Below are positions 1 through 64,000 of a stretch of DNA of 64,000 nt, in pieces (the stretch's first letter is position 1; each line of letters begins with the position of its first letter). Position numbers and translations under genes: made by a program. This DNA comes from a plasmid. Location of the stretch: sequence record NZ_CP096708.1; one strand, written 5' to 3'. The notes below the pieces were generated by a model. That model was given only the letters and a program-made list of their open reading frames with translations. It was not told the DNA's origin and did not search any database.

Positions 1-22
1 GCTTTTAAGTATGTCGAAGTAG

Positions 23-57
23 TATAATCTATTCATGGAATCGGATAGGCTGATTTC
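23..57 (+). promoter_or_regulatory. Promoter (-10 TATAAT at 23-28) followed by conserved 21-nt box GGAATCGGATAGGCTGATTTC (37-57) at inferred +1, upstream of parA
   Basis: TATAAT hexamer, 8-nt gap, then box. Same architecture at 18415-18449, 20890-20926, 21876-21910. Box is an imperfect inverted repeat ATCGG-N5-CTGAT. Confidence 0.5.
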
Positions 58-88
58 AAATAAAAGCTGAAAAGCTTAAGGTGAAAAA

Positions 89-862
89 ATGAAAAAAATA
101 GTCATTACTAATGAAAAAGGCGGCATTGGGAAAACATCTGTTGCAGTTCATCTTGCACATTATTGTTATGAGCGTGGACTCAGAGTCCTTTTTGTAGATA
201 TGGATAAACAAGGTAATAGTGGTTTTTCTCTTGAAAAAGTTGCTCTTGAAACTAAACAGACAGTTAGCTTATTTGCTGAAAAACAAGATTTTGAAGAGTT
301 GGCAGTTAATTTTGTTTTATATCAAGGTAGTAAAAAATTAAAGCCTCTTTTTGATCCAACTGAAGAGGATTTTCAACTTAATAAAGTTAATGAGTATCAA
401 GATAATTTCAAATTAAACATAGAGAATGCTAGTAAGTTTTTTGATATTTGCATCTTTGATACACCGCCTACTGATGGCCCATTTCAAAGATTACCTCTAA
501 AAGTCTCTAATTTTGCTCTTTCTCCATTTCTATTAGATAAATACTCAATGCTTGGCTTGAAAGGCATTATTGAGACAACTCAAGAAATCAAAGATGTAAA
601 TCCTGATATTCAATTTCTAGGGTTTTTACCAAATATGGTTAATGCAAATTCAGTAACTCAAAAAACCACTTTAAATGAGCTTCAAAAACAATTAGCACAT
701 TTAATGCTTGATAAAACAGCCTTTATTCCCAATCGCTCTGCCATTGCTGATGCCAGTAAGGAGCAAGTTCCTGTCTGGAAAATAGATAAAACTTCGGCAA
801 AAGATGTAGGGCGGAAAATCAAAAAAATCAATCAATTAGTTTTAGAAAAAATGGGAGTATAA
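89..862 (+). CDS. parA: ParA/Soj-family partition ATPase (type Ib, 257 aa)
   Basis: Deviant Walker A KGGIGKTS near the N-terminus. Preceded by hairpin-SD leader AGCTGAAAAGCTTAAGGTG (65-83). Confidence 0.85.
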   Translation: MKKIVITNEKGGIGKTSVAVHLAHYCYERGLRVLFVDMDKQGNSGFSLEKVALETKQTVSLFAEKQDFEELAVNFVLYQGSKKLKPLFDPTEEDFQLNKVNEYQDNFKLNIENASKFFDICIFDTPPTDGPFQRLPLKVSNFALSPFLLDKYSMLGLKGIIETTQEIKDVNPDIQFLGFLPNMVNANSVTQKTTLNELQKQLAHLMLDKTAFIPNRSAIADASKEQVPVWKIDKTSAKDVGRKIKKINQLVLEKMGV

Positions 863-865
863 GCT

Positions 866-2125
866 ATGACAAATTCTTTATTAAATGACTTAAATGTGGT
901 TGATAGCTCTCTAAATACTTCGAATTTGAATGCTAATACAAACTCTAAGCGTAAAACTTTAAATTTACCTTTAAGTCGTATTAAATTGGATCCTGCAAAT
1001 GTGCGTAGATCTTATGATGAAGTTTATATAAACGAACTTGCTGAAAGTATTAATGACGTTGGATTACTTCAATCAATTTCAGTACGACCTGATGAAGAAA
1101 ACCCTGGTGAATATATTATTAACATGGGGCATTATCGTTATCTTGCTCATCAAAAACTAGGAAAAGAAACAATTGAATCTACAATTGATAAGCTGTTAGG
1201 TTCAAGAAAAGTCAAAATGACGGAAAACATGATCCGTAAAGATATGAGTTTGCTAGAAGTAGCTGAAAACTTAAAGCTCATGTTGGAGGATGGACTAGCT
1301 GAAAACCCGAATTATAGTTATGAAGATCTTGGGGCAGAGTTAAAGCGTTCGAAGTCATGGGTATCAAGACGTTTACAGTTACTTGACTCAGACGATTATT
1401 TAATAGGGCTAATGGATAACAAAATGGTGAATGATGCTGAAACAGGAAGCATCATTAAAAACCTATTGGTTGATTATCCAGAAGAAGTCAAAGCGCTTGT
1501 AGCAGATCATGAAGGTGCTATTTCTTCAAAGCTGGCGCGAGTGTGGGCAAAAGAGTTAAAAGGTGAACTTACACAAGAAGTTCCTGTTATCACTGCTAAA
1601 GAAGAAACTGTAAATACGGCTCTACATTCAGAACCTAGTGATACTAGTGTTGAAGAGCTAACAAAACTGCAAAAAGACGCTGAAGACTTAATTCAGAAAC
1701 AGCATGTACAAACTGAAATCGAAGAGGTTGTGCATTCAAATGTTAAAACTGAGGAAGATAATAAAAACTTCAGTACTACATCGCAGAAAGAATCGAAAGA
1801 AATCTTAAAGAAATCAAGATCACAATTCAGTGAACTTGATCAAGCTTATTACAACGGTGTGCTAGAGAGTTATGCAAAGCTATTAGATTGGTCTGAGAGT
1901 GAAGATCAGGAATTAGCTGCTGTATCTAAAGGTATTTTACGCAGTTTTAATACAGAGGATTCTGCAAATCTATTCTCATGGAAATCCTTGATTGCTTTTC
2001 CAGAGGTTATTGATGAACTTAACTCGATATTAGACGGCATGGGAACATTAAAAACATTTGTTTCTACTTCTGAGATTGATGACCATAGAATGCAAGTCAT
2101 TCTGAATCAACAATCTTTAATTTAA
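866..2125 (+). CDS. parB: ParB/KorB-like partition and DNA-binding protein (419 aa)
   Basis: Translationally coupled to parA. ParB N-domain-like motif GHYRYLAHQKLG. Acidic, coiled C-terminal half. Confidence 0.7.
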   Translation: MTNSLLNDLNVVDSSLNTSNLNANTNSKRKTLNLPLSRIKLDPANVRRSYDEVYINELAESINDVGLLQSISVRPDEENPGEYIINMGHYRYLAHQKLGKETIESTIDKLLGSRKVKMTENMIRKDMSLLEVAENLKLMLEDGLAENPNYSYEDLGAELKRSKSWVSRRLQLLDSDDYLIGLMDNKMVNDAETGSIIKNLLVDYPEEVKALVADHEGAISSKLARVWAKELKGELTQEVPVITAKEETVNTALHSEPSDTSVEELTKLQKDAEDLIQKQHVQTEIEEVVHSNVKTEEDNKNFSTTSQKESKEILKKSRSQFSELDQAYYNGVLESYAKLLDWSESEDQELAAVSKGILRSFNTEDSANLFSWKSLIAFPEVIDELNSILDGMGTLKTFVSTSEIDDHRMQVILNQQSLI

Positions 2126-2134
2126 CACTGAGCA

Positions 2135-2156
2135 AGGGAGAGTTTCGGCTCTCCCT
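2135..2156 (+). terminator. GC-rich hairpin AGGGAGAG-TTTCGG-CTCTCCCT after parB (possible terminator/attenuator)
   Basis: Perfect 8-bp stem. Followed directly by the 16-bp palindrome and TATTTTT. Confidence 0.35.
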
Positions 2157-2157
2157 T

Positions 2158-2173
2158 GTTGCGGATCCGCAAC
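2158..2173. repeat. 16-bp perfect palindrome GTTGCGGATCCGCAAC (copy 1), just downstream of parB
   Basis: Exact 16-mer. Classic parS position, immediately 3' of parAB. Confidence 0.9.
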
Positions 2174-2211
2174 TATTTTTAGAGCTGAAAGGCTTAAGGT
2201 AAGGTAAATAA

Positions 2212-3447
2212 ATGAATTTCAATAATAAGCAATTAGGCCATATGGCAACACATTCAGCTAAGCTGTTTCATAGAAAGGGAACTCAACCGCCACTTTGTGC
2301 CCAAATTCAAACTCGTATTCCTAATACTTATATTTCTTCTGCAACAGTAAACTTAGAGCGCTTTACTTGGTCAGATCCATTACAAATCGAGACGAATAAA
2401 AGAACCGATATTGTAGATTTAAAAACAAAGCAAATTACGGTTTCTTATAATAATAATCTTGATAGTGTTGCAATTACACCAATGACGGCCATTGGTTTGT
2501 ATTACGAGTTATTCAAACGCGAAAACAACTCAGACGAATTTGTTCCAGGTACAAAACTAACTGATTTCTGTATCGAATTTAATGACCGAGCTTTGTGTGA
2601 GTATAACGAAGTAATTAGTACTCTGAATGGTCATATCAAAGCATTTTCTACACCTGAAATTAAAGCAAATAGCCTAAGTGGCACAAAGAAAATTTCACTA
2701 GATGAAAACACTTTTGGGCTTACAGTACAGCTTAAAAATGCAAATTTAAGCAGTAACATGATCGCAGTTGGATTACCTAGTATTACAGCGATAGCTGGGT
2801 TTTTTATGTTCATAGAGCATAGGACTGGAATTAAAGCGGATTTTGCAATTGGTATTAAAAATACGATTAAAAATACTGTAGTTGAGATGTATGGCAACCG
2901 TAGTTCATTACGTGGCTTTCGATCATTCATTGATAAGAGAGTTGATCAAAGAAACGGGGATATAGAACTAACTTTTATTATTCGATGTAATTCCACAGAA
3001 GAAGTTATTAATTTAAAGTCTTGGATTCAATCTAATGATTTTAAAATTGCTGGTGGAGATGTCCATTATAAAGTTATTTCTGATGTTCTCTATGATGACT
3101 GTTGTTGGATCTATGAAGCTGACCCTGCCACTGTCCAAGAAGATATTAAGAATCGGGAAATAACAGAAATTCCTTTGAATGCCGATGCACTTGACTATGC
3201 ATTAATACTACATCGAACAAACTATATTGACTCGGATAATAAATATACAGTGTCTGCAAATGGATATGCATTTTTAGGTAGTCCAGAGTTTGACCCTTAC
3301 TCTAGAGCACATTCAGGAATGCATGTATGGGCAGAAGTTATTTTTGCAGTAATTTATCTAAATAGAAATCTAGACCTAAAAAAATGCTTTTGGTCTAAGC
3401 AGGATCGGATTGAAGGTGGCCTACTATGTTGGTCAGCAATTTCTTAA
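2212..3447 (+). CDS. Hypothetical protein (411 aa)
   Basis: Long ORF preceded by hairpin-SD GAGCTGAAAGGCTTAAGGT (2182-2200). No recognisable motif. Confidence 0.6.
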   Translation: MNFNNKQLGHMATHSAKLFHRKGTQPPLCAQIQTRIPNTYISSATVNLERFTWSDPLQIETNKRTDIVDLKTKQITVSYNNNLDSVAITPMTAIGLYYELFKRENNSDEFVPGTKLTDFCIEFNDRALCEYNEVISTLNGHIKAFSTPEIKANSLSGTKKISLDENTFGLTVQLKNANLSSNMIAVGLPSITAIAGFFMFIEHRTGIKADFAIGIKNTIKNTVVEMYGNRSSLRGFRSFIDKRVDQRNGDIELTFIIRCNSTEEVINLKSWIQSNDFKIAGGDVHYKVISDVLYDDCCWIYEADPATVQEDIKNREITEIPLNADALDYALILHRTNYIDSDNKYTVSANGYAFLGSPEFDPYSRAHSGMHVWAEVIFAVIYLNRNLDLKKCFWSKQDRIEGGLLCWSAIS

Positions 3448-3717
3448 TTGGATAACTTAGACTTCTATTGTTTATGTAATTAAAGCTACTTAACGGGCCA
3501 AAAAGGTAAGGATATGTCGGCTAAGGAAGAGATAAATGAACCTGAAGAAATCCCAGTTTTATCAATGAATGGTTTAATCCGTGAATGTAAAAAAGGTGAA
3601 TTATTTAAATGTTCAATGTGTAATCAGGTATTTAATACAAGTGAAGAAGATCCGATAGCACACTCAATGTTGTGCACTGGTTTCTAGGTTTAAAGCTGAA
3701 AAGCTGGAGGTGTTAAT

Positions 3718-4017
3718 TTGAAATATCAAAATGGGTTTAGTGATTTAATCGTTCCTATCATATTGGCTATTATCTTTCTTGCTATTTATTGGGTAGTTGA
3801 CCTTCATCCACCTGGTGAATGGAAAGCGAAAGATGATCAAATTAAGAGTGTTAATGAGGTATTAGAAAAATCTCAAAATCAACCATTCGCAAATGAGATT
3901 AAGAAACTAGCACTTAAAGCTCAAGAGGATGGGCAAATAACACGAGACGAAGCTGAGTTAATTATAGCGGAGTATGATAAACAACTGATTAAACACAATA
4001 TTAATAAATTAAATTAA
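3718..4017 (+). CDS. Small N-terminally membrane-anchored protein (99 aa), paralog of 4057-4368
   Basis: TTG start after hairpin-SD AGCTGAAAAGCTGGAGGTG (3694-3712). Shares PPGE, K-VN-LE-S-NQPF and DG-IT..E-ELI motifs with the next ORF. Confidence 0.6.
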   Translation: MKYQNGFSDLIVPIILAIIFLAIYWVVDLHPPGEWKAKDDQIKSVNEVLEKSQNQPFANEIKKLALKAQEDGQITRDEAELIIAEYDKQLIKHNINKLN

Positions 4018-4056
4018 AGAAATAATTATGAGCCAGAAGGCTTAAGGTGTTTCATT

Positions 4057-4368
4057 ATGAAAAATCAGAAAGGTTTTATTCAAATTGGCATTGTTGAAAT
4101 TGTTTCTACTTTGCTACTTACAGGAGTCATATATTTTTCTTTAAACCCCCCTGGTGAAGACAAGGCATCGAATGATGAGTTGAAAAAGGTAAATAGTATT
4201 TTAGAGCAATCAATAAATCAGCCTTTTTCGCAAGAAATGAAACGAGTTTTTAATGAAGTTCAAAGTGACGGAACAATTACCCAAAACGAAGTTGAATTAA
4301 TCGAAAACGAATTTGAGCGTCTGAAGTTGAAACAGAATGCTTTAAAGCTCAATGAACCAAACAAATGA
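4057..4368 (+). CDS. Small membrane-anchored protein (103 aa), paralog of 3718-4017
   Basis: Hairpin-SD GAGCCAGAAGGCTTAAGGTG (4030-4049). Clear paralogy to the previous ORF. Confidence 0.6.
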   Translation: MKNQKGFIQIGIVEIVSTLLLTGVIYFSLNPPGEDKASNDELKKVNSILEQSINQPFSQEMKRVFNEVQSDGTITQNEVELIENEFERLKLKQNALKLNEPNK

Positions 4369-4394
4369 GCCAGACGGCTTAATGTGTAAATATT

Positions 4395-5003
4395 ATGAGG
4401 TTTAAAATGTTAAAAATTTTCTCAAAAAAAACTATTTTAGCAATTATGATCGGGGCCAATATCGTTTCAATGGCTTCCGTTGTACATGCAGGCTCTAAGT
4501 CTAGTAGCAGAAGTTCATATTCTTCAAGTTCTTCAAAAAGTAGCTCGTACTCTTCAAGTAGTCGTAGCTCTTATACGTCTACTCCTTCCAGTAGCTCATA
4601 TATTTCAAGTGCTCGTAGCTCATACACAACAAGTACACCATCTAAAACGTCTGTATATACCCCTGTAACTAAGACGACAGTACCAAAGACTGCACCGTAT
4701 AACCATGAAGCTAAAAAAACATCTAATGTCAAAGCAAGTCCAATAGGTAATAAATCTACAGGACAAAGCTATAGCACATTAAAAAATACTAAATATAAGA
4801 AAGGATCTAGTAACTTTCTATCTTTGGTTTTACTTGCTTGGATTTTGTCAGATTCAAATGACTCTAAAGCGTCTACTTCAACAACAAAAGAAGTCGTGGT
4901 TGATTGTAAACAATGGCTTAAAGATAACCCTCATAAACCTAATGACCTCTCAAATGACGAGTATCAAAAAATTAAAAAATATTGTGAAACTATAGCCAAT
5001 TAA
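4395..5003 (+). CDS. Secreted Ser/Tyr/Thr-rich low-complexity protein (202 aa)
   Basis: Signal peptide, then a long (S)n-Y/R/K repeat region. Hairpin-SD GAGCCAGACGGCTTAATGTG (4367-4386). Confidence 0.5.
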   Translation: MRFKMLKIFSKKTILAIMIGANIVSMASVVHAGSKSSSRSSYSSSSSKSSSYSSSSRSSYTSTPSSSSYISSARSSYTTSTPSKTSVYTPVTKTTVPKTAPYNHEAKKTSNVKASPIGNKSTGQSYSTLKNTKYKKGSSNFLSLVLLAWILSDSNDSKASTSTTKEVVVDCKQWLKDNPHKPNDLSNDEYQKIKKYCETIAN

Positions 5004-5060
5004 GATTAATAAGGGCTGCATTCTTATTTGACTGTGGCCCATTAAAAAGAGAATTAATAT

Positions 5061-5336
5061 ATGCAAAATATAATATTTGTATTTCCATTTATTATGATTC
5101 TAGCAGTCGGAATGGCATGGAAGTATAGGGATGATCCTACAAAGCCTTTTGAAGATGCTATGACATTCGGGTGGTGGGGATTTGGTATAACCTTAATACT
5201 TACAATTATTGTAGCTGTGACATCAAATAAAGAGCATCCAGATTATGTAGCCCGTGTAATTCATTTTGCATCAATGCCAGCCATTACTTTAGTTTTTCTT
5301 GGCGCAGTAGCTTTAATGAAAAGTTCAGTAGGATAA
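5061..5336 (+). CDS. Small integral membrane protein (91 aa)
   Basis: Three predicted TM segments. RBS present. Confidence 0.45.
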   Translation: MQNIIFVFPFIMILAVGMAWKYRDDPTKPFEDAMTFGWWGFGITLILTIIVAVTSNKEHPDYVARVIHFASMPAITLVFLGAVALMKSSVG

Positions 5337-5399
5337 TTTTAAATCTAAATATACAAGATAAAGTCATTAATGAGCCATAAGGCTTAAGGAGTAATTCAT

Positions 5400-5918
5400 A
5401 TGAATCAAGATCTATATGTTCAACCATATAAACAAGCAAAATTTTCTAAATACATTGATTTATTTACAAATTTTTCTAAAATTGTAACGATCATAATCAT
5501 TGTTTTAGCGATGAGTGATGCTTATATTTTTAAAATGGGTTATGGAATAAAACTATTTACTGAGCCTGCTTATGTACTAAGTTTTTTATCTTTTGCAATA
5601 ATTATACTTGGTTTAACAGTTTTTAATGGTGCAGATTATAGAAGTAAAATAAGCTCAGAAAAAACATATAAACTTATTGGTGAACTTTCTGTTGAGAAGG
5701 CAAAAAATAATATTATTTATATATTAAAGGTTAATAGTGAGCTGACTATTGGTGAGTTAAGGTCTCTGAAACATGCAATGAATGAAGAGGTAAAAAAACT
5801 ATATACAGAAGGTTATAAGGAAATATTAGACAAAGAAATTGATTTAATAAATATGAATCATAATGAAATTAAATTGAGAGAGCGAGATATTCAATTAATT
5901 GGTGAGTATCTGTCCTAA
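5400..5918 (+). CDS. Membrane protein (172 aa)
   Basis: Hairpin-SD GAGCCATAAGGCTTAAGGAG (5372-5391). Two TM helices. Confidence 0.55.
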   Translation: MNQDLYVQPYKQAKFSKYIDLFTNFSKIVTIIIIVLAMSDAYIFKMGYGIKLFTEPAYVLSFLSFAIIILGLTVFNGADYRSKISSEKTYKLIGELSVEKAKNNIIYILKVNSELTIGELRSLKHAMNEEVKKLYTEGYKEILDKEIDLINMNHNEIKLRERDIQLIGEYLS

Positions 5919-5984
5919 ATCCTCTATAATTATTTGACGTATTATTTTTAATTTTATTGAGCTATACAGCTTAAGGTGAATCAA

Positions 5985-6485
5985 ATGGATAAATTTTTTC
6001 AAACATCTTTTTTCGATTTTCTTTTCAATTATATATTTTCATCTCCCTGGATATATGGTGGCCTAACAGTATTGGGATTTGTCACTCTTTTAGTTGCCTA
6101 TGCAACACATATTGACAATATTCAAAGGAAATCAAAATCAAGAAGTGAATTTGAAAAGGCAGAAGATGACAATCCTCTTTCAGATTCCGTTCTAGTTAAT
6201 GTACTTGGTGGTCTATTTATTGGTTTTATCGTAATAGTTTTAATTGCTGGTTATTGGACGATAGATACTGATTCCGATGATCAAAAAGATATGCGCGAAT
6301 TTCTTATCGAAGCGAGTTTTGCTGATACCTCTTTAAAATTAACGGCGCTCGAAGCATATGAATACTATATTCAGGATCAAACCGTTAAAAATTGGGAATA
6401 CCGTGCTTTTAAAGATGGGTTAGTAAAGTTGAAAAATGAAGATGCTAAATATCAGGTTCGTAAAGCATTTTTGATTGAAAATTAA
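5985..6485 (+). CDS. Membrane protein (about 166 aa)
   Basis: Hairpin-SD GAGCTATACAGCTTAAGGTG (5959-5978). The ATG at 5985 is preferred over the GTG at 5976, which lies inside the SD. Confidence 0.5.
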   Translation: MDKFFQTSFFDFLFNYIFSSPWIYGGLTVLGFVTLLVAYATHIDNIQRKSKSRSEFEKAEDDNPLSDSVLVNVLGGLFIGFIVIVLIAGYWTIDTDSDDQKDMREFLIEASFADTSLKLTALEAYEYYIQDQTVKNWEYRAFKDGLVKLKNEDAKYQVRKAFLIEN

Positions 6486-6498
6486 GTCATTTGTTAAT

Positions 6499-6514
6499 GT
6501 TGCGGATCCGCAAC
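6499..6514. repeat. 16-bp palindrome GTTGCGGATCCGCAAC (copy 2)
   Basis: Exact 16-mer, 4 nt upstream of hairpin-SD GAGCCGATAGGCTTAAGGG (6519-6537). Confidence 0.9.
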
Positions 6515-6544
6515 TCATGAGCCGATAGGCTTAAGGGATTTTAT

Positions 6545-7108
6545 ATGAAATTTAATATTGCTTTATTTCCAGTCGCACTAATAATTTCAGGGTGTACTGT
6601 TCAATCAGATAGTACATATAACTTAGCTCTTGATGAAATGACTCCAAAAGTTATAGAAATGACTTTAGACAAATATCAAAGCCAAGTAGTACAGGTACAA
6701 TCTGAATTTTATTTACCACCATTTAAAAAGAATACTGCACACTTTAATAATTGTGACGGTGAGTTTATTCCGAGAGAATTAATTAAATATGTGCCGTTTA
6801 TTTCTTCTGAAAAACATTACTTTGTCTCAAATTCTGTTAATCAACCAGAGGTATTACAAAAATTCCACCAATGCTTATTAACTGAATTTAATAAGTCTCC
6901 AGTTCCAAAGGAGGAAGCAGATAAGTTTATTAAGTCAATTCAATTGGCTAATGTAAAATCTAATCCTGAAATTAATGCAAAAGTTAATGAAATCACACAA
7001 GATAATATTTTAACTTTTGGTGAGTTGGTTGAACTCTATAACTTGTTGAACAATAAAGTTCCCTTAAGTACTGCTACTTCTTTAAAAGATGCTTTCAAAC
7101 CTAATTAA
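6545..7108 (+). CDS. Lipoprotein (187 aa)
   Basis: Signal peptide with lipobox ISGC. Preceded by palindrome plus hairpin-SD. Confidence 0.6.
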   Translation: MKFNIALFPVALIISGCTVQSDSTYNLALDEMTPKVIEMTLDKYQSQVVQVQSEFYLPPFKKNTAHFNNCDGEFIPRELIKYVPFISSEKHYFVSNSVNQPEVLQKFHQCLLTEFNKSPVPKEEADKFIKSIQLANVKSNPEINAKVNEITQDNILTFGELVELYNLLNNKVPLSTATSLKDAFKPN

Positions 7109-7176
7109 AGAACGACAAATACTGTTTGAGATTCTTAAAGTTCTGCCCAGGCAAATCCCCAAAAGAGGAATAAGAT

Positions 7177-7449
7177 ATGTTAGTAACTCAATATTTACCT
7201 GATTTAGATAAAATAAAATCTAAAAGGAGTTCGGAAGCACCATTTCGATATTGGTTGGAAAATATTCTCAAGCGTAGTGATAAGTTGCCGCGTGGTAAGT
7301 TTTTTAAGGGAAAAGTAGGAGGTAAGCCCCTAAGAATTATTGATGAATATTGGATGACTAGAGATTTTGACATGGAACTTTCTATTTTCGCTAAACCAAG
7401 ATATGGATTGGGCCTAATAAATATTGATTCAGAGAATAGCCAAACTTAA
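7177..7449 (+). CDS. Hypothetical protein (90 aa)
   Basis: RBS AAGAGGA. No leader motif. Confidence 0.4.
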   Translation: MLVTQYLPDLDKIKSKRSSEAPFRYWLENILKRSDKLPRGKFFKGKVGGKPLRIIDEYWMTRDFDMELSIFAKPRYGLGLINIDSENSQT

Positions 7450-7499
7450 AAAGAATAATGGTTATTTACCACATAAGCTGAAAAGCTGGAGGAGTTTTA

Positions 7500-7766
7500 A
7501 TGAAATCAGAAATTGTGACTGTTTTAATAGTTCTTTTAATTGTTTTTGGTTGGATTGGTATTTCATTGAAATGGCAATATGAAAACGATTTAGATAAATC
7601 TAAGCAAGAGAAAGCATTTATTCAACAGCTCAACAATGAAAAATGCAAACTAGTAGAAGTCTTGGCTGCTGACAGTGTGTTTGGATCTCCACGCTATAAA
7701 TATCTATGTAAAGATAAAAGCTACACCTTAAATGTAGATCTCTCCAATGTTTTAACATCTAAATGA
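7500..7766 (+). CDS. Small membrane-anchored protein (88 aa)
   Basis: Hairpin-SD AGCTGAAAAGCTGGAGGAG (7477-7495). N-terminal TM helix. Confidence 0.55.
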   Translation: MKSEIVTVLIVLLIVFGWIGISLKWQYENDLDKSKQEKAFIQQLNNEKCKLVEVLAADSVFGSPRYKYLCKDKSYTLNVDLSNVLTSK

Positions 7767-7847
7767 ACTTGCTTGCAAAATAGCCTAAGTAGAACTTGGG
7801 CTATCAAATAATGAATTTAATAAGCTGAAAAGCTGGAGGTGTCTTTT

Positions 7848-7967
7848 ATGAGTCTATATTTCAAAAAAATTGTCGTATTCTCTCTTATCAGCCTATTTGT
7901 TTCGGGTTGTGAAGTACCTGAATCAAAAAAGCAAGCAGCGCGTGATGCAGTTATTAATGAACATCTA
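7848..7967 (+). pseudogene. 5' part of a lipoprotein gene interrupted by Tn2009 (continues at 16392-16856)
   Basis: Hairpin-SD at 7824-7842. Signal peptide plus lipobox VSGC. The reading frame continues across the 9-bp target duplication into 16392 onward. Confidence 0.7.
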
Positions 7968-8038
7968 CTCTGTACACGACAAAAATAGATAACTCATTGA
8001 AATAATGTCATAATAATTGTTTTCTAACGACGAATACT

Positions 8039-8608
8039 ATGACACATCTCAATGAGTTATATCTTATCTTAAACAAATCTCTAAAATGGAACAAGTCACA
8101 TTTAAAGTGCTTTGCGCTCATCATGCTTGTGATTATTTTAAAGCAAACATGTAATCTTTCTTCTGCATCTAAAGCCTTGCCCATCAAGTGCTTACCACAA
8201 TCATTTTATCGACGTATGCAGCGCTTCTTTGCAGGTCAGTATTTTGATTATCGTCAAATTTCTCAGTTGATTTTCAATATGTTTTCATTCGACCAAGTGC
8301 AACTGACTTTAGATAGAACCAATTGGAAATGGGGAAAACGAAATATTAATATCCTGATGCTCGCAATCGTTTATCGTGGAATAGCGATACCTATCCTTTG
8401 GACATTGCTTAATAAACGTGGAAATTCAGATACGAAAGAGCGCATTGCTTTGATTCAACGCTTTATAGCCATTTTTGGTAAAGACCGTATTGTGAATGTG
8501 TTCGCAGACAGAGAGTTTATCGGTGAGCAGTGGTTTACATGGTTAATTGAACAAGACATCAACTTCTGCATTCGTGTTAAAAAAACTTCATTGTCACCAA
8601 TCATTTAG
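8039..8608 (+). CDS. tnpA: ISAba1 transposase OrfA (189 aa)
   Basis: MTHLNELYLILNK...; recognised ISAba1 sequence. Confidence 0.9.
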   Translation: MTHLNELYLILNKSLKWNKSHLKCFALIMLVIILKQTCNLSSASKALPIKCLPQSFYRRMQRFFAGQYFDYRQISQLIFNMFSFDQVQLTLDRTNWKWGKRNINILMLAIVYRGIAIPILWTLLNKRGNSDTKERIALIQRFIAIFGKDRIVNVFADREFIGEQWFTWLIEQDINFCIRVKKTSLSPII

Positions 8609-8682
8609 GAAAGAATCATAAAATTAGTGATTTATTTCGCCATCTTAAAGTTGGTCAAATTGAATGTCGTAAACGACGGATT

Positions 8683-9129
8683 TTGGTTGGTCGGGTGAAA
8701 CTATATATAAGTGCACTACAGTTAGAAAATGGAGAGCTTTTACTCGTCGTTTCTCCTCAGTTTAATGCCAATGCTATTCAGGATTATGCATTACGCTGGG
8801 AAATTGAAACCTTATTCAGTTGTCTCAAAGGACGCGGGTTTAATCTTGAAAATACGCGCTTGACAGACCCTAGACGAGTGAAAAAATTGATTGCGGTGTT
8901 AGCTATAAGCTTCTGTTGGTGTTACTTAACGGGTGAATGGCAACATGATCAAAAAAAAGCGATAAAAATAAAGAAGCATGGACGACTCTCAATGAGTTTA
9001 TTTCGCTATGGTTTAGACTATGTTCAAATGGCGATTCAGCGTTTAATTGGTTTTGGGAAAAAAGAAGAGTTTAAGGAAATTTTGGCAATTTTAAGAAGGC
9101 AGAATCCTGATAGGATAAGGGTTCTGTGA
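8683..9129 (+). CDS. tnpA: ISAba1 transposase OrfB part (148 aa)
   Basis: Second frame of ISAba1. Confidence 0.85.
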   Translation: MVGRVKLYISALQLENGELLLVVSPQFNANAIQDYALRWEIETLFSCLKGRGFNLENTRLTDPRRVKKLIAVLAISFCWCYLTGEWQHDQKKAIKIKKHGRLSMSLFRYGLDYVQMAIQRLIGFGKKEEFKEILAILRRQNPDRIRVL

Positions 9130-9147
9130 AATTTGTCGTGTACAGAG

Positions 9148-10633
9148 TACATTAGTAGCAATTGATGAATTCCACCATGTTTCAGCAGATGCTGACAATA
9201 TTCTAGGTACTGTTCTTAAATCTTTAATGGACAATACCACGGCTCATATTGTTGCGATGACAGGTTCATACTTCCGTGGCGATAGCGTTCCTGTACTTAC
9301 GCCTGAAGATGAAGCGAAGTTTGATAAAGTTTCTTTTAACTATTACGAACAACTCAATGGGTATAGCTATTTAAAGTCATTAGGCATTGGTTATCACTTC
9401 TATAAAGGCCGCTACTTTGCAGAAGATGATGAAGGGGTTATCGCAATTGCTGAAGTTTTAGATACCGATAAAAAAACCATAATTCACATTCCAAATGTAA
9501 ATTCAGGTGAATCAACCAAAGATAAATATGATGAAGTGGACGCGATCCTCGAAATCATTGGTGAATTTGTCGCTAAAGATCCTCATACTGGAATTATCAC
9601 CGTCAAGCGTGCAGATGGTAAGATCTTAAAAGTAGCAGACCTCGTTGAAGAAGATGGTCGTGATAAAGTTGTTGAATATCTACGTAACATTAAAACCGTA
9701 GATGATCTTGATCTCATCATTGCCCTAGGCATGGCGAAAGAAGGCTTTGACTGGCAATTCTGTGAACATGCTTTAACGATTGGTTATCGTGGCTCTTTGA
9801 CTGAAATTGTGCAGATTGTGGGACGTTGTACACGAGATAGCTCAAACAAATCACATGCGCAGTTTACCAATCTTATTGCTCAACCTGATGCACAGGATAC
9901 TGAAGTTAAATTTGCAGTAAACAACATGCTGAAAGCAATTACTGCATCTTTGTTAATGGAACAAATACTTGCACCAAACTTCAAGTTTAAAACCAAACGT
10001 GATGATGAAGATATTGTTCCGCCAGGAACACTAACGATTAAAGGTTTTAAAGAACCAAGCACGGCAAAAACAAAGGCGATTATTGAAAATGATCTTGTGG
10101 ATCTAAAAGCAGTGATTCTTCAAGATGCTAAAGTGATTGCAGGTTCAGCAGGTAAGGTTGAGCCTGAAGTGGTGAATAAAATCCTTATTCCCAAGATTAT
10201 CCAAACAAAATATCCTGACTTAACGAAAGCAGAACTTGAAGAAGTGAGTCAGTATTTAGTCGTGGACTCAGTGATTAGCACAGCAGAAGTCAAAGAAGTT
10301 GGCGATAAAAAGTTTATTCGAATGGCAGATAAATTTATCAATATCGAAGACCTGAATATTGATTTAATTCAATCTGTGAATCCTTTCCAAAAAGCGTTTG
10401 AAATCCTATCAAAAGAAGTCACAGTCAATGTGCTCAAATTGATTAAGGAAGCAATTGAAGCAACTAAGATTAGTATGACTCAAGAAGAAGCCATTGAGCT
10501 ATGGCCTAAGTTAAAAGCCTTCAAAGTTCAGTTTGGTCGTGAGCCTAGTCTAGAGTCAAATAACTTAATTGAAAAACGATTAGCCGAATGCCTAATCTAT
10601 ATCCGTGAGCAACGTAGACGAGCTGGAGTGTAA
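9148..10633 (+). pseudogene. SF2 DEAD/DEAH-type helicase, C-terminal portion (motifs II-VI), 5'-truncated by ISAba1
   Basis: The frame is open from the IS junction. Motif II DEFHH lies 8 codons from the junction. Motif VI QIVGRCTRD is present. Confidence 0.75.
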
Positions 10634-10636
10634 AAC

Positions 10637-10924
10637 GTGGAAGATTTTAGCTGGCTTCAAGATATGATTGCTGATGATGACTTAGGTCTTTTAAACGTAA
10701 AGAAAAAGATGTCTGCTCTAACGGCTGATGAGCAATTAGTCTCTAAGTTTAATGAAATTAATAATTTTGTGACACAGCATGGGCGTGTGCCTACGAAGAA
10801 TATGGCAAATATCACTGAATATATGCTCGCTAGCCGTCTAGAAGCAGTTCAAGCCAATCCAGAGCAATACATGGCTTTAGCAGATTATGATGAACATAAT
10901 TTGCTGCCACAACATCAGGATTAA
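10637..10924 (+). CDS. Hypothetical protein (95 aa) with N-terminal DDDLGLL motif
   Basis: GTG start. Shares the N-terminal motif with the next ORF. Confidence 0.4.
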   Translation: MEDFSWLQDMIADDDLGLLNVKKKMSALTADEQLVSKFNEINNFVTQHGRVPTKNMANITEYMLASRLEAVQANPEQYMALADYDEHNLLPQHQD

Positions 10925-10928
10925 AGAT

Positions 10929-11843
10929 ATGTCAGATATTAAATCACTTGAAGATATTTTTAATGATGATGATCTAGGTTTGCTCGATGATGGTAAAGAT
11001 GGTGACATCTTTAAAATTAAGCATGTGCCTGTCCAACGTGCAGCAGCAGATGAAGTTGCTAAACGTAAACGCTGTAAGGACTTTGATCAATTTGAGCATC
11101 TATTTAAAGATGTTCACAGAGAGCTTCGAGAAGGTAAGCGTAAGCTATTACCATTTCATGATAAAAGTTATCAGCTCGAAAAAGGCAGTTACTATGTTTT
11201 AAATGGTCTTTTGGTTTATTTGGCAGATTTTACATTTACTAGAGAAGATAAGACCGTTAATAAAGTCAGAACCAGAAAAGATGGTAGAACTAGAACTATT
11301 TTTGAAAATGGTACTGAATCCACAATGCTCTATCGATCACTAGCTAAAGCATTATATAACGATGGGCGAATTGTCTCTGAAACTAATGAGCAAGCAAATT
11401 CCAATTTCTATACTAATTTTGGTGGGATTACAGAAAATGATACATCTACTGGTTACATCTACATCTTGAAATCTCATAGTAAAGAACCAAAAATTCAGTC
11501 ACTTGAACATCTCTATAAAATTGGATTTTCAACCACAACTGTTGAAAAACGTATTGCTAATGCAAAAAAAGAACCGACTTATTTGATGGCTGACGTTGAA
11601 GTAATTGCTGAATATCAAGCATTCAATATTAATCCACAGAAGTTTGAATATTACTTACATGCTTTCTTTGGTGAGGCTTGCCTTGATTTATTGGTCGCAG
11701 ACAAAGGTGGTAAAAATCATCAACCTAAAGAATGGTTTATTGCGCCTTTAAATGTGATTCAACAAGCCGTTGAATTATTAGTAAATAGCCAAATTATGAA
11801 TTACAAATACAATAAGCTCACAAAAGAGATAGAATTAAAATAG
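10929..11843 (+). CDS. GIY-YIG/T5orf172-like domain protein (about 304 aa)
   Basis: Motifs GYIYIL...YKIGFS...E. N-terminal DDDLGLL repeat. Confidence 0.5.
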   Translation: MSDIKSLEDIFNDDDLGLLDDGKDGDIFKIKHVPVQRAAADEVAKRKRCKDFDQFEHLFKDVHRELREGKRKLLPFHDKSYQLEKGSYYVLNGLLVYLADFTFTREDKTVNKVRTRKDGRTRTIFENGTESTMLYRSLAKALYNDGRIVSETNEQANSNFYTNFGGITENDTSTGYIYILKSHSKEPKIQSLEHLYKIGFSTTTVEKRIANAKKEPTYLMADVEVIAEYQAFNINPQKFEYYLHAFFGEACLDLLVADKGGKNHQPKEWFIAPLNVIQQAVELLVNSQIMNYKYNKLTKEIELK

Positions 11844-11858
11844 TTTCATAATAAACCT

Positions 11859-11891
11859 ATGATAGAACTATGATAGAACTATGATAGAGCT
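11859..11891 (+). repeat. Three tandem 11-bp iterons ATGATAGA(A/G)CT upstream of parA-like gene (parC/operator candidate)
   Basis: Three consecutive direct repeats, 125 bp upstream of 12017. Confidence 0.6.
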
Positions 11892-12016
11892 ATAATGGGT
11901 TTATAAAACAACTAAAAAACATTTTTTTTAATTTTATTAATGTTCTATAATGCAACTTAAATAACCTATTGGTATATTCCTTCTATCCCTAGAAATATCT
12001 GAAAGAGTGAGAATAA

Positions 12017-12634
12017 ATGGCTGAAATAATTACTATTGCTAGTAGAAAGGGTGGGGTTGGAAAAACCACTATTGCAATAAATATGGTTGTTGCTTTAAGC
12101 AATAAAGGTAAAACTTTATTGGTAGATGCTGATGAACAACAATCTGCTATGAAATGGAATAAGCATCGGAAAGAAAAGATAGATGCTATATCCATACATA
12201 AGGATCTAATTGCTGAGTTGGAAAAACTAGATGGGGAGTATCAGTACATTCTCATAGATGTTGCTGGCCGTGATTCTGAAATATTTAGAGAAGCACTTCT
12301 TATCAGTGACAAGCTAATCGTACCCACTCAAGCAAGTCTTCTTGATTTAGATGTAATCCCTTATCTAAATGAAAAGGTTAAAACAGCTAAAAAAACCAAT
12401 CCAAACTTGGTTTCAATGGTTGTGATTAATAGAGCATCAACCAATGCCAAATCCAATGAAACAGAGCAGGCAAGAGAATTTGTTGCTGATTATGAGGAAT
12501 TCAAGTTATTGCAAACCACATTGCATGAACGAAAACAGTATAGAGATGCAGTTCTTGAATCAAAGAGTGTTCTTGAGATGGCGGCATCTAAAGCTAAAGA
12601 CGAATTAAATCAATTTCTAATTGAGGTGCTGTGA
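12017..12634 (+). CDS. parA: ParA-like ATPase (205 aa) of Tn2009 cargo
   Basis: Deviant Walker A KGGVGKTT. Confidence 0.8.
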   Translation: MAEIITIASRKGGVGKTTIAINMVVALSNKGKTLLVDADEQQSAMKWNKHRKEKIDAISIHKDLIAELEKLDGEYQYILIDVAGRDSEIFREALLISDKLIVPTQASLLDLDVIPYLNEKVKTAKKTNPNLVSMVVINRASTNAKSNETEQAREFVADYEEFKLLQTTLHERKQYRDAVLESKSVLEMAASKAKDELNQFLIEVL

Positions 12635-13029
12635 TGACTGGAAATAATACAAGCAACAAGTTTAAAGCTGCTAGAGAGAACAAGGATTTTGTGCAAGACG
12701 TTAATTCAGATGCAGCAGATCCAATGCCTAAACAAATTACTGTTACTAGCAGAAATAAAAGTCAAATAACCCTTGAGCAAAATACCCTAAGTCAACGAGA
12801 GAGATCCAGAGTTAAAAATGGTAGGAACTTAACGATTCCACTATTTGCAGAAGAACTTTTGATTATAGAAACTGCTGTTGAAAGCCTTTCTCAAAAAGAA
12901 GATGTTTCTATCAATAGCTTCATTAGAAGTATCGTTCTTGATAAGTGTAAGAAGGTGATAGGAAAAGATGCCTTCGATAAATTAAATGAAAACAAGCTAA
13001 ATGTTGTTAAAGCAAAAAAAGAAAAGTAG
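12631..13029 (+). CDS. ParG-like ribbon-helix-helix partner protein (132 aa)
   Basis: Translationally coupled to the ParA-like gene. RHH-like C-terminal region. Confidence 0.45.
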   Translation: MMTGNNTSNKFKAARENKDFVQDVNSDAADPMPKQITVTSRNKSQITLEQNTLSQRERSRVKNGRNLTIPLFAEELLIIETAVESLSQKEDVSINSFIRSIVLDKCKKVIGKDAFDKLNENKLNVVKAKKEK

Positions 13030-13178
13030 GAAAAGGAAACATTAGCCAGGATAAGATAGTGTTTGATTATCACACTATCTTTCCTACTCTACGCAAAATA
13101 CTTTTTTTTAATAAACATTGGAAAACATATTAACTTATTGAAAATAAATGTATTAATATAGAAAAAAATTGACATATT

Positions 13179-13691
13179 ATGCATCATCACACGAACATGG
13201 GGATGCGAGCTATGCAAGCTCGCGCCTTCGAATCTCGTAATAGTCAGTATTTGCTCTTAAAAGCCCCTCCTGCATCAGGTAAATCTCGTGCATTAATGTT
13301 TTTGGGTTTAGACAAGATACACAACCAAGGGTTAAGCAAAGTTATTGTAGCTGTACCTGAACGCTCAATTGGCGGTTCATTTGCTAGCACAAAACTAAGC
13401 GAAAGTGGCTTTTTTGCAGATTGGGATATCAAACCTGAAAACAACTTATGTACTGCTGGTGGCGATAAAAGCAAAGTAAAAGCCTTTAAACACTTTATGG
13501 AAGGTACAGATCAAATTTTAGTATGTACACATGCCACACTAAGATTTGCTTTTGAAGAGCTTGAAGATCATGTATTTAATAATACATTAGTCAAAATACA
13601 CGACAATTTTTGCAGAATCTGCCAGCCAATGATGTTCTCCTTACTGGTTCACGCGGCACAGGAAAATCTTCAATTGTCCGTGCCCTTTTAA
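13179..13691 (+). pseudogene. SF2 helicase N-terminal fragment (motifs I, Ia, Ib), 3'-truncated and fused out of frame to the truncated ATPase
   Basis: PPASGKS (motif I), VAVPER (Ia), ILVCTHATL (Ib). The frame then decays. Confidence 0.6.
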
Positions 13692-14251
13692 CCGAGTATA
13701 AAGATCAAGGATTACGTTTAATTGAAATTGAACGTGATGATCTGTCCGATCTTCCTGAAATCCAGAAGCTCATCCAGAAGCGTCCGGAAAAGTTCATTGT
13801 CTACTGCGATGATCTGGCCTTTAATGCTGAAGATGAAAACTATCGCAGCTTAAAAAGTGTACTTGATGGCTCATTACAGTCAGGTTCAAGTAATTTTATT
13901 ATTTATGCAACCAGCAACCGTCGACATCTGTTACCAGAATTTATGCATGAGAACACGCCAGTGACTCGTGTAGATGTACCGCAATATACCGAGTTGCATC
14001 CACAAGAAGCCATTGAGGAAAAAATTTCACTCTCGGATCGTTTTGGAATGTGGCTTTCATTCTATCCAATGGATCAAAACCTGTATTTAACCATTGTAGA
14101 ACACTATCTTGCTAAAACAGATATGCCAATGAATGACGAAGCCCATGCTGAAGCCCTACGCTGGTGTCAGGCACGTGGTCAACGGTCAGGACGTGCCGCC
14201 TATCAGTTCTCTAAACACTGGATTGGATCACAACAACTAAAAGCACTGTAA
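13610..14251 (+). CDS. AAA-family ATPase (5'-truncated; the truncated ATPase of blaOXA-23 transposons)
   Basis: Walker A GSRGTGKSS. Convergent with blaOXA-23. Confidence 0.75.
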   Translation: MQNLPANDVLLTGSRGTGKSSIVRALLTEYKDQGLRLIEIERDDLSDLPEIQKLIQKRPEKFIVYCDDLAFNAEDENYRSLKSVLDGSLQSGSSNFIIYATSNRRHLLPEFMHENTPVTRVDVPQYTELHPQEAIEEKISLSDRFGMWLSFYPMDQNLYLTIVEHYLAKTDMPMNDEAHAEALRWCQARGQRSGRAAYQFSKHWIGSQQLKAL

Positions 14252-14300
14252 AATTTTAAACTAGAAAAATTAACAGGTTTCATTATTAGTCAGATTATAA

Positions 14301-14329
14301 AAGGCCCATTTATCTCAAATGGGCTTTTT
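14301..14329. terminator. Bidirectional rho-independent terminator between ATPase and blaOXA-23
   Basis: GGCCCATTT-ATCTCAA-ATGGGCC stem followed by TTTTT. Confidence 0.6.
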
Positions 14330-14355
14330 ATAAAATTAGAGTTTCTGTCAAGCTC

Positions 14356-15237
<882 letters not shown>

Positions 15238-15244
15238 TCATTGA

Positions 15245-15271
15245 AATAATGTCATAATAATTGTTTTCTAA
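15245..15271 (-). promoter_or_regulatory. ISAba1 outward promoter (-35 TTAGAA, -10 TTATTT) driving blaOXA-23
   Basis: Hexamers lie inside the ISAba1 end. The IS ends 34 bp upstream of the blaOXA-23 ATG, the classical junction. Confidence 0.8.
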
Positions 15272-15282
15272 CGACGAATACT

Positions 15283-15852
15283 ATGACACATCTCAATGAG
15301 TTATATCTTATCTTAAACAAATATCTAAAATGGAACAAGTCACATTTAAAGTGCTTTGCGCTCATCATGCTTGTGATTATTTTAAAGCAAACATGTAATC
15401 TTTCTTCTGCATCTAAAGCCTTGCCCATCAAGTGCTTACCACAATCATTTTATCGACGTATGCAGCGCTTCTTTGCAGGTCAGTATTTTGATTATCGTCA
15501 AATTTCTCAGTTGATTTTCAATATGTTTTCATTCGACCAAGTGCAACTGACTTTAGATAGAACCAATTGGAAATGGGGAAAACGAAATATTAATATCCTG
15601 ATGCTCGCAATCGTTTATCGTGGAATAGCGATACCTATCCTTTGGACATTGCTTAATAAACGTGGAAATTCAGATACGAAAGAGCGTATTGCTTTGATTC
15701 AACGCTTTATAGCCATTTTTGGTAAAGACCGTATTGTGAATGTGTTCGCAGACAGAGAGTTTATCGGTGAGCAGTGGTTTACATGGTTAATTGAACAAGA
15801 CATCAACTTCTGCATTCGTGTTAAAAAAACTTCATTGTCACCAATCATTTAG
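15283..15852 (+). CDS. tnpA: ISAba1 transposase OrfA
   Basis: As copy 1. Confidence 0.9.
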   Translation: MTHLNELYLILNKYLKWNKSHLKCFALIMLVIILKQTCNLSSASKALPIKCLPQSFYRRMQRFFAGQYFDYRQISQLIFNMFSFDQVQLTLDRTNWKWGKRNINILMLAIVYRGIAIPILWTLLNKRGNSDTKERIALIQRFIAIFGKDRIVNVFADREFIGEQWFTWLIEQDINFCIRVKKTSLSPII

Positions 15853-15926
15853 GAAAGAATCATAAAATTAGTGATTTATTTCGCCATCTTAAAGTTGGTC
15901 AAATTGAATGTCGTAAACGACGGATT

Positions 15927-16373
15927 TTGGTTGGTCGGGTGAAACTATATATAAGTGCACTACAGTTAGAAAATGGAGAGCTTTTACTCGTCGTTTCTCC
16001 TCAGTTTAATGCCAATGCTATTCAGGATTATGCATTACGCTGGGAAATTGAAACCTTATTCAGTTGTCTCAAAGGACGCGGGTTTAATCTTGAAAATACG
16101 CGCTTGACAGACCCTAGACGAGTGAAAAAATTGATTGCGGTGTTAGCTATAAGCTTCTGTTGGTGTTACTTAACGGGTGAATGGCAACATGATCAAAAAA
16201 AAGCGATAAAAATAAAGAAGCATGGACGACTCTCAATGAGTTTATTTCGCTATGGTTTAGACTATGTTCAAATGGCGATTCAGCGTTTAATTGGTTTTGG
16301 GAAAAAAGAAGAGTTTAAGGAAATTTTGGCAATTTTAAGAAGGCAGAATCCTGATAGGATAAGGGTTCTGTGA
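15927..16373 (+). CDS. tnpA: ISAba1 transposase OrfB part
   Basis: As copy 1. Confidence 0.85.
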   Translation: MVGRVKLYISALQLENGELLLVVSPQFNANAIQDYALRWEIETLFSCLKGRGFNLENTRLTDPRRVKKLIAVLAISFCWCYLTGEWQHDQKKAIKIKKHGRLSMSLFRYGLDYVQMAIQRLIGFGKKEEFKEILAILRRQNPDRIRVL

Positions 16374-16391
16374 AATTTGTCGTGTACAGAG

Positions 16392-16856
16392 GAACATCTA
16401 GATGAAATACTAGAATCATTTAAAAAACGAGTTGAGGAGGGGAAGTTTATTGCAATGCCTGATCTTCAACGAAGTATTGAAATGCGCGAATGTGACCACC
16501 TAATTGATCTTCACGAGAATAATATTTCATATTATCCGAACCTCATTAGTAAAGTGGATCATTCTTATAATTTTAATGGCAACATAAAACCTAATCAGAA
16601 ACATGTAACTTGTGTTTTAGGGAAATTACTCAACTCAGCAGTTCCTGAAAACTATCTAAACAATTTTGCTTTCTCACTTTATAGAGAAAAAATTACCAGT
16701 GCCGATTACAAAGAGTTTGTTAAAACAATAAATGCTGATGGTGTTGTTACTTATTCCGAAGCTATCGAATTATATAATCGGATTCACAAAAGAGAGAGTG
16801 AAAAAAGATCAACAGAATCATTGTCAGATAAAGTAGCGAGATTTTTTAATGAATAA
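16392..16856 (+). pseudogene. 3' part of the lipoprotein gene split by Tn2009
   Basis: In frame with 7848-7967 across the target duplication. Confidence 0.7.
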
Positions 16857-17286
16857 TGAAATTCATAATCTCCTAGCTAAGTCGGATAGTGAAATTTCGA
16901 ATCTAGCTAAAAAACCTGTATTGCATACTGAATTTAAAAGATTTCAAAAACAGCTAGAAATGATACTGTTATATTTCCATGTTCTACCTGAATCAATTCA
17001 ATGGAATTTTGAAAAAGGTATTATGTTTCCTGAATTTAATGGCGAAATCATGATTCATAGTTCTGGATATGGCTATGGTGATGCTGGCTATTTCTTTGCT
17101 CTTGTAGATAAATTTCAGTTAGCAATGTTTATCAATCTATATTTTTGGCAGACCAGCAGAGATCATTATAACGAGCTGTATTTGGATGAATTACATAATT
17201 TATGTTGTTCTGTCGTTGATTATCTCCAAGATTTTATCAAGCAAAATAATATTGATTTAACAAGTTGTATCATAACTGATCATTAG
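16849..17286 (+). CDS. Hypothetical protein (145 aa)
   Basis: Overlaps the previous stop (ATGAATAATGAA). Confidence 0.5.
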   Translation: MNNEIHNLLAKSDSEISNLAKKPVLHTEFKRFQKQLEMILLYFHVLPESIQWNFEKGIMFPEFNGEIMIHSSGYGYGDAGYFFALVDKFQLAMFINLYFWQTSRDHYNELYLDELHNLCCSVVDYLQDFIKQNNIDLTSCIITDH

Positions 17287-17472
17287 GGCGTTCCCTTCGG
17301 GACAGGCTTGTTGGCTTCGCTCGAACTCAAACCTAAAACGTTGGTCACAGTGTTTAAAATCTAGTTTCATGCATAGCATGAACCTGATTTTAATACACCG
17401 CAGAACCAACGTTTTTTTACGCTTTGATTTCGCCCCTTCGGGCAACATCCCTAACGCCAATATCGAATACCT
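17286..17472 (+). repeat. Structured repeat family A, copy 1 (187 bp): hairpins with CUUC loops at both ends, internal long-range IR AACGTTGG/CCAACGTT, T-run
   Basis: More than 95% identical to 20363-20548. Confidence 0.85.
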
Positions 17473-17592
17473 ATTGCTAAATCTGTTCTGACTAGGATCA
17501 CTGCTGTACTCTCTATTCGTGCTTAAAACGCAAATGAGGCCCTTCTGGACGCATTCTATGTGGGATCCCGTATTCTATCCATTCCATGCAGA

Positions 17593-17783
17593 GCAGCTGC
17601 CATAGATAGATGCATCTATGTAATCAGGAACTAGGGCTTTGTAAGAGTGGCCATCATAGATAAAAACGTCTATGGCCGTGGCAAACTTAGCTTCAGTATA
17701 GATAAATATGTCTATGCTCGATTTACCTGGAAACATAGTCAAGTCTATCTATGCGCTTATGCTTTCTAGTGCGGATCCGCAAC
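17593..17783 (+). repeat. Repeat family C, copy 1 (191 bp): four ATAGA-N5/6-TCTAT inverted-repeat sites, ending in a near-copy of the 16-bp palindrome
   Basis: About 98% identical to 59524-59714. Partial copy at 30823-30904. Confidence 0.85.
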
Positions 17784-17786
17784 CTG

Positions 17787-17967
17787 GAGTCGCAACTCTG
17801 CGAGATTGCTCTGTAAAGGCCGTGTAGTGCCAAATAAAGGCAGTTGCGTTGCTGCGGTCAGCTCGACTTAATCACAGATTAAGTCGGCTTCGCTTGCAAC
17901 CTGCAACGGTAATCAAGGAGGGAAGATACTTGAATTTCACCAGTTCGCAACGTAGACACGTTGCTCT
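17787..17967 (+). repeat. Repeat family B, copy 1 (181 bp): perfect 9-bp stem CGACTTAAT-CACAG-ATTAAGTCG, SD-like AAGGAGGG near 3' end
   Basis: About 98% identical to 20598-20778. Inverted partial copy at 59311-59439. Confidence 0.85.
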
Positions 17968-18051
17968 GTTTATTATGGTGAAATAGCCTTAAAGCAAAAT
18001 ACATGACCCTAGCATAAGCTAGGGGTTTTGTTATTTTCCAATCTTAGTATC

Positions 18052-18306
18052 CTATACTTTTCCAAGTACATTGGATGCTATCTTTTCTAGTAAGGCGCTA
18101 TGTTGATCAGAAATATCTTCGATATACATTTTATATTCATTAAGATCAATGACATTAGCAAGACCCAAACCAGTCACTAACCCTTTTGCATAATGCATTG
18201 TTTCATTCAGTTGACGCTGTTGATTAAATTTTGAGTCTAATGATAAAGCATCTTCCATGTTTTTTATGGAACTCTCAATTTGATTAATTATGAAATCTTT
18301 ATACAT
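18052..18306 (-). CDS. Hypothetical protein (84 aa)
   Basis: ORF with RBS. Opposite orientation to its neighbours. Confidence 0.35.
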   Translation of the reverse strand: MYKDFIINQIESSIKNMEDALSLDSKFNQQRQLNETMHYAKGLVTGLGLANVIDLNEYKMYIEDISDQHSALLEKIASNVLGKV

Positions 18307-18414
18307 GTTGCTGGATCCTGCACTTTAATTAATATGCTATCAAAACCATATAATTATTTTACCACTAATTTAAATAAAATAACAATTAATTTACTTATAA
18401 TTTTAAAAATAGGT

Positions 18415-18449
18415 TATAATATTTTCATGGAATCGGATAGGCTGATTCC
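18415..18449 (+). promoter_or_regulatory. Promoter (TATAAT) plus conserved box GGAATCGGATAGGCTGATTCC
   Basis: Second copy of the parA-type promoter/box. Confidence 0.5.
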
Positions 18450-18479
18450 TATTAGAGCCGTGAGGCTTAAGGTGAAGAA

Positions 18480-18923
18480 ATGAAAAATGATTTAGTTTTA
18501 AGTTATACCCTTTCTAATGGTGAAACTCATTTTTATGGCTATTTTATACATCGCAATGATGGTTCGCTTACATCTGGTTTCAATCAAACACCAGAGGAAG
18601 TTATTGAAGGGCTTAAACAACGTTATGGCGAGCGATTAGTCTCAACATCACTAGATGATGAAATTGAATATTTCAAAAAGGAGTTAGAGTTTTTAATTCC
18701 AAAGCAAATTGACGAAGAAGAATATAAAAGTAAATTCAATATATTACCTCCTGCAAAAATGTATAAGAGTGAGTCGGTAGAAGCATTCATGTGTACAGAG
18801 CCGTTAGCTATCAATCTGTATACCCATTTCGTTAATTTTCCTAAGCATAAAAAGGCTTTCCAGATCGTAGCGTTTGGAAATACGCCAATAACAGACGTTA
18901 TCAAACAAGCAGAACATTTTTGA
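18480..18923 (+). CDS. Hypothetical protein (147 aa)
   Basis: Hairpin-SD GAGCCGTGAGGCTTAAGGTG (18455-18474; GNRA-type loop GTGA). Confidence 0.6.
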   Translation: MKNDLVLSYTLSNGETHFYGYFIHRNDGSLTSGFNQTPEEVIEGLKQRYGERLVSTSLDDEIEYFKKELEFLIPKQIDEEEYKSKFNILPPAKMYKSESVEAFMCTEPLAINLYTHFVNFPKHKKAFQIVAFGNTPITDVIKQAEHF

Positions 18924-18985
18924 TTTTCATGGGGTAGAAATACCCCAATTTTAATTAATGAGCTGAAAAGCTTAAGGTGAAATTT

Positions 18986-20038
18986 ATGAAAAATATTACT
19001 GATTCAATTATTCAAAAACTAGGTCTAATTACGTTTGAAGAGTTAGAAAAAGGCGATTTAGAAATATTTACTAACTTTGATACGTGTAAGGTAATTATCA
19101 AGGAAATTAAAAAAAATTGGAGTGAAGAAAAAGTATTTAAAATTTTGTTCGATGCTCTTAACGGCGACTTTATCTATTGTAACTCACAACAAGAATTACA
19201 AGCATTTATTAAGTACTTCAAGACTACTAATAAACAATCGAATAAAGCTGAGCAACATTTCTTTGTACAGCCAACTAAACCCTACATGGTTGATCCCAAA
19301 AAACGCTATTTCATTGCCAATCTAGCAGTTCCCAATCTTCAAATTGAAAACTTAAAGGATGTTGATAATTTAACGAGTCGAGAAGTGGAATTTATAAATA
19401 AAGTTAAAGATGGTTTTGCAAATCCTGACATTGACAAGTCTTTCCTAAACTTTTTAGAGGACTATAAAAAAATAGTTGCAGCAGAGTACCAGAGGAAAAC
19501 AAACCAAAATAAAAAAGCAATGGATGAAATTGAATGGTTCATTGGCAATGGCTTTTTTATTCCTGAGCAAATTCTCAAGTACGAAGATAAAAACAAAATC
19601 CTCGATATCATTGTGTACTGCAATATTGCAGCTTTGAATTGGTTGTTGATCCCAAGTAACTTGTCTAAATATGAAAATATTCATCAAAACGACTTGTTAG
19701 CTTTAACCAAATATTTGTACCTGATGCAAACAATATTGGCAGAAACTGAAATCACAAAATTAAGAAGTGGCGATGTAGAGGAATATTGTTTTAGGAAAAA
19801 AGGATATTATTTTTTAGATGAATTAAGTAGTGAAGAGATTGATCATTATTGTGAGGGAGAAGATTATGAAGTCTGGATTGTAAAATCTAAAGATAATGAA
19901 ATCGAACCTGAAACCGCAGAAAAAGCCTATGATGCATATGGAAATAGTTACGCATACGACTTAAAAGAACTAAAGGATACTTTGCAAAAATTTATATCCT
20001 TAAATGAAGTGCAGTTTTTACTTTACAAAAAGATTTAA
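18986..20038 (+). CDS. Hypothetical protein (about 350 aa)
   Basis: Hairpin-SD GAGCTGAAAAGCTTAAGGTG (18960-18979). The ATG at 18986 is preferred over the track start at 18977. Confidence 0.6.
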   Translation: MKNITDSIIQKLGLITFEELEKGDLEIFTNFDTCKVIIKEIKKNWSEEKVFKILFDALNGDFIYCNSQQELQAFIKYFKTTNKQSNKAEQHFFVQPTKPYMVDPKKRYFIANLAVPNLQIENLKDVDNLTSREVEFINKVKDGFANPDIDKSFLNFLEDYKKIVAAEYQRKTNQNKKAMDEIEWFIGNGFFIPEQILKYEDKNKILDIIVYCNIAALNWLLIPSNLSKYENIHQNDLLALTKYLYLMQTILAETEITKLRSGDVEEYCFRKKGYYFLDELSSEEIDHYCEGEDYEVWIVKSKDNEIEPETAEKAYDAYGNSYAYDLKELKDTLQKFISLNEVQFLLYKKI

Positions 20039-20099
20039 GACGCATAAAGGTCACATCATTTGATTGGTGTGACCACAATTATTTCAGGGTAGAGCACGA

Positions 20100-20297
20100 A
20101 TGAAAAATGAATATTCTGATTCAGAACTAGAAAAACTGTGGTGTGAATTAAGCAAAATAGCTATTGCGGTAAATGAAAATTTTATTGAACAAGACTTCAT
20201 ATTTTTTGAAGCAGGTACAGACATAATTGAAATTTGGATTTGGTTCGATCAGTTACATTCAAAAGGGGTTAAATGGCTGCAAGATAATATTGATTAG
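20100..20297 (+). CDS. Small acidic protein (65 aa)
   Basis: ORF with RBS-like GGGTAGAGCACGA. Confidence 0.35.
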   Translation: MKNEYSDSELEKLWCELSKIAIAVNENFIEQDFIFFEAGTDIIEIWIWFDQLHSKGVKWLQDNID

Positions 20298-20306
20298 CAA
20301 GATCTA

Positions 20307-20322
20307 GTTGCGGATCCGCAAC
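20307..20322. repeat. 16-bp palindrome GTTGCGGATCCGCAAC (copy 4)
   Basis: Exact. Followed by TATTTTTT, then repeat A copy 2. Confidence 0.9.
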
Positions 20323-20362
20323 TATTTTTTAAATTAATATTTTTTTCTTTATCTTTCTTTAT

Positions 20363-20548
20363 GGGCGTTCCCTTCGGGACAGGCTTGTTGGCTTCGCTCG
20401 AACTCAAACCTAAAACGTTGGTCACAGTGTTTAAAATCTAGTTTCATGCATGGCATGAACCTGATTTTAATACACCGCAAAACCAACGTTTTTTACGCTT
20501 TGATTTCGCCCCTTCGGGCAACATCCCTAACGCTATAATCAAATACCT
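20363..20548 (+). repeat. Repeat family A, copy 2
   Basis: See 17286-17472. Confidence 0.85.
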
Positions 20549-20597
20549 GGTACGAATTTTATGCCTATTTGAAGCATAATTTTATATCAATAATATT

Positions 20598-20778
20598 GAG
20601 TCGCAACTCTGCGAGATTGCTCTGTAAAGGGCGTGTAGTGCCAAATAAAGGCAGTTGCGTTGCTGCGGTCAGCTCGACTTAATCACAGATTAAGTCGGCT
20701 TCGCTTGCAACCTGCAACGGTAATCAAGGAGGGAAGATACTTGAATTTCATCAGTTCGCAACGTAGACACGTTGCTCT
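20598..20778 (+). repeat. Repeat family B, copy 2
   Basis: See 17787-17967. Confidence 0.85.
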
Positions 20779-20889
20779 AGATTTTATGTCAAAAATTCAC
20801 AAATATAAGTCTCTGTTTTTACTGGTTTTATTTATTTATAAAATGCCTATAATATTGTTTTTTATGCTTTTTTTATTTATCTGATGTGA

Positions 20890-20926
20890 TATAATTAGAA
20901 TTAAGAAATTGGATAGGCTAATTTCT
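20890..20926 (+). promoter_or_regulatory. Promoter (TATAAT) plus box variant AATTGGATAGGCTAATTTC
   Basis: Third copy of the promoter/box. Confidence 0.45.
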
Positions 20927-20956
20927 TAATAGAGCTGAAAAGCTTAAGGTGAAAAT

Positions 20957-21268
20957 ATGAATACTTATACAAAAATTGCAATCAATTACTTCAAAAATTT
21001 GCTATCCGTTAGCGAACAAAATAACGGATTGAAATATTCAGAATCAATGCAAAACCCGAAGCACATAGCCTGTAATGAAACTACTTTTTTCATAACTCAA
21101 ATTGAAAATTCAATTGTAATTATCGACTGTGATCATGAAAGTTTTTTGCCGTATTCGATTGATGCCTGTTTAGATTTTACGTCTAACAGCGTTAAAGAAG
21201 CAGCAGAGAAAGCGATTGATTATTATTGTCAAATTCGTGATCACTATTTTGAATTAATTAATCAATAA
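20957..21268 (+). CDS. Hypothetical protein (103 aa)
   Basis: Hairpin-SD GAGCTGAAAAGCTTAAGGTG (20932-20951). Confidence 0.55.
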   Translation: MNTYTKIAINYFKNLLSVSEQNNGLKYSESMQNPKHIACNETTFFITQIENSIVIIDCDHESFLPYSIDACLDFTSNSVKEAAEKAIDYYCQIRDHYFELINQ

Positions 21269-21300
21269 GTTTATTTAGAGCCGACAGGCTTAAGGAGTTA

Positions 21301-21801
21301 ATGATGAAAAACTGGTTCAGTACAGCAGTAAAAAGTCTTGATGATTTAAAAAAAGAATATCGTAAATTATGCTTTAAGCATCATCCCGATATGGGTGGAA
21401 CAACTGAAGATATGCAGGCCATAAATTCAGAATACGAGCAACTTTTAAAAAAATTAATTAATCAAAAAGCTGATAGTAACTATTCGGATAAATCAACATT
21501 TTCAAACCGAGAGGAAGAGATAGAAGCAGAAATTAAGCTAAGAGAAGTTTTAGAAAAAATTGAAATTTTAGAGGGCTTAGAAATCGAGAAAATTGGATTA
21601 TGGTTATATGTTTCTGGCAACACAAAAGCTCATAAAGACAAGTTAAAAGAAGCAGGATTAAAATGGAACCATACGAGGAAACTATGGGTATATGTAGGTA
21701 CAGAAGCAAGAGGACGTGGTACAAAAGATATGGATGAGCTAAGAGCAAAATATGGAAATGAAAAATTTAAAACTCGATCAAAAATAAAGAAAATTGCTTA
21801 A
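21301..21801 (+). CDS. J-domain (DnaJ-like) protein (166 aa)
   Basis: YRKLCFKHHPDMGG carries the HPD tripeptide of J domains. Hairpin-SD GAGCCGACAGGCTTAAGGAG (21278-21297). Confidence 0.6.
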   Translation: MMKNWFSTAVKSLDDLKKEYRKLCFKHHPDMGGTTEDMQAINSEYEQLLKKLINQKADSNYSDKSTFSNREEEIEAEIKLREVLEKIEILEGLEIEKIGLWLYVSGNTKAHKDKLKEAGLKWNHTRKLWVYVGTEARGRGTKDMDELRAKYGNEKFKTRSKIKKIA

Positions 21802-21817
21802 CTATTTTCTACAAAAG

Positions 21818-21845
21818 AAGTCGTTTTAAACGGCTTTTTTTGTAT
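21818..21845 (+). terminator. Weak rho-independent terminator
   Basis: AGTCGTTTT-AAACGGCT stem followed by TTTTTTTG. Confidence 0.35.
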
Positions 21846-21875
21846 CAAACTGATTGAAAAAAATAGGGAAAATGT

Positions 21876-21910
21876 TATAATTTAATCAGGAAATCGGATA
21901 GGCTGATTTC
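21876..21910 (+). promoter_or_regulatory. Promoter (TATAAT) plus box GGAAATCGGATAGGCTGATTTC
   Basis: Fourth copy. Confidence 0.5.
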
Positions 21911-21945
21911 TTATTTATGAGCTGAAAAGCTTAAGGAGTTTTAAA

Positions 21946-22254
21946 ATGTCACTTGGTACTTCAATGACTGAAATAAAAGCATTATTTCAAAAATTCACTA
22001 ACTCAACTCTTAATGATGAAGAAAAAATTTATCTGAATACCACAGATAAAAAGGTTATCTTTACAGCATCAAAAATCATTACTCTTCAAATTTCAAAAAA
22101 TCGTATTGCTTATACAGAGTACGATATTTCAAATAAAGAAAAAATGAGAATTGTTGCAAAAGAGACTTTAAGTTTTAGTACATCACTAAGCTTTTTAGTG
22201 AAATTTCATTTTGCCAAAGTACATGCTGAAACAATAATCCAAGCAGCACAATAA
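21946..22254 (+). CDS. Hypothetical protein (102 aa)
   Basis: Hairpin-SD GAGCTGAAAAGCTTAAGGAG (21919-21938). Confidence 0.55.
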   Translation: MSLGTSMTEIKALFQKFTNSTLNDEEKIYLNTTDKKVIFTASKIITLQISKNRIAYTEYDISNKEKMRIVAKETLSFSTSLSFLVKFHFAKVHAETIIQAAQ

Positions 22255-22268
22255 TAGGAGTAGATAAA

Positions 22269-22300
22269 AATGGCTAGTAAATACTAGCCATTTTTTTTAT
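22269..22300. terminator. Bidirectional terminator AATGGCTAGTA-AAT-ACTAGCCATT followed by T8
   Basis: 11-bp perfect stem flanked by A/T runs. Confidence 0.7.
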
Positions 22301-22674
22301 TGCTTAAATATTTTTACAACTTCACTAATTTTAGATTTCCAAACTTTCGGGCTAACATCTAACAAGCCATTTTTTTCAAGAATAGAAACTACTGAATCAA
22401 CAGTTTTTTTACGTGCTTCTTTGATTTCCTCTTCTAATGCCTGCTCCAATAATTCGATTTCTTTAACCAAACTTTGTTTTTTATTTAGCAGTTTTTGAGC
22501 TTTAGGCGAAAGGTAACTATGTTCTATTTTTTCAGCTTCATCCTGTTTATTGCTGGTCTTATTTTCTTCAATATTAGAAGTAGCATTGTCAGCAGATTGA
22601 CTTACAGAATTTTGTGAATCCTGTGGATTTGTAGCAGTGACTGTATTCATATTTTTTCCATCAAGTTGATACAA
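22297..22674 (-). CDS. Coiled-coil protein (125 aa), divergent from oriT region
   Basis: ORF with RBS. Low-complexity N-terminus and coiled-coil C-terminus. Confidence 0.4.
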   Translation of the reverse strand: MYQLDGKNMNTVTATNPQDSQNSVSQSADNATSNIEENKTSNKQDEAEKIEHSYLSPKAQKLLNKKQSLVKEIELLEQALEEEIKEARKKTVDSVVSILEKNGLLDVSPKVWKSKISEVVKIFKQ

Positions 22675-22699
22675 AAATCATTATAAGCATAATCCAAAA

Positions 22700-23190
22700 T
22701 TCTATTTTTTGTATAGAGCTAAAATTCTTGCACCGTAGCAACATACAATTTTTAAAATTTCGAATATTAATAAATGGGCGGGACAACCCGCAAAAAAAAG
22801 CGTCACACACCACGCACCTATCGGTGCTTCGGCTCAAGCCTATGCTGTACAAGGGTTATAGGCTAAAAAAGAGTAAAAGATCTGTGTATACGTAAAACGT
22901 ATAATTAAATAGCTATGTATATGAAACGTAGGAGATTATAGCGTATACAAACTATGGTTTAGATGTTTACCAAAATAACTAAAAACTATAAGTAACTGAT
23001 TGATAATAATAATTTAATCATGTAAACAGATAATGCAACTCTAAATATTATTTTTATGATCTTAAGTATTTGTAAAATAAAGAGAATATAGCGTTTACGC
23101 ATATCTTCTTATGAAGCTCACATTTTTTTCTCAGTTTAATCTTTGCTAATATTAAAAAATCAATCAAAGTGATACAAAAAATATTATTTA
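22700..23190. promoter_or_regulatory. Candidate oriT: AT-rich non-coding region with IRs GCGGGACAACCCGC, GCACCTATCGGTGC, TATACGTAAAACGTATA and repeated TATAGCGT(A/T)TAC
   Basis: Lies immediately upstream of the accessory protein, coupling protein and MobF relaxase genes, all transcribed away from it. Confidence 0.45.
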
Positions 23191-23227
23191 TTTTTTGTTT
23201 TTTATCTCAAAAAAAGAGGTCAAATTT

Positions 23228-23698
23228 ATGTCTAAAGATGAACTTGTTCCAATGGGTACAAGAGTGCCCCCAGGCATTAAGAAAGCATATATAGAAGCAG
23301 CGAGAAACAGTGGTTTAACGCCAGCAGAATTTCATAGAAATGTTCTTATAAATAATCTTTCTTTAGAGAGAGTCAAGTTACTAACAGATGAGTTATCACA
23401 TCAAATCTCTTCAATGATGGAATATATGGATAACTCATTTAAAACACATCTAGAAAAGATTGATCAACGACTAGAAGTCTATGAATCATCCATAAAACAA
23501 ACAGTAATTGATAATGCGAGTTCTGAACATTCAGAAGTAATACTGACTTGCTTATTTCTTCTAGCAGCAACTCATTACAGGAATTTAGATACAGTTCTTG
23601 ATTTCAATAAGAGACAAGTTGCAGGCCAAACACTCTTTGACTCAATTCATTCAGAAGCCAAACAAACCGTTAAGAAAAAAACCAAGACGGCTGCTTAA
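23228..23698 (+). CDS. Putative relaxosome accessory protein (about 156 aa; TrwA/TraM-like role inferred from position)
   Basis: First gene of the traD-traI operon. Start taken at MSKDELV, after RBS AAAGAGG. Confidence 0.4.
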   Translation: MSKDELVPMGTRVPPGIKKAYIEAARNSGLTPAEFHRNVLINNLSLERVKLLTDELSHQISSMMEYMDNSFKTHLEKIDQRLEVYESSIKQTVIDNASSEHSEVILTCLFLLAATHYRNLDTVLDFNKRQVAGQTLFDSIHSEAKQTVKKKTKTAA

Positions 23699-23716
23699 AA
23701 AGCTGGAGTAGAATAC

Positions 23717-25849
23717 ATGAAAGCAAAAAATAATAACGGCCTTATAGAATTTACTCGTGGATCCGAAATATGGATTCATCAGTTCAAGATGTTCATTTCA
23801 AGTGTAATGAATGTGATTCTTTTTGGCGTGTGTGCAACACTTTGTATCGTTGCTTTATACCTCTATCTAAAATTAGATCAATCACATTTAGTGGCCGTTA
23901 GTGTCCAATGGGATATTCTAATACGACACGTGTTTTCTAATACTGAATCAAAGATCCCCCTTAAAATTAATGGTGCTATGCATGAGTACACCATCCAAGA
24001 AGCTCAGAGAATAATTGATCCATATTTTGCACAATTCAAGTCCTATGTTTTCAAGTCACTTCTACTTGGTTTACTAAGTAGTGTCATGTTAATTGTTGGA
24101 TTAATTTATTACTGGTTTTCCTATGGAAAACAGGTAATGGCAGATGAACAGATACGAGGATCTGAGCTAAAATCAAATCAAGAATTGATTAATAAAATTA
24201 GAGATAATGGTGGATTTAGCCCATATAAATTAACTGGCGTACCACTTAAAAAAAATACTGAAGGAACAAATATTGGTGTAATTGGATCGCCTGGTTCTGG
24301 TAAGTCACAAGTCTTCCGTGATGTGATTTCTCAAGTAAGAAGTCGTCAAAGAAAGGCAATTATTTATGACCCTTCTGGTGAATTTACTCAGGAATTTTAT
24401 CGACCTGGAGTAGATATAATTCTAAATCCTTTTGATGCACGAATGCCTTTTTGGAGTCCTTATCTTGAAGTTGAGCATGAAGAGCATTTTGATAGTATTG
24501 CAAAAGCATTCATCCCTGTAGTTTCGAAAGAACCTTATTTTGAATCTGCTGCACAAGCTGTTTTTTCTGAGATTATGCGTGAACTTTATAATCAAGGTGA
24601 TAAAACAAATAGATCTATTTATGACACAGTTTCTTTATCTACAGTTAGCGAAATTCACTCTCTGTTAGAAGGTACACCAGCAGCTAAGCATGTCGATCCT
24701 AAAAATGAAAAAACAGTGCTTGGCGTACTTTCAACAGTTCAAACTAAACTTGCTGTATTTCGTTATTTACCAGACTCAGGAGAGCCTTTTTCTATACGCC
24801 AATGGGTAAAAAAATCTGAAGAGGATTCATGTATATTTTTATCTATTCGAGAAGAACAAAAGACAACAATTGAGCCATTAATTGCTCTTTGGTTTTCGGT
24901 CTTTATTAAATCCGTTATGAACTTGCCAGCAATACACAAAGAGTTACTTTGGTTGTTTTGTGATGAGATTCCAACTTTGCCACGGATGGATGACATACCA
25001 ATGTCATTAACGAATACTCGAAAATACGGCTTATGTCATATGCTTGGCTTTCAGGATTTGCCACAGCTCGATAGTAAGTATGGCGATAAGATTGCTCAGT
25101 CAATGTTATCTGCATTACAGACAAAAATATTTATGCGTGTTAATGAAAACAATACTGCTAAACGTATGTCTGAAATATTGGGACAAATGGAAGTAGCAGA
25201 AAAAAATCAATCACGGTCTATGGGTATTGAATCTAGTAGAGATGGAGATAGTTTTATTACACAAAGACGCGAACGTTTCATTGTGATGCCATCGGAAATT
25301 ATGCGACTTCCTGACCTTAAAGGTTACTTAAGAATCCCTGGAGATTTTCCAGTAACTTTAGTTCAACAAACCTATCACCCACATACAAAAAATCAACCTC
25401 CACTTGTTCTGCGTGAGAGTCTAAGTGCTATGGCAATTCTTACAAGTAACGATGATGTAGAGGAAGAAATAGATCATTCTAGTAATGGTATTTATGATCA
25501 AGTTTTAAGTCAAAATAATGATTTTTTAGCTCAGGATTCATCATACGATCATAGGCAAGAAGCTGATTATCTAGAGCCAGAATCTCAAGATGTCTATCAA
25601 GAAACATCCAATGAACAAAATGTATCTCAATCAGTTCATGACGATAAAACTGGTGAATATGAAGATCAAAATTATCATGATGAGCTTGATGAAAAAAAGA
25701 AAGATACGAGTAGATTAGCTTCATTTAAAAAGTATGAAAATGAGGATAGTTCCAGCCAAGTTGATACATCATCACAGTCAACAAGTGAGTCAACTAATAA
25801 CTCCAATGGTGACTTATTTTCAAACTACTTTGGCGACAACAATAATTAA
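23717..25849 (+). CDS. traD: Type IV coupling protein TraD/TrwB (VirD4 family, 710 aa)
   Basis: N-terminal TM helices. Walker A GSPGSGKSQ. Acidic, S/Q-rich C-terminal tail. Confidence 0.85.
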   Translation: MKAKNNNGLIEFTRGSEIWIHQFKMFISSVMNVILFGVCATLCIVALYLYLKLDQSHLVAVSVQWDILIRHVFSNTESKIPLKINGAMHEYTIQEAQRIIDPYFAQFKSYVFKSLLLGLLSSVMLIVGLIYYWFSYGKQVMADEQIRGSELKSNQELINKIRDNGGFSPYKLTGVPLKKNTEGTNIGVIGSPGSGKSQVFRDVISQVRSRQRKAIIYDPSGEFTQEFYRPGVDIILNPFDARMPFWSPYLEVEHEEHFDSIAKAFIPVVSKEPYFESAAQAVFSEIMRELYNQGDKTNRSIYDTVSLSTVSEIHSLLEGTPAAKHVDPKNEKTVLGVLSTVQTKLAVFRYLPDSGEPFSIRQWVKKSEEDSCIFLSIREEQKTTIEPLIALWFSVFIKSVMNLPAIHKELLWLFCDEIPTLPRMDDIPMSLTNTRKYGLCHMLGFQDLPQLDSKYGDKIAQSMLSALQTKIFMRVNENNTAKRMSEILGQMEVAEKNQSRSMGIESSRDGDSFITQRRERFIVMPSEIMRLPDLKGYLRIPGDFPVTLVQQTYHPHTKNQPPLVLRESLSAMAILTSNDDVEEEIDHSSNGIYDQVLSQNNDFLAQDSSYDHRQEADYLEPESQDVYQETSNEQNVSQSVHDDKTGEYEDQNYHDELDEKKKDTSRLASFKKYENEDSSSQVDTSSQSTSESTNNSNGDLFSNYFGDNNN

Positions 25850-25861
25850 AGCGAGGGAAAT

Positions 25862-28800
25862 ATGATAGGTGTCAATAATGTTTCTGAGACAGGACAAGCG
25901 TTAAAATATTATCAACTTGATAACTATTATACGAATAGTCAGCAGGCTTTAGATCAGACTGAATGGTATGGTCAAGGAGCGCAGATACTTGGTATTGAAG
26001 GAGAGCAAGTTGATTCTAAAACGTTTGCAGATCTTCTAAATGGAAAGATTGATGATCAGCAGTTAGGCAGAGTTAGAGTCGATGATCAAGGTAATAAATA
26101 CATAGAGCACAGAGCAGCTATGGATATTACTTTTAGTGCACCGAAGTCAGTATCTATTCTTGCTGAAGTTTATCAAAATCAGGATGTTTTAGAAGCACAT
26201 CAAAATGCAGTCAAAGAAACATTATCGACTATTGAGGAGAATTTTGTTCAGACAAGATTAAGTGAAGATGGACAAAAACAAAAAGTTGATAGTGATAATT
26301 TAATAGTTGCTCTCTTTAATCATAATACTAGTCGTGCATTGGATCCTCAAACTCATACCCATGCTGTAGTTATGAATGCAACATTTAATGATAAAGATAC
26401 TTGGTCAAGTATAAGTAATGAAGCAATTTATGCAAATCAGTCAGTAATTGGTTCAATTTACAATGCTAACTTGGCTAATAATTTAAAGGAATTAGGTCTA
26501 GATCTTGAAGTAAAAGATAACAAAGGTAATTTTGAAATTGCGGGATTTTCTCCTGAAGTATTAGAAGAATTTTCGCAACGTAGAAAACAAATTATTGATA
26601 GCCTCAGTGATCGTGGTATTGATATTGGAGACGCACCAGCCAGCTTACGTGAACAGGCAGCACTAAAAACGAGAGATCGAAAGAAAGGGTTTGATGAGCA
26701 AGAGCTTAGAGAAAGCTGGAAATCTAGAGCTAGTGAACTTGGGATTTCTGATAAATTTATTGACGACATTAGATTACAAATTAGAGAAAATAAGTTAATT
26801 GCGGATCCGCAACTAGGAAAAGAAACTCAACCTGAAGAAGTTCAGGATCCACAGAAAATACCACAGACGAGAGATAATCAACTGGATCAACCTGAAGTAG
26901 CTCAAGATCCACAGAAAGTACCACAGACGAGAGATAATCAACTGGATCAACCTGAAGTAGCTCAAGATCCACAGAAAGTACCACAGATGAGAGATAATCA
27001 ACTGGATCAGCCTGAAGTAGCTCAAGATCCACAGAAAGTACTACAGACGAGAGATAATCAACTGGATCAGCCTAAATCAACCCAAGAACCAGAAAATCAA
27101 AAACCTAATAGAGTACGTCCACCTAAAAGAGATAAACCACCAATTGTGATTTCCGAAAAAACCAAGGAAGCAGTTTTTTATTCTATTGGGCATCACACAG
27201 AACGTGAAATGATGATTAATGAAAATAAGATCATAGATACAGCAATGAAAGTTGCTGTAGGTGAAACAGACTTTTTGCAAGTTAAAGCTGAACTGGATAG
27301 GTTGAAGAAAGCCAATATTATTATTCAGGTAGGAAATAGGATAACAACAAAAAAACTAGCTACTGATGAAGTATGGTCACTTGAACACATAAAATCAGAG
27401 AAAGGGAGTATGAGTCCAATACTCAATGAGAAAGCTATTAAGGACAGAATTAACCAGGAAGAAAAACTTAGAGGGAAGCAGTACACAGCAGGACAAAGAG
27501 ATAGTATTGAGACGATTTTAACTTCTGACAGTAGATATGTTGCAGTAGATGGATTAGCAGGTACGGGTAAAACTACTCTCTTACATACTATTAATAAAAT
27601 TGCGAGTGAAAACGGATTTATAGTAAGAGGAATGGCAGCTACTGGTGTTGCAGCAAAGAACTTGGAAATGGAGACAGGAATAGAGTCTAAAACAATTGCC
27701 ATGTTCCAATTTAAAGCTAATGATCTACTTAAACAGGCAATGGAGCAAGGCGTTGAAAATCGCAAACCTGAAATCTGGATTATAGATGAATCAAGTTTTG
27801 TTGGTCAGAATAGCTTTAAGGAAATTTTGAGCTTATCAAAACAACTAAATACAAGAGTTGTATTTTTAGGCGATAAAAACCAGTTACAAGCAATTAATGC
27901 AGGTAAACCTTTTGAATTAGCTCAAAATACAAATTCTATAGACTTGGCAAAAATGCATAATATTTTGCGTCAAAAGAATCAGGAATTAAAAGATGTTGTA
28001 ACGTTGGTAGTAGCTAAAAATGATAAAGGAGAAATTGATCTTAGTAAAAATGCTGAAGCATTTGACTTATTGGATTCGCAAAAAAGAATACATGAATTTG
28101 GAAGTGTTCAATCTGGTAAAAATAAAGGGGTAAAAAGTCAGCTAAATGATAATGAAGATATACATCTTGTTCACAAAGAATTAATTAAAAGCTATATGTC
28201 AAATGATGCTAAAGGACGACAAGAAAGTTTAATTATTACTCCATTTAACTCGGATCGTGTTGTTTTGAATGCATTGGTAAGAGAGGAAATGAGGAAGGCA
28301 AATGAACTTCATGGGCCTGATAGTGAATTTTCCATTCTTATCAATACAAATTACACAGAACCTCAAAGAAGTTTACAAGCAAACTATGAGCGAGGAATGG
28401 TAGTTAGATTTCAAAAAAACTATGCAGATAAAGATGGTCAAAATAAAATCTTTAAAGGCCAATATTTAAAAGTTTTGATGAAAAATAAAGACGGTACTCT
28501 AACATTGGAAGATAAAGACAAGAATCAGTTTCAATGGAATCCAAAGAAAAAGAGTAATAGTGTAGAAGTGTATAAAGAAGAAAATCGCAAGGTAGCAATT
28601 GGAGATACAGTCAGATTTACCAGAACTAAAGAAGAAGAAGATATAAAAAATGGTGAACGTTATAAGATTAAAGGCTTAACCGAAGATCATGTGAAAATTG
28701 AAGATCAAGCGGGAAACGAAAAGCTAATAGATAAAGGTGATTTTAAACACTGGGATTATGGTTACAGTAATACAGTATATTCATCACAAGGGTTAACAAA

Positions 28801-29101
28801 AGGCAATGTATTCTTATTGCTCAACAGTCGAAAAATCGCTAAAGATTTAAATGACGATAAGGCTGCTACTAAGGTGCTAGGTAAAGCTTTTGGTACACGT
28901 TCTTTCTATGTGGCGGTAACACGAGAAGAGCATAACTTGCAAGTTTTTACTGATAACAAGAATGCATCACGACAGGCCATAACATTTAAACAAGATAAGT
29001 CTAGTTTTGTTGAAGCTATTCAAAAAGCAAATATCGAAATTCCAACGCATTTGTTAGAAAATGAAGAATTGCAACAAGCAAAATATGAGATTGATAGATA
29101 G
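25862..29101 (+). CDS. traI: MobF relaxase-helicase TraI/TrwC (1079 aa)
   Basis: Relaxase histidine triad HTHAVVMN. C-terminal helicase Walker A GLAGTGKTT. Confidence 0.85.
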   Translation: MIGVNNVSETGQALKYYQLDNYYTNSQQALDQTEWYGQGAQILGIEGEQVDSKTFADLLNGKIDDQQLGRVRVDDQGNKYIEHRAAMDITFSAPKSVSILAEVYQNQDVLEAHQNAVKETLSTIEENFVQTRLSEDGQKQKVDSDNLIVALFNHNTSRALDPQTHTHAVVMNATFNDKDTWSSISNEAIYANQSVIGSIYNANLANNLKELGLDLEVKDNKGNFEIAGFSPEVLEEFSQRRKQIIDSLSDRGIDIGDAPASLREQAALKTRDRKKGFDEQELRESWKSRASELGISDKFIDDIRLQIRENKLIADPQLGKETQPEEVQDPQKIPQTRDNQLDQPEVAQDPQKVPQTRDNQLDQPEVAQDPQKVPQMRDNQLDQPEVAQDPQKVLQTRDNQLDQPKSTQEPENQKPNRVRPPKRDKPPIVISEKTKEAVFYSIGHHTEREMMINENKIIDTAMKVAVGETDFLQVKAELDRLKKANIIIQVGNRITTKKLATDEVWSLEHIKSEKGSMSPILNEKAIKDRINQEEKLRGKQYTAGQRDSIETILTSDSRYVAVDGLAGTGKTTLLHTINKIASENGFIVRGMAATGVAAKNLEMETGIESKTIAMFQFKANDLLKQAMEQGVENRKPEIWIIDESSFVGQNSFKEILSLSKQLNTRVVFLGDKNQLQAINAGKPFELAQNTNSIDLAKMHNILRQKNQELKDVVTLVVAKNDKGEIDLSKNAEAFDLLDSQKRIHEFGSVQSGKNKGVKSQLNDNEDIHLVHKELIKSYMSNDAKGRQESLIITPFNSDRVVLNALVREEMRKANELHGPDSEFSILINTNYTEPQRSLQANYERGMVVRFQKNYADKDGQNKIFKGQYLKVLMKNKDGTLTLEDKDKNQFQWNPKKKSNSVEVYKEENRKVAIGDTVRFTRTKEEEDIKNGERYKIKGLTEDHVKIEDQAGNEKLIDKGDFKHWDYGYSNTVYSSQGLTKGNVFLLLNSRKIAKDLNDDKAATKVLGKAFGTRSFYVAVTREEHNLQVFTDNKNASRQAITFKQDKSSFVEAIQKANIEIPTHLLENEELQQAKYEIDR
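26831..27070 (+). repeat. Four in-frame tandem 60-bp repeats (DPQKVPQTRDNQLDQPEVAQ) inside traI linker
   Basis: Four consecutive near-identical 60-mers. Confidence 0.9.
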
Positions 29102-29180
29102 CAAAAAGGCGGTAGGTTTTTGTTATCTCTCGAAAAGTGGTATAGTTGGATTACGATTTTTCATATTGAGGTAGGCAAAC

Positions 29181-29615
29181 ATGACGGTTACGGAAAATGC
29201 AACCATGAAAAATGTTAGCAATCGTATCTATGAAGATCGGGAAGCTATACAACTTTTGATCAATCCAACTTACAAGTATTTGCTAACAGTATATTCAAGG
29301 AAAAAGGAATTACCTTTTAATTATGTACTCAGTTATCTCGTTGGTAATGCTGTGAATGATCCTGATTTATTGTCGGAAATAAAACGCATCCAGCCCCAAT
29401 TCAAAGGTGTTAAAGGGAAAAACACACCTTTTAGATTAGATACTGAGATAGCTAAACGCTTCAAAGAAGTTGCAAAAACTCAAAAAGGTGACTTGTATTC
29501 AAGCTTTGTGAACGCAGCTATTTATTATTTTCTAAAGCATGGTGATTTTGAAAAAATGCCAGAGCTACAGGCTTTGATCAATAACGAGATCAACACTGAA
29601 GAAAAGCCTAGTTAA
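29181..29615 (+). CDS. Hypothetical protein (144 aa)
   Basis: ORF with RBS GAGGTAGGC. Confidence 0.45.
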   Translation: MTVTENATMKNVSNRIYEDREAIQLLINPTYKYLLTVYSRKKELPFNYVLSYLVGNAVNDPDLLSEIKRIQPQFKGVKGKNTPFRLDTEIAKRFKEVAKTQKGDLYSSFVNAAIYYFLKHGDFEKMPELQALINNEINTEEKPS

Positions 29616-29655
29616 TAGGCTTTTTTTCTAACTCAATTTCATAATCCCAGGTTGT

Positions 29656-30675
29656 TTGATGACTACAAATAAAACGATTGTATTTGTCTTTTTGTCAATA
29701 TTCGCTTTAATTATCTCTATTGCACTTCTAGTTGCTTTATCAATTTATATAAGATCAAGCTATATAGTTTTAAGTGCTGCCGTATTAAGCCTAATTGGTT
29801 CCTCTTTATTTTTGATCAGATTTCTATACAGAACATTCATTAATGAAACATCAACCTATAAAGAAAAATATACTTTTTGGGTTATGTCTTATTCAATGTT
29901 CATCGTTGTAGTTTTTACAATCCCATTGGGTTATTTTATTAATGTTTATGACCAAAAAAGATATACAAAAAATTTTTTGGATTTATTAAATAGTGTTGAG
30001 TTCAAATCAATTCTAAAACTAGGAACAGAAAATGATGTGTATGTTCAACTAGGAAATACAAATACTGGTTGGAGTAAAACACGTTTAGTTCTGCCTGAAT
30101 CCTCTAATGCTTCAATGTACTTAAACAATGGATATTGTGGCTTAAATTATGATGATGACTCATCTACTTCTATGAAGAAAAGCATTTCAAAATATCTTGA
30201 CAAAGATAGACTGAAAAATAATCAAATAGATTTAGCAAAGTTGTCAATAATGGTGCATGAATTTGGGCACTGTCTTGATATGAAAAGAGATTTTATAAGC
30301 TTTAATACAAAACTAATTCCAGAAAAAAATACATTGATAATTGGAAAAAATGCAATAGTTCCTAAAATGAGATCCAAAGCTAAGGATATTGAAAGTTATT
30401 TACTTTTGGCACAAGACTCTACGTTGTGGAAAGAAGTATTTGCAGATGTATATGCATCAGGTTATATGTTTGTCAATCATCCGAATGAAGCTTTTCAAAT
30501 AACAAAAGGTTTACAAGAGTATCGGTTAAAAAACAAAAAAGATGATCCAGAGCACAATTCATCCTGTTATCTAAATGTTGTACTAACTTCTACTAAGCCA
30601 AAATCAAATGAAGAACTAATCAAGTGGAGTGATAAAATTCGTGAAGATAAAAAATGTAATAGCGGGTTTTACTAG
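29656..30675 (+). CDS. Membrane-anchored HExxH zinc-metalloprotease-like protein (339 aa)
   Basis: Three N-terminal TM helices. Motif MVHEFGHCLD. Confidence 0.5.
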   Translation: MMTTNKTIVFVFLSIFALIISIALLVALSIYIRSSYIVLSAAVLSLIGSSLFLIRFLYRTFINETSTYKEKYTFWVMSYSMFIVVVFTIPLGYFINVYDQKRYTKNFLDLLNSVEFKSILKLGTENDVYVQLGNTNTGWSKTRLVLPESSNASMYLNNGYCGLNYDDDSSTSMKKSISKYLDKDRLKNNQIDLAKLSIMVHEFGHCLDMKRDFISFNTKLIPEKNTLIIGKNAIVPKMRSKAKDIESYLLLAQDSTLWKEVFADVYASGYMFVNHPNEAFQITKGLQEYRLKNKKDDPEHNSSCYLNVVLTSTKPKSNEELIKWSDKIREDKKCNSGFY

Positions 30676-30756
30676 ATTTTTGAGGTTCTAATCACAGATA
30701 TTATAAATAAACCTTAATCCAACCAGAAAAAGAAAAAACCACTATAAACGTAAAAT

Positions 30757-30781
30757 AGGGCCTTTCTAGGCCCTTTGTTTA
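30757..30781 (+). terminator. Rho-independent terminator AGGGCC-TTTCTA-GGCCCT followed by TTGTTT
   Basis: Perfect 6-bp GC stem. Confidence 0.6.
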
Positions 30782-30822
30782 GGTACTTTATTCGTGAGAA
30801 GTAACTAGGTATTCAGGCTATC

Positions 30823-30904
30823 TAAGAGTGGCCATCATAGATAAAAACGTCTATGGCCGTGGCAAACTTAGCTTCAGTATAGATAAATATGTCTATGCTC
30901 GATT
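30823..30904 (+). repeat. Partial (82-bp) copy of repeat family C
   Basis: Identical to the internal part of 17593-17783. Confidence 0.8.
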
Positions 30905-31460
30905 ATTTGGTTAAATAGTTGCCAATTTTATCAATATATTTATTTGACAATTCTTTATTAAACTTAGAAGTTTTTTCTTTAACTTGTGATTCAGGAAGTT
31001 GGGCTAATACTCGATCTGTAGTAATGATTGGCGATTTATAGTTAAAGCGACCCTTTGTACAATACATAATTTGACTTGGATAAACTTTAAATCCTAGAAC
31101 CTGTTTTGTTGTTCTATCAAAAATAGGAGTTCCTTTAATAATAGAACCGTTATCGTTTATTGTTAGTATGGCAATTTTACCATTCCCATCTTTTTTAACA
31201 GTAACATTGTCAAAGTAACAATCATTTTTAGAGCCTAAAGAATTTGTATAATTAATAATATCAACATCAGTTAGGCTTTTATTCAATTGTCTTCCTTTAT
31301 ATATCATGAATGATAAGACTAGAATTACAATCAAAAGCAAAGGAATTGCTTGGAAGATAGTTTTTAATTCAAGTACTTGAGGGTGATTGTTGTGATTATT
31401 AAAACTCATCTTTTGTTTAATACCTTTATTTAAAATGAAATGCATATGGTTGTAAATCAA
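30903..31460 (-). CDS. Membrane-anchored protein (185 aa), last gene of methyltransferase operon
   Basis: Overlaps the upstream gene by 35 nt. One TM helix. Confidence 0.5.
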   Translation of the reverse strand: MIYNHMHFILNKGIKQKMSFNNHNNHPQVLELKTIFQAIPLLLIVILVLSFMIYKGRQLNKSLTDVDIINYTNSLGSKNDCYFDNVTVKKDGNGKIAILTINDNGSIIKGTPIFDRTTKQVLGFKVYPSQIMYCTKGRFNYKSPIITTDRVLAQLPESQVKEKTSKFNKELSNKYIDKIGNYLTK

Positions 31461-32043
31461 TAGGATTCCATTGCTTTAGTTTAATATCTGATATTATTGA
31501 TTCTTCATTTCCAAACAAAAACCAAAATTCATCATTAAGATAAATATCTCCATATGAATCGTATTCATCTATTTCAAGGCTTACTGTATACAAATTACTA
31601 TCTTGGCCTTGATTTGAAATTCTTAAGACAACTTGAGCATACGCATTCTTAAGTAGGGTAATATGATCAGGATCATCCCAATGGTTTGTATCACCTACCT
31701 CTATATTTAAAACGTCGAAAAGGTTTAGAGCCAATATTTTACGAGTGATATCTCTCATTTTCTGTACCTTAATTTGTAAATTTACCTTATTACTATCTTG
31801 AACTGTTACACAAGAAGCGTTCTCAAATACCCACATAGATAAATCGGTATTCGGAAAAGCCTGATTAGTTAATTTACGGAAAGCTATATCAAAAACTTCA
31901 TTCTGTTCTGCGTTTCTTTTGGCCCAAACTTTAATATTTCCATTGTATAGATTCGGGATCCAAGGTATTGAACTTACTTTAACATCCCACTCTACAAGAT
32001 CAGTTGAATTAATAATTTTTAAATCATCATCCTTTAATGTCAT
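31426..32043 (-). CDS. Hypothetical protein (205 aa) translationally coupled to the methyltransferase
   Basis: 17-nt overlap with the methyltransferase gene. Confidence 0.5.
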   Translation of the reverse strand: MTLKDDDLKIINSTDLVEWDVKVSSIPWIPNLYNGNIKVWAKRNAEQNEVFDIAFRKLTNQAFPNTDLSMWVFENASCVTVQDSNKVNLQIKVQKMRDITRKILALNLFDVLNIEVGDTNHWDDPDHITLLKNAYAQVVLRISNQGQDSNLYTVSLEIDEYDSYGDIYLNDEFWFLFGNEESIISDIKLKQWNPIDLQPYAFHFK

Positions 32044-32749
32044 TTAAGTAATCCTCAGCATTAGAAACAGAAAGTATGGAAGCAAGAATAGCTTGACGTT
32101 CAGCGCATGGAAGATCTTTGAAGTTATTTGCCCACCTTTCAGCTTTACGTTTAATTCTTTGTCGGTCAGTAAAATCTTTACCTGCATAAGTATGATAATG
32201 AATGGTATTTGGAAAAAAATTACACCAAACTGTCTCAGTCCGAACACCACCCCTTGTCATAGCCTGGAAATCTATAGACCACCAGTCCGCAATAAGTTCA
32301 TCGTAAATTCTATTTCTATAACCAGATAAAAGAACAAAACAATTTTCAGGCAATTTCTTTAGGAGTTGAATTAGTTTCAGATGGTCTTCATCATTAAATT
32401 CATATTTGTAGCGCTTTTTACTTGATCTGGTTTCGAGTAAGTAAGGTGGATCACAATATAAAACTGTTCGGCCAGATTGGGAAAAATCAAACTCATTTAA
32501 GAAATTTAAAGAATCAGTATGATAAAGCTCAACATCATTTTCGGGTGAAATAAAAGATTCAATACAATCAATATTTAAATCTATTCCAATTTGTCTAGAT
32601 GACTTAGCTTTTTTAGATAAAATTGATCCAGTGCCTAAGAATAGTTCTATGTAGGTATCATGTGGTGGAATTAAGTTAATAATAGCTTGATAAACACCAC
32701 TTCCTGATTTTGCACCTAAGTAGTTATTTAAAATAGAATTCATCTTCAT
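32027..32749 (-). CDS. Dam-family (D12 class) N6-adenine DNA methyltransferase (240 aa)
   Basis: N-terminal YLGAKSG, motif I FLGTGS, motif IV DPPY. Confidence 0.75.
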   Translation of the reverse strand: MKMNSILNNYLGAKSGSGVYQAIINLIPPHDTYIELFLGTGSILSKKAKSSRQIGIDLNIDCIESFISPENDVELYHTDSLNFLNEFDFSQSGRTVLYCDPPYLLETRSSKKRYKYEFNDEDHLKLIQLLKKLPENCFVLLSGYRNRIYDELIADWWSIDFQAMTRGGVRTETVWCNFFPNTIHYHTYAGKDFTDRQRIKRKAERWANNFKDLPCAERQAILASILSVSNAEDYLNDIKG

Positions 32750-32764
32750 ACCTATTTTAATTGT

Positions 32765-33022
32765 TTACTTTGGACAGCTTTTTGAATATTGAATATCTTT
32801 AGAACATTCATTTTTTGTTTTTAATTTAGGTAAATCTATACTGAAAACGATTACATTGAGAAAAAAGAATATGCCAATGTAAAATATATTTTTTCCAGTT
32901 TCTCTTACCCATAAATCTGAGCGATATTTTTTTGAATAAATCCAATACAACCCAGGTATAATCATACATAAGGATAAAATCAAAAGTATGATAGATGGAG
33001 TTGAAAGTTTAAAATAGTCCAT
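32765..33022 (-). CDS. Small membrane protein (85 aa)
   Basis: Two TM helices. Confidence 0.4.
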   Translation of the reverse strand: MDYFKLSTPSIILLILSLCMIIPGLYWIYSKKYRSDLWVRETGKNIFYIGIFFFLNVIVFSIDLPKLKTKNECSKDIQYSKSCPK

Positions 33023-33036
33023 ATTTAATTCTCCAT

Positions 33037-33594
33037 CTATACTTTATTAACCAGAGAAATGAAGTTTTTTTTGATTGTACAGAGATTAATATCTTTATTA
33101 GACGGTTGATAGGATTTAAGATATTCAGGTATAAGCAACTGTTGAAAGTCAAAACAAGTAATGGTTCCTTTTCTAAATTCCATAATTTCTTTAACTTTTA
33201 GTTTAACCGTTTCATTTCTATCAATAATTTCTTTTAATGTTAAATAGTCGATTTCTGAAATCTCATTAAATAAAAATGTAGTGGATAAGAAATTTAAGTT
33301 TTGTTGATTTAAAAAACGTGAATTTCTTTTAGATAAATACTTATATAAGATTCTTATACTAAGAATCATTATTGATGAAAAAGATATAGCAACTAAAAAA
33401 TTAATTCTTAAGTTGAAACTAAAAATCCAACAAAGATAAAATCCATAAAAACAGAATAGAAATTGTGACAATATAAATGCATGAATAATGACATTTGTTA
33501 TAAAGTCAAAATTAGAAAAGGCAGATTGATACTGTTCCTTAGAAATAGGTTTGTAATTAGATATTCTGATATCTAACATTTCAATAGTTTGCAT
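33037..33594 (-). CDS. Membrane protein (185 aa), paralog of 35091-35696
   Basis: Shared N-terminal YKP...Q-Y motif and C-terminal V/KVKEI...G-IT-FDF motif. Preceded on the - strand by palindrome plus hairpin-SD GAGCTGCTAAGCTTAAGGTG (33600-33619). Confidence 0.55.
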   Translation of the reverse strand: MQTIEMLDIRISNYKPISKEQYQSAFSNFDFITNVIIHAFILSQFLFCFYGFYLCWIFSFNLRINFLVAISFSSIMILSIRILYKYLSKRNSRFLNQQNLNFLSTTFLFNEISEIDYLTLKEIIDRNETVKLKVKEIMEFRKGTITCFDFQQLLIPEYLKSYQPSNKDINLCTIKKNFISLVNKV

Positions 33595-33623
33595 ATTAAC
33601 ACCTTAAGCTTAGCAGCTCGTAT

Positions 33624-33639
33624 GTTGCGGATCCGCAAC
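33624..33639. repeat. 16-bp palindrome (copy 6)
   Basis: Exact. Confidence 0.9.
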
Positions 33640-33671
33640 CAAAAATAATAATTAAAGCTTAAACAGAAAAC

Positions 33672-33896
33672 TTATTTGAATTTCTGTAAAGCGGTTAAAA
33701 CCTTTTTTAAGCCTAGTAATCCAAGTCCAATACTAAACAAAATAATTGTACTTAACCCCAAATCAATTTTACCTTTTAGGATAATGGTATATAGGTTAAC
33801 CAATATGAGGATTGTAACTTGAATAATAATAAATATCTTGGTTTTCCTCAATTGGCTTTCATGATATTCTTTATTTCCAGTCTTAAGTTCAAACAT
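33672..33896 (-). CDS. Small membrane protein (74 aa)
   Basis: Two TM helices. Confidence 0.4.
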   Translation of the reverse strand: MFELKTGNKEYHESQLRKTKIFIIIQVTILILVNLYTIILKGKIDLGLSTIILFSIGLGLLGLKKVLTALQKFK

Positions 33897-33910
33897 ACTT
33901 AAAATCCTTC

Positions 33911-34414
33911 TTATTTGAACAGCATAGTCTCTAGCTCATCTCTGTTTTCATCTATATACTCATCAATATAAGTGGAAACCTCTGTATCACTATAGCCCCA
34001 ACTAATTATTTGTCCGATTAAGTAATCATCAAAATACATAAATAGGGTTTTTAACTGGTCAATAGTGGGATCTACATTTTCAAAAAATTCGAAATGGTTT
34101 ATTAGGGAATACTTTAGAGTATCTAAAAAGAAACTTTCATCTTTAGAATGACTCCAATAGCATTCTTTTATAGAAAGCAATCGCTGTTCATCTTTCAAAT
34201 TTTTCAATCGTTGAGATTCTTTTTGTTTTGCAATGTCATCTTCAGTGGCTTCTATAAAGATAATATTAGGATGATCTTTAAGTTCTTCTTGGAACAAGGA
34301 TTTTCCTTTATTTTTATTAGTACAGCCCATAATAAATGTATGTTCACCACTGGCTTTATTAGGGAATTTAAATGCAGTTAGTAATTTGGTTGCGTCATAT
34401 ATTTCATTTGTCAT
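33911..34414 (-). CDS. Hypothetical acidic protein (167 aa)
   Basis: Overlaps the PD-(D/E)xK gene end. Confidence 0.45.
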   Translation of the reverse strand: MTNEIYDATKLLTAFKFPNKASGEHTFIMGCTNKNKGKSLFQEELKDHPNIIFIEATEDDIAKQKESQRLKNLKDEQRLLSIKECYWSHSKDESFFLDTLKYSLINHFEFFENVDPTIDQLKTLFMYFDDYLIGQIISWGYSDTEVSTYIDEYIDENRDELETMLFK

Positions 34415-34883
34415 TAGACATTCTCCTAAGTAAAATTGAATATAGAAATGATCTTTCCTTTTCTATATCTGATAGATGAAAAAACGGATCCCTTTGTTTA
34501 TAAATATCTTGGCTATTATTACTTGAATAAATATTACCTGTTCTGAACCTCTCTATTGTAACTTTGCCGTTTGAACTGACCTCGATCAGCCCCCATGAGT
34601 CAGGAACTTTGTTGATTTCAATCAATCCTTTAGGTGCACAATAGATTCTATAGTTACCGACACCCATTAATTGACCGTTACGTTCAGGCTTTTTAAAATC
34701 CTTTCTAAAGTCTGCTAAACTTGTCTTGCATTCAACAATCAAGCTTGTATTTGATCTAAATGCCAAAATATCAGGTATTTCTCTACTTCCAATACACTTA
34801 AGCTCTGTTTCAATAATTGGGAATTTTAAGTAACTCTTAACCCATTTTGCTGCTATTTGAACAAGTTCTGAATGAGATAACAT
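34404..34883 (-). CDS. PD-(D/E)xK nuclease-fold protein (159 aa)
   Basis: Compact motif set: E (IIETE), PD (IPDILAF), ExK (LIVECKTS). Confidence 0.5.
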   Translation of the reverse strand: MLSHSELVQIAAKWVKSYLKFPIIETELKCIGSREIPDILAFRSNTSLIVECKTSLADFRKDFKKPERNGQLMGVGNYRIYCAPKGLIEINKVPDSWGLIEVSSNGKVTIERFRTGNIYSSNNSQDIYKQRDPFFHLSDIEKERSFLYSILLRRMSNDK

Positions 34884-34894
34884 GAGTACACCTG

Positions 34895-35119
34895 CTAGTC
34901 CGATTCATATTTAACTTTTTTCAGTTTAATGAGGTGATATTGTTCAATAAAAAAAGTTATTAAAGAGAAAATAACGAAAATAACACCATTTGAAAATAGT
35001 AAAATACATACCCAAATTATTGATATTTGCAGTGCTGTAAGGTTGTCAATTGGCAACATTTGATTCACTTTATCAATATATTCCATATAATTAATCATTA
35101 TTTTTATCTCCATTATCAT
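34895..35119 (-). CDS. Small membrane protein (74 aa)
   Basis: One or two TM helices. Confidence 0.4.
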   Translation of the reverse strand: MIMEIKIMINYMEYIDKVNQMLPIDNLTALQISIIWVCILLFSNGVIFVIFSLITFFIEQYHLIKLKKVKYESD

Positions 35120-35696
35120 TGAACAGGTCAGTGAGGATTAAGTCTCTTTTTTTGTTAGACTCATTAATTGACTCTTGTTCTTTTAATAGACTTAATAATT
35201 TTATAACATTAAGATTTATAAAATCGAAGCCTGTAATAATTCCATCTCTATTTTTTAGAATTTCTTTTACTTTATTTTTAAATTCTGGAATAGTGTTAGA
35301 AACATCGCTAATCATTTGATAACTATCTGAATCAATTTCATCAAAACTATCAATTGAACATAAACTTATCAAATTATTTTTATTAAGTAAATTATCATTA
35401 ACTGAAAACATTTTTCTTGTTGAGAAAGCTGATATTATAAAAAATGTTAGTGATGTTAGAAATATCATTTTCCCATAATTGAAAACAGGTACTTCTGGAA
35501 TTAACAAATCCATTAATGATATAAATGCTATAACAAAAAAAATAATCATTAAAATTAATAATAACCTTATTATTATGGTATAGCGTTCAGACTTACGGTA
35601 AATCGGAATATATTGTTTCTGTGTAAGAGGTTTATATTCTTTGATTTCCTTAATACACAAATCAATAACTTCTTGTGTCTTGACAATTTCATTCAT
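35091..35696 (-). CDS. Membrane protein (about 201 aa), paralog of 33037-33594
   Basis: Start taken at MNEIVK (35696), just after hairpin-SD GAGCCGAAAGGCTTATGGTG (35702-35721) and the palindrome. The track ORF extends to 35786. Confidence 0.5.
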   Translation of the reverse strand: MNEIVKTQEVIDLCIKEIKEYKPLTQKQYIPIYRKSERYTIIIRLLLILMIIFFVIAFISLMDLLIPEVPVFNYGKMIFLTSLTFFIISAFSTRKMFSVNDNLLNKNNLISLCSIDSFDEIDSDSYQMISDVSNTIPEFKNKVKEILKNRDGIITGFDFINLNVIKLLSLLKEQESINESNKKRDLILTDLFNDNGDKNND

Positions 35697-35725
35697 ATAT
35701 ACACCATAAGCCTTTCGGCTCGTTA

Positions 35726-35741
35726 GTTGCGGATCCGCAAC
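35726..35741. repeat. 16-bp palindrome (copy 7)
   Basis: Exact. Confidence 0.9.
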
Positions 35742-35744
35742 AAA

Positions 35745-35896
35745 AAAATTAGTTGCATAGCCATTTAGGATAGCTAATAATAACATGGCTATTTTAGATG
35801 CTGCAATATCTAAAATAGCCTACCCTTTTACACGGCTTTTTTGACTATGCCCAAAATGGCTATCAAATTGATATATTTTACTAGAGAGCTTGTTTT
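35745..35896. promoter_or_regulatory. Candidate res site for the adjacent serine recombinase
   Basis: Several TAGCCAT.. / ..ATGGCTA inverted-repeat subsites (GCATAGCCATTT, ACATGGCTATTTT, AAAATAGCC, AAAATGGCTATC). Confidence 0.4.
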
Positions 35897-36535
35897 TTGA
35901 CCATTGCTAAAGTTGCAAGAGTGTACTTGCGCGTGAGTACAGATTCCCAAAGTCTTGAACGCCAAGAAAAGGTTATTTCTGATGCTAGGTCGGCAGGATA
36001 TTACATTGCTGCTGTTTATAAGGAAAAAGCTTCAGGTGCAACTATCGACAGACCTGAGCTTCAGAGAATGATTAATGATTTACAATCAGGCGAAGTTGTA
36101 ATTGCAGAAAAATTAGACCGTATTAGTCGTCTACCTTTAAAAGAAGCCGAAAATTTAATTGAATCAATTAGATCTAAAGGTGCTAGATTAGCTATTCCTG
36201 GTTTAGTTGATCTTTCAGAGATAAGTAAAGACTTATCAGGAATGAGCAAGATTATTGTTGATACGATTCAAGAGCTATTATTAAAAATTGCATTACAGAT
36301 GGCTCATGAAGACTATGAACTTAGACGTGAGCGTCAGAGACAGGGCCAAAAAATACTTAAAGATAAAAGATTGTATAAAGGCCGAAAACCAAATGAGAAG
36401 GTTAATCTAGAAATTATCAAACTTAGGAAAAAGGGCTTGTCGATTAGTGAAACAGCAAAAGGAGCTAAATGCTCAATAGCCCAAGTTAAAAAAATCTGGC
36501 GTGAATATAATGATCAATTAAGTGAGGATGACTAG
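35897..36535 (+). CDS. Serine recombinase (resolvase/invertase family, 212 aa)
   Basis: N-terminal catalytic motif YLRVSTDSQ. C-terminal HTH. Confidence 0.75.
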   Translation: MTIAKVARVYLRVSTDSQSLERQEKVISDARSAGYYIAAVYKEKASGATIDRPELQRMINDLQSGEVVIAEKLDRISRLPLKEAENLIESIRSKGARLAIPGLVDLSEISKDLSGMSKIIVDTIQELLLKIALQMAHEDYELRRERQRQGQKILKDKRLYKGRKPNEKVNLEIIKLRKKGLSISETAKGAKCSIAQVKKIWREYNDQLSEDD

Positions 36536-36563
36536 AGTTCTAGACCCCTACTCTACTTTTAAA

Positions 36564-36767
36564 CTAAATTTTTTTTCTAATTTTATCGTATGTATAAATA
36601 CATATAGGCATACTAGCTAAGATTCCGAGTAAACCATACAAGCCCATAAAACCTTGTAAGATTTCATATGTAAAATTTACGAACAATAAGCTAATTAATA
36701 AACGTAATTGAAAGTTGATTGTGAAAAAGTATATTAAATATTTTTCTATCAAGTTGAAGTCCTTCAT
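36564..36767 (-). CDS. Small membrane protein (67 aa)
   Basis: Two TM helices. Confidence 0.35.
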   Translation of the reverse strand: MKDFNLIEKYLIYFFTINFQLRLLISLLFVNFTYEILQGFMGLYGLLGILASMPICIYTYDKIRKKI

Positions 36768-36798
36768 TCTCTGGATTCTTATTAGTTAGACAATTAAG

Positions 36799-37308
36799 TT
36801 ATTGTTTTTTGTTTAAACTCATACCTACATGTAATGCTATAAATAGAAGCACACCAGTCAAGTAGAATGCTAAAGTTAATGGTATTAATTGCAGATATTT
36901 TTGAATGTTAATTGTATGATTTTGCACAGGAAAAAGTAAAGAATCTACTATATAGATTGCGGTGATTATTAGAGAAATTCTTAAAAAATATGGCGTAACT
37001 CTTTTGGTAAATCCATGACTATTTTGGTTATATTCTTTCCAATTGTTAGTCTGGAGTGCTTTTAATTGCTTATCTGATAAAGCACCAACCCAGTTAAGTT
37101 TTTTAAGTAACTTGTGTTTAACGAAAAGTGGGCAAAACAGAATCCAAAATACCATTGCTATGCCTGAAAATGCCAAAATATTCTCAACACCTGAAATTGA
37201 TGATTTATATATAACAGGTTGAAAGATAACGTATCCAGCAGGAATAAAAGTGATAGCTAGACATTGACTGAAAGAAATTTTTTTCATGTATATTTTCTTA
37301 TATCCCAA
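36799..37308 (-). CDS. Integral membrane protein (169 aa)
   Basis: Four or five TM helices. Palindrome copy 8 lies about 50 nt upstream on the - strand. Confidence 0.45.
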   Translation of the reverse strand: MGYKKIYMKKISFSQCLAITFIPAGYVIFQPVIYKSSISGVENILAFSGIAMVFWILFCPLFVKHKLLKKLNWVGALSDKQLKALQTNNWKEYNQNSHGFTKRVTPYFLRISLIITAIYIVDSLLFPVQNHTINIQKYLQLIPLTLAFYLTGVLLFIALHVGMSLNKKQ

Positions 37309-37358
37309 AAATAAAAAACCATTAATGCCTATAGAGACATTAATGACCTTATGTAGTT

Positions 37359-37374
37359 GTTGCGGATCCGCAAC
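37359..37374. repeat. 16-bp palindrome (copy 8)
   Basis: Exact. Confidence 0.9.
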
Positions 37375-37383
37375 AAAAAATTC

Positions 37384-37680
37384 TTATAAGAATATTTGTT
37401 CTACATTTTTCACTGATTCATCACTAAATCTATTTTCGCAATCTTTACATTCAAATGAAATGCTATGAAAGATGTTTACAGCATTGTGTTGTTTGAAGTC
37501 TAAATCACCATTATTAAAGTGAATTACATCTGAAATCTTTTTGTTTATAAAAAGTATTAGATTTCGACTTTCACATTTGGGGCATTTAACACTTTCATTC
37601 AATGCTAACGGTGGAGTGTCCATTTTGAGTGCAGGAATTTCAGTTTTTAGGATTTGAGATGCGTCTAAATATTCGCTCAT
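37384..37680 (-). CDS. Zinc-ribbon protein (98 aa)
   Basis: CPKCES...CKDCEN, a four-Cys ribbon. Confidence 0.45.
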   Translation of the reverse strand: MSEYLDASQILKTEIPALKMDTPPLALNESVKCPKCESRNLILFINKKISDVIHFNNGDLDFKQHNAVNIFHSISFECKDCENRFSDESVKNVEQIFL

Positions 37681-37919
37681 TTTTCTTCTCTAGTTAACAA
37701 GAAATAAACATTACTATAACTTGCGAGGATAAATAACACGTATACAAGGGTGTCTATTGTATAGGTTTTGTAACTGAATGGCATTAGAAAACATTCCTAT
37801 ATTCGTAAGTAAATGATTTACTTAGAGAAATATACAGATCTGTCTGTTTTCAAAAATGTATCAAAGTGATTGTTTTTTTTAGTATGATACGGACATATTT
37901 AGAAGAGTAAAGTTGTCCT

Positions 37920-38525
37920 ATGCAAACAACTCAAATAATAACAGTAAAGAAAGCAATCATTCCAATTAATGTGATGGCTTTGGCAATTGTCATTAGTTGT
38001 TCGGCAAATGCTACTTGTTGGAATGAGGCTGCCGCAACTTACGGCCAAGATCCATATCTTCTTAAGGCTATCGCTTGGAAAGAGAGTAAGGGTTATGTCG
38101 GTGCAGTAGGTTCGTTATTGAAAGACGGCAATAGAGCACTTGGTCTAATGCAGGTTAATACGATCCATTTAAATAGGCTTAGCAAAATTGGAGTTAGACG
38201 AGAGGATTTATTTGATCCTTGCGTTTCTCAAAAAGTAGGCGCTTGGGTGCTTGCTGAATGTATGGATAAATTCAAAGAAGTGTGGCGCTCGGTTGGATGT
38301 TATTACGGTGGCCCATATTCAAGAGCTTACACCGCAATGAATCTCTACGCTCAAGACGTTAAGCGTTATTACGAACAATATAAGCGCAAAGCTGGTCTGC
38401 CACTCGAATACACGCCTATTTATCAAAATAAGTTCAATCAACAATGGCCTTCTGTGACTGCAACTACAGAAGAAAAGCCAAAGATCAAAAATACAAATAC
38501 AACTTTTGAAATTATCCAATTTTAA
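37920..38525 (+). CDS. Lytic transglycosylase (VirB1/Orf169-like, 201 aa)
   Basis: Signal peptide. SLT catalytic motif ES followed by GLMQV. Confidence 0.7.
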   Translation: MQTTQIITVKKAIIPINVMALAIVISCSANATCWNEAAATYGQDPYLLKAIAWKESKGYVGAVGSLLKDGNRALGLMQVNTIHLNRLSKIGVRREDLFDPCVSQKVGAWVLAECMDKFKEVWRSVGCYYGGPYSRAYTAMNLYAQDVKRYYEQYKRKAGLPLEYTPIYQNKFNQQWPSVTATTEEKPKIKNTNTTFEIIQF

Positions 38526-38538
38526 AGAGGAGATAGAG

Positions 38539-38769
38539 GTGAATAAGAAATTAAGCGTATTAATCCTATGTTGCGGATCCGCAACTGGAGTATTCGCAAA
38601 AGATGAAAAGAGTGCATCTCTGAATGAAGTTAATCCAATTACCCGTTATGTGAATGTTTGTCAGCAACCAGGGGGTAACGAAAAGAAGTTCGTTCTTTGT
38701 GACTCAAAAGATAAAAGCTGTGCACAACCTGAAGACCGCACAGTAAAGCATTTGGCAACAGCCAAATAA
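38539..38769 (+). CDS. Small secreted/lipoprotein (about 76 aa)
   Basis: GTG start after RBS AAGAGGAG. Signal peptide LILCCGSATGVFA, encoded in part by palindrome copy 9 (38570-38585). Confidence 0.4.
   Translation: MNKKLSVLILCCGSATGVFAKDEKSASLNEVNPITRYVNVCQQPGGNEKKFVLCDSKDKSCAQPEDRTVKHLATAK
38570..38585. repeat. 16-bp palindrome (copy 9), intragenic, frame C-C-G-S-A-T
   Basis: Exact. Confidence 0.9.
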
Positions 38770-38818
38770 TAGAGCCTACGGGCAAAATCAAAAAAACCTT
38801 AATAAGAGGAAAAAAACT

Positions 38819-39169
38819 ATGGAATTAACTGTTCCTAATCCAGTTCAAAAATTAAACGTTCTAGCTAAATACGAGCGTCCTTTATTAGTTGCATTTGTTG
38901 TTATGGCAGCAATGCTTCTTTGGATGGGGTTATCAACTGCTGGTACTGCAACAGGTGTTGGTTCGCAATTCGGTACTTGGGCAACAACTCTTGAGGGCTG
39001 GATTAAAGGCCCTTACGGGAAGATGACCATGTTATTCGCATTGCTTATTGCAATTGGTGCGTTTGCTTGGACTCGTGACTTGAAAGTAATTGTGATTCCT
39101 GTTGTTGGTGCAATTGCGATTGGTCTTGTCGTTTCTTTAATCACAGGATCATTCACAGCATTGATCTAA
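38819..39169 (+). CDS. traA: F-type propilin TraA-like (116 aa)
   Basis: Long leader followed by two hydrophobic segments. First gene of the T4SS block. Confidence 0.55.
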   Translation: MELTVPNPVQKLNVLAKYERPLLVAFVVMAAMLLWMGLSTAGTATGVGSQFGTWATTLEGWIKGPYGKMTMLFALLIAIGAFAWTRDLKVIVIPVVGAIAIGLVVSLITGSFTALI

Positions 39170-39186
39170 CGTTTTAAGGGGGGAGT

Positions 39187-39480
39187 ATGGCTTCAGGAAT
39201 TGAGTTATTACATTACGTACCGAGCAAAATTGATGCAAAGGGGAAATTCTTTGTTTGGGATCAAGATGTTGCTTTTGCAGCTTTTGCGATGTTCCTTACA
39301 GGGTTTTATTTTGGTCAAGCTATGCTTGGTGGGTTATTAGGCTTAGGCATTGCTTATTACTATAACAAAGCTAAAGCTGGCTTACATCCTGATTACATAC
39401 TCCACCTATCTTATTGGATAGGTAATTCACCAAAATTCAAAGAATTACCTGAATCACATAACCGTCATTTTTATGGTTGA
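39187..39480 (+). CDS. traL: TraL (VirB3-like, 97 aa)
   Basis: Size, TM segments and position in the F-like order. Confidence 0.6.
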   Translation: MASGIELLHYVPSKIDAKGKFFVWDQDVAFAAFAMFLTGFYFGQAMLGGLLGLGIAYYYNKAKAGLHPDYILHLSYWIGNSPKFKELPESHNRHFYG

Positions 39481-40064
39481 GATTTATGGATGCTGAAAGT
39501 GGTAATAAAACTATCAATTCAATGCAGGCAAGAAATAGATCACAAACAGTTGTGATCTTTTCTTTAGTGGGTGTGATTATTGGACTAATAATCGTTTTGG
39601 GTATAGCACTTACTAACAATAAAACAATCCTACAGTTCCCAGGTAAAGATTCTCAATCATTTATTGTAGGAAATACAACCGCAAACCAAGAATACTTTGT
39701 TAATGCTGCTGATTACTTCGTAAACAAGCTATACAACGTTACACCTATCAATGCTCGTAAAAACTTTGACTCAATTCTAGTAGCTACTGATCAAAGAACA
39801 TACCCACAAATTAAAAAAATGCTTAACGAAACTGAATCAAGAATTGTTAAGCAGGGCATTACAAGTGTGTGGTCGTCAAGTGGGGCTTTTACCTATCAGG
39901 AATCTGAAAAAACTGTAACGGTCGAGGGGATGTTAAAGACCTACCTTGCTGATCGCCTAGTTTCTGAAGAACCTAAAAAACTTAACATTAAATTCTCAAT
40001 GAATAAGGGAACTATTGCTCTTTATTCAATGGGTGAGGTGAGAGAAAATAATGGTACTCAATAA
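39477..40064 (+). CDS. traE: TraE (195 aa)
   Basis: N-terminal TM helix. Position after traL. Confidence 0.6.
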   Translation: MRFMDAESGNKTINSMQARNRSQTVVIFSLVGVIIGLIIVLGIALTNNKTILQFPGKDSQSFIVGNTTANQEYFVNAADYFVNKLYNVTPINARKNFDSILVATDQRTYPQIKKMLNETESRIVKQGITSVWSSSGAFTYQESEKTVTVEGMLKTYLADRLVSEEPKKLNIKFSMNKGTIALYSMGEVRENNGTQ

Positions 40065-40770
40065 ATTAGCTGTCTTTACAGCAAGCTTAATTATTTCAGC
40101 TTCTGCCTATTGTACTCAACATATTACTAAAGCTGATAAACAATCCGTATCCGTTGCAGTTTCAAATAAAGATCTCAATGTTTTATATGTTGATGGTCGG
40201 AAAATGGTTACAGCTACACCAAGCAATTCAAATGCTCTTGAATATCAAAAAGACAAAAATCAAGGTGCGCTCTATTTCAAAATTAACCCTGCATTTCAAA
40301 ACACAACGATACCAGTTTTCGTCACTGATGATTATGGAACTCGATACAAAATCGAGCTTCAACCTAAAAATATGCCTGGTGAAGATGTTGTGCTTGTACC
40401 ACCAGCAGAAAGCGAAACGAGTGTAGGGAAACGAAATCAGTCATATCAACAACAAATCAAAGAGTTGATTTATACAATGGGAGATGATGCGGATAGCCCA
40501 CGGGATGAGTTAGCAATAGACGGGATTTCAAGAAGTTATATTGGTGCAGATATACCACTATGGAAAGAAGCAAGTCTTAAGCTTTTAAGAAGATATGATG
40601 CTGATAGTGGCATGTATGGGGAACTATACCAAATTAAAAATATCTCTTATAAGCCTTTAAACATGCTTGAGCAGGAGTTTTATAGAAAAGGCGTAGCAGC
40701 AGTTTCAGTGGAAAACCTTACTTTGCAACCAGGAGCTACAACATTCTTATATGTAGTTCGAGAGCAGTAG
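40051..40770 (+). CDS. traK: TraK (VirB9-like, 239 aa)
   Basis: Signal peptide. Position in the F-like order. Confidence 0.6.
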   Translation: MVLNKLAVFTASLIISASAYCTQHITKADKQSVSVAVSNKDLNVLYVDGRKMVTATPSNSNALEYQKDKNQGALYFKINPAFQNTTIPVFVTDDYGTRYKIELQPKNMPGEDVVLVPPAESETSVGKRNQSYQQQIKELIYTMGDDADSPRDELAIDGISRSYIGADIPLWKEASLKLLRRYDADSGMYGELYQIKNISYKPLNMLEQEFYRKGVAAVSVENLTLQPGATTFLYVVREQ

Positions 40771-40779
40771 GAGATTGCC

Positions 40780-42102
40780 ATGACTGATTCTTTAGAAACA
40801 AACCCAAACGATCAAACAAAGAAAAAACAGTTTCGAATTATTATGGCTGTTCTTATGGTTGTCTTTGTTGGGATAGCAGCATTCTTATTTATGGGAGATG
40901 ATGCACCAAAACAAGAAACAACAATAGAAACAGGAAATGCTGCTGATGTTCCTATGCCTGGAGATTCTTCTGCCCAAGATGAATGGAGAATGACCGCAGC
41001 ACAAGATGCTGAGCAAACGAAGCAACAAGTAAATGATTTGAAAACTCTTGTAGAAGCACAAACGGCTCAGAATCAACAATTGCAAAACCAATTGAATGAA
41101 ACTAACCAAAAATTATCTGAAGTCGCTACAACTAAAGCTTCAAGAGTTGAAACACAGCCTACAAATACGACTCCACCAAGCATCGGCTCAAGTGGTTCAG
41201 CCAATTACCCTAACAAACAGGGGCTTCATGGTAACTCAATTTTATCAGATCCAAACGGAACTTCTGTAGACCCCTCTACTGGTCAAATCATTCCACTAGC
41301 AAATCAGAATATGAATGAGTCTTATAAATCATTCAATGTTATTGATTTTACTAAATCTGATGATGGTGAAGATGCAACTAGTGCTTCAACTGGAAATACT
41401 GCACCAACACAACCGAAAGGCTCTACGACATTTATTCCTGATGGTTCTTTCGTTCGAGTTGTCATGATCAATGGTGTTGATGCGCCTACTGGTGGGCAAG
41501 CCCAAAGCGACCCTATTCCAGTTGTATTCCAGACAGTTGGCAAAATTGACATGCCTAATAGCTACAAAATGAATATTAAGGGATGTCGCTTTGTTGGGTT
41601 GGCTTGGGGTGAACTTTCAAGTGAGCGTGTTAAAGCACGTATTGAAAGTGGTAACTGCATTATTAATGGACAGACCGTACAGATCGGAATTAAAGGGCAG
41701 ATCGTAGGAGAAGACGGTAAGACTGGCATCCGTGGTCGTGTAGTTAGTAAACAAGGGCAAATACTGGCTAAAGCGGCTCTAGCAAGTGCTATGGAAGCAG
41801 TAGGTGGTTTATATGGACAGACTGTTGGTACGTCAAGTCAATCAGCGTTAGGAACAGTACGAACAATTACAGGAAGTGAGTTAAAGCAAGCTGCTGTAGG
41901 CGGTGCAATTTCTGGTGGTGCTGAAAAACTTTCTGACTTCTATATGCAAAGAGCAAATGACATATTCCCGATTGTCGAGGTTGGAGCTGGCCGTACTTTA
42001 GAAATTATGGTGCAAAAGGGCGCTACGGTGGAAAACAAGTTTTTGATTTCCTCTAAAGCAAGTAATTCGGGCGCAAAAAAACGAATCTTAATGGATGACT
42101 AA
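40780..42102 (+). CDS. traB: TraB (VirB10-like, 440 aa)
   Basis: N-terminal TM helix, Q-rich coiled coil, conserved C-terminal domain. Confidence 0.7.
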   Translation: MTDSLETNPNDQTKKKQFRIIMAVLMVVFVGIAAFLFMGDDAPKQETTIETGNAADVPMPGDSSAQDEWRMTAAQDAEQTKQQVNDLKTLVEAQTAQNQQLQNQLNETNQKLSEVATTKASRVETQPTNTTPPSIGSSGSANYPNKQGLHGNSILSDPNGTSVDPSTGQIIPLANQNMNESYKSFNVIDFTKSDDGEDATSASTGNTAPTQPKGSTTFIPDGSFVRVVMINGVDAPTGGQAQSDPIPVVFQTVGKIDMPNSYKMNIKGCRFVGLAWGELSSERVKARIESGNCIINGQTVQIGIKGQIVGEDGKTGIRGRVVSKQGQILAKAALASAMEAVGGLYGQTVGTSSQSALGTVRTITGSELKQAAVGGAISGGAEKLSDFYMQRANDIFPIVEVGAGRTLEIMVQKGATVENKFLISSKASNSGAKKRILMDD

Positions 42103-42104
42103 TA

Positions 42105-42842
42105 ATGAATAAATTAAATCTATCTATCGGTATCTTATTAGCAATTGCAACATCACTAACTCATGCAACTAAGACTGATGATGTTAAAGCCAAAGTGTTA
42201 CAAAACTATCCAGCAACAACAGTATCTCAAGTAAACGAAACGCCACTGAAGAATATCTTTGAAGTCGTTATGGGTAAAAATGTTGCCTATACGGACGAAG
42301 AAGCAAGATATTTTATCTTTGGCAACTTGTTTGACATGAAGACACAGACTGATTTAACAACTACTCCTAGCAATAAAATTGAAATAGGGTTCCCATCTAA
42401 AGAACGTCTAAAAGATGCCGTCAAAACTGTTAAAGGGAATGGAAAAAGAAAATTAGCTGTTTTCAGTGATCCAGATTGCCCGTATTGCCAACAGCTTGAG
42501 CATAACCTGCAATCAATTACTGATGTAACAATTTACACGTTCCTTTTCCCTCTTGAGAGCTTACATCCGCGTGCTAAAGGAACTGCAATTTCAATATGGT
42601 GCGCTAAAGATCAATCAAAAGCCTATCACGAATACATGCTTAACAATAAGCAACCTCAAGTTAAGTCATGTGAAAACCCAATTGATCGCAATATTCAGTT
42701 TGGGGGAAGTATGGGAATTCAAGGCACACCTAGTGTGATCTTTGAAGATGGATCTCTCATCCCTGGCGCTATTAGTGCACCTGAATTAGAACGTCAATTG
42801 CAGGAAGCAAATAAGAAAGTAAATGGAGGGATAAGCAAATGA
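42105..42842 (+). CDS. dsbC: DsbC-like thiol:disulfide interchange protein (245 aa)
   Basis: Signal peptide. CPYC active site. Confidence 0.7.
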   Translation: MNKLNLSIGILLAIATSLTHATKTDDVKAKVLQNYPATTVSQVNETPLKNIFEVVMGKNVAYTDEEARYFIFGNLFDMKTQTDLTTTPSNKIEIGFPSKERLKDAVKTVKGNGKRKLAVFSDPDCPYCQQLEHNLQSITDVTIYTFLFPLESLHPRAKGTAISIWCAKDQSKAYHEYMLNNKQPQVKSCENPIDRNIQFGGSMGIQGTPSVIFEDGSLIPGAISAPELERQLQEANKKVNGGISK

Positions 42843-43471
42843 AAAAATCATTAACTCTTTCAGTTCTTATGTTATCTCTTAGCGGATGTGCAGTATTTAG
42901 TGGGGGTTTTGATGGCACTGGTGGGCAAAGCACATTCTCATGTAAAGCCCCTGATGGAGTCATGTGCGATAGCATGACTGGTGTCATGGCAAATCTAAAT
43001 GCTAATAACCTACCTTCACAGCAAGTTAAGCATAAGCAAAATAAACAAAACGTACCTACGCAAAATCAAGCTCGAACAAGGGCGACTCAAGAAAATGCAA
43101 TGCCTATTGCACCATATTCCCCAACTCCATTATTGCGTCAACCAAAAACATTGCGGGTTTGGGTAGCACCATACGAATCTTCAGATCGAACTTTATTTGA
43201 TCAGCAATATTTTTATATGGTTATTGATACTTGGAAATGGGGTATTGAGCATAATTCGAGACGTTTACAAGATGCTTATGCCCCTGTCGGTGCTCCAATC
43301 CTAAATTCCACAACTACAGTTGTTGCGGATCCGCAACATCAAGCGGTTGATAATGATGCTCCAATTCCAGTTTCAAATAGTAATACACCTACTAACGGTC
43401 AACTTACTAATGGCATCAATTCAGAGATCAAAGATCTTAATATTGATATTTCTAAATTTACTCGACAGTAA
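42839..43471 (+). CDS. traV: TraV lipoprotein (210 aa)
   Basis: Lipobox LSGC. Carries palindrome copy 10 (43323-43338; V-A-D-P-Q). Confidence 0.6.
   Translation: MKKSLTLSVLMLSLSGCAVFSGGFDGTGGQSTFSCKAPDGVMCDSMTGVMANLNANNLPSQQVKHKQNKQNVPTQNQARTRATQENAMPIAPYSPTPLLRQPKTLRVWVAPYESSDRTLFDQQYFYMVIDTWKWGIEHNSRRLQDAYAPVGAPILNSTTTVVADPQHQAVDNDAPIPVSNSNTPTNGQLTNGINSEIKDLNIDISKFTRQ
43323..43338. repeat. 16-bp palindrome (copy 10), intragenic
   Basis: Exact. Confidence 0.9.
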
Positions 43472-43487
43472 AGTGAGGATTTAGAAA

Positions 43488-46190
43488 ATGAATGCGAAAG
43501 TGAATTTCAAACAAATGGTTTTTAATTGGTGGCGTGTCAATGTACTTGGTGATGACCCTGATGGTAAAAGACCTACAAATGTAGATTTAGCAAATAAAAT
43601 TTTAGATTCATACGGTATGTATCAGATTTTTAAGCTAGATATGTATGATGTGAAAAAGCAACTGTACTATAACGAAGGTTCAGTTGGGTTCGCACTTGAG
43701 TTATTACCTCAAACAGGATCAGATGAAGATTTTGTTTCTAGATTAGTAAACATTGTATCTAACTTTCCTGCTGAAACTGGTATCCAATTACTTCATATTG
43801 GTACTCCTGTTTTAGATGATGACTTGCAAGCATATCTTGATATGCGTTCTAAATTGTTTATTGATAAGAAAGTAAATAATTTCGCAGTTGAATTTGCAAA
43901 AAATAGGATTAAGCATGTTCAATCTCGGAAAGGAAGACCGCAGTTTGGCCCTGATTCATATTATGTAATTAAACGACCGAAATTGGTTTTATCGGTAACT
44001 AGATCAGGCAACTATCAAGACAAAGCTCTTGTTTCACAAATGGAAAAAATGTGTAAAGCGGTTTCAAGCCAATTAACCCAGGCTAAACTACCTGCTCAAG
44101 TATTAACACCACGACTCCTATTAAAAATAATAAAGCCGTTGTTAGATCCAGAGGGTATGTTTAGGAACTTACCTGCTGAGCATGAATTTGCTGTACCTAA
44201 GTCTTATCCTACAGTTCAATACAATCCACTCGATAGTATAAAAACTCAGTTAACACCTTTAGGTCATGTTGCTGAAGTAAGAACACGTGAAATTGTTTTT
44301 GGGCCAAAAGAGCAGATCAATATTCAAGAAACATCCTCAAAAGTTGATAAACCTTTTTGGGAACAGGATGATGAAGATGAGAAAATTGTTGATAAAAGAA
44401 TTGCTTTTAGAGCCTTTGGTATAACTGGATATCCTAAGACAAAACAGCTATGGGAAATGAGCGATATTATTGGATTATTTAATGATAATTCTCAACAATA
44501 TCCTTGCCCATTCATTATTTGTACGGGTATTTACATCCTAGATAAGAACTCTTCAGAAACAACTGCAAGGGTAAAACATGCACGTGCGAAGCAGAACGCA
44601 GAATCAAAAATGGCTAAGTGGCAGCCTGAATATGCAGAAATTTTTAATGATTGGGATGCAATTGTTCACCACCTTCATAAAAACGGAGCGATGTGTGAGC
44701 TATACAATACTGTAGGTATTTTTGCACCTTTAAATGAATTGGATAACTACTCCCAAAATGTAATTAATATTTGGAAGTCTAACCAATTTAATATCATGAC
44801 CCTGAATCTCCTTCAGTTACCCCTTTATTATATTTCTATGCCGATGATCCTAAGCAAAAAAGCTAGGGATGATCTAAAAAAACTTCGCTATCTGAGCACT
44901 AAGACCACTATTAATGCTGTTGATATGATGCCTCTTATATCTGAGTGGCAAGGCTTTGGTCGTCCAGTCATTATGACTTTTGGTAGACGTGGAGTACCTT
45001 GTTTTTTTGACCTATTTTCTAACAAGGCTGGTAACTACAATTTTTATATCTGTGGTGTTTCAGGAGCAGGTAAATCGGTCTTCTCGTTAGAAATATTGGC
45101 AGCTTATAAGAGTCTCGGATATAAAATTTATATTCTTGATGTCGGTCGTTCATTTAAGAATTTCGTTGCATTGTCAAAAGGCCAAACTATCGACTTTGCC
45201 AAACGCGAACGAATTTGTATGAATCCTTTCTCTTGGCTTGAGGTAGTTGGGGAGGACGAAGATACAGAGGGTGATTTTACTTTAAATACATTCGCACAAG
45301 AAATGAAAATGCTTTTGCCAATGTATGCAAAGATGGCTTCTCCTGAAGCGCCACTTGATGCTTATGAAAAAGCTTTAATGTCAAAAGCAATCAAGCATAC
45401 ATGGGATGAGTTTGGTCAAAAAAATGGTGTTGATCAAATCTCTGATTACCTTAAAACCATTACTGATCACACTGGAAATATTGATCCTGTTGGTTGGCGT
45501 TTGGGAACTCAGCTTGAGAATTTCAAAACAACGGGAATGTATGGTGCATATTTCAATGGCGAAGCCAACATTGATCTGAACAACGATACTATTTACTTAG
45601 AACTTGAAGAACTAAAAGATTCTCCAGAACTCAAAACCGTAGTTTTGTTTGGTGTAACGAACCGCATCATGCGAGACATGTACTTATCAAGAAAACAAGG
45701 CAAAGTCATGTTTATTGATGAGGCCTGGCAATTACTTGATGATACTGCTGAAACTGCTGCATTTATTGAGGAGGGTTATCGTAGAGCACGTAAATACAAT
45801 GGTAGTTTTGGTATGGGAACTCAAGGTATTGACGATGCTTTTAAAAATGATGCGGCACGTGCAGCCTATAATTCAGCAGACTGGAAATTTTATCTACGTC
45901 AGGATTTAGAATCATTTGAAAAATTAATATCTGAGAAGAAGGCTAACTTCTCCGACAACATTGCACACCAAATTAGAAGTTTGGATACGCAAGGTGGGAT
46001 GTATTCGGAAATCATGGTTACTTCACCAAACGGCAAGCATATTGTACGTCATATCGCTGATCCATTTTCTCTTGCAATGGCATCTACTAATGCTGATGAC
46101 TATGTATATATCGAAGAATGTATTAACAAAGGTATGAGCACCGTAGAAGCGGTATATGCGCTTATGTCACTTAAAGAGGAAGCAGCATAA
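43488..46190 (+). CDS. traC: TraC (VirB4 ATPase, 900 aa)
   Basis: Walker A GVSGAGKS. Walker B region. Confidence 0.85.
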   Translation: MNAKVNFKQMVFNWWRVNVLGDDPDGKRPTNVDLANKILDSYGMYQIFKLDMYDVKKQLYYNEGSVGFALELLPQTGSDEDFVSRLVNIVSNFPAETGIQLLHIGTPVLDDDLQAYLDMRSKLFIDKKVNNFAVEFAKNRIKHVQSRKGRPQFGPDSYYVIKRPKLVLSVTRSGNYQDKALVSQMEKMCKAVSSQLTQAKLPAQVLTPRLLLKIIKPLLDPEGMFRNLPAEHEFAVPKSYPTVQYNPLDSIKTQLTPLGHVAEVRTREIVFGPKEQINIQETSSKVDKPFWEQDDEDEKIVDKRIAFRAFGITGYPKTKQLWEMSDIIGLFNDNSQQYPCPFIICTGIYILDKNSSETTARVKHARAKQNAESKMAKWQPEYAEIFNDWDAIVHHLHKNGAMCELYNTVGIFAPLNELDNYSQNVINIWKSNQFNIMTLNLLQLPLYYISMPMILSKKARDDLKKLRYLSTKTTINAVDMMPLISEWQGFGRPVIMTFGRRGVPCFFDLFSNKAGNYNFYICGVSGAGKSVFSLEILAAYKSLGYKIYILDVGRSFKNFVALSKGQTIDFAKRERICMNPFSWLEVVGEDEDTEGDFTLNTFAQEMKMLLPMYAKMASPEAPLDAYEKALMSKAIKHTWDEFGQKNGVDQISDYLKTITDHTGNIDPVGWRLGTQLENFKTTGMYGAYFNGEANIDLNNDTIYLELEELKDSPELKTVVLFGVTNRIMRDMYLSRKQGKVMFIDEAWQLLDDTAETAAFIEEGYRRARKYNGSFGMGTQGIDDAFKNDAARAAYNSADWKFYLRQDLESFEKLISEKKANFSDNIAHQIRSLDTQGGMYSEIMVTSPNGKHIVRHIADPFSLAMASTNADDYVYIEECINKGMSTVEAVYALMSLKEEAA

Positions 46191-46606
46191 TGGAAAATAA
46201 AGAACCAAAAACACGCAGCAACAGCATGATAGATAGACTTACATTTATTGCAAGTTCAGCACTAATTGCTTTGCTTGTTACAGCGCCACTTATTTTTTAT
46301 ATAGATTATCGTAAGGTCAAAATTGGAACAATTAACGTTCAAAGTTTGGTTGTAGAGCATGAACGGAACTTAACTAATTTACTTTACCAGGGAGTAAAAA
46401 ATACGGAAAGTGATCAAGTTGATTTGACGCAACAAACAAAAATTGCTGAGGTTGAGAATCAAAGATTTGCAAAGAAACTTGATATTGCAGTTAAAAAGGT
46501 TAGTGAAGAATGCAATTGTATTCTAATCAATAAAGCAGCTCTATTGGCTGATACAACTAGAGCAACTGATTATACCCAACAAGTTAAAAGTGCTTTGAAA
46601 GACTAA
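46190..46606 (+). CDS. Membrane-anchored T4SS-associated protein (138 aa; TrbI-like by position)
   Basis: N-terminal TM helix. Coupled to traC. Confidence 0.4.
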   Translation: MENKEPKTRSNSMIDRLTFIASSALIALLVTAPLIFYIDYRKVKIGTINVQSLVVEHERNLTNLLYQGVKNTESDQVDLTQQTKIAEVENQRFAKKLDIAVKKVSEECNCILINKAALLADTTRATDYTQQVKSALKD

Positions 46607-46668
46607 CCGTAGAACAAAAATAGTCTAAAACTTTATAGAAGCTGAAAAGCTTAAGGTGTGAATTTTAT

Positions 46669-47166
46669 ATGCGTGAAATTAAACGATTCCGAGCTACACG
46701 AGTCATTCTTGTGACCATGTTTGCCTTTCTATTACTCAGCCTTGCATTGTTCATCAGTACTAAATGGTACATCTATACGATCAATATGACGCAAAGTTTA
46801 AATGGCAGTATTTATGTCATCAAAAAAGGAGCACCAGTACAAAAAGGTGATTTGGTCGGTTTTAAATGGAATGGAAATATTAAATATCCTAAAGATGCCA
46901 TTTTTGTAAAAGTTGTTTCAGGTGTAGAAAACGATCACATCAAAGTTAATGGCCGTAGTGTATTTATCAATGATAAATACATTGGAAAAGCAAAAGAGTA
47001 TAGCTCTGATGGGAAAATCAAATTAGATGTAATTGAACCACACAAGATTGAGAAAGACGAAATATTCGTGAGCACACCACATAAGGACAGCTTGGATAGT
47101 CGTTATGCATTGGTAGGAACTATTAAAAAAGACATTATATTGGGGAAAGCTTATGAAATTTTCTAA
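46669..47166 (+). CDS. TrhF/TraF-type S26 signal-peptidase-like protein (165 aa)
   Basis: Hairpin-SD AGCTGAAAAGCTTAAGGTG (46640-46658). Placement dsbC-traC-trhF-traW-traU-traN as in SXT/IncH-like MPF-F sets. Confidence 0.5.
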   Translation: MREIKRFRATRVILVTMFAFLLLSLALFISTKWYIYTINMTQSLNGSIYVIKKGAPVQKGDLVGFKWNGNIKYPKDAIFVKVVSGVENDHIKVNGRSVFINDKYIGKAKEYSSDGKIKLDVIEPHKIEKDEIFVSTPHKDSLDSRYALVGTIKKDIILGKAYEIF

Positions 47167-47791
47167 AACCATTATCACTGCTTTATGTTGCGGATCCGCA
47201 ACACTTATTAGTGCAAAAGACTTAGGAACGCATGGAGCTGTCTACAAGATTCAGGAACCAGATGCCCTAGAACAGATCTACGATAAATTAAAGGCTATGG
47301 AGAAAACGGGAGCACTACAGAAAAAACAAAAGGAAGCTGTAGACCGTGCTTTAAATACTGCAAAAAATCCGAAGCCAGTTGAAAACATTCAAACAGCAAC
47401 AACTCGTAGAGTCCGTATGTTTGATCCAACAATGAGACTTTCTAATGACATTACTACTGATGAAGGCTTAGTGGTTGCGAGAGCAGGAACGAGCGTTAAC
47501 CCTCTTGATACTGTGACAATGACTAAGACTCTTGTTTTTTTTAAAGGCTCAGATCCTGAGCAAGTAGCCGCAGTAAAAAAACTAGTAGATGCATATAAAA
47601 ACCGTATTACACCTCTTTTAGTCGATGGTTCCTGGTACGACCTTACAAAATCATGGAAAAGACAAGTTTATTTTGATCAGCAAGGTTATATCAGCCGAAA
47701 ACTTCAAATAACGACAGTACCTGCAATTGTGCGTCAAAACGGAAAACTTCTAGAGATATCAGAAGTACCAGCTAAGGAGCTTAAGCCATGA
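47153..47791 (+). CDS. traW: TraW (212 aa)
   Basis: Signal peptide ITALCCGSATLISA, encoded by palindrome copy 11 (47187-47202). Confidence 0.65.
   Translation: MKFSKTIITALCCGSATLISAKDLGTHGAVYKIQEPDALEQIYDKLKAMEKTGALQKKQKEAVDRALNTAKNPKPVENIQTATTRRVRMFDPTMRLSNDITTDEGLVVARAGTSVNPLDTVTMTKTLVFFKGSDPEQVAAVKKLVDAYKNRITPLLVDGSWYDLTKSWKRQVYFDQQGYISRKLQITTVPAIVRQNGKLLEISEVPAKELKP
47187..47202. repeat. 16-bp palindrome (copy 11), intragenic
   Basis: Exact. Confidence 0.9.
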
Positions 47792-48831
47792 TCAGACATT
47801 TACTAGCTGTTTTACTTCTAGTGTTTACAAGTTTTGCATTTGCCGCAGAAGATAACAATTCAGAATCAAATCAAACTAATCTGCGTTGTCCTGGTGAATT
47901 TGCAAATCCTATTACGGATATATGCTGGAGTTGCATTTTTCCTATTTCAATGGGTGGTATGCCTTTGTGGACTGGTGGACAGGAAGATAACAGGAATCCA
48001 TCGCAATTATTTTGTAGCTGTGCAGTTCCTAGAATCTATTTAGGTATACAAACTGGATTCTGGGAGCCAGTAAGACGTGTTGATGTTACTCGGACGCCTT
48101 ACTGTATGGTGTCTTTGGGTACTCAATTAGATGTTGGCGTAACAGCGCCAGAAGGTGAAGTAAGACTCCATAGTGATAATGACCGCCATTCCTTTTATCA
48201 GGCACATTGGTATACCGATCCCATTATGATGTGGTTAGAAATCATATATGAACATCCATGCACAGAAACTGGTTACTTTGATATTGGATATATGACTGAA
48301 CTAGATCCAATGTGGAATGATGATGAATTGTCAGCCATTCTTTCACCTGAAGCAGCTCTCTTTACAAATCCTGTCACACAGGCTGCATGTGCAGGAGATT
48401 GTGTTATGGCTTCAGCAGGATTTGGTTCTAATGCTTTGTTTTGGTGTGCTGGATGTAACGGTTCTATTTACCCTCTAAATGGAAATGTTGGTGCTCATGT
48501 AAGTCATATTCAAGCATCCTCACTTATTGCACAACGATTAGCAGCAAAAATGCACCGTCAGTTTCTTACATGGGGTACTAATGGTGAAGCAGGCTTATGT
48601 GGTGTCTACCCACAACCAGTAATGGACAAAACTGCATATAAATATCAAATGCTATATCCAGTTCCACAAACAAAGAAAATCAATGGAAAGTGTTGTCAGC
48701 CTTTTGGACGGACGACAACCGTGTGGGGTGCAGGTAAATCATGGCCTGTCACGGGAGAGCATTTTTCTTATGAGCTATTTAGAAAGAAAAACTGCTGTCT
48801 AGGCCCTATTTCACCTTTTTATGTATATTGA
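47788..48831 (+). CDS. traU: TraU (347 aa)
   Basis: Signal peptide. Cys-rich. Position. Confidence 0.7.
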   Translation: MIRHLLAVLLLVFTSFAFAAEDNNSESNQTNLRCPGEFANPITDICWSCIFPISMGGMPLWTGGQEDNRNPSQLFCSCAVPRIYLGIQTGFWEPVRRVDVTRTPYCMVSLGTQLDVGVTAPEGEVRLHSDNDRHSFYQAHWYTDPIMMWLEIIYEHPCTETGYFDIGYMTELDPMWNDDELSAILSPEAALFTNPVTQAACAGDCVMASAGFGSNALFWCAGCNGSIYPLNGNVGAHVSHIQASSLIAQRLAAKMHRQFLTWGTNGEAGLCGVYPQPVMDKTAYKYQMLYPVPQTKKINGKCCQPFGRTTTVWGAGKSWPVTGEHFSYELFRKKNCCLGPISPFYVY

Positions 48832-49554
48832 TTGGAGCATATAACAATGAAAAAAATTCTGTTAGTTGGATTAATCTCTGTTTCTTTCAACGTATATAGT
48901 GCGGATTTTCCAAGTGACCAAGCTATTCAGCAAGAAATGCAAAAAGTGCAAAACCAAAAGTTTTCTCAACAAGATTGGGAAAAGGCTCAGCAAAAAGCTT
49001 TAGAGCAAATTGAGAAAACTAAGTCGGTAGAAGCACGGCCCAATAATTTTCCTAATGTCCAAGCAGTAAGACCAACAGGTATAGATATTGGCAATATTGC
49101 AGCAAGGTACAAACGTAAAGTTGAAACTAATAAAAGCATTGATGGTGTTGTAGCATTTGCAAGCTTATCTATGCCAAAAGAATCACTTAAAAAATTAGTA
49201 ATAGATGTATCAAATGTTGGAGGTGCAGTAGTCTTCAGAGGGTTTAAAGACGGGAATTATATGGAGATGGCAAAGGCTATCTCACAGATAGGAGTAAAGT
49301 CAGCCAATATACAAATAAACCCAACCGCTTTTAAACAATATAAAGTTGAAGCTGTGCCAGCAATTGTTTTGGTAAAACCTGGAGCTGGTGAAAGCCTTGA
49401 TGAAGAGGGCTGTGTTCTTCCTGAAAACCATACTAAAGTTACTGGTGATGTATCTTTATTGCATGCACTTGAACTAATCGAAAAAGAAGATAAATCTTTT
49501 AGCTCAATAGCTCAACGTTACCTTTCTTTTATAAGAGGAGGTAATTCAAAATGA
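48832..49554 (+). CDS. trbC: TrbC (240 aa)
   Basis: Signal peptide. Position. Confidence 0.6.
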   Translation: MEHITMKKILLVGLISVSFNVYSADFPSDQAIQQEMQKVQNQKFSQQDWEKAQQKALEQIEKTKSVEARPNNFPNVQAVRPTGIDIGNIAARYKRKVETNKSIDGVVAFASLSMPKESLKKLVIDVSNVGGAVVFRGFKDGNYMEMAKAISQIGVKSANIQINPTAFKQYKVEAVPAIVLVKPGAGESLDEEGCVLPENHTKVTGDVSLLHALELIEKEDKSFSSIAQRYLSFIRGGNSK

Positions 49555-52226
49555 AAAGATTAATTTCTGCAATCCTGATTACTTCAGCATTTTTAAATCC
49601 AGTTTTTGCTCAAACTGCTGAGCAAGAAGGGATAGATTTTGGGCGTAATTCAATTCAAGGTACTTCAGAATTGGTAAATACTAACTCAGGCCAAAATACA
49701 GTTCCGAGATATTCTACAGATGCACCCGAATCAAGTTATTTTCAAAACGGTCTAGGGAATATTAATGCTGTAGGAAACAATAAAGTTAATAATTGTTTAA
49801 ATGGTCAGGCGGGTACGAACGATCAAAACTTGGAATGTGAAGCTATTAATTTAGTAAATAAAAGTGCTACTTCTAGACCTATATACAGTATTGATCCTAA
49901 GAAAGATGAGGTTATACAGTCTAGTCAAAAGATTACTAAAGAAGCACCTAAAAATCTTGAAAATGGTCAAACTTGTTTTGTCAAAGAAGTAAAAGTCAAA
50001 CCTGTCTATGAAGAGCAACAATGTATGCAGGGGCAAGCTTTCTCACAAGCGCAATGCTTAGAGCAGACAGTTAATGATGTTTGTCCTGTAAGTGTAGACG
50101 GGAATATTTGTAATGGTGACACGGGTATTGATGCAAAGCAAATCTCAACAAGTGGTCAAAATAACGCCTATATTAGATATCAAAACAATAAAATATACAT
50201 GGGTTTAGGCTTAGAAAATACAAAGCGTCCTTTAGGTAGCTACAGTGCAACTTATAAAATAACAGTAAGAGAAAAGTCTAAACTTGGATATGTAAAGTTA
50301 GTTCGTAGTATTTACGATGATGGTTATATATTAAGAATTAATGGTTCAGAAGCCTTAGCTGTCAATGTCAATGGAGAGGGCAATAACGTAGAATGGACGA
50401 CTGACAAAGATCTAAGTCCTTATTTTAAAGAAGGTGAAAATACACTTGAGTTGATTGTATTTAATACCGTAGATAACAGTCAGTACCGAGCTGATCTCGA
50501 AATTAATATTCCTCTATATTGTGAATGTACCAAAAAGAAAACAAACACTTGTAATGATGAAATTACCAAAAACCCTTCTTGTGGTATTCAAAGTAATGTT
50601 TGCCAGGAAAAGGATTGGAAAGGTAATTGCGTTGTAAATTTGCAGAATTATGTTTGTCGAGACAGCAACTTCTATCAACAGAGAAAAAGTTGTGAAACAA
50701 CAAAATTAGTGCAATGTAGAAACCCATCTGGTGTTGTAAAGGACATCTCTACTTGTGATCAAGGCGTTGATTACGAAACATTGCAAATGACACAGAATGA
50801 AGGTAATGGGAGCTTTAATAAATCACCGACTTCCTTCTCCCTAAGTACAAGTGGCGATGATGGTAGAGGAAGATCAAGCCGTAGAAACTATGCAGTTACC
50901 TTTAATATTAAGGATGTTAATTCTACAAACATGGTGTTGAAACAAGTTCATTACGACAATAGAGGAATCGTGTACGTAAATAATTCTGAAGTTTTCAATC
51001 GGTCTACAAATACAAATCAAACTGACAATGTCAGTATTAATTTACGCCCTTATCTAAGAAACGGATCAAATACAATCAGATTGTATATAGATAACTGGGA
51101 TGGGCCTTGGTCTGGAAGCATTAATGTAGAAACAAATTACCAATGTTCATGCCAACAACAAGAAATTAGTTCTTGTAATGTTAGCAATACTTGTAAAGTA
51201 GTTTCTGAAACATGTACTGATTCAGCCCCAAGAAATATCAATGGAGTAATAGTTAATGGATGTTGGAAATCACAAAAAACATATAGTTGTGAACAAGGTG
51301 GAACAACACTTAGTGATTGCCAACAGTTTGTTAATAAAGGATGTGAACAAATCGGTAGTGTTTGTACAGCAAAAGATTCTAATGGGAAATGTTTAAGTTA
51401 CAGTCAAACTTATCGCTGCGAAAAAACACCAGCACGTACAGAAAACCAAACCATTTGTGTGCAAGCTAATTGTATTGATGGAAAGTGTTATCAAGAATCA
51501 AACGAACCAGATACCGATTTTGGTCAAGCAGTGGCAATGATGGAGGTTGCACGTGAAGCAGGTGTATATGGCGAAGTAGATGCTACTAAGACCATGAAAG
51601 TATTCAATGGTGAAGGTGGAACATGCACCGTTAAATTATTAGCAGGCCATAATATTATGAGCTGTTGTAAAGAAATAAAAGTGAATGTAGACAAGGCTAG
51701 TAATAACTCAACTAATAGTAAGCAATCACAAGCAATGGGAAATAATCCAGATCAGCCTGCCCAGCAAACTGAAGGATCCACCTATCAATATGATGATCTC
51801 TACAATGATGATTCAAAAACAATGACAAGTCTTCAAGGTGATTTAACTCTTGGATGGCTTGAATGTACTGAAGAAGAGAGAGGATTGGCGGTTAAGCGGG
51901 GTGGGAGTTTGTGTTCTCATGCTAAAACTTGGTGTTCAAAGAGTTTGCCTTTAATTGGTTGTACTGAAGAAAGTAGAAGCTACTGCTGTTTTAAAAGCAT
52001 CTTAGCAAAAATCATTAACCGTGAAGGTCGTAAGCAACTCGGCTTATCTCTGGAAACTTGTGAGGGTATTTCAGTTGAGCAGCTTCAGAAGCTAGATTTT
52101 TCTAAAATTGATATGACTGAATTTACTGAATCAGTTGTACCAAAAAATATAGATCTAGGTGATCGAGCTGAAAAAATTAAACAACGAGTTGAAAAGCAAA
52201 GTGTTGGGGGATATTACAGTGAATAA
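49551..52226 (+). CDS. traN: TraN mating-pair stabilisation protein (891 aa)
   Basis: Signal peptide and very Cys-rich throughout. Size. Confidence 0.75.
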   Translation: MKRLISAILITSAFLNPVFAQTAEQEGIDFGRNSIQGTSELVNTNSGQNTVPRYSTDAPESSYFQNGLGNINAVGNNKVNNCLNGQAGTNDQNLECEAINLVNKSATSRPIYSIDPKKDEVIQSSQKITKEAPKNLENGQTCFVKEVKVKPVYEEQQCMQGQAFSQAQCLEQTVNDVCPVSVDGNICNGDTGIDAKQISTSGQNNAYIRYQNNKIYMGLGLENTKRPLGSYSATYKITVREKSKLGYVKLVRSIYDDGYILRINGSEALAVNVNGEGNNVEWTTDKDLSPYFKEGENTLELIVFNTVDNSQYRADLEINIPLYCECTKKKTNTCNDEITKNPSCGIQSNVCQEKDWKGNCVVNLQNYVCRDSNFYQQRKSCETTKLVQCRNPSGVVKDISTCDQGVDYETLQMTQNEGNGSFNKSPTSFSLSTSGDDGRGRSSRRNYAVTFNIKDVNSTNMVLKQVHYDNRGIVYVNNSEVFNRSTNTNQTDNVSINLRPYLRNGSNTIRLYIDNWDGPWSGSINVETNYQCSCQQQEISSCNVSNTCKVVSETCTDSAPRNINGVIVNGCWKSQKTYSCEQGGTTLSDCQQFVNKGCEQIGSVCTAKDSNGKCLSYSQTYRCEKTPARTENQTICVQANCIDGKCYQESNEPDTDFGQAVAMMEVAREAGVYGEVDATKTMKVFNGEGGTCTVKLLAGHNIMSCCKEIKVNVDKASNNSTNSKQSQAMGNNPDQPAQQTEGSTYQYDDLYNDDSKTMTSLQGDLTLGWLECTEEERGLAVKRGGSLCSHAKTWCSKSLPLIGCTEESRSYCCFKSILAKIINREGRKQLGLSLETCEGISVEQLQKLDFSKIDMTEFTESVVPKNIDLGDRAEKIKQRVEKQSVGGYYSE

Positions 52227-53028
52227 GTTACTTGCTGTGGTTGTGGCTTTAAGTGCATTTAATCTCAATGCTAAATCTGCATTAGATTACGATTCTGTAT
52301 GGAAATGCGACAACAAAAAAATGAACTGGTACTGTGATGAAAAGCCACAGAAAAAAACTTCACCGTTGGTAATGAAAAGACCAGTTGCGGATCCGCAACT
52401 TAGCACAACACCTTTGTTCAAAGATTTAAATAAATTAAAGACGGTCGAAGAATTAAAAGCTGAAGTACAAAATCGGTTGAACATTGCAACAATGAATCCA
52501 TCTCCGCAAAATGTAGAAAGATATATTGAAGCAAATCAATTTATGCTGGATAAATCGACTGTTTTTGCTGATCAATGGCGAAGAGTTGTATATCAGAAAC
52601 CGCAGTACGATTACTCGTTAAAAAGTCCAAGTAATAACTCAGCAATACGTGTACAGAACCAGGTCAAAACAGATCAAATGGATAATTACCTAAAAAGTCT
52701 GAGTAAGGAACAAGGGTTAATTTTCTTTTTCCGCAGTGATTGTCCATACTGTCACAAGATGGCACCGACTTTAAGAATGCTATCTGATAAATATGGAATT
52801 GAAGTGCTTGGTGTAACTATTGACGGAGGGGGATTACCTGATTTCCCAAACCCTGTTGATGGTAGAGCCGTAGCACAGAATTGGGGTATTGATAAAGTAC
52901 CTGCAACGTTTATTGCATCTAAGAAAACAAAAGAGCATGCCCCGATAGGTTTTGGAGTTATGTCTCTAAATGAAGTGATCGAACGAATCTGGATATTAAC
53001 TAATACTAAACCAGGTCAAGATTTCTAA
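52219..53028 (+). CDS. traF: TraF/TrbB-like thioredoxin-fold protein (about 269 aa)
   Basis: GTG start with signal peptide. CPYC motif. Carries palindrome copy 12 (52384-52399). Confidence 0.6.
   Translation: MNKLLAVVVALSAFNLNAKSALDYDSVWKCDNKKMNWYCDEKPQKKTSPLVMKRPVADPQLSTTPLFKDLNKLKTVEELKAEVQNRLNIATMNPSPQNVERYIEANQFMLDKSTVFADQWRRVVYQKPQYDYSLKSPSNNSAIRVQNQVKTDQMDNYLKSLSKEQGLIFFFRSDCPYCHKMAPTLRMLSDKYGIEVLGVTIDGGGLPDFPNPVDGRAVAQNWGIDKVPATFIASKKTKEHAPIGFGVMSLNEVIERIWILTNTKPGQDF
52384..52399. repeat. 16-bp palindrome (copy 12), intragenic
   Basis: Exact. Confidence 0.9.
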
Positions 53029-53064
53029 AATTCTAACGGAGCCGATAGGCTTATGGTGTTAAAA

Positions 53065-54492
53065 ATGAAACTAAGAACAATATGTTTAGCTTTATTCTGT
53101 ATATCTATCTCTACTGTTGATGCTGCTTCAGGTACTTCAATGAATGAAGTATTTGACCAGATCAATGCTACAGGAAATGTTACGACCCCTACCGCAATTC
53201 AAGGGCAGACGATGAACTACACCACAGGCGGTAGTTTATTTATGCGTATGCCAAATACGACCTATAACCTAGCTGCAATTACACCCCCATCGGCGAATGC
53301 GGGATGCGGCGGGATTGATCTATATATGGGGGGATTCAGCTATGTAAATAAAGAGCAATTTGTAGCAATGTTAAAGAATATTGGTTCAAATGCTCTTGGA
53401 TATGGATTTAAGTTAGCACTTCAAAATCTTTGTCCGACTTGCGATAACGTAATGCAAGCATTACAAGCTGTATCCCAACAGGTGAACAGACTCAATATTG
53501 ACTCATGTGAAGCTGCAAAAGGGATTGTTAATGCAGCATTACCTACTAGCGTTCAACGTGGCCGTGAACAATCATCAATGAGTTGGGGAAATATTAAAAA
53601 TATCTTCAGCGATATGAGTGAAGGCTGGGGCAAGGTTAAAGGTAATGACCAAGCTACAAATAATACTTTGGAACAAATCAAAGGATCTGATCCAGTAATT
53701 AAAGATCAAATTCCAGAAGGGAATTTAACATGGAGAGCGTTGTCAAAAATTTCTGCATTACCCAATGAACAAAAATATCTTGTGATGGCAATGATAGGAA
53801 CAATTGTAATTGACACTAAAAACGGTGCACCAAAGATTGTTGCCTATCCAAGACGAATTGATAATATCTCAACATTAATCGGGACTAATACAGCAACAAA
53901 TAAACAGTTTCCTGTTTGGCGTTGTGTTGACGGTACTGCTGAAGATGAATGTCGTGAGTTGGTTCAAGATAATTTAACAACTAATGAGACTTTCTATACC
54001 CTTGTTGACAAAAAAATGCGTTTATTGGCCGATGCAATTACCCAAAGACGACCAATAGGGGATCAGAATAGTATTATTCAATTTATTAACTTAACTGACA
54101 TACCAATCTATAAAATTATTGCTCTTAATACACGTTATGGTGGTGATAGCACAGCAGCAATGGCAGCAATGGAGCAGTATAAAGAATTAATTGCAGCTAA
54201 ATACGCTTTAGCGTATTTCGAAATCACAAGTAAGATGGTTGAAGCTGCATTAAGTAATATTGTTGCAGGAACTTCGGATCCGATGACATCCCAAGAAATT
54301 ATTAAAATTCGTGAAACATTAGATAAAACAAGATCAGATTTAAATCAAAGTGTTCAAACGGCATATTCAAGATCAAATGTATCATGGAATATTGCACAAG
54401 AAGTGCAGCACATGGAGAGAACACTCCATTCAAACTTAACACCAGCATTACGACAATCAATTGTCTTTGCTAACACCTTGAATAAAAAATAA
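53065..54492 (+). CDS. traH: TraH (about 475 aa)
   Basis: Degenerate hairpin-SD GAGCCGATAGGCTTATGGTG (53039-53058). Signal peptide. Confidence 0.7.
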   Translation: MKLRTICLALFCISISTVDAASGTSMNEVFDQINATGNVTTPTAIQGQTMNYTTGGSLFMRMPNTTYNLAAITPPSANAGCGGIDLYMGGFSYVNKEQFVAMLKNIGSNALGYGFKLALQNLCPTCDNVMQALQAVSQQVNRLNIDSCEAAKGIVNAALPTSVQRGREQSSMSWGNIKNIFSDMSEGWGKVKGNDQATNNTLEQIKGSDPVIKDQIPEGNLTWRALSKISALPNEQKYLVMAMIGTIVIDTKNGAPKIVAYPRRIDNISTLIGTNTATNKQFPVWRCVDGTAEDECRELVQDNLTTNETFYTLVDKKMRLLADAITQRRPIGDQNSIIQFINLTDIPIYKIIALNTRYGGDSTAAMAAMEQYKELIAAKYALAYFEITSKMVEAALSNIVAGTSDPMTSQEIIKIRETLDKTRSDLNQSVQTAYSRSNVSWNIAQEVQHMERTLHSNLTPALRQSIVFANTLNKK

Positions 54493-54502
54493 GGGGGTTA
54501 TC

Positions 54503-57500
54503 ATGGATTTTGTGATTGAAACGTACTGGAATGTTGAGTCCACATATTTAACTTTAAATTTTATAGCGGCTTTCATGGGTGGCAGTGGATGGTTAGGTCT
54601 ACTTAAATTTGTATTTTTGTGCGCCTTGATGACCGCAATGCTTAAGTTTGCCTATGACCGAGATATTGGTGATTTACTTAAATGGTTTGCACAAGCATAT
54701 TTATTAGTTGTTGTTTTTATGGCCCCTGTAAGCTCAGTGGCAGTAGTAGATAAGTTGAATCAAGAACCTCCAAAAGTGGTAGGTAATGTTCCCTGGTTGA
54801 TAGCAGGCACATCTTGGGCAATAAACACTGTTACTGGATGGTTGGCAGTAGAGTATGAAAAGCTTGCAAATGTTCCTGGAAGTTTAAGACTAACTTCAAC
54901 AGGGGATATGGGATTCGGTCAAGCTTTAATTAGAAATACAAATCAAATCACGATTACAAATCCATATTTACGTGCAGACTTGATGCAATATATTAAGGAG
55001 TGTGCACTTTATGATATGCAAGATGGAGTTTTAAGTGTTGATGATTTAATGAATAAAACTAATTCATGGTCACTTATGTTCTCTAAAACTAATCCAGCTC
55101 GGTTTGTAACTCTTGGTACAGTTAAGGGTGATCCGAAAACTTATTCCTGTGTTGATGCTGCAAGTATTTTAGATACCAATGTAACTTCAGGCGTAGAAGC
55201 AGCTATGCGTTACTATGGAAAAAATGCATTCAATAATTTTAATCCTAATGTTGCATACAATATGTATGTTGGGGCATTAGGTCAAAGCTATTCATGGATC
55301 TTAGGTGCTAATCAAAATGCATCTGATGCGGTTAAACAAGCTATGTTTAACAATATTATGCGTTCAGCAAATTCAGAGTTACCAGCTTTAATAAATGATC
55401 CAACACGCATACAAGAAATTATTGCTTCAGGTGGAGCTGCAATGGCTGCTGAACAATCAAAGGGCAGTGCAAATGTAGTTTCTAAATTAGCTTTTGAAGC
55501 AATTCCAACTATTCGAAATTGGTTAGAATCTGTTTTATACAGCTTATTTCCTATATGTGTTTTATGGCTAGTAATAGCACGGCCAAATAATACACTGAAT
55601 ATCCTATCTGCCTATTTAAGTAGCTTTATCGGTCTAGGTCTTATACCAGTATTTTATACAAGCCTTAATCACCTTTCGATGGTTTATCTAAAAAAACAAG
55701 CTGAAGCTATGGAGCTTGCTCAAGGTGTTCCTTTTTCTAAGTTATCAGTACTAGACAGCACTGTGATTGATGAGCAAGCTATGTTGGGATTCTTTGTCCT
55801 AATTATTTTGCTGTTAGCTGCATGGGCAGCAAGGGCATTTAATGGCGGGATATTGAGTGTTGCACCACGCTTATTATCTTCTATGACCTCAGCAGGTTCT
55901 TCAGTTGGTGGAAGCTTAGCGATGGGTAATACATCGCTAGGGGAAACTGCTTTAGACACTAAAACAGTAAATAACACGTCAATGAATAAGTATGATGGAA
56001 ACTTAAGCATGAGCCGTGGTTTGTCAACTTATACAAATGAATCAGGAACGTCACACACTATAACGCCTAACGGATTAATGAATACTCAAAAACTTGAGGA
56101 CGTTGTACCGCATTCTTTGCATACAGGACAATCAATCAATAGATCCAATGAGCAACGTTATAGTCAATCTACAGATTCAAGTTTCACACGATCAACAGAT
56201 CAAAATGTTGTAAGTGGCTCTACAACTTCAGATAGTTTCTCTAGAACACAGAATTATGGTACTGAGCAAACAACAGGAGTTTCAAATTCTGTTAATAGAG
56301 GTACAAACGTTTCTAATCAATATGATAGTGGTATTAATGAAAATAATACTAACTCGACAGGCCATACTTTAGAGGATGGTCGTACTGTTTATACTGCTTT
56401 AAGTACTGGTATTTCAGGACATGGAGGAATCGGAGCTGCTGGTGGCGTTGGTGGTGATAACGGTCAACGTGTAGCAGGATCGCCTACTAATCCAGGTCAA
56501 ACTATGCCTACAGGTAATAATGCCAATGCATCAAATGGTGCTTCAGGAGGAACTGGAGGAAAAGGTGGTAAAGGTGGTAAAGCAGGCTTCAATGTTGGTG
56601 CGGATGTTAATGCTCAAGGTCAAATGGGTGTTAATTACAATGCAAACCAATCTGATTCAAAATCTAGTACAAATGCTGTTGATCAATACCGTAGCATTTC
56701 AAGAGGTATTGGTACACATGCTGGAACTGACTATTCAAGAACAGATACTGGATCTGTAAACTCTTCAACAGGTCATGGCTTTGAAACAAGTGCATCAAGA
56801 TTTACCAATACATCACATACTGATGGTCAAAATGCATCTATTTCTGACCGTAATGGATATGATCAAAGTACTGCCTACTCATCTTCTCATCAACTTGAGC
56901 AAGGCTATAATCTTGCTGCAAGCCCTGAATTCAAACGCGATGTTGCGAAGCATTTTGAAATGGATCAACTTCAATTCAGTAATTTACCTGCCGATGAGCA
57001 AATCCGCTTAATGAAGCAGTATAGAGATGAAGAAGTTAATGCAATTCAAACCACTCCAAGTAGCTATGAGAATGGACAGCCGATTGCTTTCAATCTTCCA
57101 AAAGACTTTAATCTAAATCAAAGTAAAGTCGGCTCTACTAAGGAAATTGATAGTGATTTTCAGAAAAATGCAAATCGTATCGGTACAAATATAGAGCGTG
57201 TGAATGCTGATACAAAAGCACCTGAGAGTTTATCAAGAACGAATAGTACGCTAGAGGATGTAAACGGTGAAATGAATCGACTCAACAGTAGTAAAGCTGA
57301 AGAGACGAGAGAAGCAAGTAATAAAAAGGCCGAGCTTAAAGACAGAGTTGATGCACGTGCACGTGAAGATGTAAAAGATGCTGCTTATAATTTAGCTAGT
57401 TCATTAAGCCCTAAACAAATTTGGAAAGATACCAAAGCTGCATGGAATGATGTGACAGGTAATTCTGATAAAAACTCAGATAACAGTACACAGATAAACA

Positions 57501-57553
57501 ATAATGGTGCAAGTATCGGACAATGGAGCAAAAAAGACGTTGACCCAAAGTAA
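54503..57553 (+). CDS. traG: TraG (1016 aa)
   Basis: N-terminal polytopic membrane domain. Long S/T/G/N-rich C-terminal region. Confidence 0.75.
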   Translation: MDFVIETYWNVESTYLTLNFIAAFMGGSGWLGLLKFVFLCALMTAMLKFAYDRDIGDLLKWFAQAYLLVVVFMAPVSSVAVVDKLNQEPPKVVGNVPWLIAGTSWAINTVTGWLAVEYEKLANVPGSLRLTSTGDMGFGQALIRNTNQITITNPYLRADLMQYIKECALYDMQDGVLSVDDLMNKTNSWSLMFSKTNPARFVTLGTVKGDPKTYSCVDAASILDTNVTSGVEAAMRYYGKNAFNNFNPNVAYNMYVGALGQSYSWILGANQNASDAVKQAMFNNIMRSANSELPALINDPTRIQEIIASGGAAMAAEQSKGSANVVSKLAFEAIPTIRNWLESVLYSLFPICVLWLVIARPNNTLNILSAYLSSFIGLGLIPVFYTSLNHLSMVYLKKQAEAMELAQGVPFSKLSVLDSTVIDEQAMLGFFVLIILLLAAWAARAFNGGILSVAPRLLSSMTSAGSSVGGSLAMGNTSLGETALDTKTVNNTSMNKYDGNLSMSRGLSTYTNESGTSHTITPNGLMNTQKLEDVVPHSLHTGQSINRSNEQRYSQSTDSSFTRSTDQNVVSGSTTSDSFSRTQNYGTEQTTGVSNSVNRGTNVSNQYDSGINENNTNSTGHTLEDGRTVYTALSTGISGHGGIGAAGGVGGDNGQRVAGSPTNPGQTMPTGNNANASNGASGGTGGKGGKGGKAGFNVGADVNAQGQMGVNYNANQSDSKSSTNAVDQYRSISRGIGTHAGTDYSRTDTGSVNSSTGHGFETSASRFTNTSHTDGQNASISDRNGYDQSTAYSSSHQLEQGYNLAASPEFKRDVAKHFEMDQLQFSNLPADEQIRLMKQYRDEEVNAIQTTPSSYENGQPIAFNLPKDFNLNQSKVGSTKEIDSDFQKNANRIGTNIERVNADTKAPESLSRTNSTLEDVNGEMNRLNSSKAEETREASNKKAELKDRVDARAREDVKDAAYNLASSLSPKQIWKDTKAAWNDVTGNSDKNSDNSTQINNNGASIGQWSKKDVDPK

Positions 57554-57567
57554 GAGACCCTCAACTT

Positions 57568-58137
57568 GTGAAGCAGTTTGAAAAGCATGGTAATCAGCTT
57601 ATTAGAGCTGCTCGTGAGGTGGGGGTTGATCCACAAAAGGTCATTTTAATTTCAGGCCTGGAGAGTTCGTTTATTGCTAATAATGTTTCTGAATCAGGTG
57701 CAACTGGGTTAGGTCAATTTACTAATGGTACGTTTATGGACAGAATTAAAGCTTCAAAACACCCTGAACTACAAGCACTGAAGGGAAAAAGTAGAAGTGA
57801 AATTTTAAGTTACCGTAGTAATCCAAGAATTGCATCTTTAGCTCTAGCTGAACACATCAAAGATGCTGAGGAGAGAGTAAAAAAATCTTTTAGAGCAAAT
57901 GGGATCAACTCACCAGTTACATTAGCTGATATTTATACAGTTCATAACATTGGCAATCCTTCAATGGCTGTTGCAGCAAGAAGAGAGCAATTGGCTATTG
58001 CAGGTGTAAGTGTAAAAGCCCTGAAGCTTAATAGTGGTCTTTATAAAAAAGGGTTGAATACAACAGCAAGGGAGTATATGGAAACCGTTGATCGTAAATT
58101 TAAGATTCTGGATACTAAGTTAAAGAATGGCAACTAA
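57568..58137 (+). CDS. Lytic-transglycosylase-domain protein (189 aa)
   Basis: ISGLESSF...GATGLGQF. Confidence 0.5.
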   Translation: MKQFEKHGNQLIRAAREVGVDPQKVILISGLESSFIANNVSESGATGLGQFTNGTFMDRIKASKHPELQALKGKSRSEILSYRSNPRIASLALAEHIKDAEERVKKSFRANGINSPVTLADIYTVHNIGNPSMAVAARREQLAIAGVSVKALKLNSGLYKKGLNTTAREYMETVDRKFKILDTKLKNGN

Positions 58138-58261
58138 AGATTGGACAAAATCAATCAATAGTATTATACTGACCCTGTAGCCTATTAAAGCCAGTGTCAT
58201 TGACACAAACTATTTACCCAGGTGCGTAATTAGTGGTATTTATTAGCAAAGACATCGAAAA

Positions 58262-58289
58262 AAGCCATTCTGAAAAGAATGGCTTTTTT
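58262..58289. terminator. Bidirectional terminator AAGCCATTCT-GAAAAG-AATGGCTT followed by TTTTT
   Basis: 10-bp perfect stem. Confidence 0.7.
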
Positions 58290-58297
58290 CATATCTG

Positions 58298-59089
58298 TTA
58301 TAAAACTAATGAGTCTAAGCCAGATTTTGTACATAAATTATGCAATCTACGGTATGAATTAGTATTAATGTAATGGGCATGCGTATCTTGGCAAATCCAG
58401 CCAAGAAAGACTATAGCCCAATTTATTTCTTTATTAAGCCGATCTAATGCAGTAGTTTCATCTACAGGTGCAGGAATCACGGAATTGTTAAATACTTTTG
58501 CTTCAAACTTCCAAACAGGTTCTAGATGAGCAACCCGATTTCTTAGCTTAGAAATTTCGGTTAATCGCTCTAAAATCATATTCCTGTTTCTTTTATTGTG
58601 ATTTGCGAATTGTGGAAAAACCAAAGGAAATAAGCTGTTCCAATCAATAGCAGAGCCTGAACGTCCACGTGGATCTTTATAAGTTTTAGTTAAAAGTACA
58701 TACTTCCATTTTCCAAACTCTAAATTACAAATAATATTGTGTGGATGTGGTGGTTTACTTTTTTGAATTAAGTCTCTTTTGACCTTTTTAATTGCGGATC
58801 CTAAAACTGTATCAATAGTTTTGTGAGGATTTTGAGGATCTGGCTTTAATAAGTACAGTCTATCAAACCATGCGAAATTTAAAGATTGTTGTTGGCTTGC
58901 ATCGTTGCTAAGAACTTCATGAATCTTGTTTCTTAGACAGATTTCAATATTATGAAGCAAGATATAAATTTCGGCTGAAATGGCTTGATTCCAGTAATAA
59001 TATTTTAACGCATCATGATCAGTAGGGCAGTTAAAGATTTTTTTATAGTGAGTTAAACGAAAAGTACTGATTGAATTGATGTTGGTCAT
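58298..59089 (-). CDS. Abi-like protein (263 aa; AbiD/AbiF, Abi_2-family-like)
   Basis: Conserved-looking LRNRVAHLEPVW motif in the C-terminal half. Family assignment is from memory only. Confidence 0.35.
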   Translation of the reverse strand: MTNINSISTFRLTHYKKIFNCPTDHDALKYYYWNQAISAEIYILLHNIEICLRNKIHEVLSNDASQQQSLNFAWFDRLYLLKPDPQNPHKTIDTVLGSAIKKVKRDLIQKSKPPHPHNIICNLEFGKWKYVLLTKTYKDPRGRSGSAIDWNSLFPLVFPQFANHNKRNRNMILERLTEISKLRNRVAHLEPVWKFEAKVFNNSVIPAPVDETTALDRLNKEINWAIVFLGWICQDTHAHYINTNSYRRLHNLCTKSGLDSLVL

Positions 59090-59310
59090 TTAAAAAATTA
59101 AAAGCTAAGTGAGCAAGAAAATATAATAATACGAATGGTATATAAATTGTGAAATTTAAATCATATTTATATTGGCAAAATATACCATTACAAGCAGCTC
59201 CTGAAGACATTGGCCAAAAAAACGGTCGATAAATTAAGTTGATGATTTATATAGATTCAGTTGTTTTGATTAGATAAATTGAATTGGCAAAATATTACGC
59301 AAAACGAATA

Positions 59311-59439
59311 AGAGCAACGTGTCTACGTTGCGAACTGATGAAATTCGAGCATACCCATCTTTGATTACCGTTGCAGGTTGCAAGTGAAGCCGGCTTAATC
59401 TGTGATTAAGTCGAGCTGACCGCAGCAACGCAACTGCTT
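59311..59439 (-). repeat. Repeat family B, copy 3 (partial, inverted; SD-like segment replaced)
   Basis: Reverse complement of 17839-17967 with a diverged 16-nt patch. Confidence 0.8.
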
Positions 59440-59523
59440 TACTTGATCCTCGATGTAATCAACTAAGTATTCATGCAGATTTACGACATGTACTGTGCTT
59501 GCCATAATCTACATTTATCCAAT

Positions 59524-59714
59524 GCAGCTGCCATAGATAGATGCATCTATGTAATCAGGAACTAGGGCTTTGTAAGAGTGGCCATCATAGATAAAAACGT
59601 CTATGGCCGTTGCAAACTTAGCTTCAGTATAGATAAATATGTCTATGCTCGATTTACCTGGAAACATAGTCAAGTCTATCTATGCGCTTATGCTTTCTAG
59701 TGCGGATCCGCAAC
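59524..59714 (+). repeat. Repeat family C, copy 2, ending in perfect 16-bp palindrome copy 13 (59699-59714)
   Basis: See 17593-17783. Confidence 0.85.
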
Positions 59715-59837
59715 TTATATGTATAAAATTTCATCATAAAAAATGTCTTATTGATTATTAAGAGAATTTAAATTTGAATTTAAGCAATTAATTTTTTTAA
59801 TATGTATCTTGAATATGTAACGTTTTCAAGATGGAAA

Positions 59838-61127
59838 ATGTCAAATAAAATCATATTTTTGATAGATATCAACAATGCTTATTGCTCCTTTGAAAGAGTA
59901 TTTAATCCTAAACTCAATGATCGTGCTGTAATTGTTACTAGCAATGGAGACGGTTGCATAGTAGCTCGTTCAGCAGAAGCAAAGGCGCTTAATATTCCGA
60001 TGGGTGCACCACTATTTAAAGTCATTGATATTGTGAAAAGGCACAATGTAATTGTTTTATCAAGCAATTATGCTTTATATGGAGAGATGAGTAGAAGGTT
60101 TCATAACATATTACGAGATTACGTAACTTATGAGGAACATGAAGAATATTCAATTGATGAAGCCTGGATTGATTTAACTTCTTATGTTCAAAATTATGAC
60201 TTAAATAATATAGCAAAAGAAATACTTCAGCGTTTAAAACAGTGGCTTGGAGTGCCCTGCTGCATAGGAATTGGGAAAAGTAAGACAGAAGCAAAAATTT
60301 CAAATCACATCGCAAAAAAAAACCCACAATTCAAAGGTATATGTAATCTAGTTGATATGGATCCCTGTGATATAGAAGAACTATATTCTGGTATAGATGT
60401 TTCTGAAGTATGGGGAGTGGGCCGTAAATACTCAAAGCGGTTAAATGAAATAGGTATATTTACCGTGTTTGATCTTGCATGTGCTAATCCATTTGAGATG
60501 AAAAATAAATTTGGGGTAGTTATGCAAAGAACTATACTCGAACTTCAAGGTCAAGCTTGCATTCCTCTAGAACCAAAACCCCCAGCAAAGAAGCAAATAA
60601 TTTCATCACGCTCATTTGGTCAAAAAATAAATAACTTGCAGGATCTTAAGGAGGCAGCAACTCTCTTTACGCAAAATGCAGTAAGAAGACTCAGAGCTGA
60701 TGAACAACTATGCGGTGAAATCACTGGTTTTGTTCAATCTAACCCTTTTAGTAAAACTGAAAAATATTATAGTAAAGCAGTGGTATATAGGTTTCCAGAA
60801 CCAACAGATTGTGTTTTGGATATAGTTAAAATTTCGACTGCTTTAATGAATCAAGCATATATGCCAAATATAAATTTTAAAAAATGTGGGGTTGTATTAT
60901 CAAATTTAGAACCAAAGAATAAACATATTTATGATTTACTGACAGATATGCAAAATATTGAAAAGAAAGAAAAATTCATGAAATCATATGAGCTGATCCA
61001 AAGTAAATTCGGAAAGAAAAAATTAGCGGTCGGTGCTTGTAATTTACCAGGAAGAAATTGGTCTATGAAACAAGAACGTCTTAGTAATAACCCTTTTACT
61101 TGGAGTGGGTTGTTAAAAGTAAACTAA
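59838..61127 (+). CDS. umuC: UmuC-like Y-family DNA polymerase (about 429 aa); no umuD upstream
   Basis: N-terminus FLIDINNAYCSFERVF resembles the UmuC FALCDVNAFYASCE motif. Start taken at MSNK. Confidence 0.75.
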   Translation: MSNKIIFLIDINNAYCSFERVFNPKLNDRAVIVTSNGDGCIVARSAEAKALNIPMGAPLFKVIDIVKRHNVIVLSSNYALYGEMSRRFHNILRDYVTYEEHEEYSIDEAWIDLTSYVQNYDLNNIAKEILQRLKQWLGVPCCIGIGKSKTEAKISNHIAKKNPQFKGICNLVDMDPCDIEELYSGIDVSEVWGVGRKYSKRLNEIGIFTVFDLACANPFEMKNKFGVVMQRTILELQGQACIPLEPKPPAKKQIISSRSFGQKINNLQDLKEAATLFTQNAVRRLRADEQLCGEITGFVQSNPFSKTEKYYSKAVVYRFPEPTDCVLDIVKISTALMNQAYMPNINFKKCGVVLSNLEPKNKHIYDLLTDMQNIEKKEKFMKSYELIQSKFGKKKLAVGACNLPGRNWSMKQERLSNNPFTWSGLLKVN

Positions 61128-61162
61128 AGGCAAAATAAGTTTGTGACTTAGAGTTTTTAAGT

Positions 61163-61196
61163 ACATTCATTTTGAATGTACTTAAAAAATTAGCGG
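61163..61196. repeat. Perfect 14-bp inverted repeat TTTAAGTACATTCA-TTT-TGAATGTACTTAAA
   Basis: Lies between convergent genes. No clean T-run. Confidence 0.4.
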
Positions 61197-61411
61197 CTAG
61201 ACGTAAAAAAAGGAGGAGTGAAGGGAGCTATATTTGAATGGCTTTTTGAATATGGAACATAGTGAAACTTTACTGAACTAATTCCTGGATCTTTGGCCCA
61301 TAAACCCCAAAGAACAAGAGTTAGGATCAAGAAAAATCCATTATCTAAAAAATAAGATACAAAATAGCCTAAGCCAGCACAGAGAATAAAAGTTAAGAAT
61401 TTTTTCATCAC
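61190..61411 (-). CDS. Small membrane protein (73 aa)
   Basis: Two TM helices. Confidence 0.35.
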   Translation of the reverse strand: MMKKFLTFILCAGLGYFVSYFLDNGFFLILTLVLWGLWAKDPGISSVKFHYVPYSKSHSNIAPFTPPFFTSSR

Positions 61412-61455
61412 TTTACCTCTTTAAATATAAGCTTCAGCCTTTTCGGCTTCAGAAG

Positions 61456-61704
61456 CTATTGTTGTTCAATGATAATCATGTGAGCAGGGCTTGTCGGAAT
61501 AGGTGCACGATAAGCTACTACTCTATATCCAGAATTGTATAAATCTTCAACTGAGAAGCGTTGCTTAGCATTAAGGAAAGAACAAGTATATTGTTCTCCG
61601 TTATTCATTGAATAGCACGTACCACCTTTTTTTGCAGCTAATGCAACTTGTGAAGCCGAAACAGAAGCCAAAGCAAGCAAAAATGGAACAAGAATTTTTT
61701 TCAT
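61456..61704 (-). CDS. Small secreted protein (82 aa)
   Basis: Signal peptide ending at AxA. Confidence 0.4.
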   Translation of the reverse strand: MKKILVPFLLALASVSASQVALAAKKGGTCYSMNNGEQYTCSFLNAKQRFSVEDLYNSGYRVVAYRAPIPTSPAHMIIIEQQ

Positions 61705-62177
61705 TTATTTTCCCTCTATTGGAATTATTAAACTAAAATAATATGACTTGATCATATAATAGTCTAAAAAAATGGAAAAGTTAATATGAAAATGGTAATT
61801 GTGATTTTACTATCAATTTTGTACATAACAGGTTGTACAACCATACCTTACGACACGTATTACTCAACTCCAAGTCAATGTACAAACAGCACGTACTAAT
61901 TAGATTTGTGATAAAAAATAAATTTAAAATTGTGGATAACTAGGGTTAGATATGATATAAAATATTCTAAGTTGTAGCACTTTGATTGAAAAATTTAATT
62001 TTTGGTAAAAATGAGACAGCTAAAAAGCAGAAAGACCGAACGTTGGCGCGTTCAGTCTCTCGGATGTTAATAAAAGTTGGGCACGTTTATTAACTGGGTT
62101 ATATGTATAACGTAGATTCATAGTACATCTACTTCTTATCTTTTGCAAGCAAAAAGATACCTATAATTGCAGTCAAA

Positions 62178-63371
62178 GTGTGTCCAATTAATACGTTGGG
62201 CACGTACATGATAACTAGCAATATCTTTGCTACTGATAATAAATCTATATTAATCAGTAGGTTGTATGAAAATCTACCACGAAAACCATATTGTACCAAT
62301 GATTTCTTTGGGTTACGGATTCGTGAAAAAAAATCTGCAATATCACACTCGCACATACAATTTAATCACCCAAGCTTTAAACGCTACATCGTAATTGATG
62401 CTGATTATGCTGGGGCTGCTACAGCTTGGCGCTATGAATTCGCAGAAAATATACCTGTTCCAAATCTAATAGTCACAAATCCTGAAAACAGTCACTGCCA
62501 TTTTTATTATGAATTAAGTGCTCCAGTAAGTTTTACAGACTCATCGAGTAAAAAAGCACAAGAATTTTATAATGCTGTTAGTAAAAAGCTTACTGAAGTA
62601 CTAAGAGGGGATACAAATTACACAGGACTGATAGCAAAAAACCCTGCTCATGAAAAGTGGATTGTTGAAGCCCCTAGAATTGAAACATACAGCCTACATG
62701 AGCTTGTAGAGCATTTAGAGCTACATCCTCACGAATATCGGTCAATACCAGGTCAAAATAGCAAGCAAGAGCAAGTACAATGTATAAATGGCCGCAATGA
62801 CCATCTTTTTCATACAGTAAGAGTTAAAGCCTATGTTGATGTTAGAGACTTCAGATCAAAAACCTATCCACAATGGGAAGAACATGTAAGACAATTGCTG
62901 GTAGATCATAATTTAGAGTTAAATAACCCATTACCTTATTCAGAAATTAAAGCAACGGCCAAGTCGATAGCAAAATATTGTTGGAAAAAAGACGGCTATT
63001 GCTATCAAGAGTTTTGTGATCGCCAAATATCTAAAGCAAAGAAAGGTGGTCAAGCTAAAGCAGATAAATATATAGAATTAAGAAAAAAAGCAGTGGCTTT
63101 GCTTAGAAAGGGGAAAAATAAAAGATTAATAGCTCAACTTCTAAAAGTTTCCTACAGATCAGTTCTACGTTGGCTTTATAACGTCAAACTAGCGGCGGCC
63201 ATAATGCATCTTAGAGACTTAAAGAACATGTGTGACAATGCCCAAAATCAGATATTAGCCGCTTTTGTTGCCAGCTTAGCTGTCTTATTCCTTGATGAGT
63301 TTATTTATGACTTTACTCAAGATGATATTTTAACAATTAACTTAACTTTTAATATTAAGATGCTTATTTAG
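62178..63371 (+). CDS. Putative replication initiation protein (397 aa)
   Basis: C-terminal HTH-like segment. Upstream direct repeats GTTGGGCACGT (62077-62087 and 62203-62213). Assignment is tentative. Confidence 0.35.
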   Translation: MCPINTLGTYMITSNIFATDNKSILISRLYENLPRKPYCTNDFFGLRIREKKSAISHSHIQFNHPSFKRYIVIDADYAGAATAWRYEFAENIPVPNLIVTNPENSHCHFYYELSAPVSFTDSSSKKAQEFYNAVSKKLTEVLRGDTNYTGLIAKNPAHEKWIVEAPRIETYSLHELVEHLELHPHEYRSIPGQNSKQEQVQCINGRNDHLFHTVRVKAYVDVRDFRSKTYPQWEEHVRQLLVDHNLELNNPLPYSEIKATAKSIAKYCWKKDGYCYQEFCDRQISKAKKGGQAKADKYIELRKKAVALLRKGKNKRLIAQLLKVSYRSVLRWLYNVKLAAAIMHLRDLKNMCDNAQNQILAAFVASLAVLFLDEFIYDFTQDDILTINLTFNIKMLI

Positions 63372-63438
63372 TATCACTTTGATTGATTTTTTTTGTAGAA
63401 TAGTATGACTTAGTTCTACTCATGAAAGGTCATTACAC

Positions 63439-63678
63439 TTGAATGAATTATTTTTATTTGACAGTAAGTATAGGATTTTACGAAATATTAGTAGTCTGCT
63501 TAGGCTAATTGTTATTACTCAACTAAGCGAACATGATAGTTCAGAGAATAAAAACTTACAATCACTTATTCAGATCTTAAATACTGGTTGTTTCTATAAT
63601 TGGGAAGCTTCGAAGTTAATAAGTTTTGAGAATGCTCTTAAAGATTATTATAAGGAAAATATTAACCATGAATTATAG
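63439..63678 (+). CDS. Small protein (79 aa), possible antitoxin-position partner
   Basis: Its stop overlaps the start of the next ORF. Confidence 0.3.
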   Translation: MNELFLFDSKYRILRNISSLLRLIVITQLSEHDSSENKNLQSLIQILNTGCFYNWEASKLISFENALKDYYKENINHEL

Positions 63679-64000
63679 TCAAGTTTTAAGTAAATACTTC
63701 GATATCTCAAAAGAAAACGCTATTGCACAAGAACACCCCGTGGCAATAATAACGATTGGCGCTGAAAATACAGGTAAAGAAGTTATCACTGCACAAGCAC
63801 AAAATGAATTAAGTCATCGAGGAGGATCAATTCTATTAGATAAAGACCTAATTTCTGTTGCGGATCCGCAACAAACTGAACATGAAAAATATAATACTTT
63901 TAAAGACTTATTAGAAAAGGCGAGTAATGAGAAATTTAATTTAGTTGTAAATCAAGATTTTAAGAGTGAATCTGAGTTTAAAGATATATCTAAAAATTTA
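63668..64000 (+). CDS. Partial ORF, zeta-toxin/P-loop-kinase-like N-terminus (runs off window)
   Basis: VAIITIGAENTGKEV, a P-loop-like but atypical motif. Contains palindrome copy 14 (63857-63872; V-A-D-P-Q). Confidence 0.3.
   Translation, partial: MNYSQVLSKYFDISKENAIAQEHPVAIITIGAENTGKEVITAQAQNELSHRGGSILLDKDLISVADPQQTEHEKYNTFKDLLEKASNEKFNLVVNQDFKSESEFKDISKNL
63857..63872. repeat. 16-bp palindrome (copy 14), intragenic
   Basis: Exact. Confidence 0.9.

Follow-up and report, generated by a model that had tools for sequence, protein, structure and literature searches.

Plasmid replication origins carry single-strand initiation (ssi) signals, among them the G4-type G-site that R1 carries 3' of oriR, ssiA and ssiB of RSF1010, and the n'-pas of ColE1. 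[quoted passage not shown] CUP elements are repeated modules of about 150 to 400 bp that stand 5' of several leading-region (anti-restriction) genes, act as double-strand promoters with a repressor operator, and are thought to favor module shuffling. Among the systems nearest to the elements described here are the ssDNA promoters Frpo/ssi1-3/ssp, known from F, from ColIb-P9 and from pESBL (Masai & Arai 1997; PMC9849209; PMC12672017).

Here, we describe two families of strongly folded non-coding elements, A and B, previously undescribed, which lie just 5' of establishment genes on conjugative Acinetobacter plasmids that spread carbapenem resistance. A third family, C, is a separate element inserted between or beside them.

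Repeat families of the Acinetobacter plasmid

The window, i.e., the whole 64-kb stretch of DNA that was analyzed, comes from an A. baumannii MOBF/MPF_F conjugative plasmid that carries blaOXA-23 and is 100% identical to p5767. All three families named in the original prediction are present where it placed them (Table 1), with lengths of ~187 nt for A and ~185 nt for B. The motifs claimed for A (GTTCC-CTTC-GGGAC, GCCC-CTTC-GGGC, AACGTTGG with CCAACGTT, and a T-run) and for B (the stem CGACTTAAT-CACAG-ATTAAGTCG, and AAGGAGGG) can be read in the sequence. The predicted identity of 95 to 98% holds for B (97% between copies 1 and 2) and for C (98% between copies 1 and 3; 97.8% for the partial core), but the two A copies, between which the T-run has a 1-nt indel, are 93 to 98% identical depending on the segment, and the inverted B copy reaches 91% over B positions 45-181, its first ~45 nt being degenerate. 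That copy has Abi (minus strand) on one side and family C/umuC on the other. The modules do occur in the proposed combinations (A+C+B, A+B, inverted B+C), and a fourth combination, C+B, is found at p5767 67788-68169, outside the window. Chance is excluded for these repeats because ATAGA-N4-8-TCTAT matches 10 times against 0.76 expected and because folding gives z-scores of -5.4 and -6.6 (A) and of -2.7 and -3.2 (B).

Table 1. Coordinates of the repeat copies and neighboring signals in the window.
Feature	Position	Strand	Remarks
Family A copy 1	17286..17472	-	Unit co-oriented with plus-strand genes; folded strand probably minus (transferred)
Long (~110-nt), imperfect hairpin within A copy 1	17323..17431	-	Apical half invariant, outer stems covary; flanked by A-run and T-run
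Family C copy 1	17586..17783	.	Between A and B; four 20-bp imperfect palindromes (CATAGATAAAnnnGTCTATG type); GCGGATCCGC palindrome at end
Family B copy 1	17787..17977	-	Hairpin P1, variable P2, long P3, P4
Bidirectional terminator-like hairpin	18007..18024	.	30 nt past B copy 1
Promoter and leader unit equivalent to 20870..20956	18400..18479		
Intrinsic terminator (TAGTTGCGGATCCGCAACTA, then T-run)	20305..20324	+	Just upstream of A copy 2
Family A copy 2	20363..20548	-	Intrinsic terminator ~38 nt upstream
Family B copy 2	20598..20788	-	Sigma70-like -10 boxes and the ORF 20957 leader follow at ~100-170 nt
Ordinary promoter (TGTGATATAAT) and two-hairpin leader of the operon that follows A/B copy 2	20870..20956	+	Conserved leader
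oriT nic-like motif	22800..22827	-	Minus strand GCACC-GATA-GGTGC, then GTGGTGTGTGACGC
Family C partial copy, ~89-nt core	30816..30904	.	Two palindromic sites; convergent gap after relaxase operon
Inverted degenerate B copy	~59309..59488	+ as listed; minus in profile search	P1/P2 region not conserved
Family C copy 3	59517..59714	.	~90 nt upstream of the start (59802) of a Y-family polymerase (umuC-like)

A and B are not private repeats of one plasmid. A occurs in 239 PLSDB plasmids and B in 362, the RepAci6 and pNDM-BJ01 families included, and ~98% of the carriers are typed as conjugative. A is limited to MOBF lineages. B is a general module, found on MOBF/MPF_F plasmids, on MOBQ/MPF_T plasmids (the RepM type as well as the pNDM-BJ01 type, for which no replicon is typed), and on contigs encoding Rep_3 initiators. 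Each plasmid has 1 to 4 copies, at syntenic sites of the conjugative backbone. Copies within a plasmid are 97 to 100% alike and lineages differ by 17 to 27%, which indicates concerted evolution.

A and B are under selection for secondary structure

The structure of A and B is real and under selection, as seen from extensive compensatory change combined with invariant loops. Of the cells in the B alignment, 98.4% are paired (87.9% in shuffles), and 13 of the 39 pairs have changed on both sides (7.2 in shuffles; at most 3 in slid controls). The P3 loop AATCACAGATT is invariant, and so is a single-stranded stretch, ACGGTAATCA, which precedes a purine-rich tract (AAGGAGGG in copy 1); P4 of copy 1 reads GCAACGT-AGAC-ACGTTGC. 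The outer stems of A have three unrelated sequences, ACGTTGG/CCAACGT in the source plasmid, AGAGGAT/ATCCTCT in pA85-3 and AGCTGATC/GATCAGC in the metagenome contig L051, yet pairing is kept in all three lineages while the apical half is unchanged. The elements are also GC-richer (0.40-0.47) than the DNA around them (~0.35). The expectation that A and B are highly structured agrees with the z-scores as well as with the compensatory changes.

Wobble asymmetry favors the minus (template) strand as the one that folds. With DNA parameters, the minus strand of A is more stable by 5 to 9 kcal/mol in five of five copies, which represent three lineages; its fold includes 1 to 3 G.T pairs in four of these (none in L051), and the plus-strand fold has none. 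In the confident helices of B, all five independent uncompensated transitions, a small set with a one-sided p of ~0.03, give A.C or C.A in the sense strand, i.e., G.T in the antisense strand, and none gives sense G.U; unpaired columns show no such bias (15 versus 14). Contrary signs are that RNAalifold, applied to the sense strand, proposes invariant G.U pairs both for the 5' hairpin of A and for one weak helix of B, and that the sense-strand RNA of B folds more stably in 9 of 13 variants.

Position and orientation in the leading region

The nic-like motif, which we take to resemble the nic regions of R388 and F, is kept in RepAci6 plasmids (pA85-3, ~11054, minus strand). Its location on the minus strand makes that the transferred strand and the lower coordinates the leading region. 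The A/B clusters lie on the leading side, 2.0-2.4 and 4.8-5.5 kb from the motif, just as their predicted leading-region location would have it. When 24 kb were scanned with 300-nt DNA folds, the clusters were the only minus-strand segments below the mean minus 2 sd (-52 to -60 kcal/mol; mean -25.1, sd 7.5). The B copies of pNDM-BJ01 are likewise among the top fold outliers.

A and B are syntenic in other plasmid families, upstream of homologous establishment genes; for B, in unrelated backbones, these encode a 147/154-aa protein, a DnaJ-like protein, a 188/197-aa protein and ArdC. An ordinary promoter stands just 3' of the A/B units, and the leader after copy 2 has a loop, GGATAGGCT, followed by a GAGCTGAAAAGCTT-AAGGTG hairpin-SD. 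All 21 full-length B copies examined are co-directed with the nearest plausible 5' gene, the exceptions being degenerate or truncated copies. B often begins 0 to 33 nt past the stop codon of that gene; in plasmids of the pNDM-BJ01 type this holds for traD too, which is on the opposite strand. Six copies end a gene array and face a convergent gene. An inverted B pair brackets the ArdC/antirestriction island of MOBQ plasmids, where, by analogy, one copy would be on the transferred strand and the other on the retained strand beside traD/oriT. On Rep_3 contigs the pair points outward from rep, with ~400 nt between rep and B. The terminator-then-A arrangement recurs in the metagenome contig, and B copy 1, both here and in pA85-3, has strong terminators and convergent genes within 20 to 30 nt on its 3' side.

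A model for A and B, and its alternatives

The reading of A and B as ssDNA signals is supported as the best fit, because of their leading-region position, the transferred-strand fold outliers, the covariation and the synteny before establishment genes. Priming is the activity that we infer: with a little under an even chance of being right, we propose that A and B serve as signals for single-strand initiation and stand 5' of the ordinary promoters that drive the establishment and anti-defence operons. On entry of the transferred (minus) strand into the recipient, the reverse complements would fold, that of A into a multi-branch structure that includes the ~110-nt imperfect hairpin and that of B into four hairpins with invariant loops. 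These would serve as ssi signals at which a primer for complementary-strand synthesis is laid, and synthesis in the gene direction would make the sigma70 promoter and leader, 100 to 170 nt downstream, double-stranded first and the operon next. B invariably faces the way the genes do, so that primed synthesis would follow the direction of transcription, and the inward pair at the anti-defence island and the outward pair at rep both fit a rule in which the B arrow gives the direction of synthesis. The terminators before A and after B copy 1 are harmless to DNA synthesis and awkward for promoter or RNA models. The conjugative typing of nearly all carriers also counts for priming. Counted on the other side are that ssi signals have no sequence definition usable in silico and that B on the MOBQ non-transferred strand requires an extra assumption, either donor replacement-strand or vegetative priming.

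A and B might instead act as RNA, either as 3'-UTR or inter-operon elements (insulating terminators, stabilizers, or sRNAs, whether independent or derived from a 3' UTR, possibly with an anti-defence role) transcribed with the upstream genes, or as antisense RNAs. The closeness of co-oriented B to upstream stop codons, its six array-end copies, an excess of terminator-like hairpins in the region (12 versus 2.1 expected), the A-runs and T-runs flanking the hairpin of A and the stability of the B sense-strand RNA speak for this. Nevertheless, neither family has an Rfam match at the gathering threshold or at E<5, a canonical terminator directly precedes A in two lineages, the last hairpin of B has no U-run in most lineages, and no conserved promoter was found. 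Moreover, the wobble asymmetry favors the antisense strand, which has no plausible promoter in most copies, and a 50-bp RNA hairpin would be a substrate for RNase III. None of the sRNAs reported for AB5075 is tied to its RepAci6 plasmid in the literature searched. An RNA role, including the sRNA genes that the original prediction offered as its alternative, is therefore disfavored and on the whole unlikely. Still a shade more doubtful is that A and/or B are Frpo-like promoters, at which a transferred-strand hairpin recruits RNA polymerase, so that leading genes would be transcribed from DNA that is still single-stranded, and whose RNA might also prime. The evidence from position, strand, repetition and hairpins serves this reading equally well, and F and pESBL have several non-homologous hairpin classes 5' of each leading operon (PMC12672017, PMC11541004). 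There are also partial promoter pairs: TTTAAA-17-TAGGTT/TAGCTT on the transferred-strand arm in two of three A lineages, and antisense TTGCAA-17-CAAAAT in 10 of the 13 variants of B, while the two pA85-3 copies read TTCAAA-16-CAAAAT. However, no -35/-10 pair is conserved across all lineages in A or B; the B pair is missing from the copies of the source plasmid and the A pair from RepAci6. The operons own good double-strand promoters just downstream, B copy 1 is closely followed by terminators and convergent genes, and the F-like plasmids in PLSDB, with their Frpo/ssi, show no sequence similarity to A or B, so a Frpo-type promoter as such is not supported. That A, B and C are remnants of a mobile element (a MITE or IS fragment), or passive homology patches that gene conversion maintains and that aid module shuffling, would suit the varied module combinations and the concerted evolution, but is highly improbable. 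Terminal inverted repeats, target duplications and transposase association are absent, the few copies sit only at syntenic conjugative-backbone sites, and compensatory change with invariant loops signals selection on structure. In one species-representative genome scan there was no dispersed chromosomal copy family; true matches lay on plasmid-size Acinetobacter contigs and a few short MAG contigs, and a pNDM-BJ01-identical stretch within an A. ihumii assembly also matched.

Family C is a different kind of element

The original prediction grouped C with A and B as candidate ssDNA elements. The priming model does not extend to C: its 20-bp imperfect palindromes are conserved without compensatory change, which suggests dsDNA protein-binding sites. 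C is probably an operator array for a putative dimeric regulator. The spacing given for its sites, ATAGA-N5/6-TCTAT, needs correction to N8, within the 20-bp CATAGATAAAnnnGTCTATG. C does end in a palindrome, as predicted, but one that is not C-specific: it belongs to a dispersed GCGGATCCGC family of 14 copies.

Comparison with known systems

A and B resemble Frpo/ssi/ssp in being repeated, 100 to a few hundred nt long and GC-richer than their surroundings, a contrast also described for the F ssDNA promoters (PMC13478746). In both groups, moreover, the transferred strand forms a long, imperfect hairpin, and several copies lie 5' of operons in the leading region, co-oriented with them and a few kb away from oriT. 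They differ in sequence, in having no conserved -35/-10 reconstituted in the stem, in the separate ordinary promoters of their operons and in their host genus, Acinetobacter; B, moreover, also occurs on the non-transferred strand and beside rep genes. Primase/primosome ssi signals, as generally understood, are like A and B strand-specific, structured ssDNA elements without coding capacity, whose orientation sets the direction of primed synthesis (putatively so for A and B), and, like B, they form opposed pairs around origins or lie a few hundred bp downstream of rep/ori. A and B have no sequence relation to them and exceed RSF1010 or n' sites (~40-70 nt) in both size (~185 nt) and complexity, with priming, by host DnaG/PriA or a plasmid protein, as their putative activity. 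With CUP, A and B share the repeated modules upstream of several leading-region genes; unlike CUP, they lack a conserved promoter, and their defining feature is the secondary structure of the single strand. The better CUP analogue here is the repeated unit of promoter and GGATAGGCT leader, and perhaps also family C. C also recalls the Reg576-type operator arrays that precede establishment genes (PMC6294495): in each, short motifs recur in clusters between genes of the establishment/backbone portion of a conjugative plasmid, and a small repressor could bind them cooperatively, although C has a 20-bp imperfect palindrome where Reg576 has a dual heptamer, and its copies are not consistently beside promoters.

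Distribution of the repeat families

The window carries the three repeat families as originally described, with the hairpins and motifs given for them (see the table). Two details of C needed correction: its sites read ATAGA-N8-TCTAT rather than having a spacing of 5 or 6 nt, and the palindrome that closes it is present but is not specific to C, being one member of a dispersed 14-copy family, GCGGATCCGC, for which 0.00 copies were expected. The stretch 17200-21000 is 100% identical to the A. baumannii plasmid p5767 (NZ_CP096703.1, 70,287 bp) and to NZ_CP018422.1, and its identity to the plasmids of BJAB07104 and BJAB0868 is 99.9%. Every one of these plasmids is typed conjugative, and p5767 has the type MOBF, MPF_F. 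Window positions 1-9147 and 15212-64000 correspond to p5767 1-9147 and 7968-56756, respectively, and the extra segment of the window between these blocks is bounded by ISAba1 and carries blaOXA-23. The ISAba1 copies are direct repeats flanking a segment of ~6 kb that also holds a ParA-like gene, and p5767 has a single ISAba1 at the same site; we take the segment to be a Tn2009-like composite. The gene order of the window is parA/parB, a long run of small plus-strand ORFs, a short minus-strand ORF, an AT-rich gap, an accessory gene, the T4CP gene, the MobF relaxase gene, F-type tra genes, an Abi gene (minus strand), a Y-family polymerase gene and rep. Within the relaxase gene, tandem 60-bp repeats (~6 units, 63 to 96% identity) imply a repeated protein segment of 20 residues.

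Sensitive blastn of each family against the 72,556 plasmids of PLSDB found A in 239 records (232 typed conjugative), essentially RepAci6-type MOBF/MPF_F plasmids, at ~82% identity and at two places per record. B was found in 362 records (355 typed conjugative), including the families of pNDM-BJ01 (MOBQ/MPF_T, 80%, two places), RepM/MOBQ (75-77%) and RepAci6 (73%). C was confined to 13 records, 7 typed conjugative and 6 typed mobilizable, of which 6 are near-identical and 7 match partially at 71-79% identity. The invariant core of B recovered further Acinetobacter contigs from about ten species in a genome collection, and a metagenome scan for A lineages added just one A+B lineage, contig L051. 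Among the plasmids examined, A was found only in the lineage of the window plasmid and in RepAci6. A and B are thus conserved families, not private duplications, and are widespread in clinically important Acinetobacter plasmids.

Rfam 15 gave no match at the gathering score over the whole 64-kb window, and at E<5 the stretch 17200-21000 gave two spurious eukaryotic matches, both outside A and B. No published description of A or B was found in the literature searched on Acinetobacter plasmids, ssDNA promoters and sRNAs. Neither family showed similarity to Frpo1/2 or ssi1-3 in the 72,556 plasmids, a set in which F-like and IncI types should be represented; the matches were to Acinetobacter-type backbones or else were chance matches of at most 37 nt. 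Judged by sequence comparison, A and B are unrelated to known ssDNA promoters and ssi sites and constitute new families.

Positions of repeats and other features in the window plasmid and related plasmids
Feature	Molecule	Position (nt)	Remark
Family A	window	17286-17472; 20363-20548	
Family B	window	17787-17977; 20598-20788; ~59309-59488	last copy degenerate, inverted
Family C	window	17586-17783; 59517-59714; 30816-30904	last copy a two-site core
C+B unit	p5767	67788-68169	beyond the window
Inverted B copies	L054 (MOBQ/MPF_T plasmid)	6500-6683	
Inverted B copies	L057 (MOBQ/MPF_T plasmid)	6501-6685; 10651-10835	
Inverted B copies	pNDM-BJ01 (L005)	42759-42945; 46527-46712	
Nic-like motif	window	22800-22827	minus strand
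GCGGATCCGC palindrome	window	2161; 6502; 17771; 20310; 26801; 33627; 35729; 37362; 38573; 43325; 47190; 52387; 59702; 63860	
Hairpin-SD module	window	64; 2182; 3693; 4030; 4367; 5372; 5959; 6519; 7822; 18455; 18960; 20932; 21278; 21919; 46639; 53039	plus strand
Hairpin-SD module	window	33600; 35702	minus strand
GGATAGGCT-loop hairpin	window	43-51; 18435-18443; 20911-20919; 21896-21904	
GGATAGGCT-loop hairpin	pA85-3 (L004)	~8518-8530	
ISAba1 pair	window	7968-9147; 15212-16391	flanked segment within 7968-16391
blaOXA-23	window	14356-15186	minus strand
parB	window	866-2125	
T4CP gene	window	23717	
Tandem 60-bp repeats	window	26767-27126	in the MobF relaxase gene
Y-family polymerase gene	window	59802	
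DnaA-box-like TGTGGATAA	window	61932-61940	
rep	window	62208-63371	Replicase (PF03090) and PriCT_1 domains
ORFs of 42 and 22 aa	pA85-3 (L004)	7804-7990	
Strongest fold	pNDM-BJ01 (L005)	38001-38390	

Structure of A and B

Against shuffled sequences, A folds far better than expected (z = -5.4 for the plus strand and -6.6 for the minus strand) and B moderately so (z = -2.7 and -3.2). RNAalifold applied to 13 variants of B gave four helices with changes on both sides in 13 of 39 pairs. Pairing was retained in 98.4% of cells, versus 87.9% in shuffles, and the covariation score was 0.262, versus 0.071 when shuffled and at most 0.076 when the partners were slid. Compensatory examples are CTC/GAG to CCC/GGG, CGACTTAAT/ATTAAGTCG to AGTCAAAAT/ATTTTGACT, and GCAACGT/ACGTTGC to GCAAAGT/ACTTTGC. 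Invariant parts are the loop AATCACAGATT, the segment CAGTTCGCAA and ACGGTAATCA, which is single-stranded. In A, the three lineages share a hairpin of ~110 nt with an invariant apical half, TTTAAAATCTAGTTTCATGC...GAACCTGATTTTAA, and outer stems that are unrelated yet pair in each lineage (ACGTTGG/CCAACGT, AGAGGAT/ATCCTCT and AGCTGATC/GATCAGC). The secondary structure of A and B is under selection, and these compensatory patterns indicate that both act as single strands and are non-coding. A coding role was in any case rejected: no conserved small ORF overlaps A or B, the Shine-Dalgarno (SD)-like AAGGAGGG of B varies among variants (GGGAAAGG, ACGAGGGG, AGAGAGGG), and no conserved start codon follows it.

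Two ideas about the loops and the A apex were also set aside. A DnaA box or a conserved primase CTG in the loops is kept only as a lead: the invariant loop of B reads CTG on the antisense strand, and A has no consistent CTG. The likeness of the A apex to the Acinetobacter I-F CRISPR repeat is too weak for mimicry. No similarity was found between the invariant apex and the rep/oriV region.

The antisense strand, the template and transferred one, is the more likely to fold, by wobble and energy asymmetries that involve small numbers. With DNA parameters, the A hairpin is more stable on the minus strand in 5/5 copies (-31.0 to -34.3 versus -22.5 to -27.8 kcal/mol), as is the full element (-43.7 to -47.5 versus -34.8 to -39.2 kcal/mol). 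Minus-strand folds contain one to three G.T pairs in four of five copies, those of the window and RepAci6, and none in L051; plus-strand folds contain none. Among 25 distinct copies of B, five independent uncompensated transitions fall in well-supported helices, and all five create A.C or C.A on the sense strand, i.e., G.T on the antisense strand, with no sense-strand G.U; transitions in unpaired columns are unbiased (15 versus 14). Arguing otherwise, one weak B helix and the 5' hairpin of A are predicted to hold invariant G.U pairs when RNAalifold is applied to the sense strand. For the weak B helix there is an alternative pairing that is entirely Watson-Crick, in which a recurrent G-to-A change becomes one more antisense-strand wobble.

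Position relative to oriT and neighboring genes

A nic-like motif on the minus strand consists of GCACC-GATA-GGTGC followed by GTGGTGTGTGACGC, which we take to resemble the hairpin-plus-nic regions of R388 and F. The RepAci6 plasmid pA85-3 has the same motif, with a GTTA loop, at the equivalent place. There is no second oriT or nic site in the window, where the nic-like core GGTGCGT..GGTGTG occurs once. This location marks the minus strand as the transferred strand and lower coordinates as the leading region. The A/B clusters lie on the leading side, 2.0-2.4 kb and 4.8-5.5 kb from nic, upstream of plus-strand operons. Leading genes are expected to have the transferred strand as their template, as does the plus-strand gene array of the window (PMC11541004).

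Homology-free hairpin mining, first applied to F and pESBL (PMC12672017), was repeated on the first 24 kb with 300-nt windows and DNA parameters. The only minus-strand segments below the mean minus 2 standard deviations were the two A/B clusters, with minima of -52 to -60 kcal/mol versus -25.1 ± 7.5. In pNDM-BJ01, the two B copies are among the few fold outliers. Between 38 and 47 kb of that plasmid, the ssDNA/RNA fold of lowest energy (-65 kcal/mol per 300 nt) lies elsewhere, in a long gap upstream of the parA operon; the plasmid has no typed replicon, and this fold may mark its replication origin region.

B points in the direction of the nearest plausible 5' gene in 21/21 full-length copies examined, the exceptions being degenerate or truncated copies. 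The genes downstream are homologous across backbones (147/154-aa proteins, 103-aa plus DnaJ-domain proteins, and 188/197-aa proteins), with ArdC in this place in RepM/MOBQ plasmids. A sigma70-type promoter lies 100-170 nt past B, together with a conserved leader in MOBF plasmids. In MOBQ/MPF_T plasmids, an inverted pair of B copies flanks the whole anti-defence island (ArdC-like, antirestriction protein, DUF3560), with one copy directly after traD beside oriT and the other at the far end. B copies in these plasmids are nearly identical within a plasmid and ~15-25% apart between lineages, which points to concerted evolution. On contigs with Rep_3 initiators, B lies ~400 nt past rep; on the opposite side there is another copy, facing outward. 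A canonical terminator precedes A copy 2 of the window and A in L051, and strong terminators and convergent genes follow B copy 1 of the window and copy 1 of pA85-3.

C and the leader modules

C homologues in MOBF plasmids of A. soli and A. seifertii are ~71% identical overall. In them, four to five 20-bp sites, CATAGATAAAnnn(G/A)(T/A)CTATG in type (CATAGAT half-site), are retained with variable spacers, as in an operator- or centromere-like array. GTCTATG changes to GACTATG with no matching change in the other half-site. Such uncompensated changes are the signature of dsDNA protein binding and not of a hairpin, and C is best described as an array of candidate dsDNA protein-binding sites. C is found between A and B, ahead of umuC, behind the relaxase operon and ahead of another B copy, four contexts in all, and should be treated as a finding apart from A and B.

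The dispersed GCGGATCCGC palindrome is usually TTGCGGATCCGCAA, with GATC inside, and is often found 10-20 nt ahead of a hairpin-SD module. At the RNA level it could work between cistrons as a hairpin or terminator; alternatively, a KorB/ParB-like protein could use it as operator or parS, and the window encodes a ParB. Between this palindrome and A copy 2, pA85-3 has two tiny hydrophobic ORFs that are missing from the window plasmid, each with one membrane helix predicted by eye, which may encode a type I toxin-like or entry-exclusion peptide. The hairpin-SD module itself, GAGCYG-NRA-RGCTT-AAGGTG, occurs 18 times in the window versus 0.04 expected, a few nucleotides before start codons and in every case with the same orientation as the next ORF. 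Its stems covary (AGCU/AGCU, AGCC/GGCU), and many of its loops are tetraloops of the GNRA type (GAAA and GUGA, for example). It has the look of a signal for translation initiation or RNA processing that is used throughout the plasmid. A second leader hairpin has a loop that never varies, GGATAGGCT, and stems that covary (GGAATC/GATTCC, GAAATT/AATTTC; GAAATC/GGTTTC in pA85-3). It stands just past sigma70-like -10 boxes, and parA and three operons of the leading region follow it. This hairpin may act as a regulatory leader common to them, with a role perhaps analogous to that of IncN CUP units.

How A and B might act

Of the functions originally proposed, that of an ssDNA signal is the best supported for A and B, by their leading-region position, transferred-strand hairpins and selected structure; it does not extend to C, with its uncompensated half-sites. 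The more specific proposal of Frpo-type promoters was not supported. Like Frpo-class elements, A and B do precede the leading genes in the same orientation, occupy the transferred strand of the leading region, and are predicted to form long imperfect hairpins that stand out there. However, they fall outside that class because two other defining features, sequence similarity and a conserved -35/-10 pair, are missing. No such pair is conserved in all lineages in a search of both strands of 5 A and 13 B variants for sigma70 boxes, the best candidates are absent from the B copies of the window or from the RepAci6 A, and a generic promoter scan was below shuffle expectation. That A and B are box-less ssDNA promoters is quite improbable. 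Action at the RNA level is also unlikely. As regards rho-independent terminators, the signs are mixed: a T6-7 run follows the A hairpin in all lineages, the last hairpin of B has a T-rich tail only in the window copies, and the size and the invariant loops exceed the needs of termination. The MITE or IS idea was rejected, and we consider a mobile-element remnant highly improbable. There are one to four copies per plasmid at syntenic sites, and no TIR or TSD was seen at the copies inspected. In a genome-representative scan, the true matches were on plasmid-size Acinetobacter contigs, a few short MAG contigs and a stretch of the A. ihumii assembly identical to pNDM-BJ01; a dispersed family of copies was not seen. 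No pdif-like Xer core was found at the module junctions inspected.

The arrangement that fits all the data best is that A and B are single-strand initiation (priming) signals, a reading we favor tentatively and put just short of an even chance. From a primer made at A(rc) or B(rc) on the minus strand as it comes in, synthesis would run with the genes, duplexing the adjacent ordinary promoter first and the operon next, and the terminators beside A and B would be no hindrance to primed DNA synthesis. The arrow of B would be the direction of primed synthesis. Its orientation fits that direction in three plasmid architectures, with a strand call that rests on few events. The same rule would accommodate the outward B pair around rep, the degenerate inverted B left of rep in the window, and the traD-proximal B, a retained-strand copy that could act in replacement synthesis in the donor.

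The sequenced conjugative plasmids in which A and B are conserved number several hundred, among them the RepAci6 family (OXA-23, as in the window) and the pNDM-BJ01 family (NDM-1), the main carbapenem-resistance vehicles in Acinetobacter. Priming and first expression of incoming plasmid single strands are known almost wholly from F and IncI plasmids in E. coli, and A and B offer clonable candidates for the equivalent step in a different genus and make clear predictions about orientation. It is possible, if doubtful, that they are two new, Acinetobacter-specific classes of ssDNA priming signal in an establishment strategy unlike that of F-type plasmids, with a priming site directly upstream of an ordinary promoter in place of an ssDNA promoter, inverted B pairs flanking the anti-defence island, and A as a possible target of a plasmid primase. 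The promoter of the anti-defence operon would then be the first incoming stretch made double-stranded, and in an inverted B pair the copy on the transferred strand would serve the recipient, its partner being used in vegetative replication or in replacement synthesis in the donor. The domains of the window Rep mark it as a primase-type protein, and no other plasmid primase was found among the large unknown proteins; A, found only with the Replicase + PriCT_1 initiator of the window lineage and RepAci6, could be its target. If true, such a layout would be an alternative route to early anti-defence expression and a possible target against plasmid establishment. Among known systems, the G-site of R1 lies downstream of oriR, and RSF1010 has ssiA and ssiB. 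The outward B pair around rep may be analogous to both.
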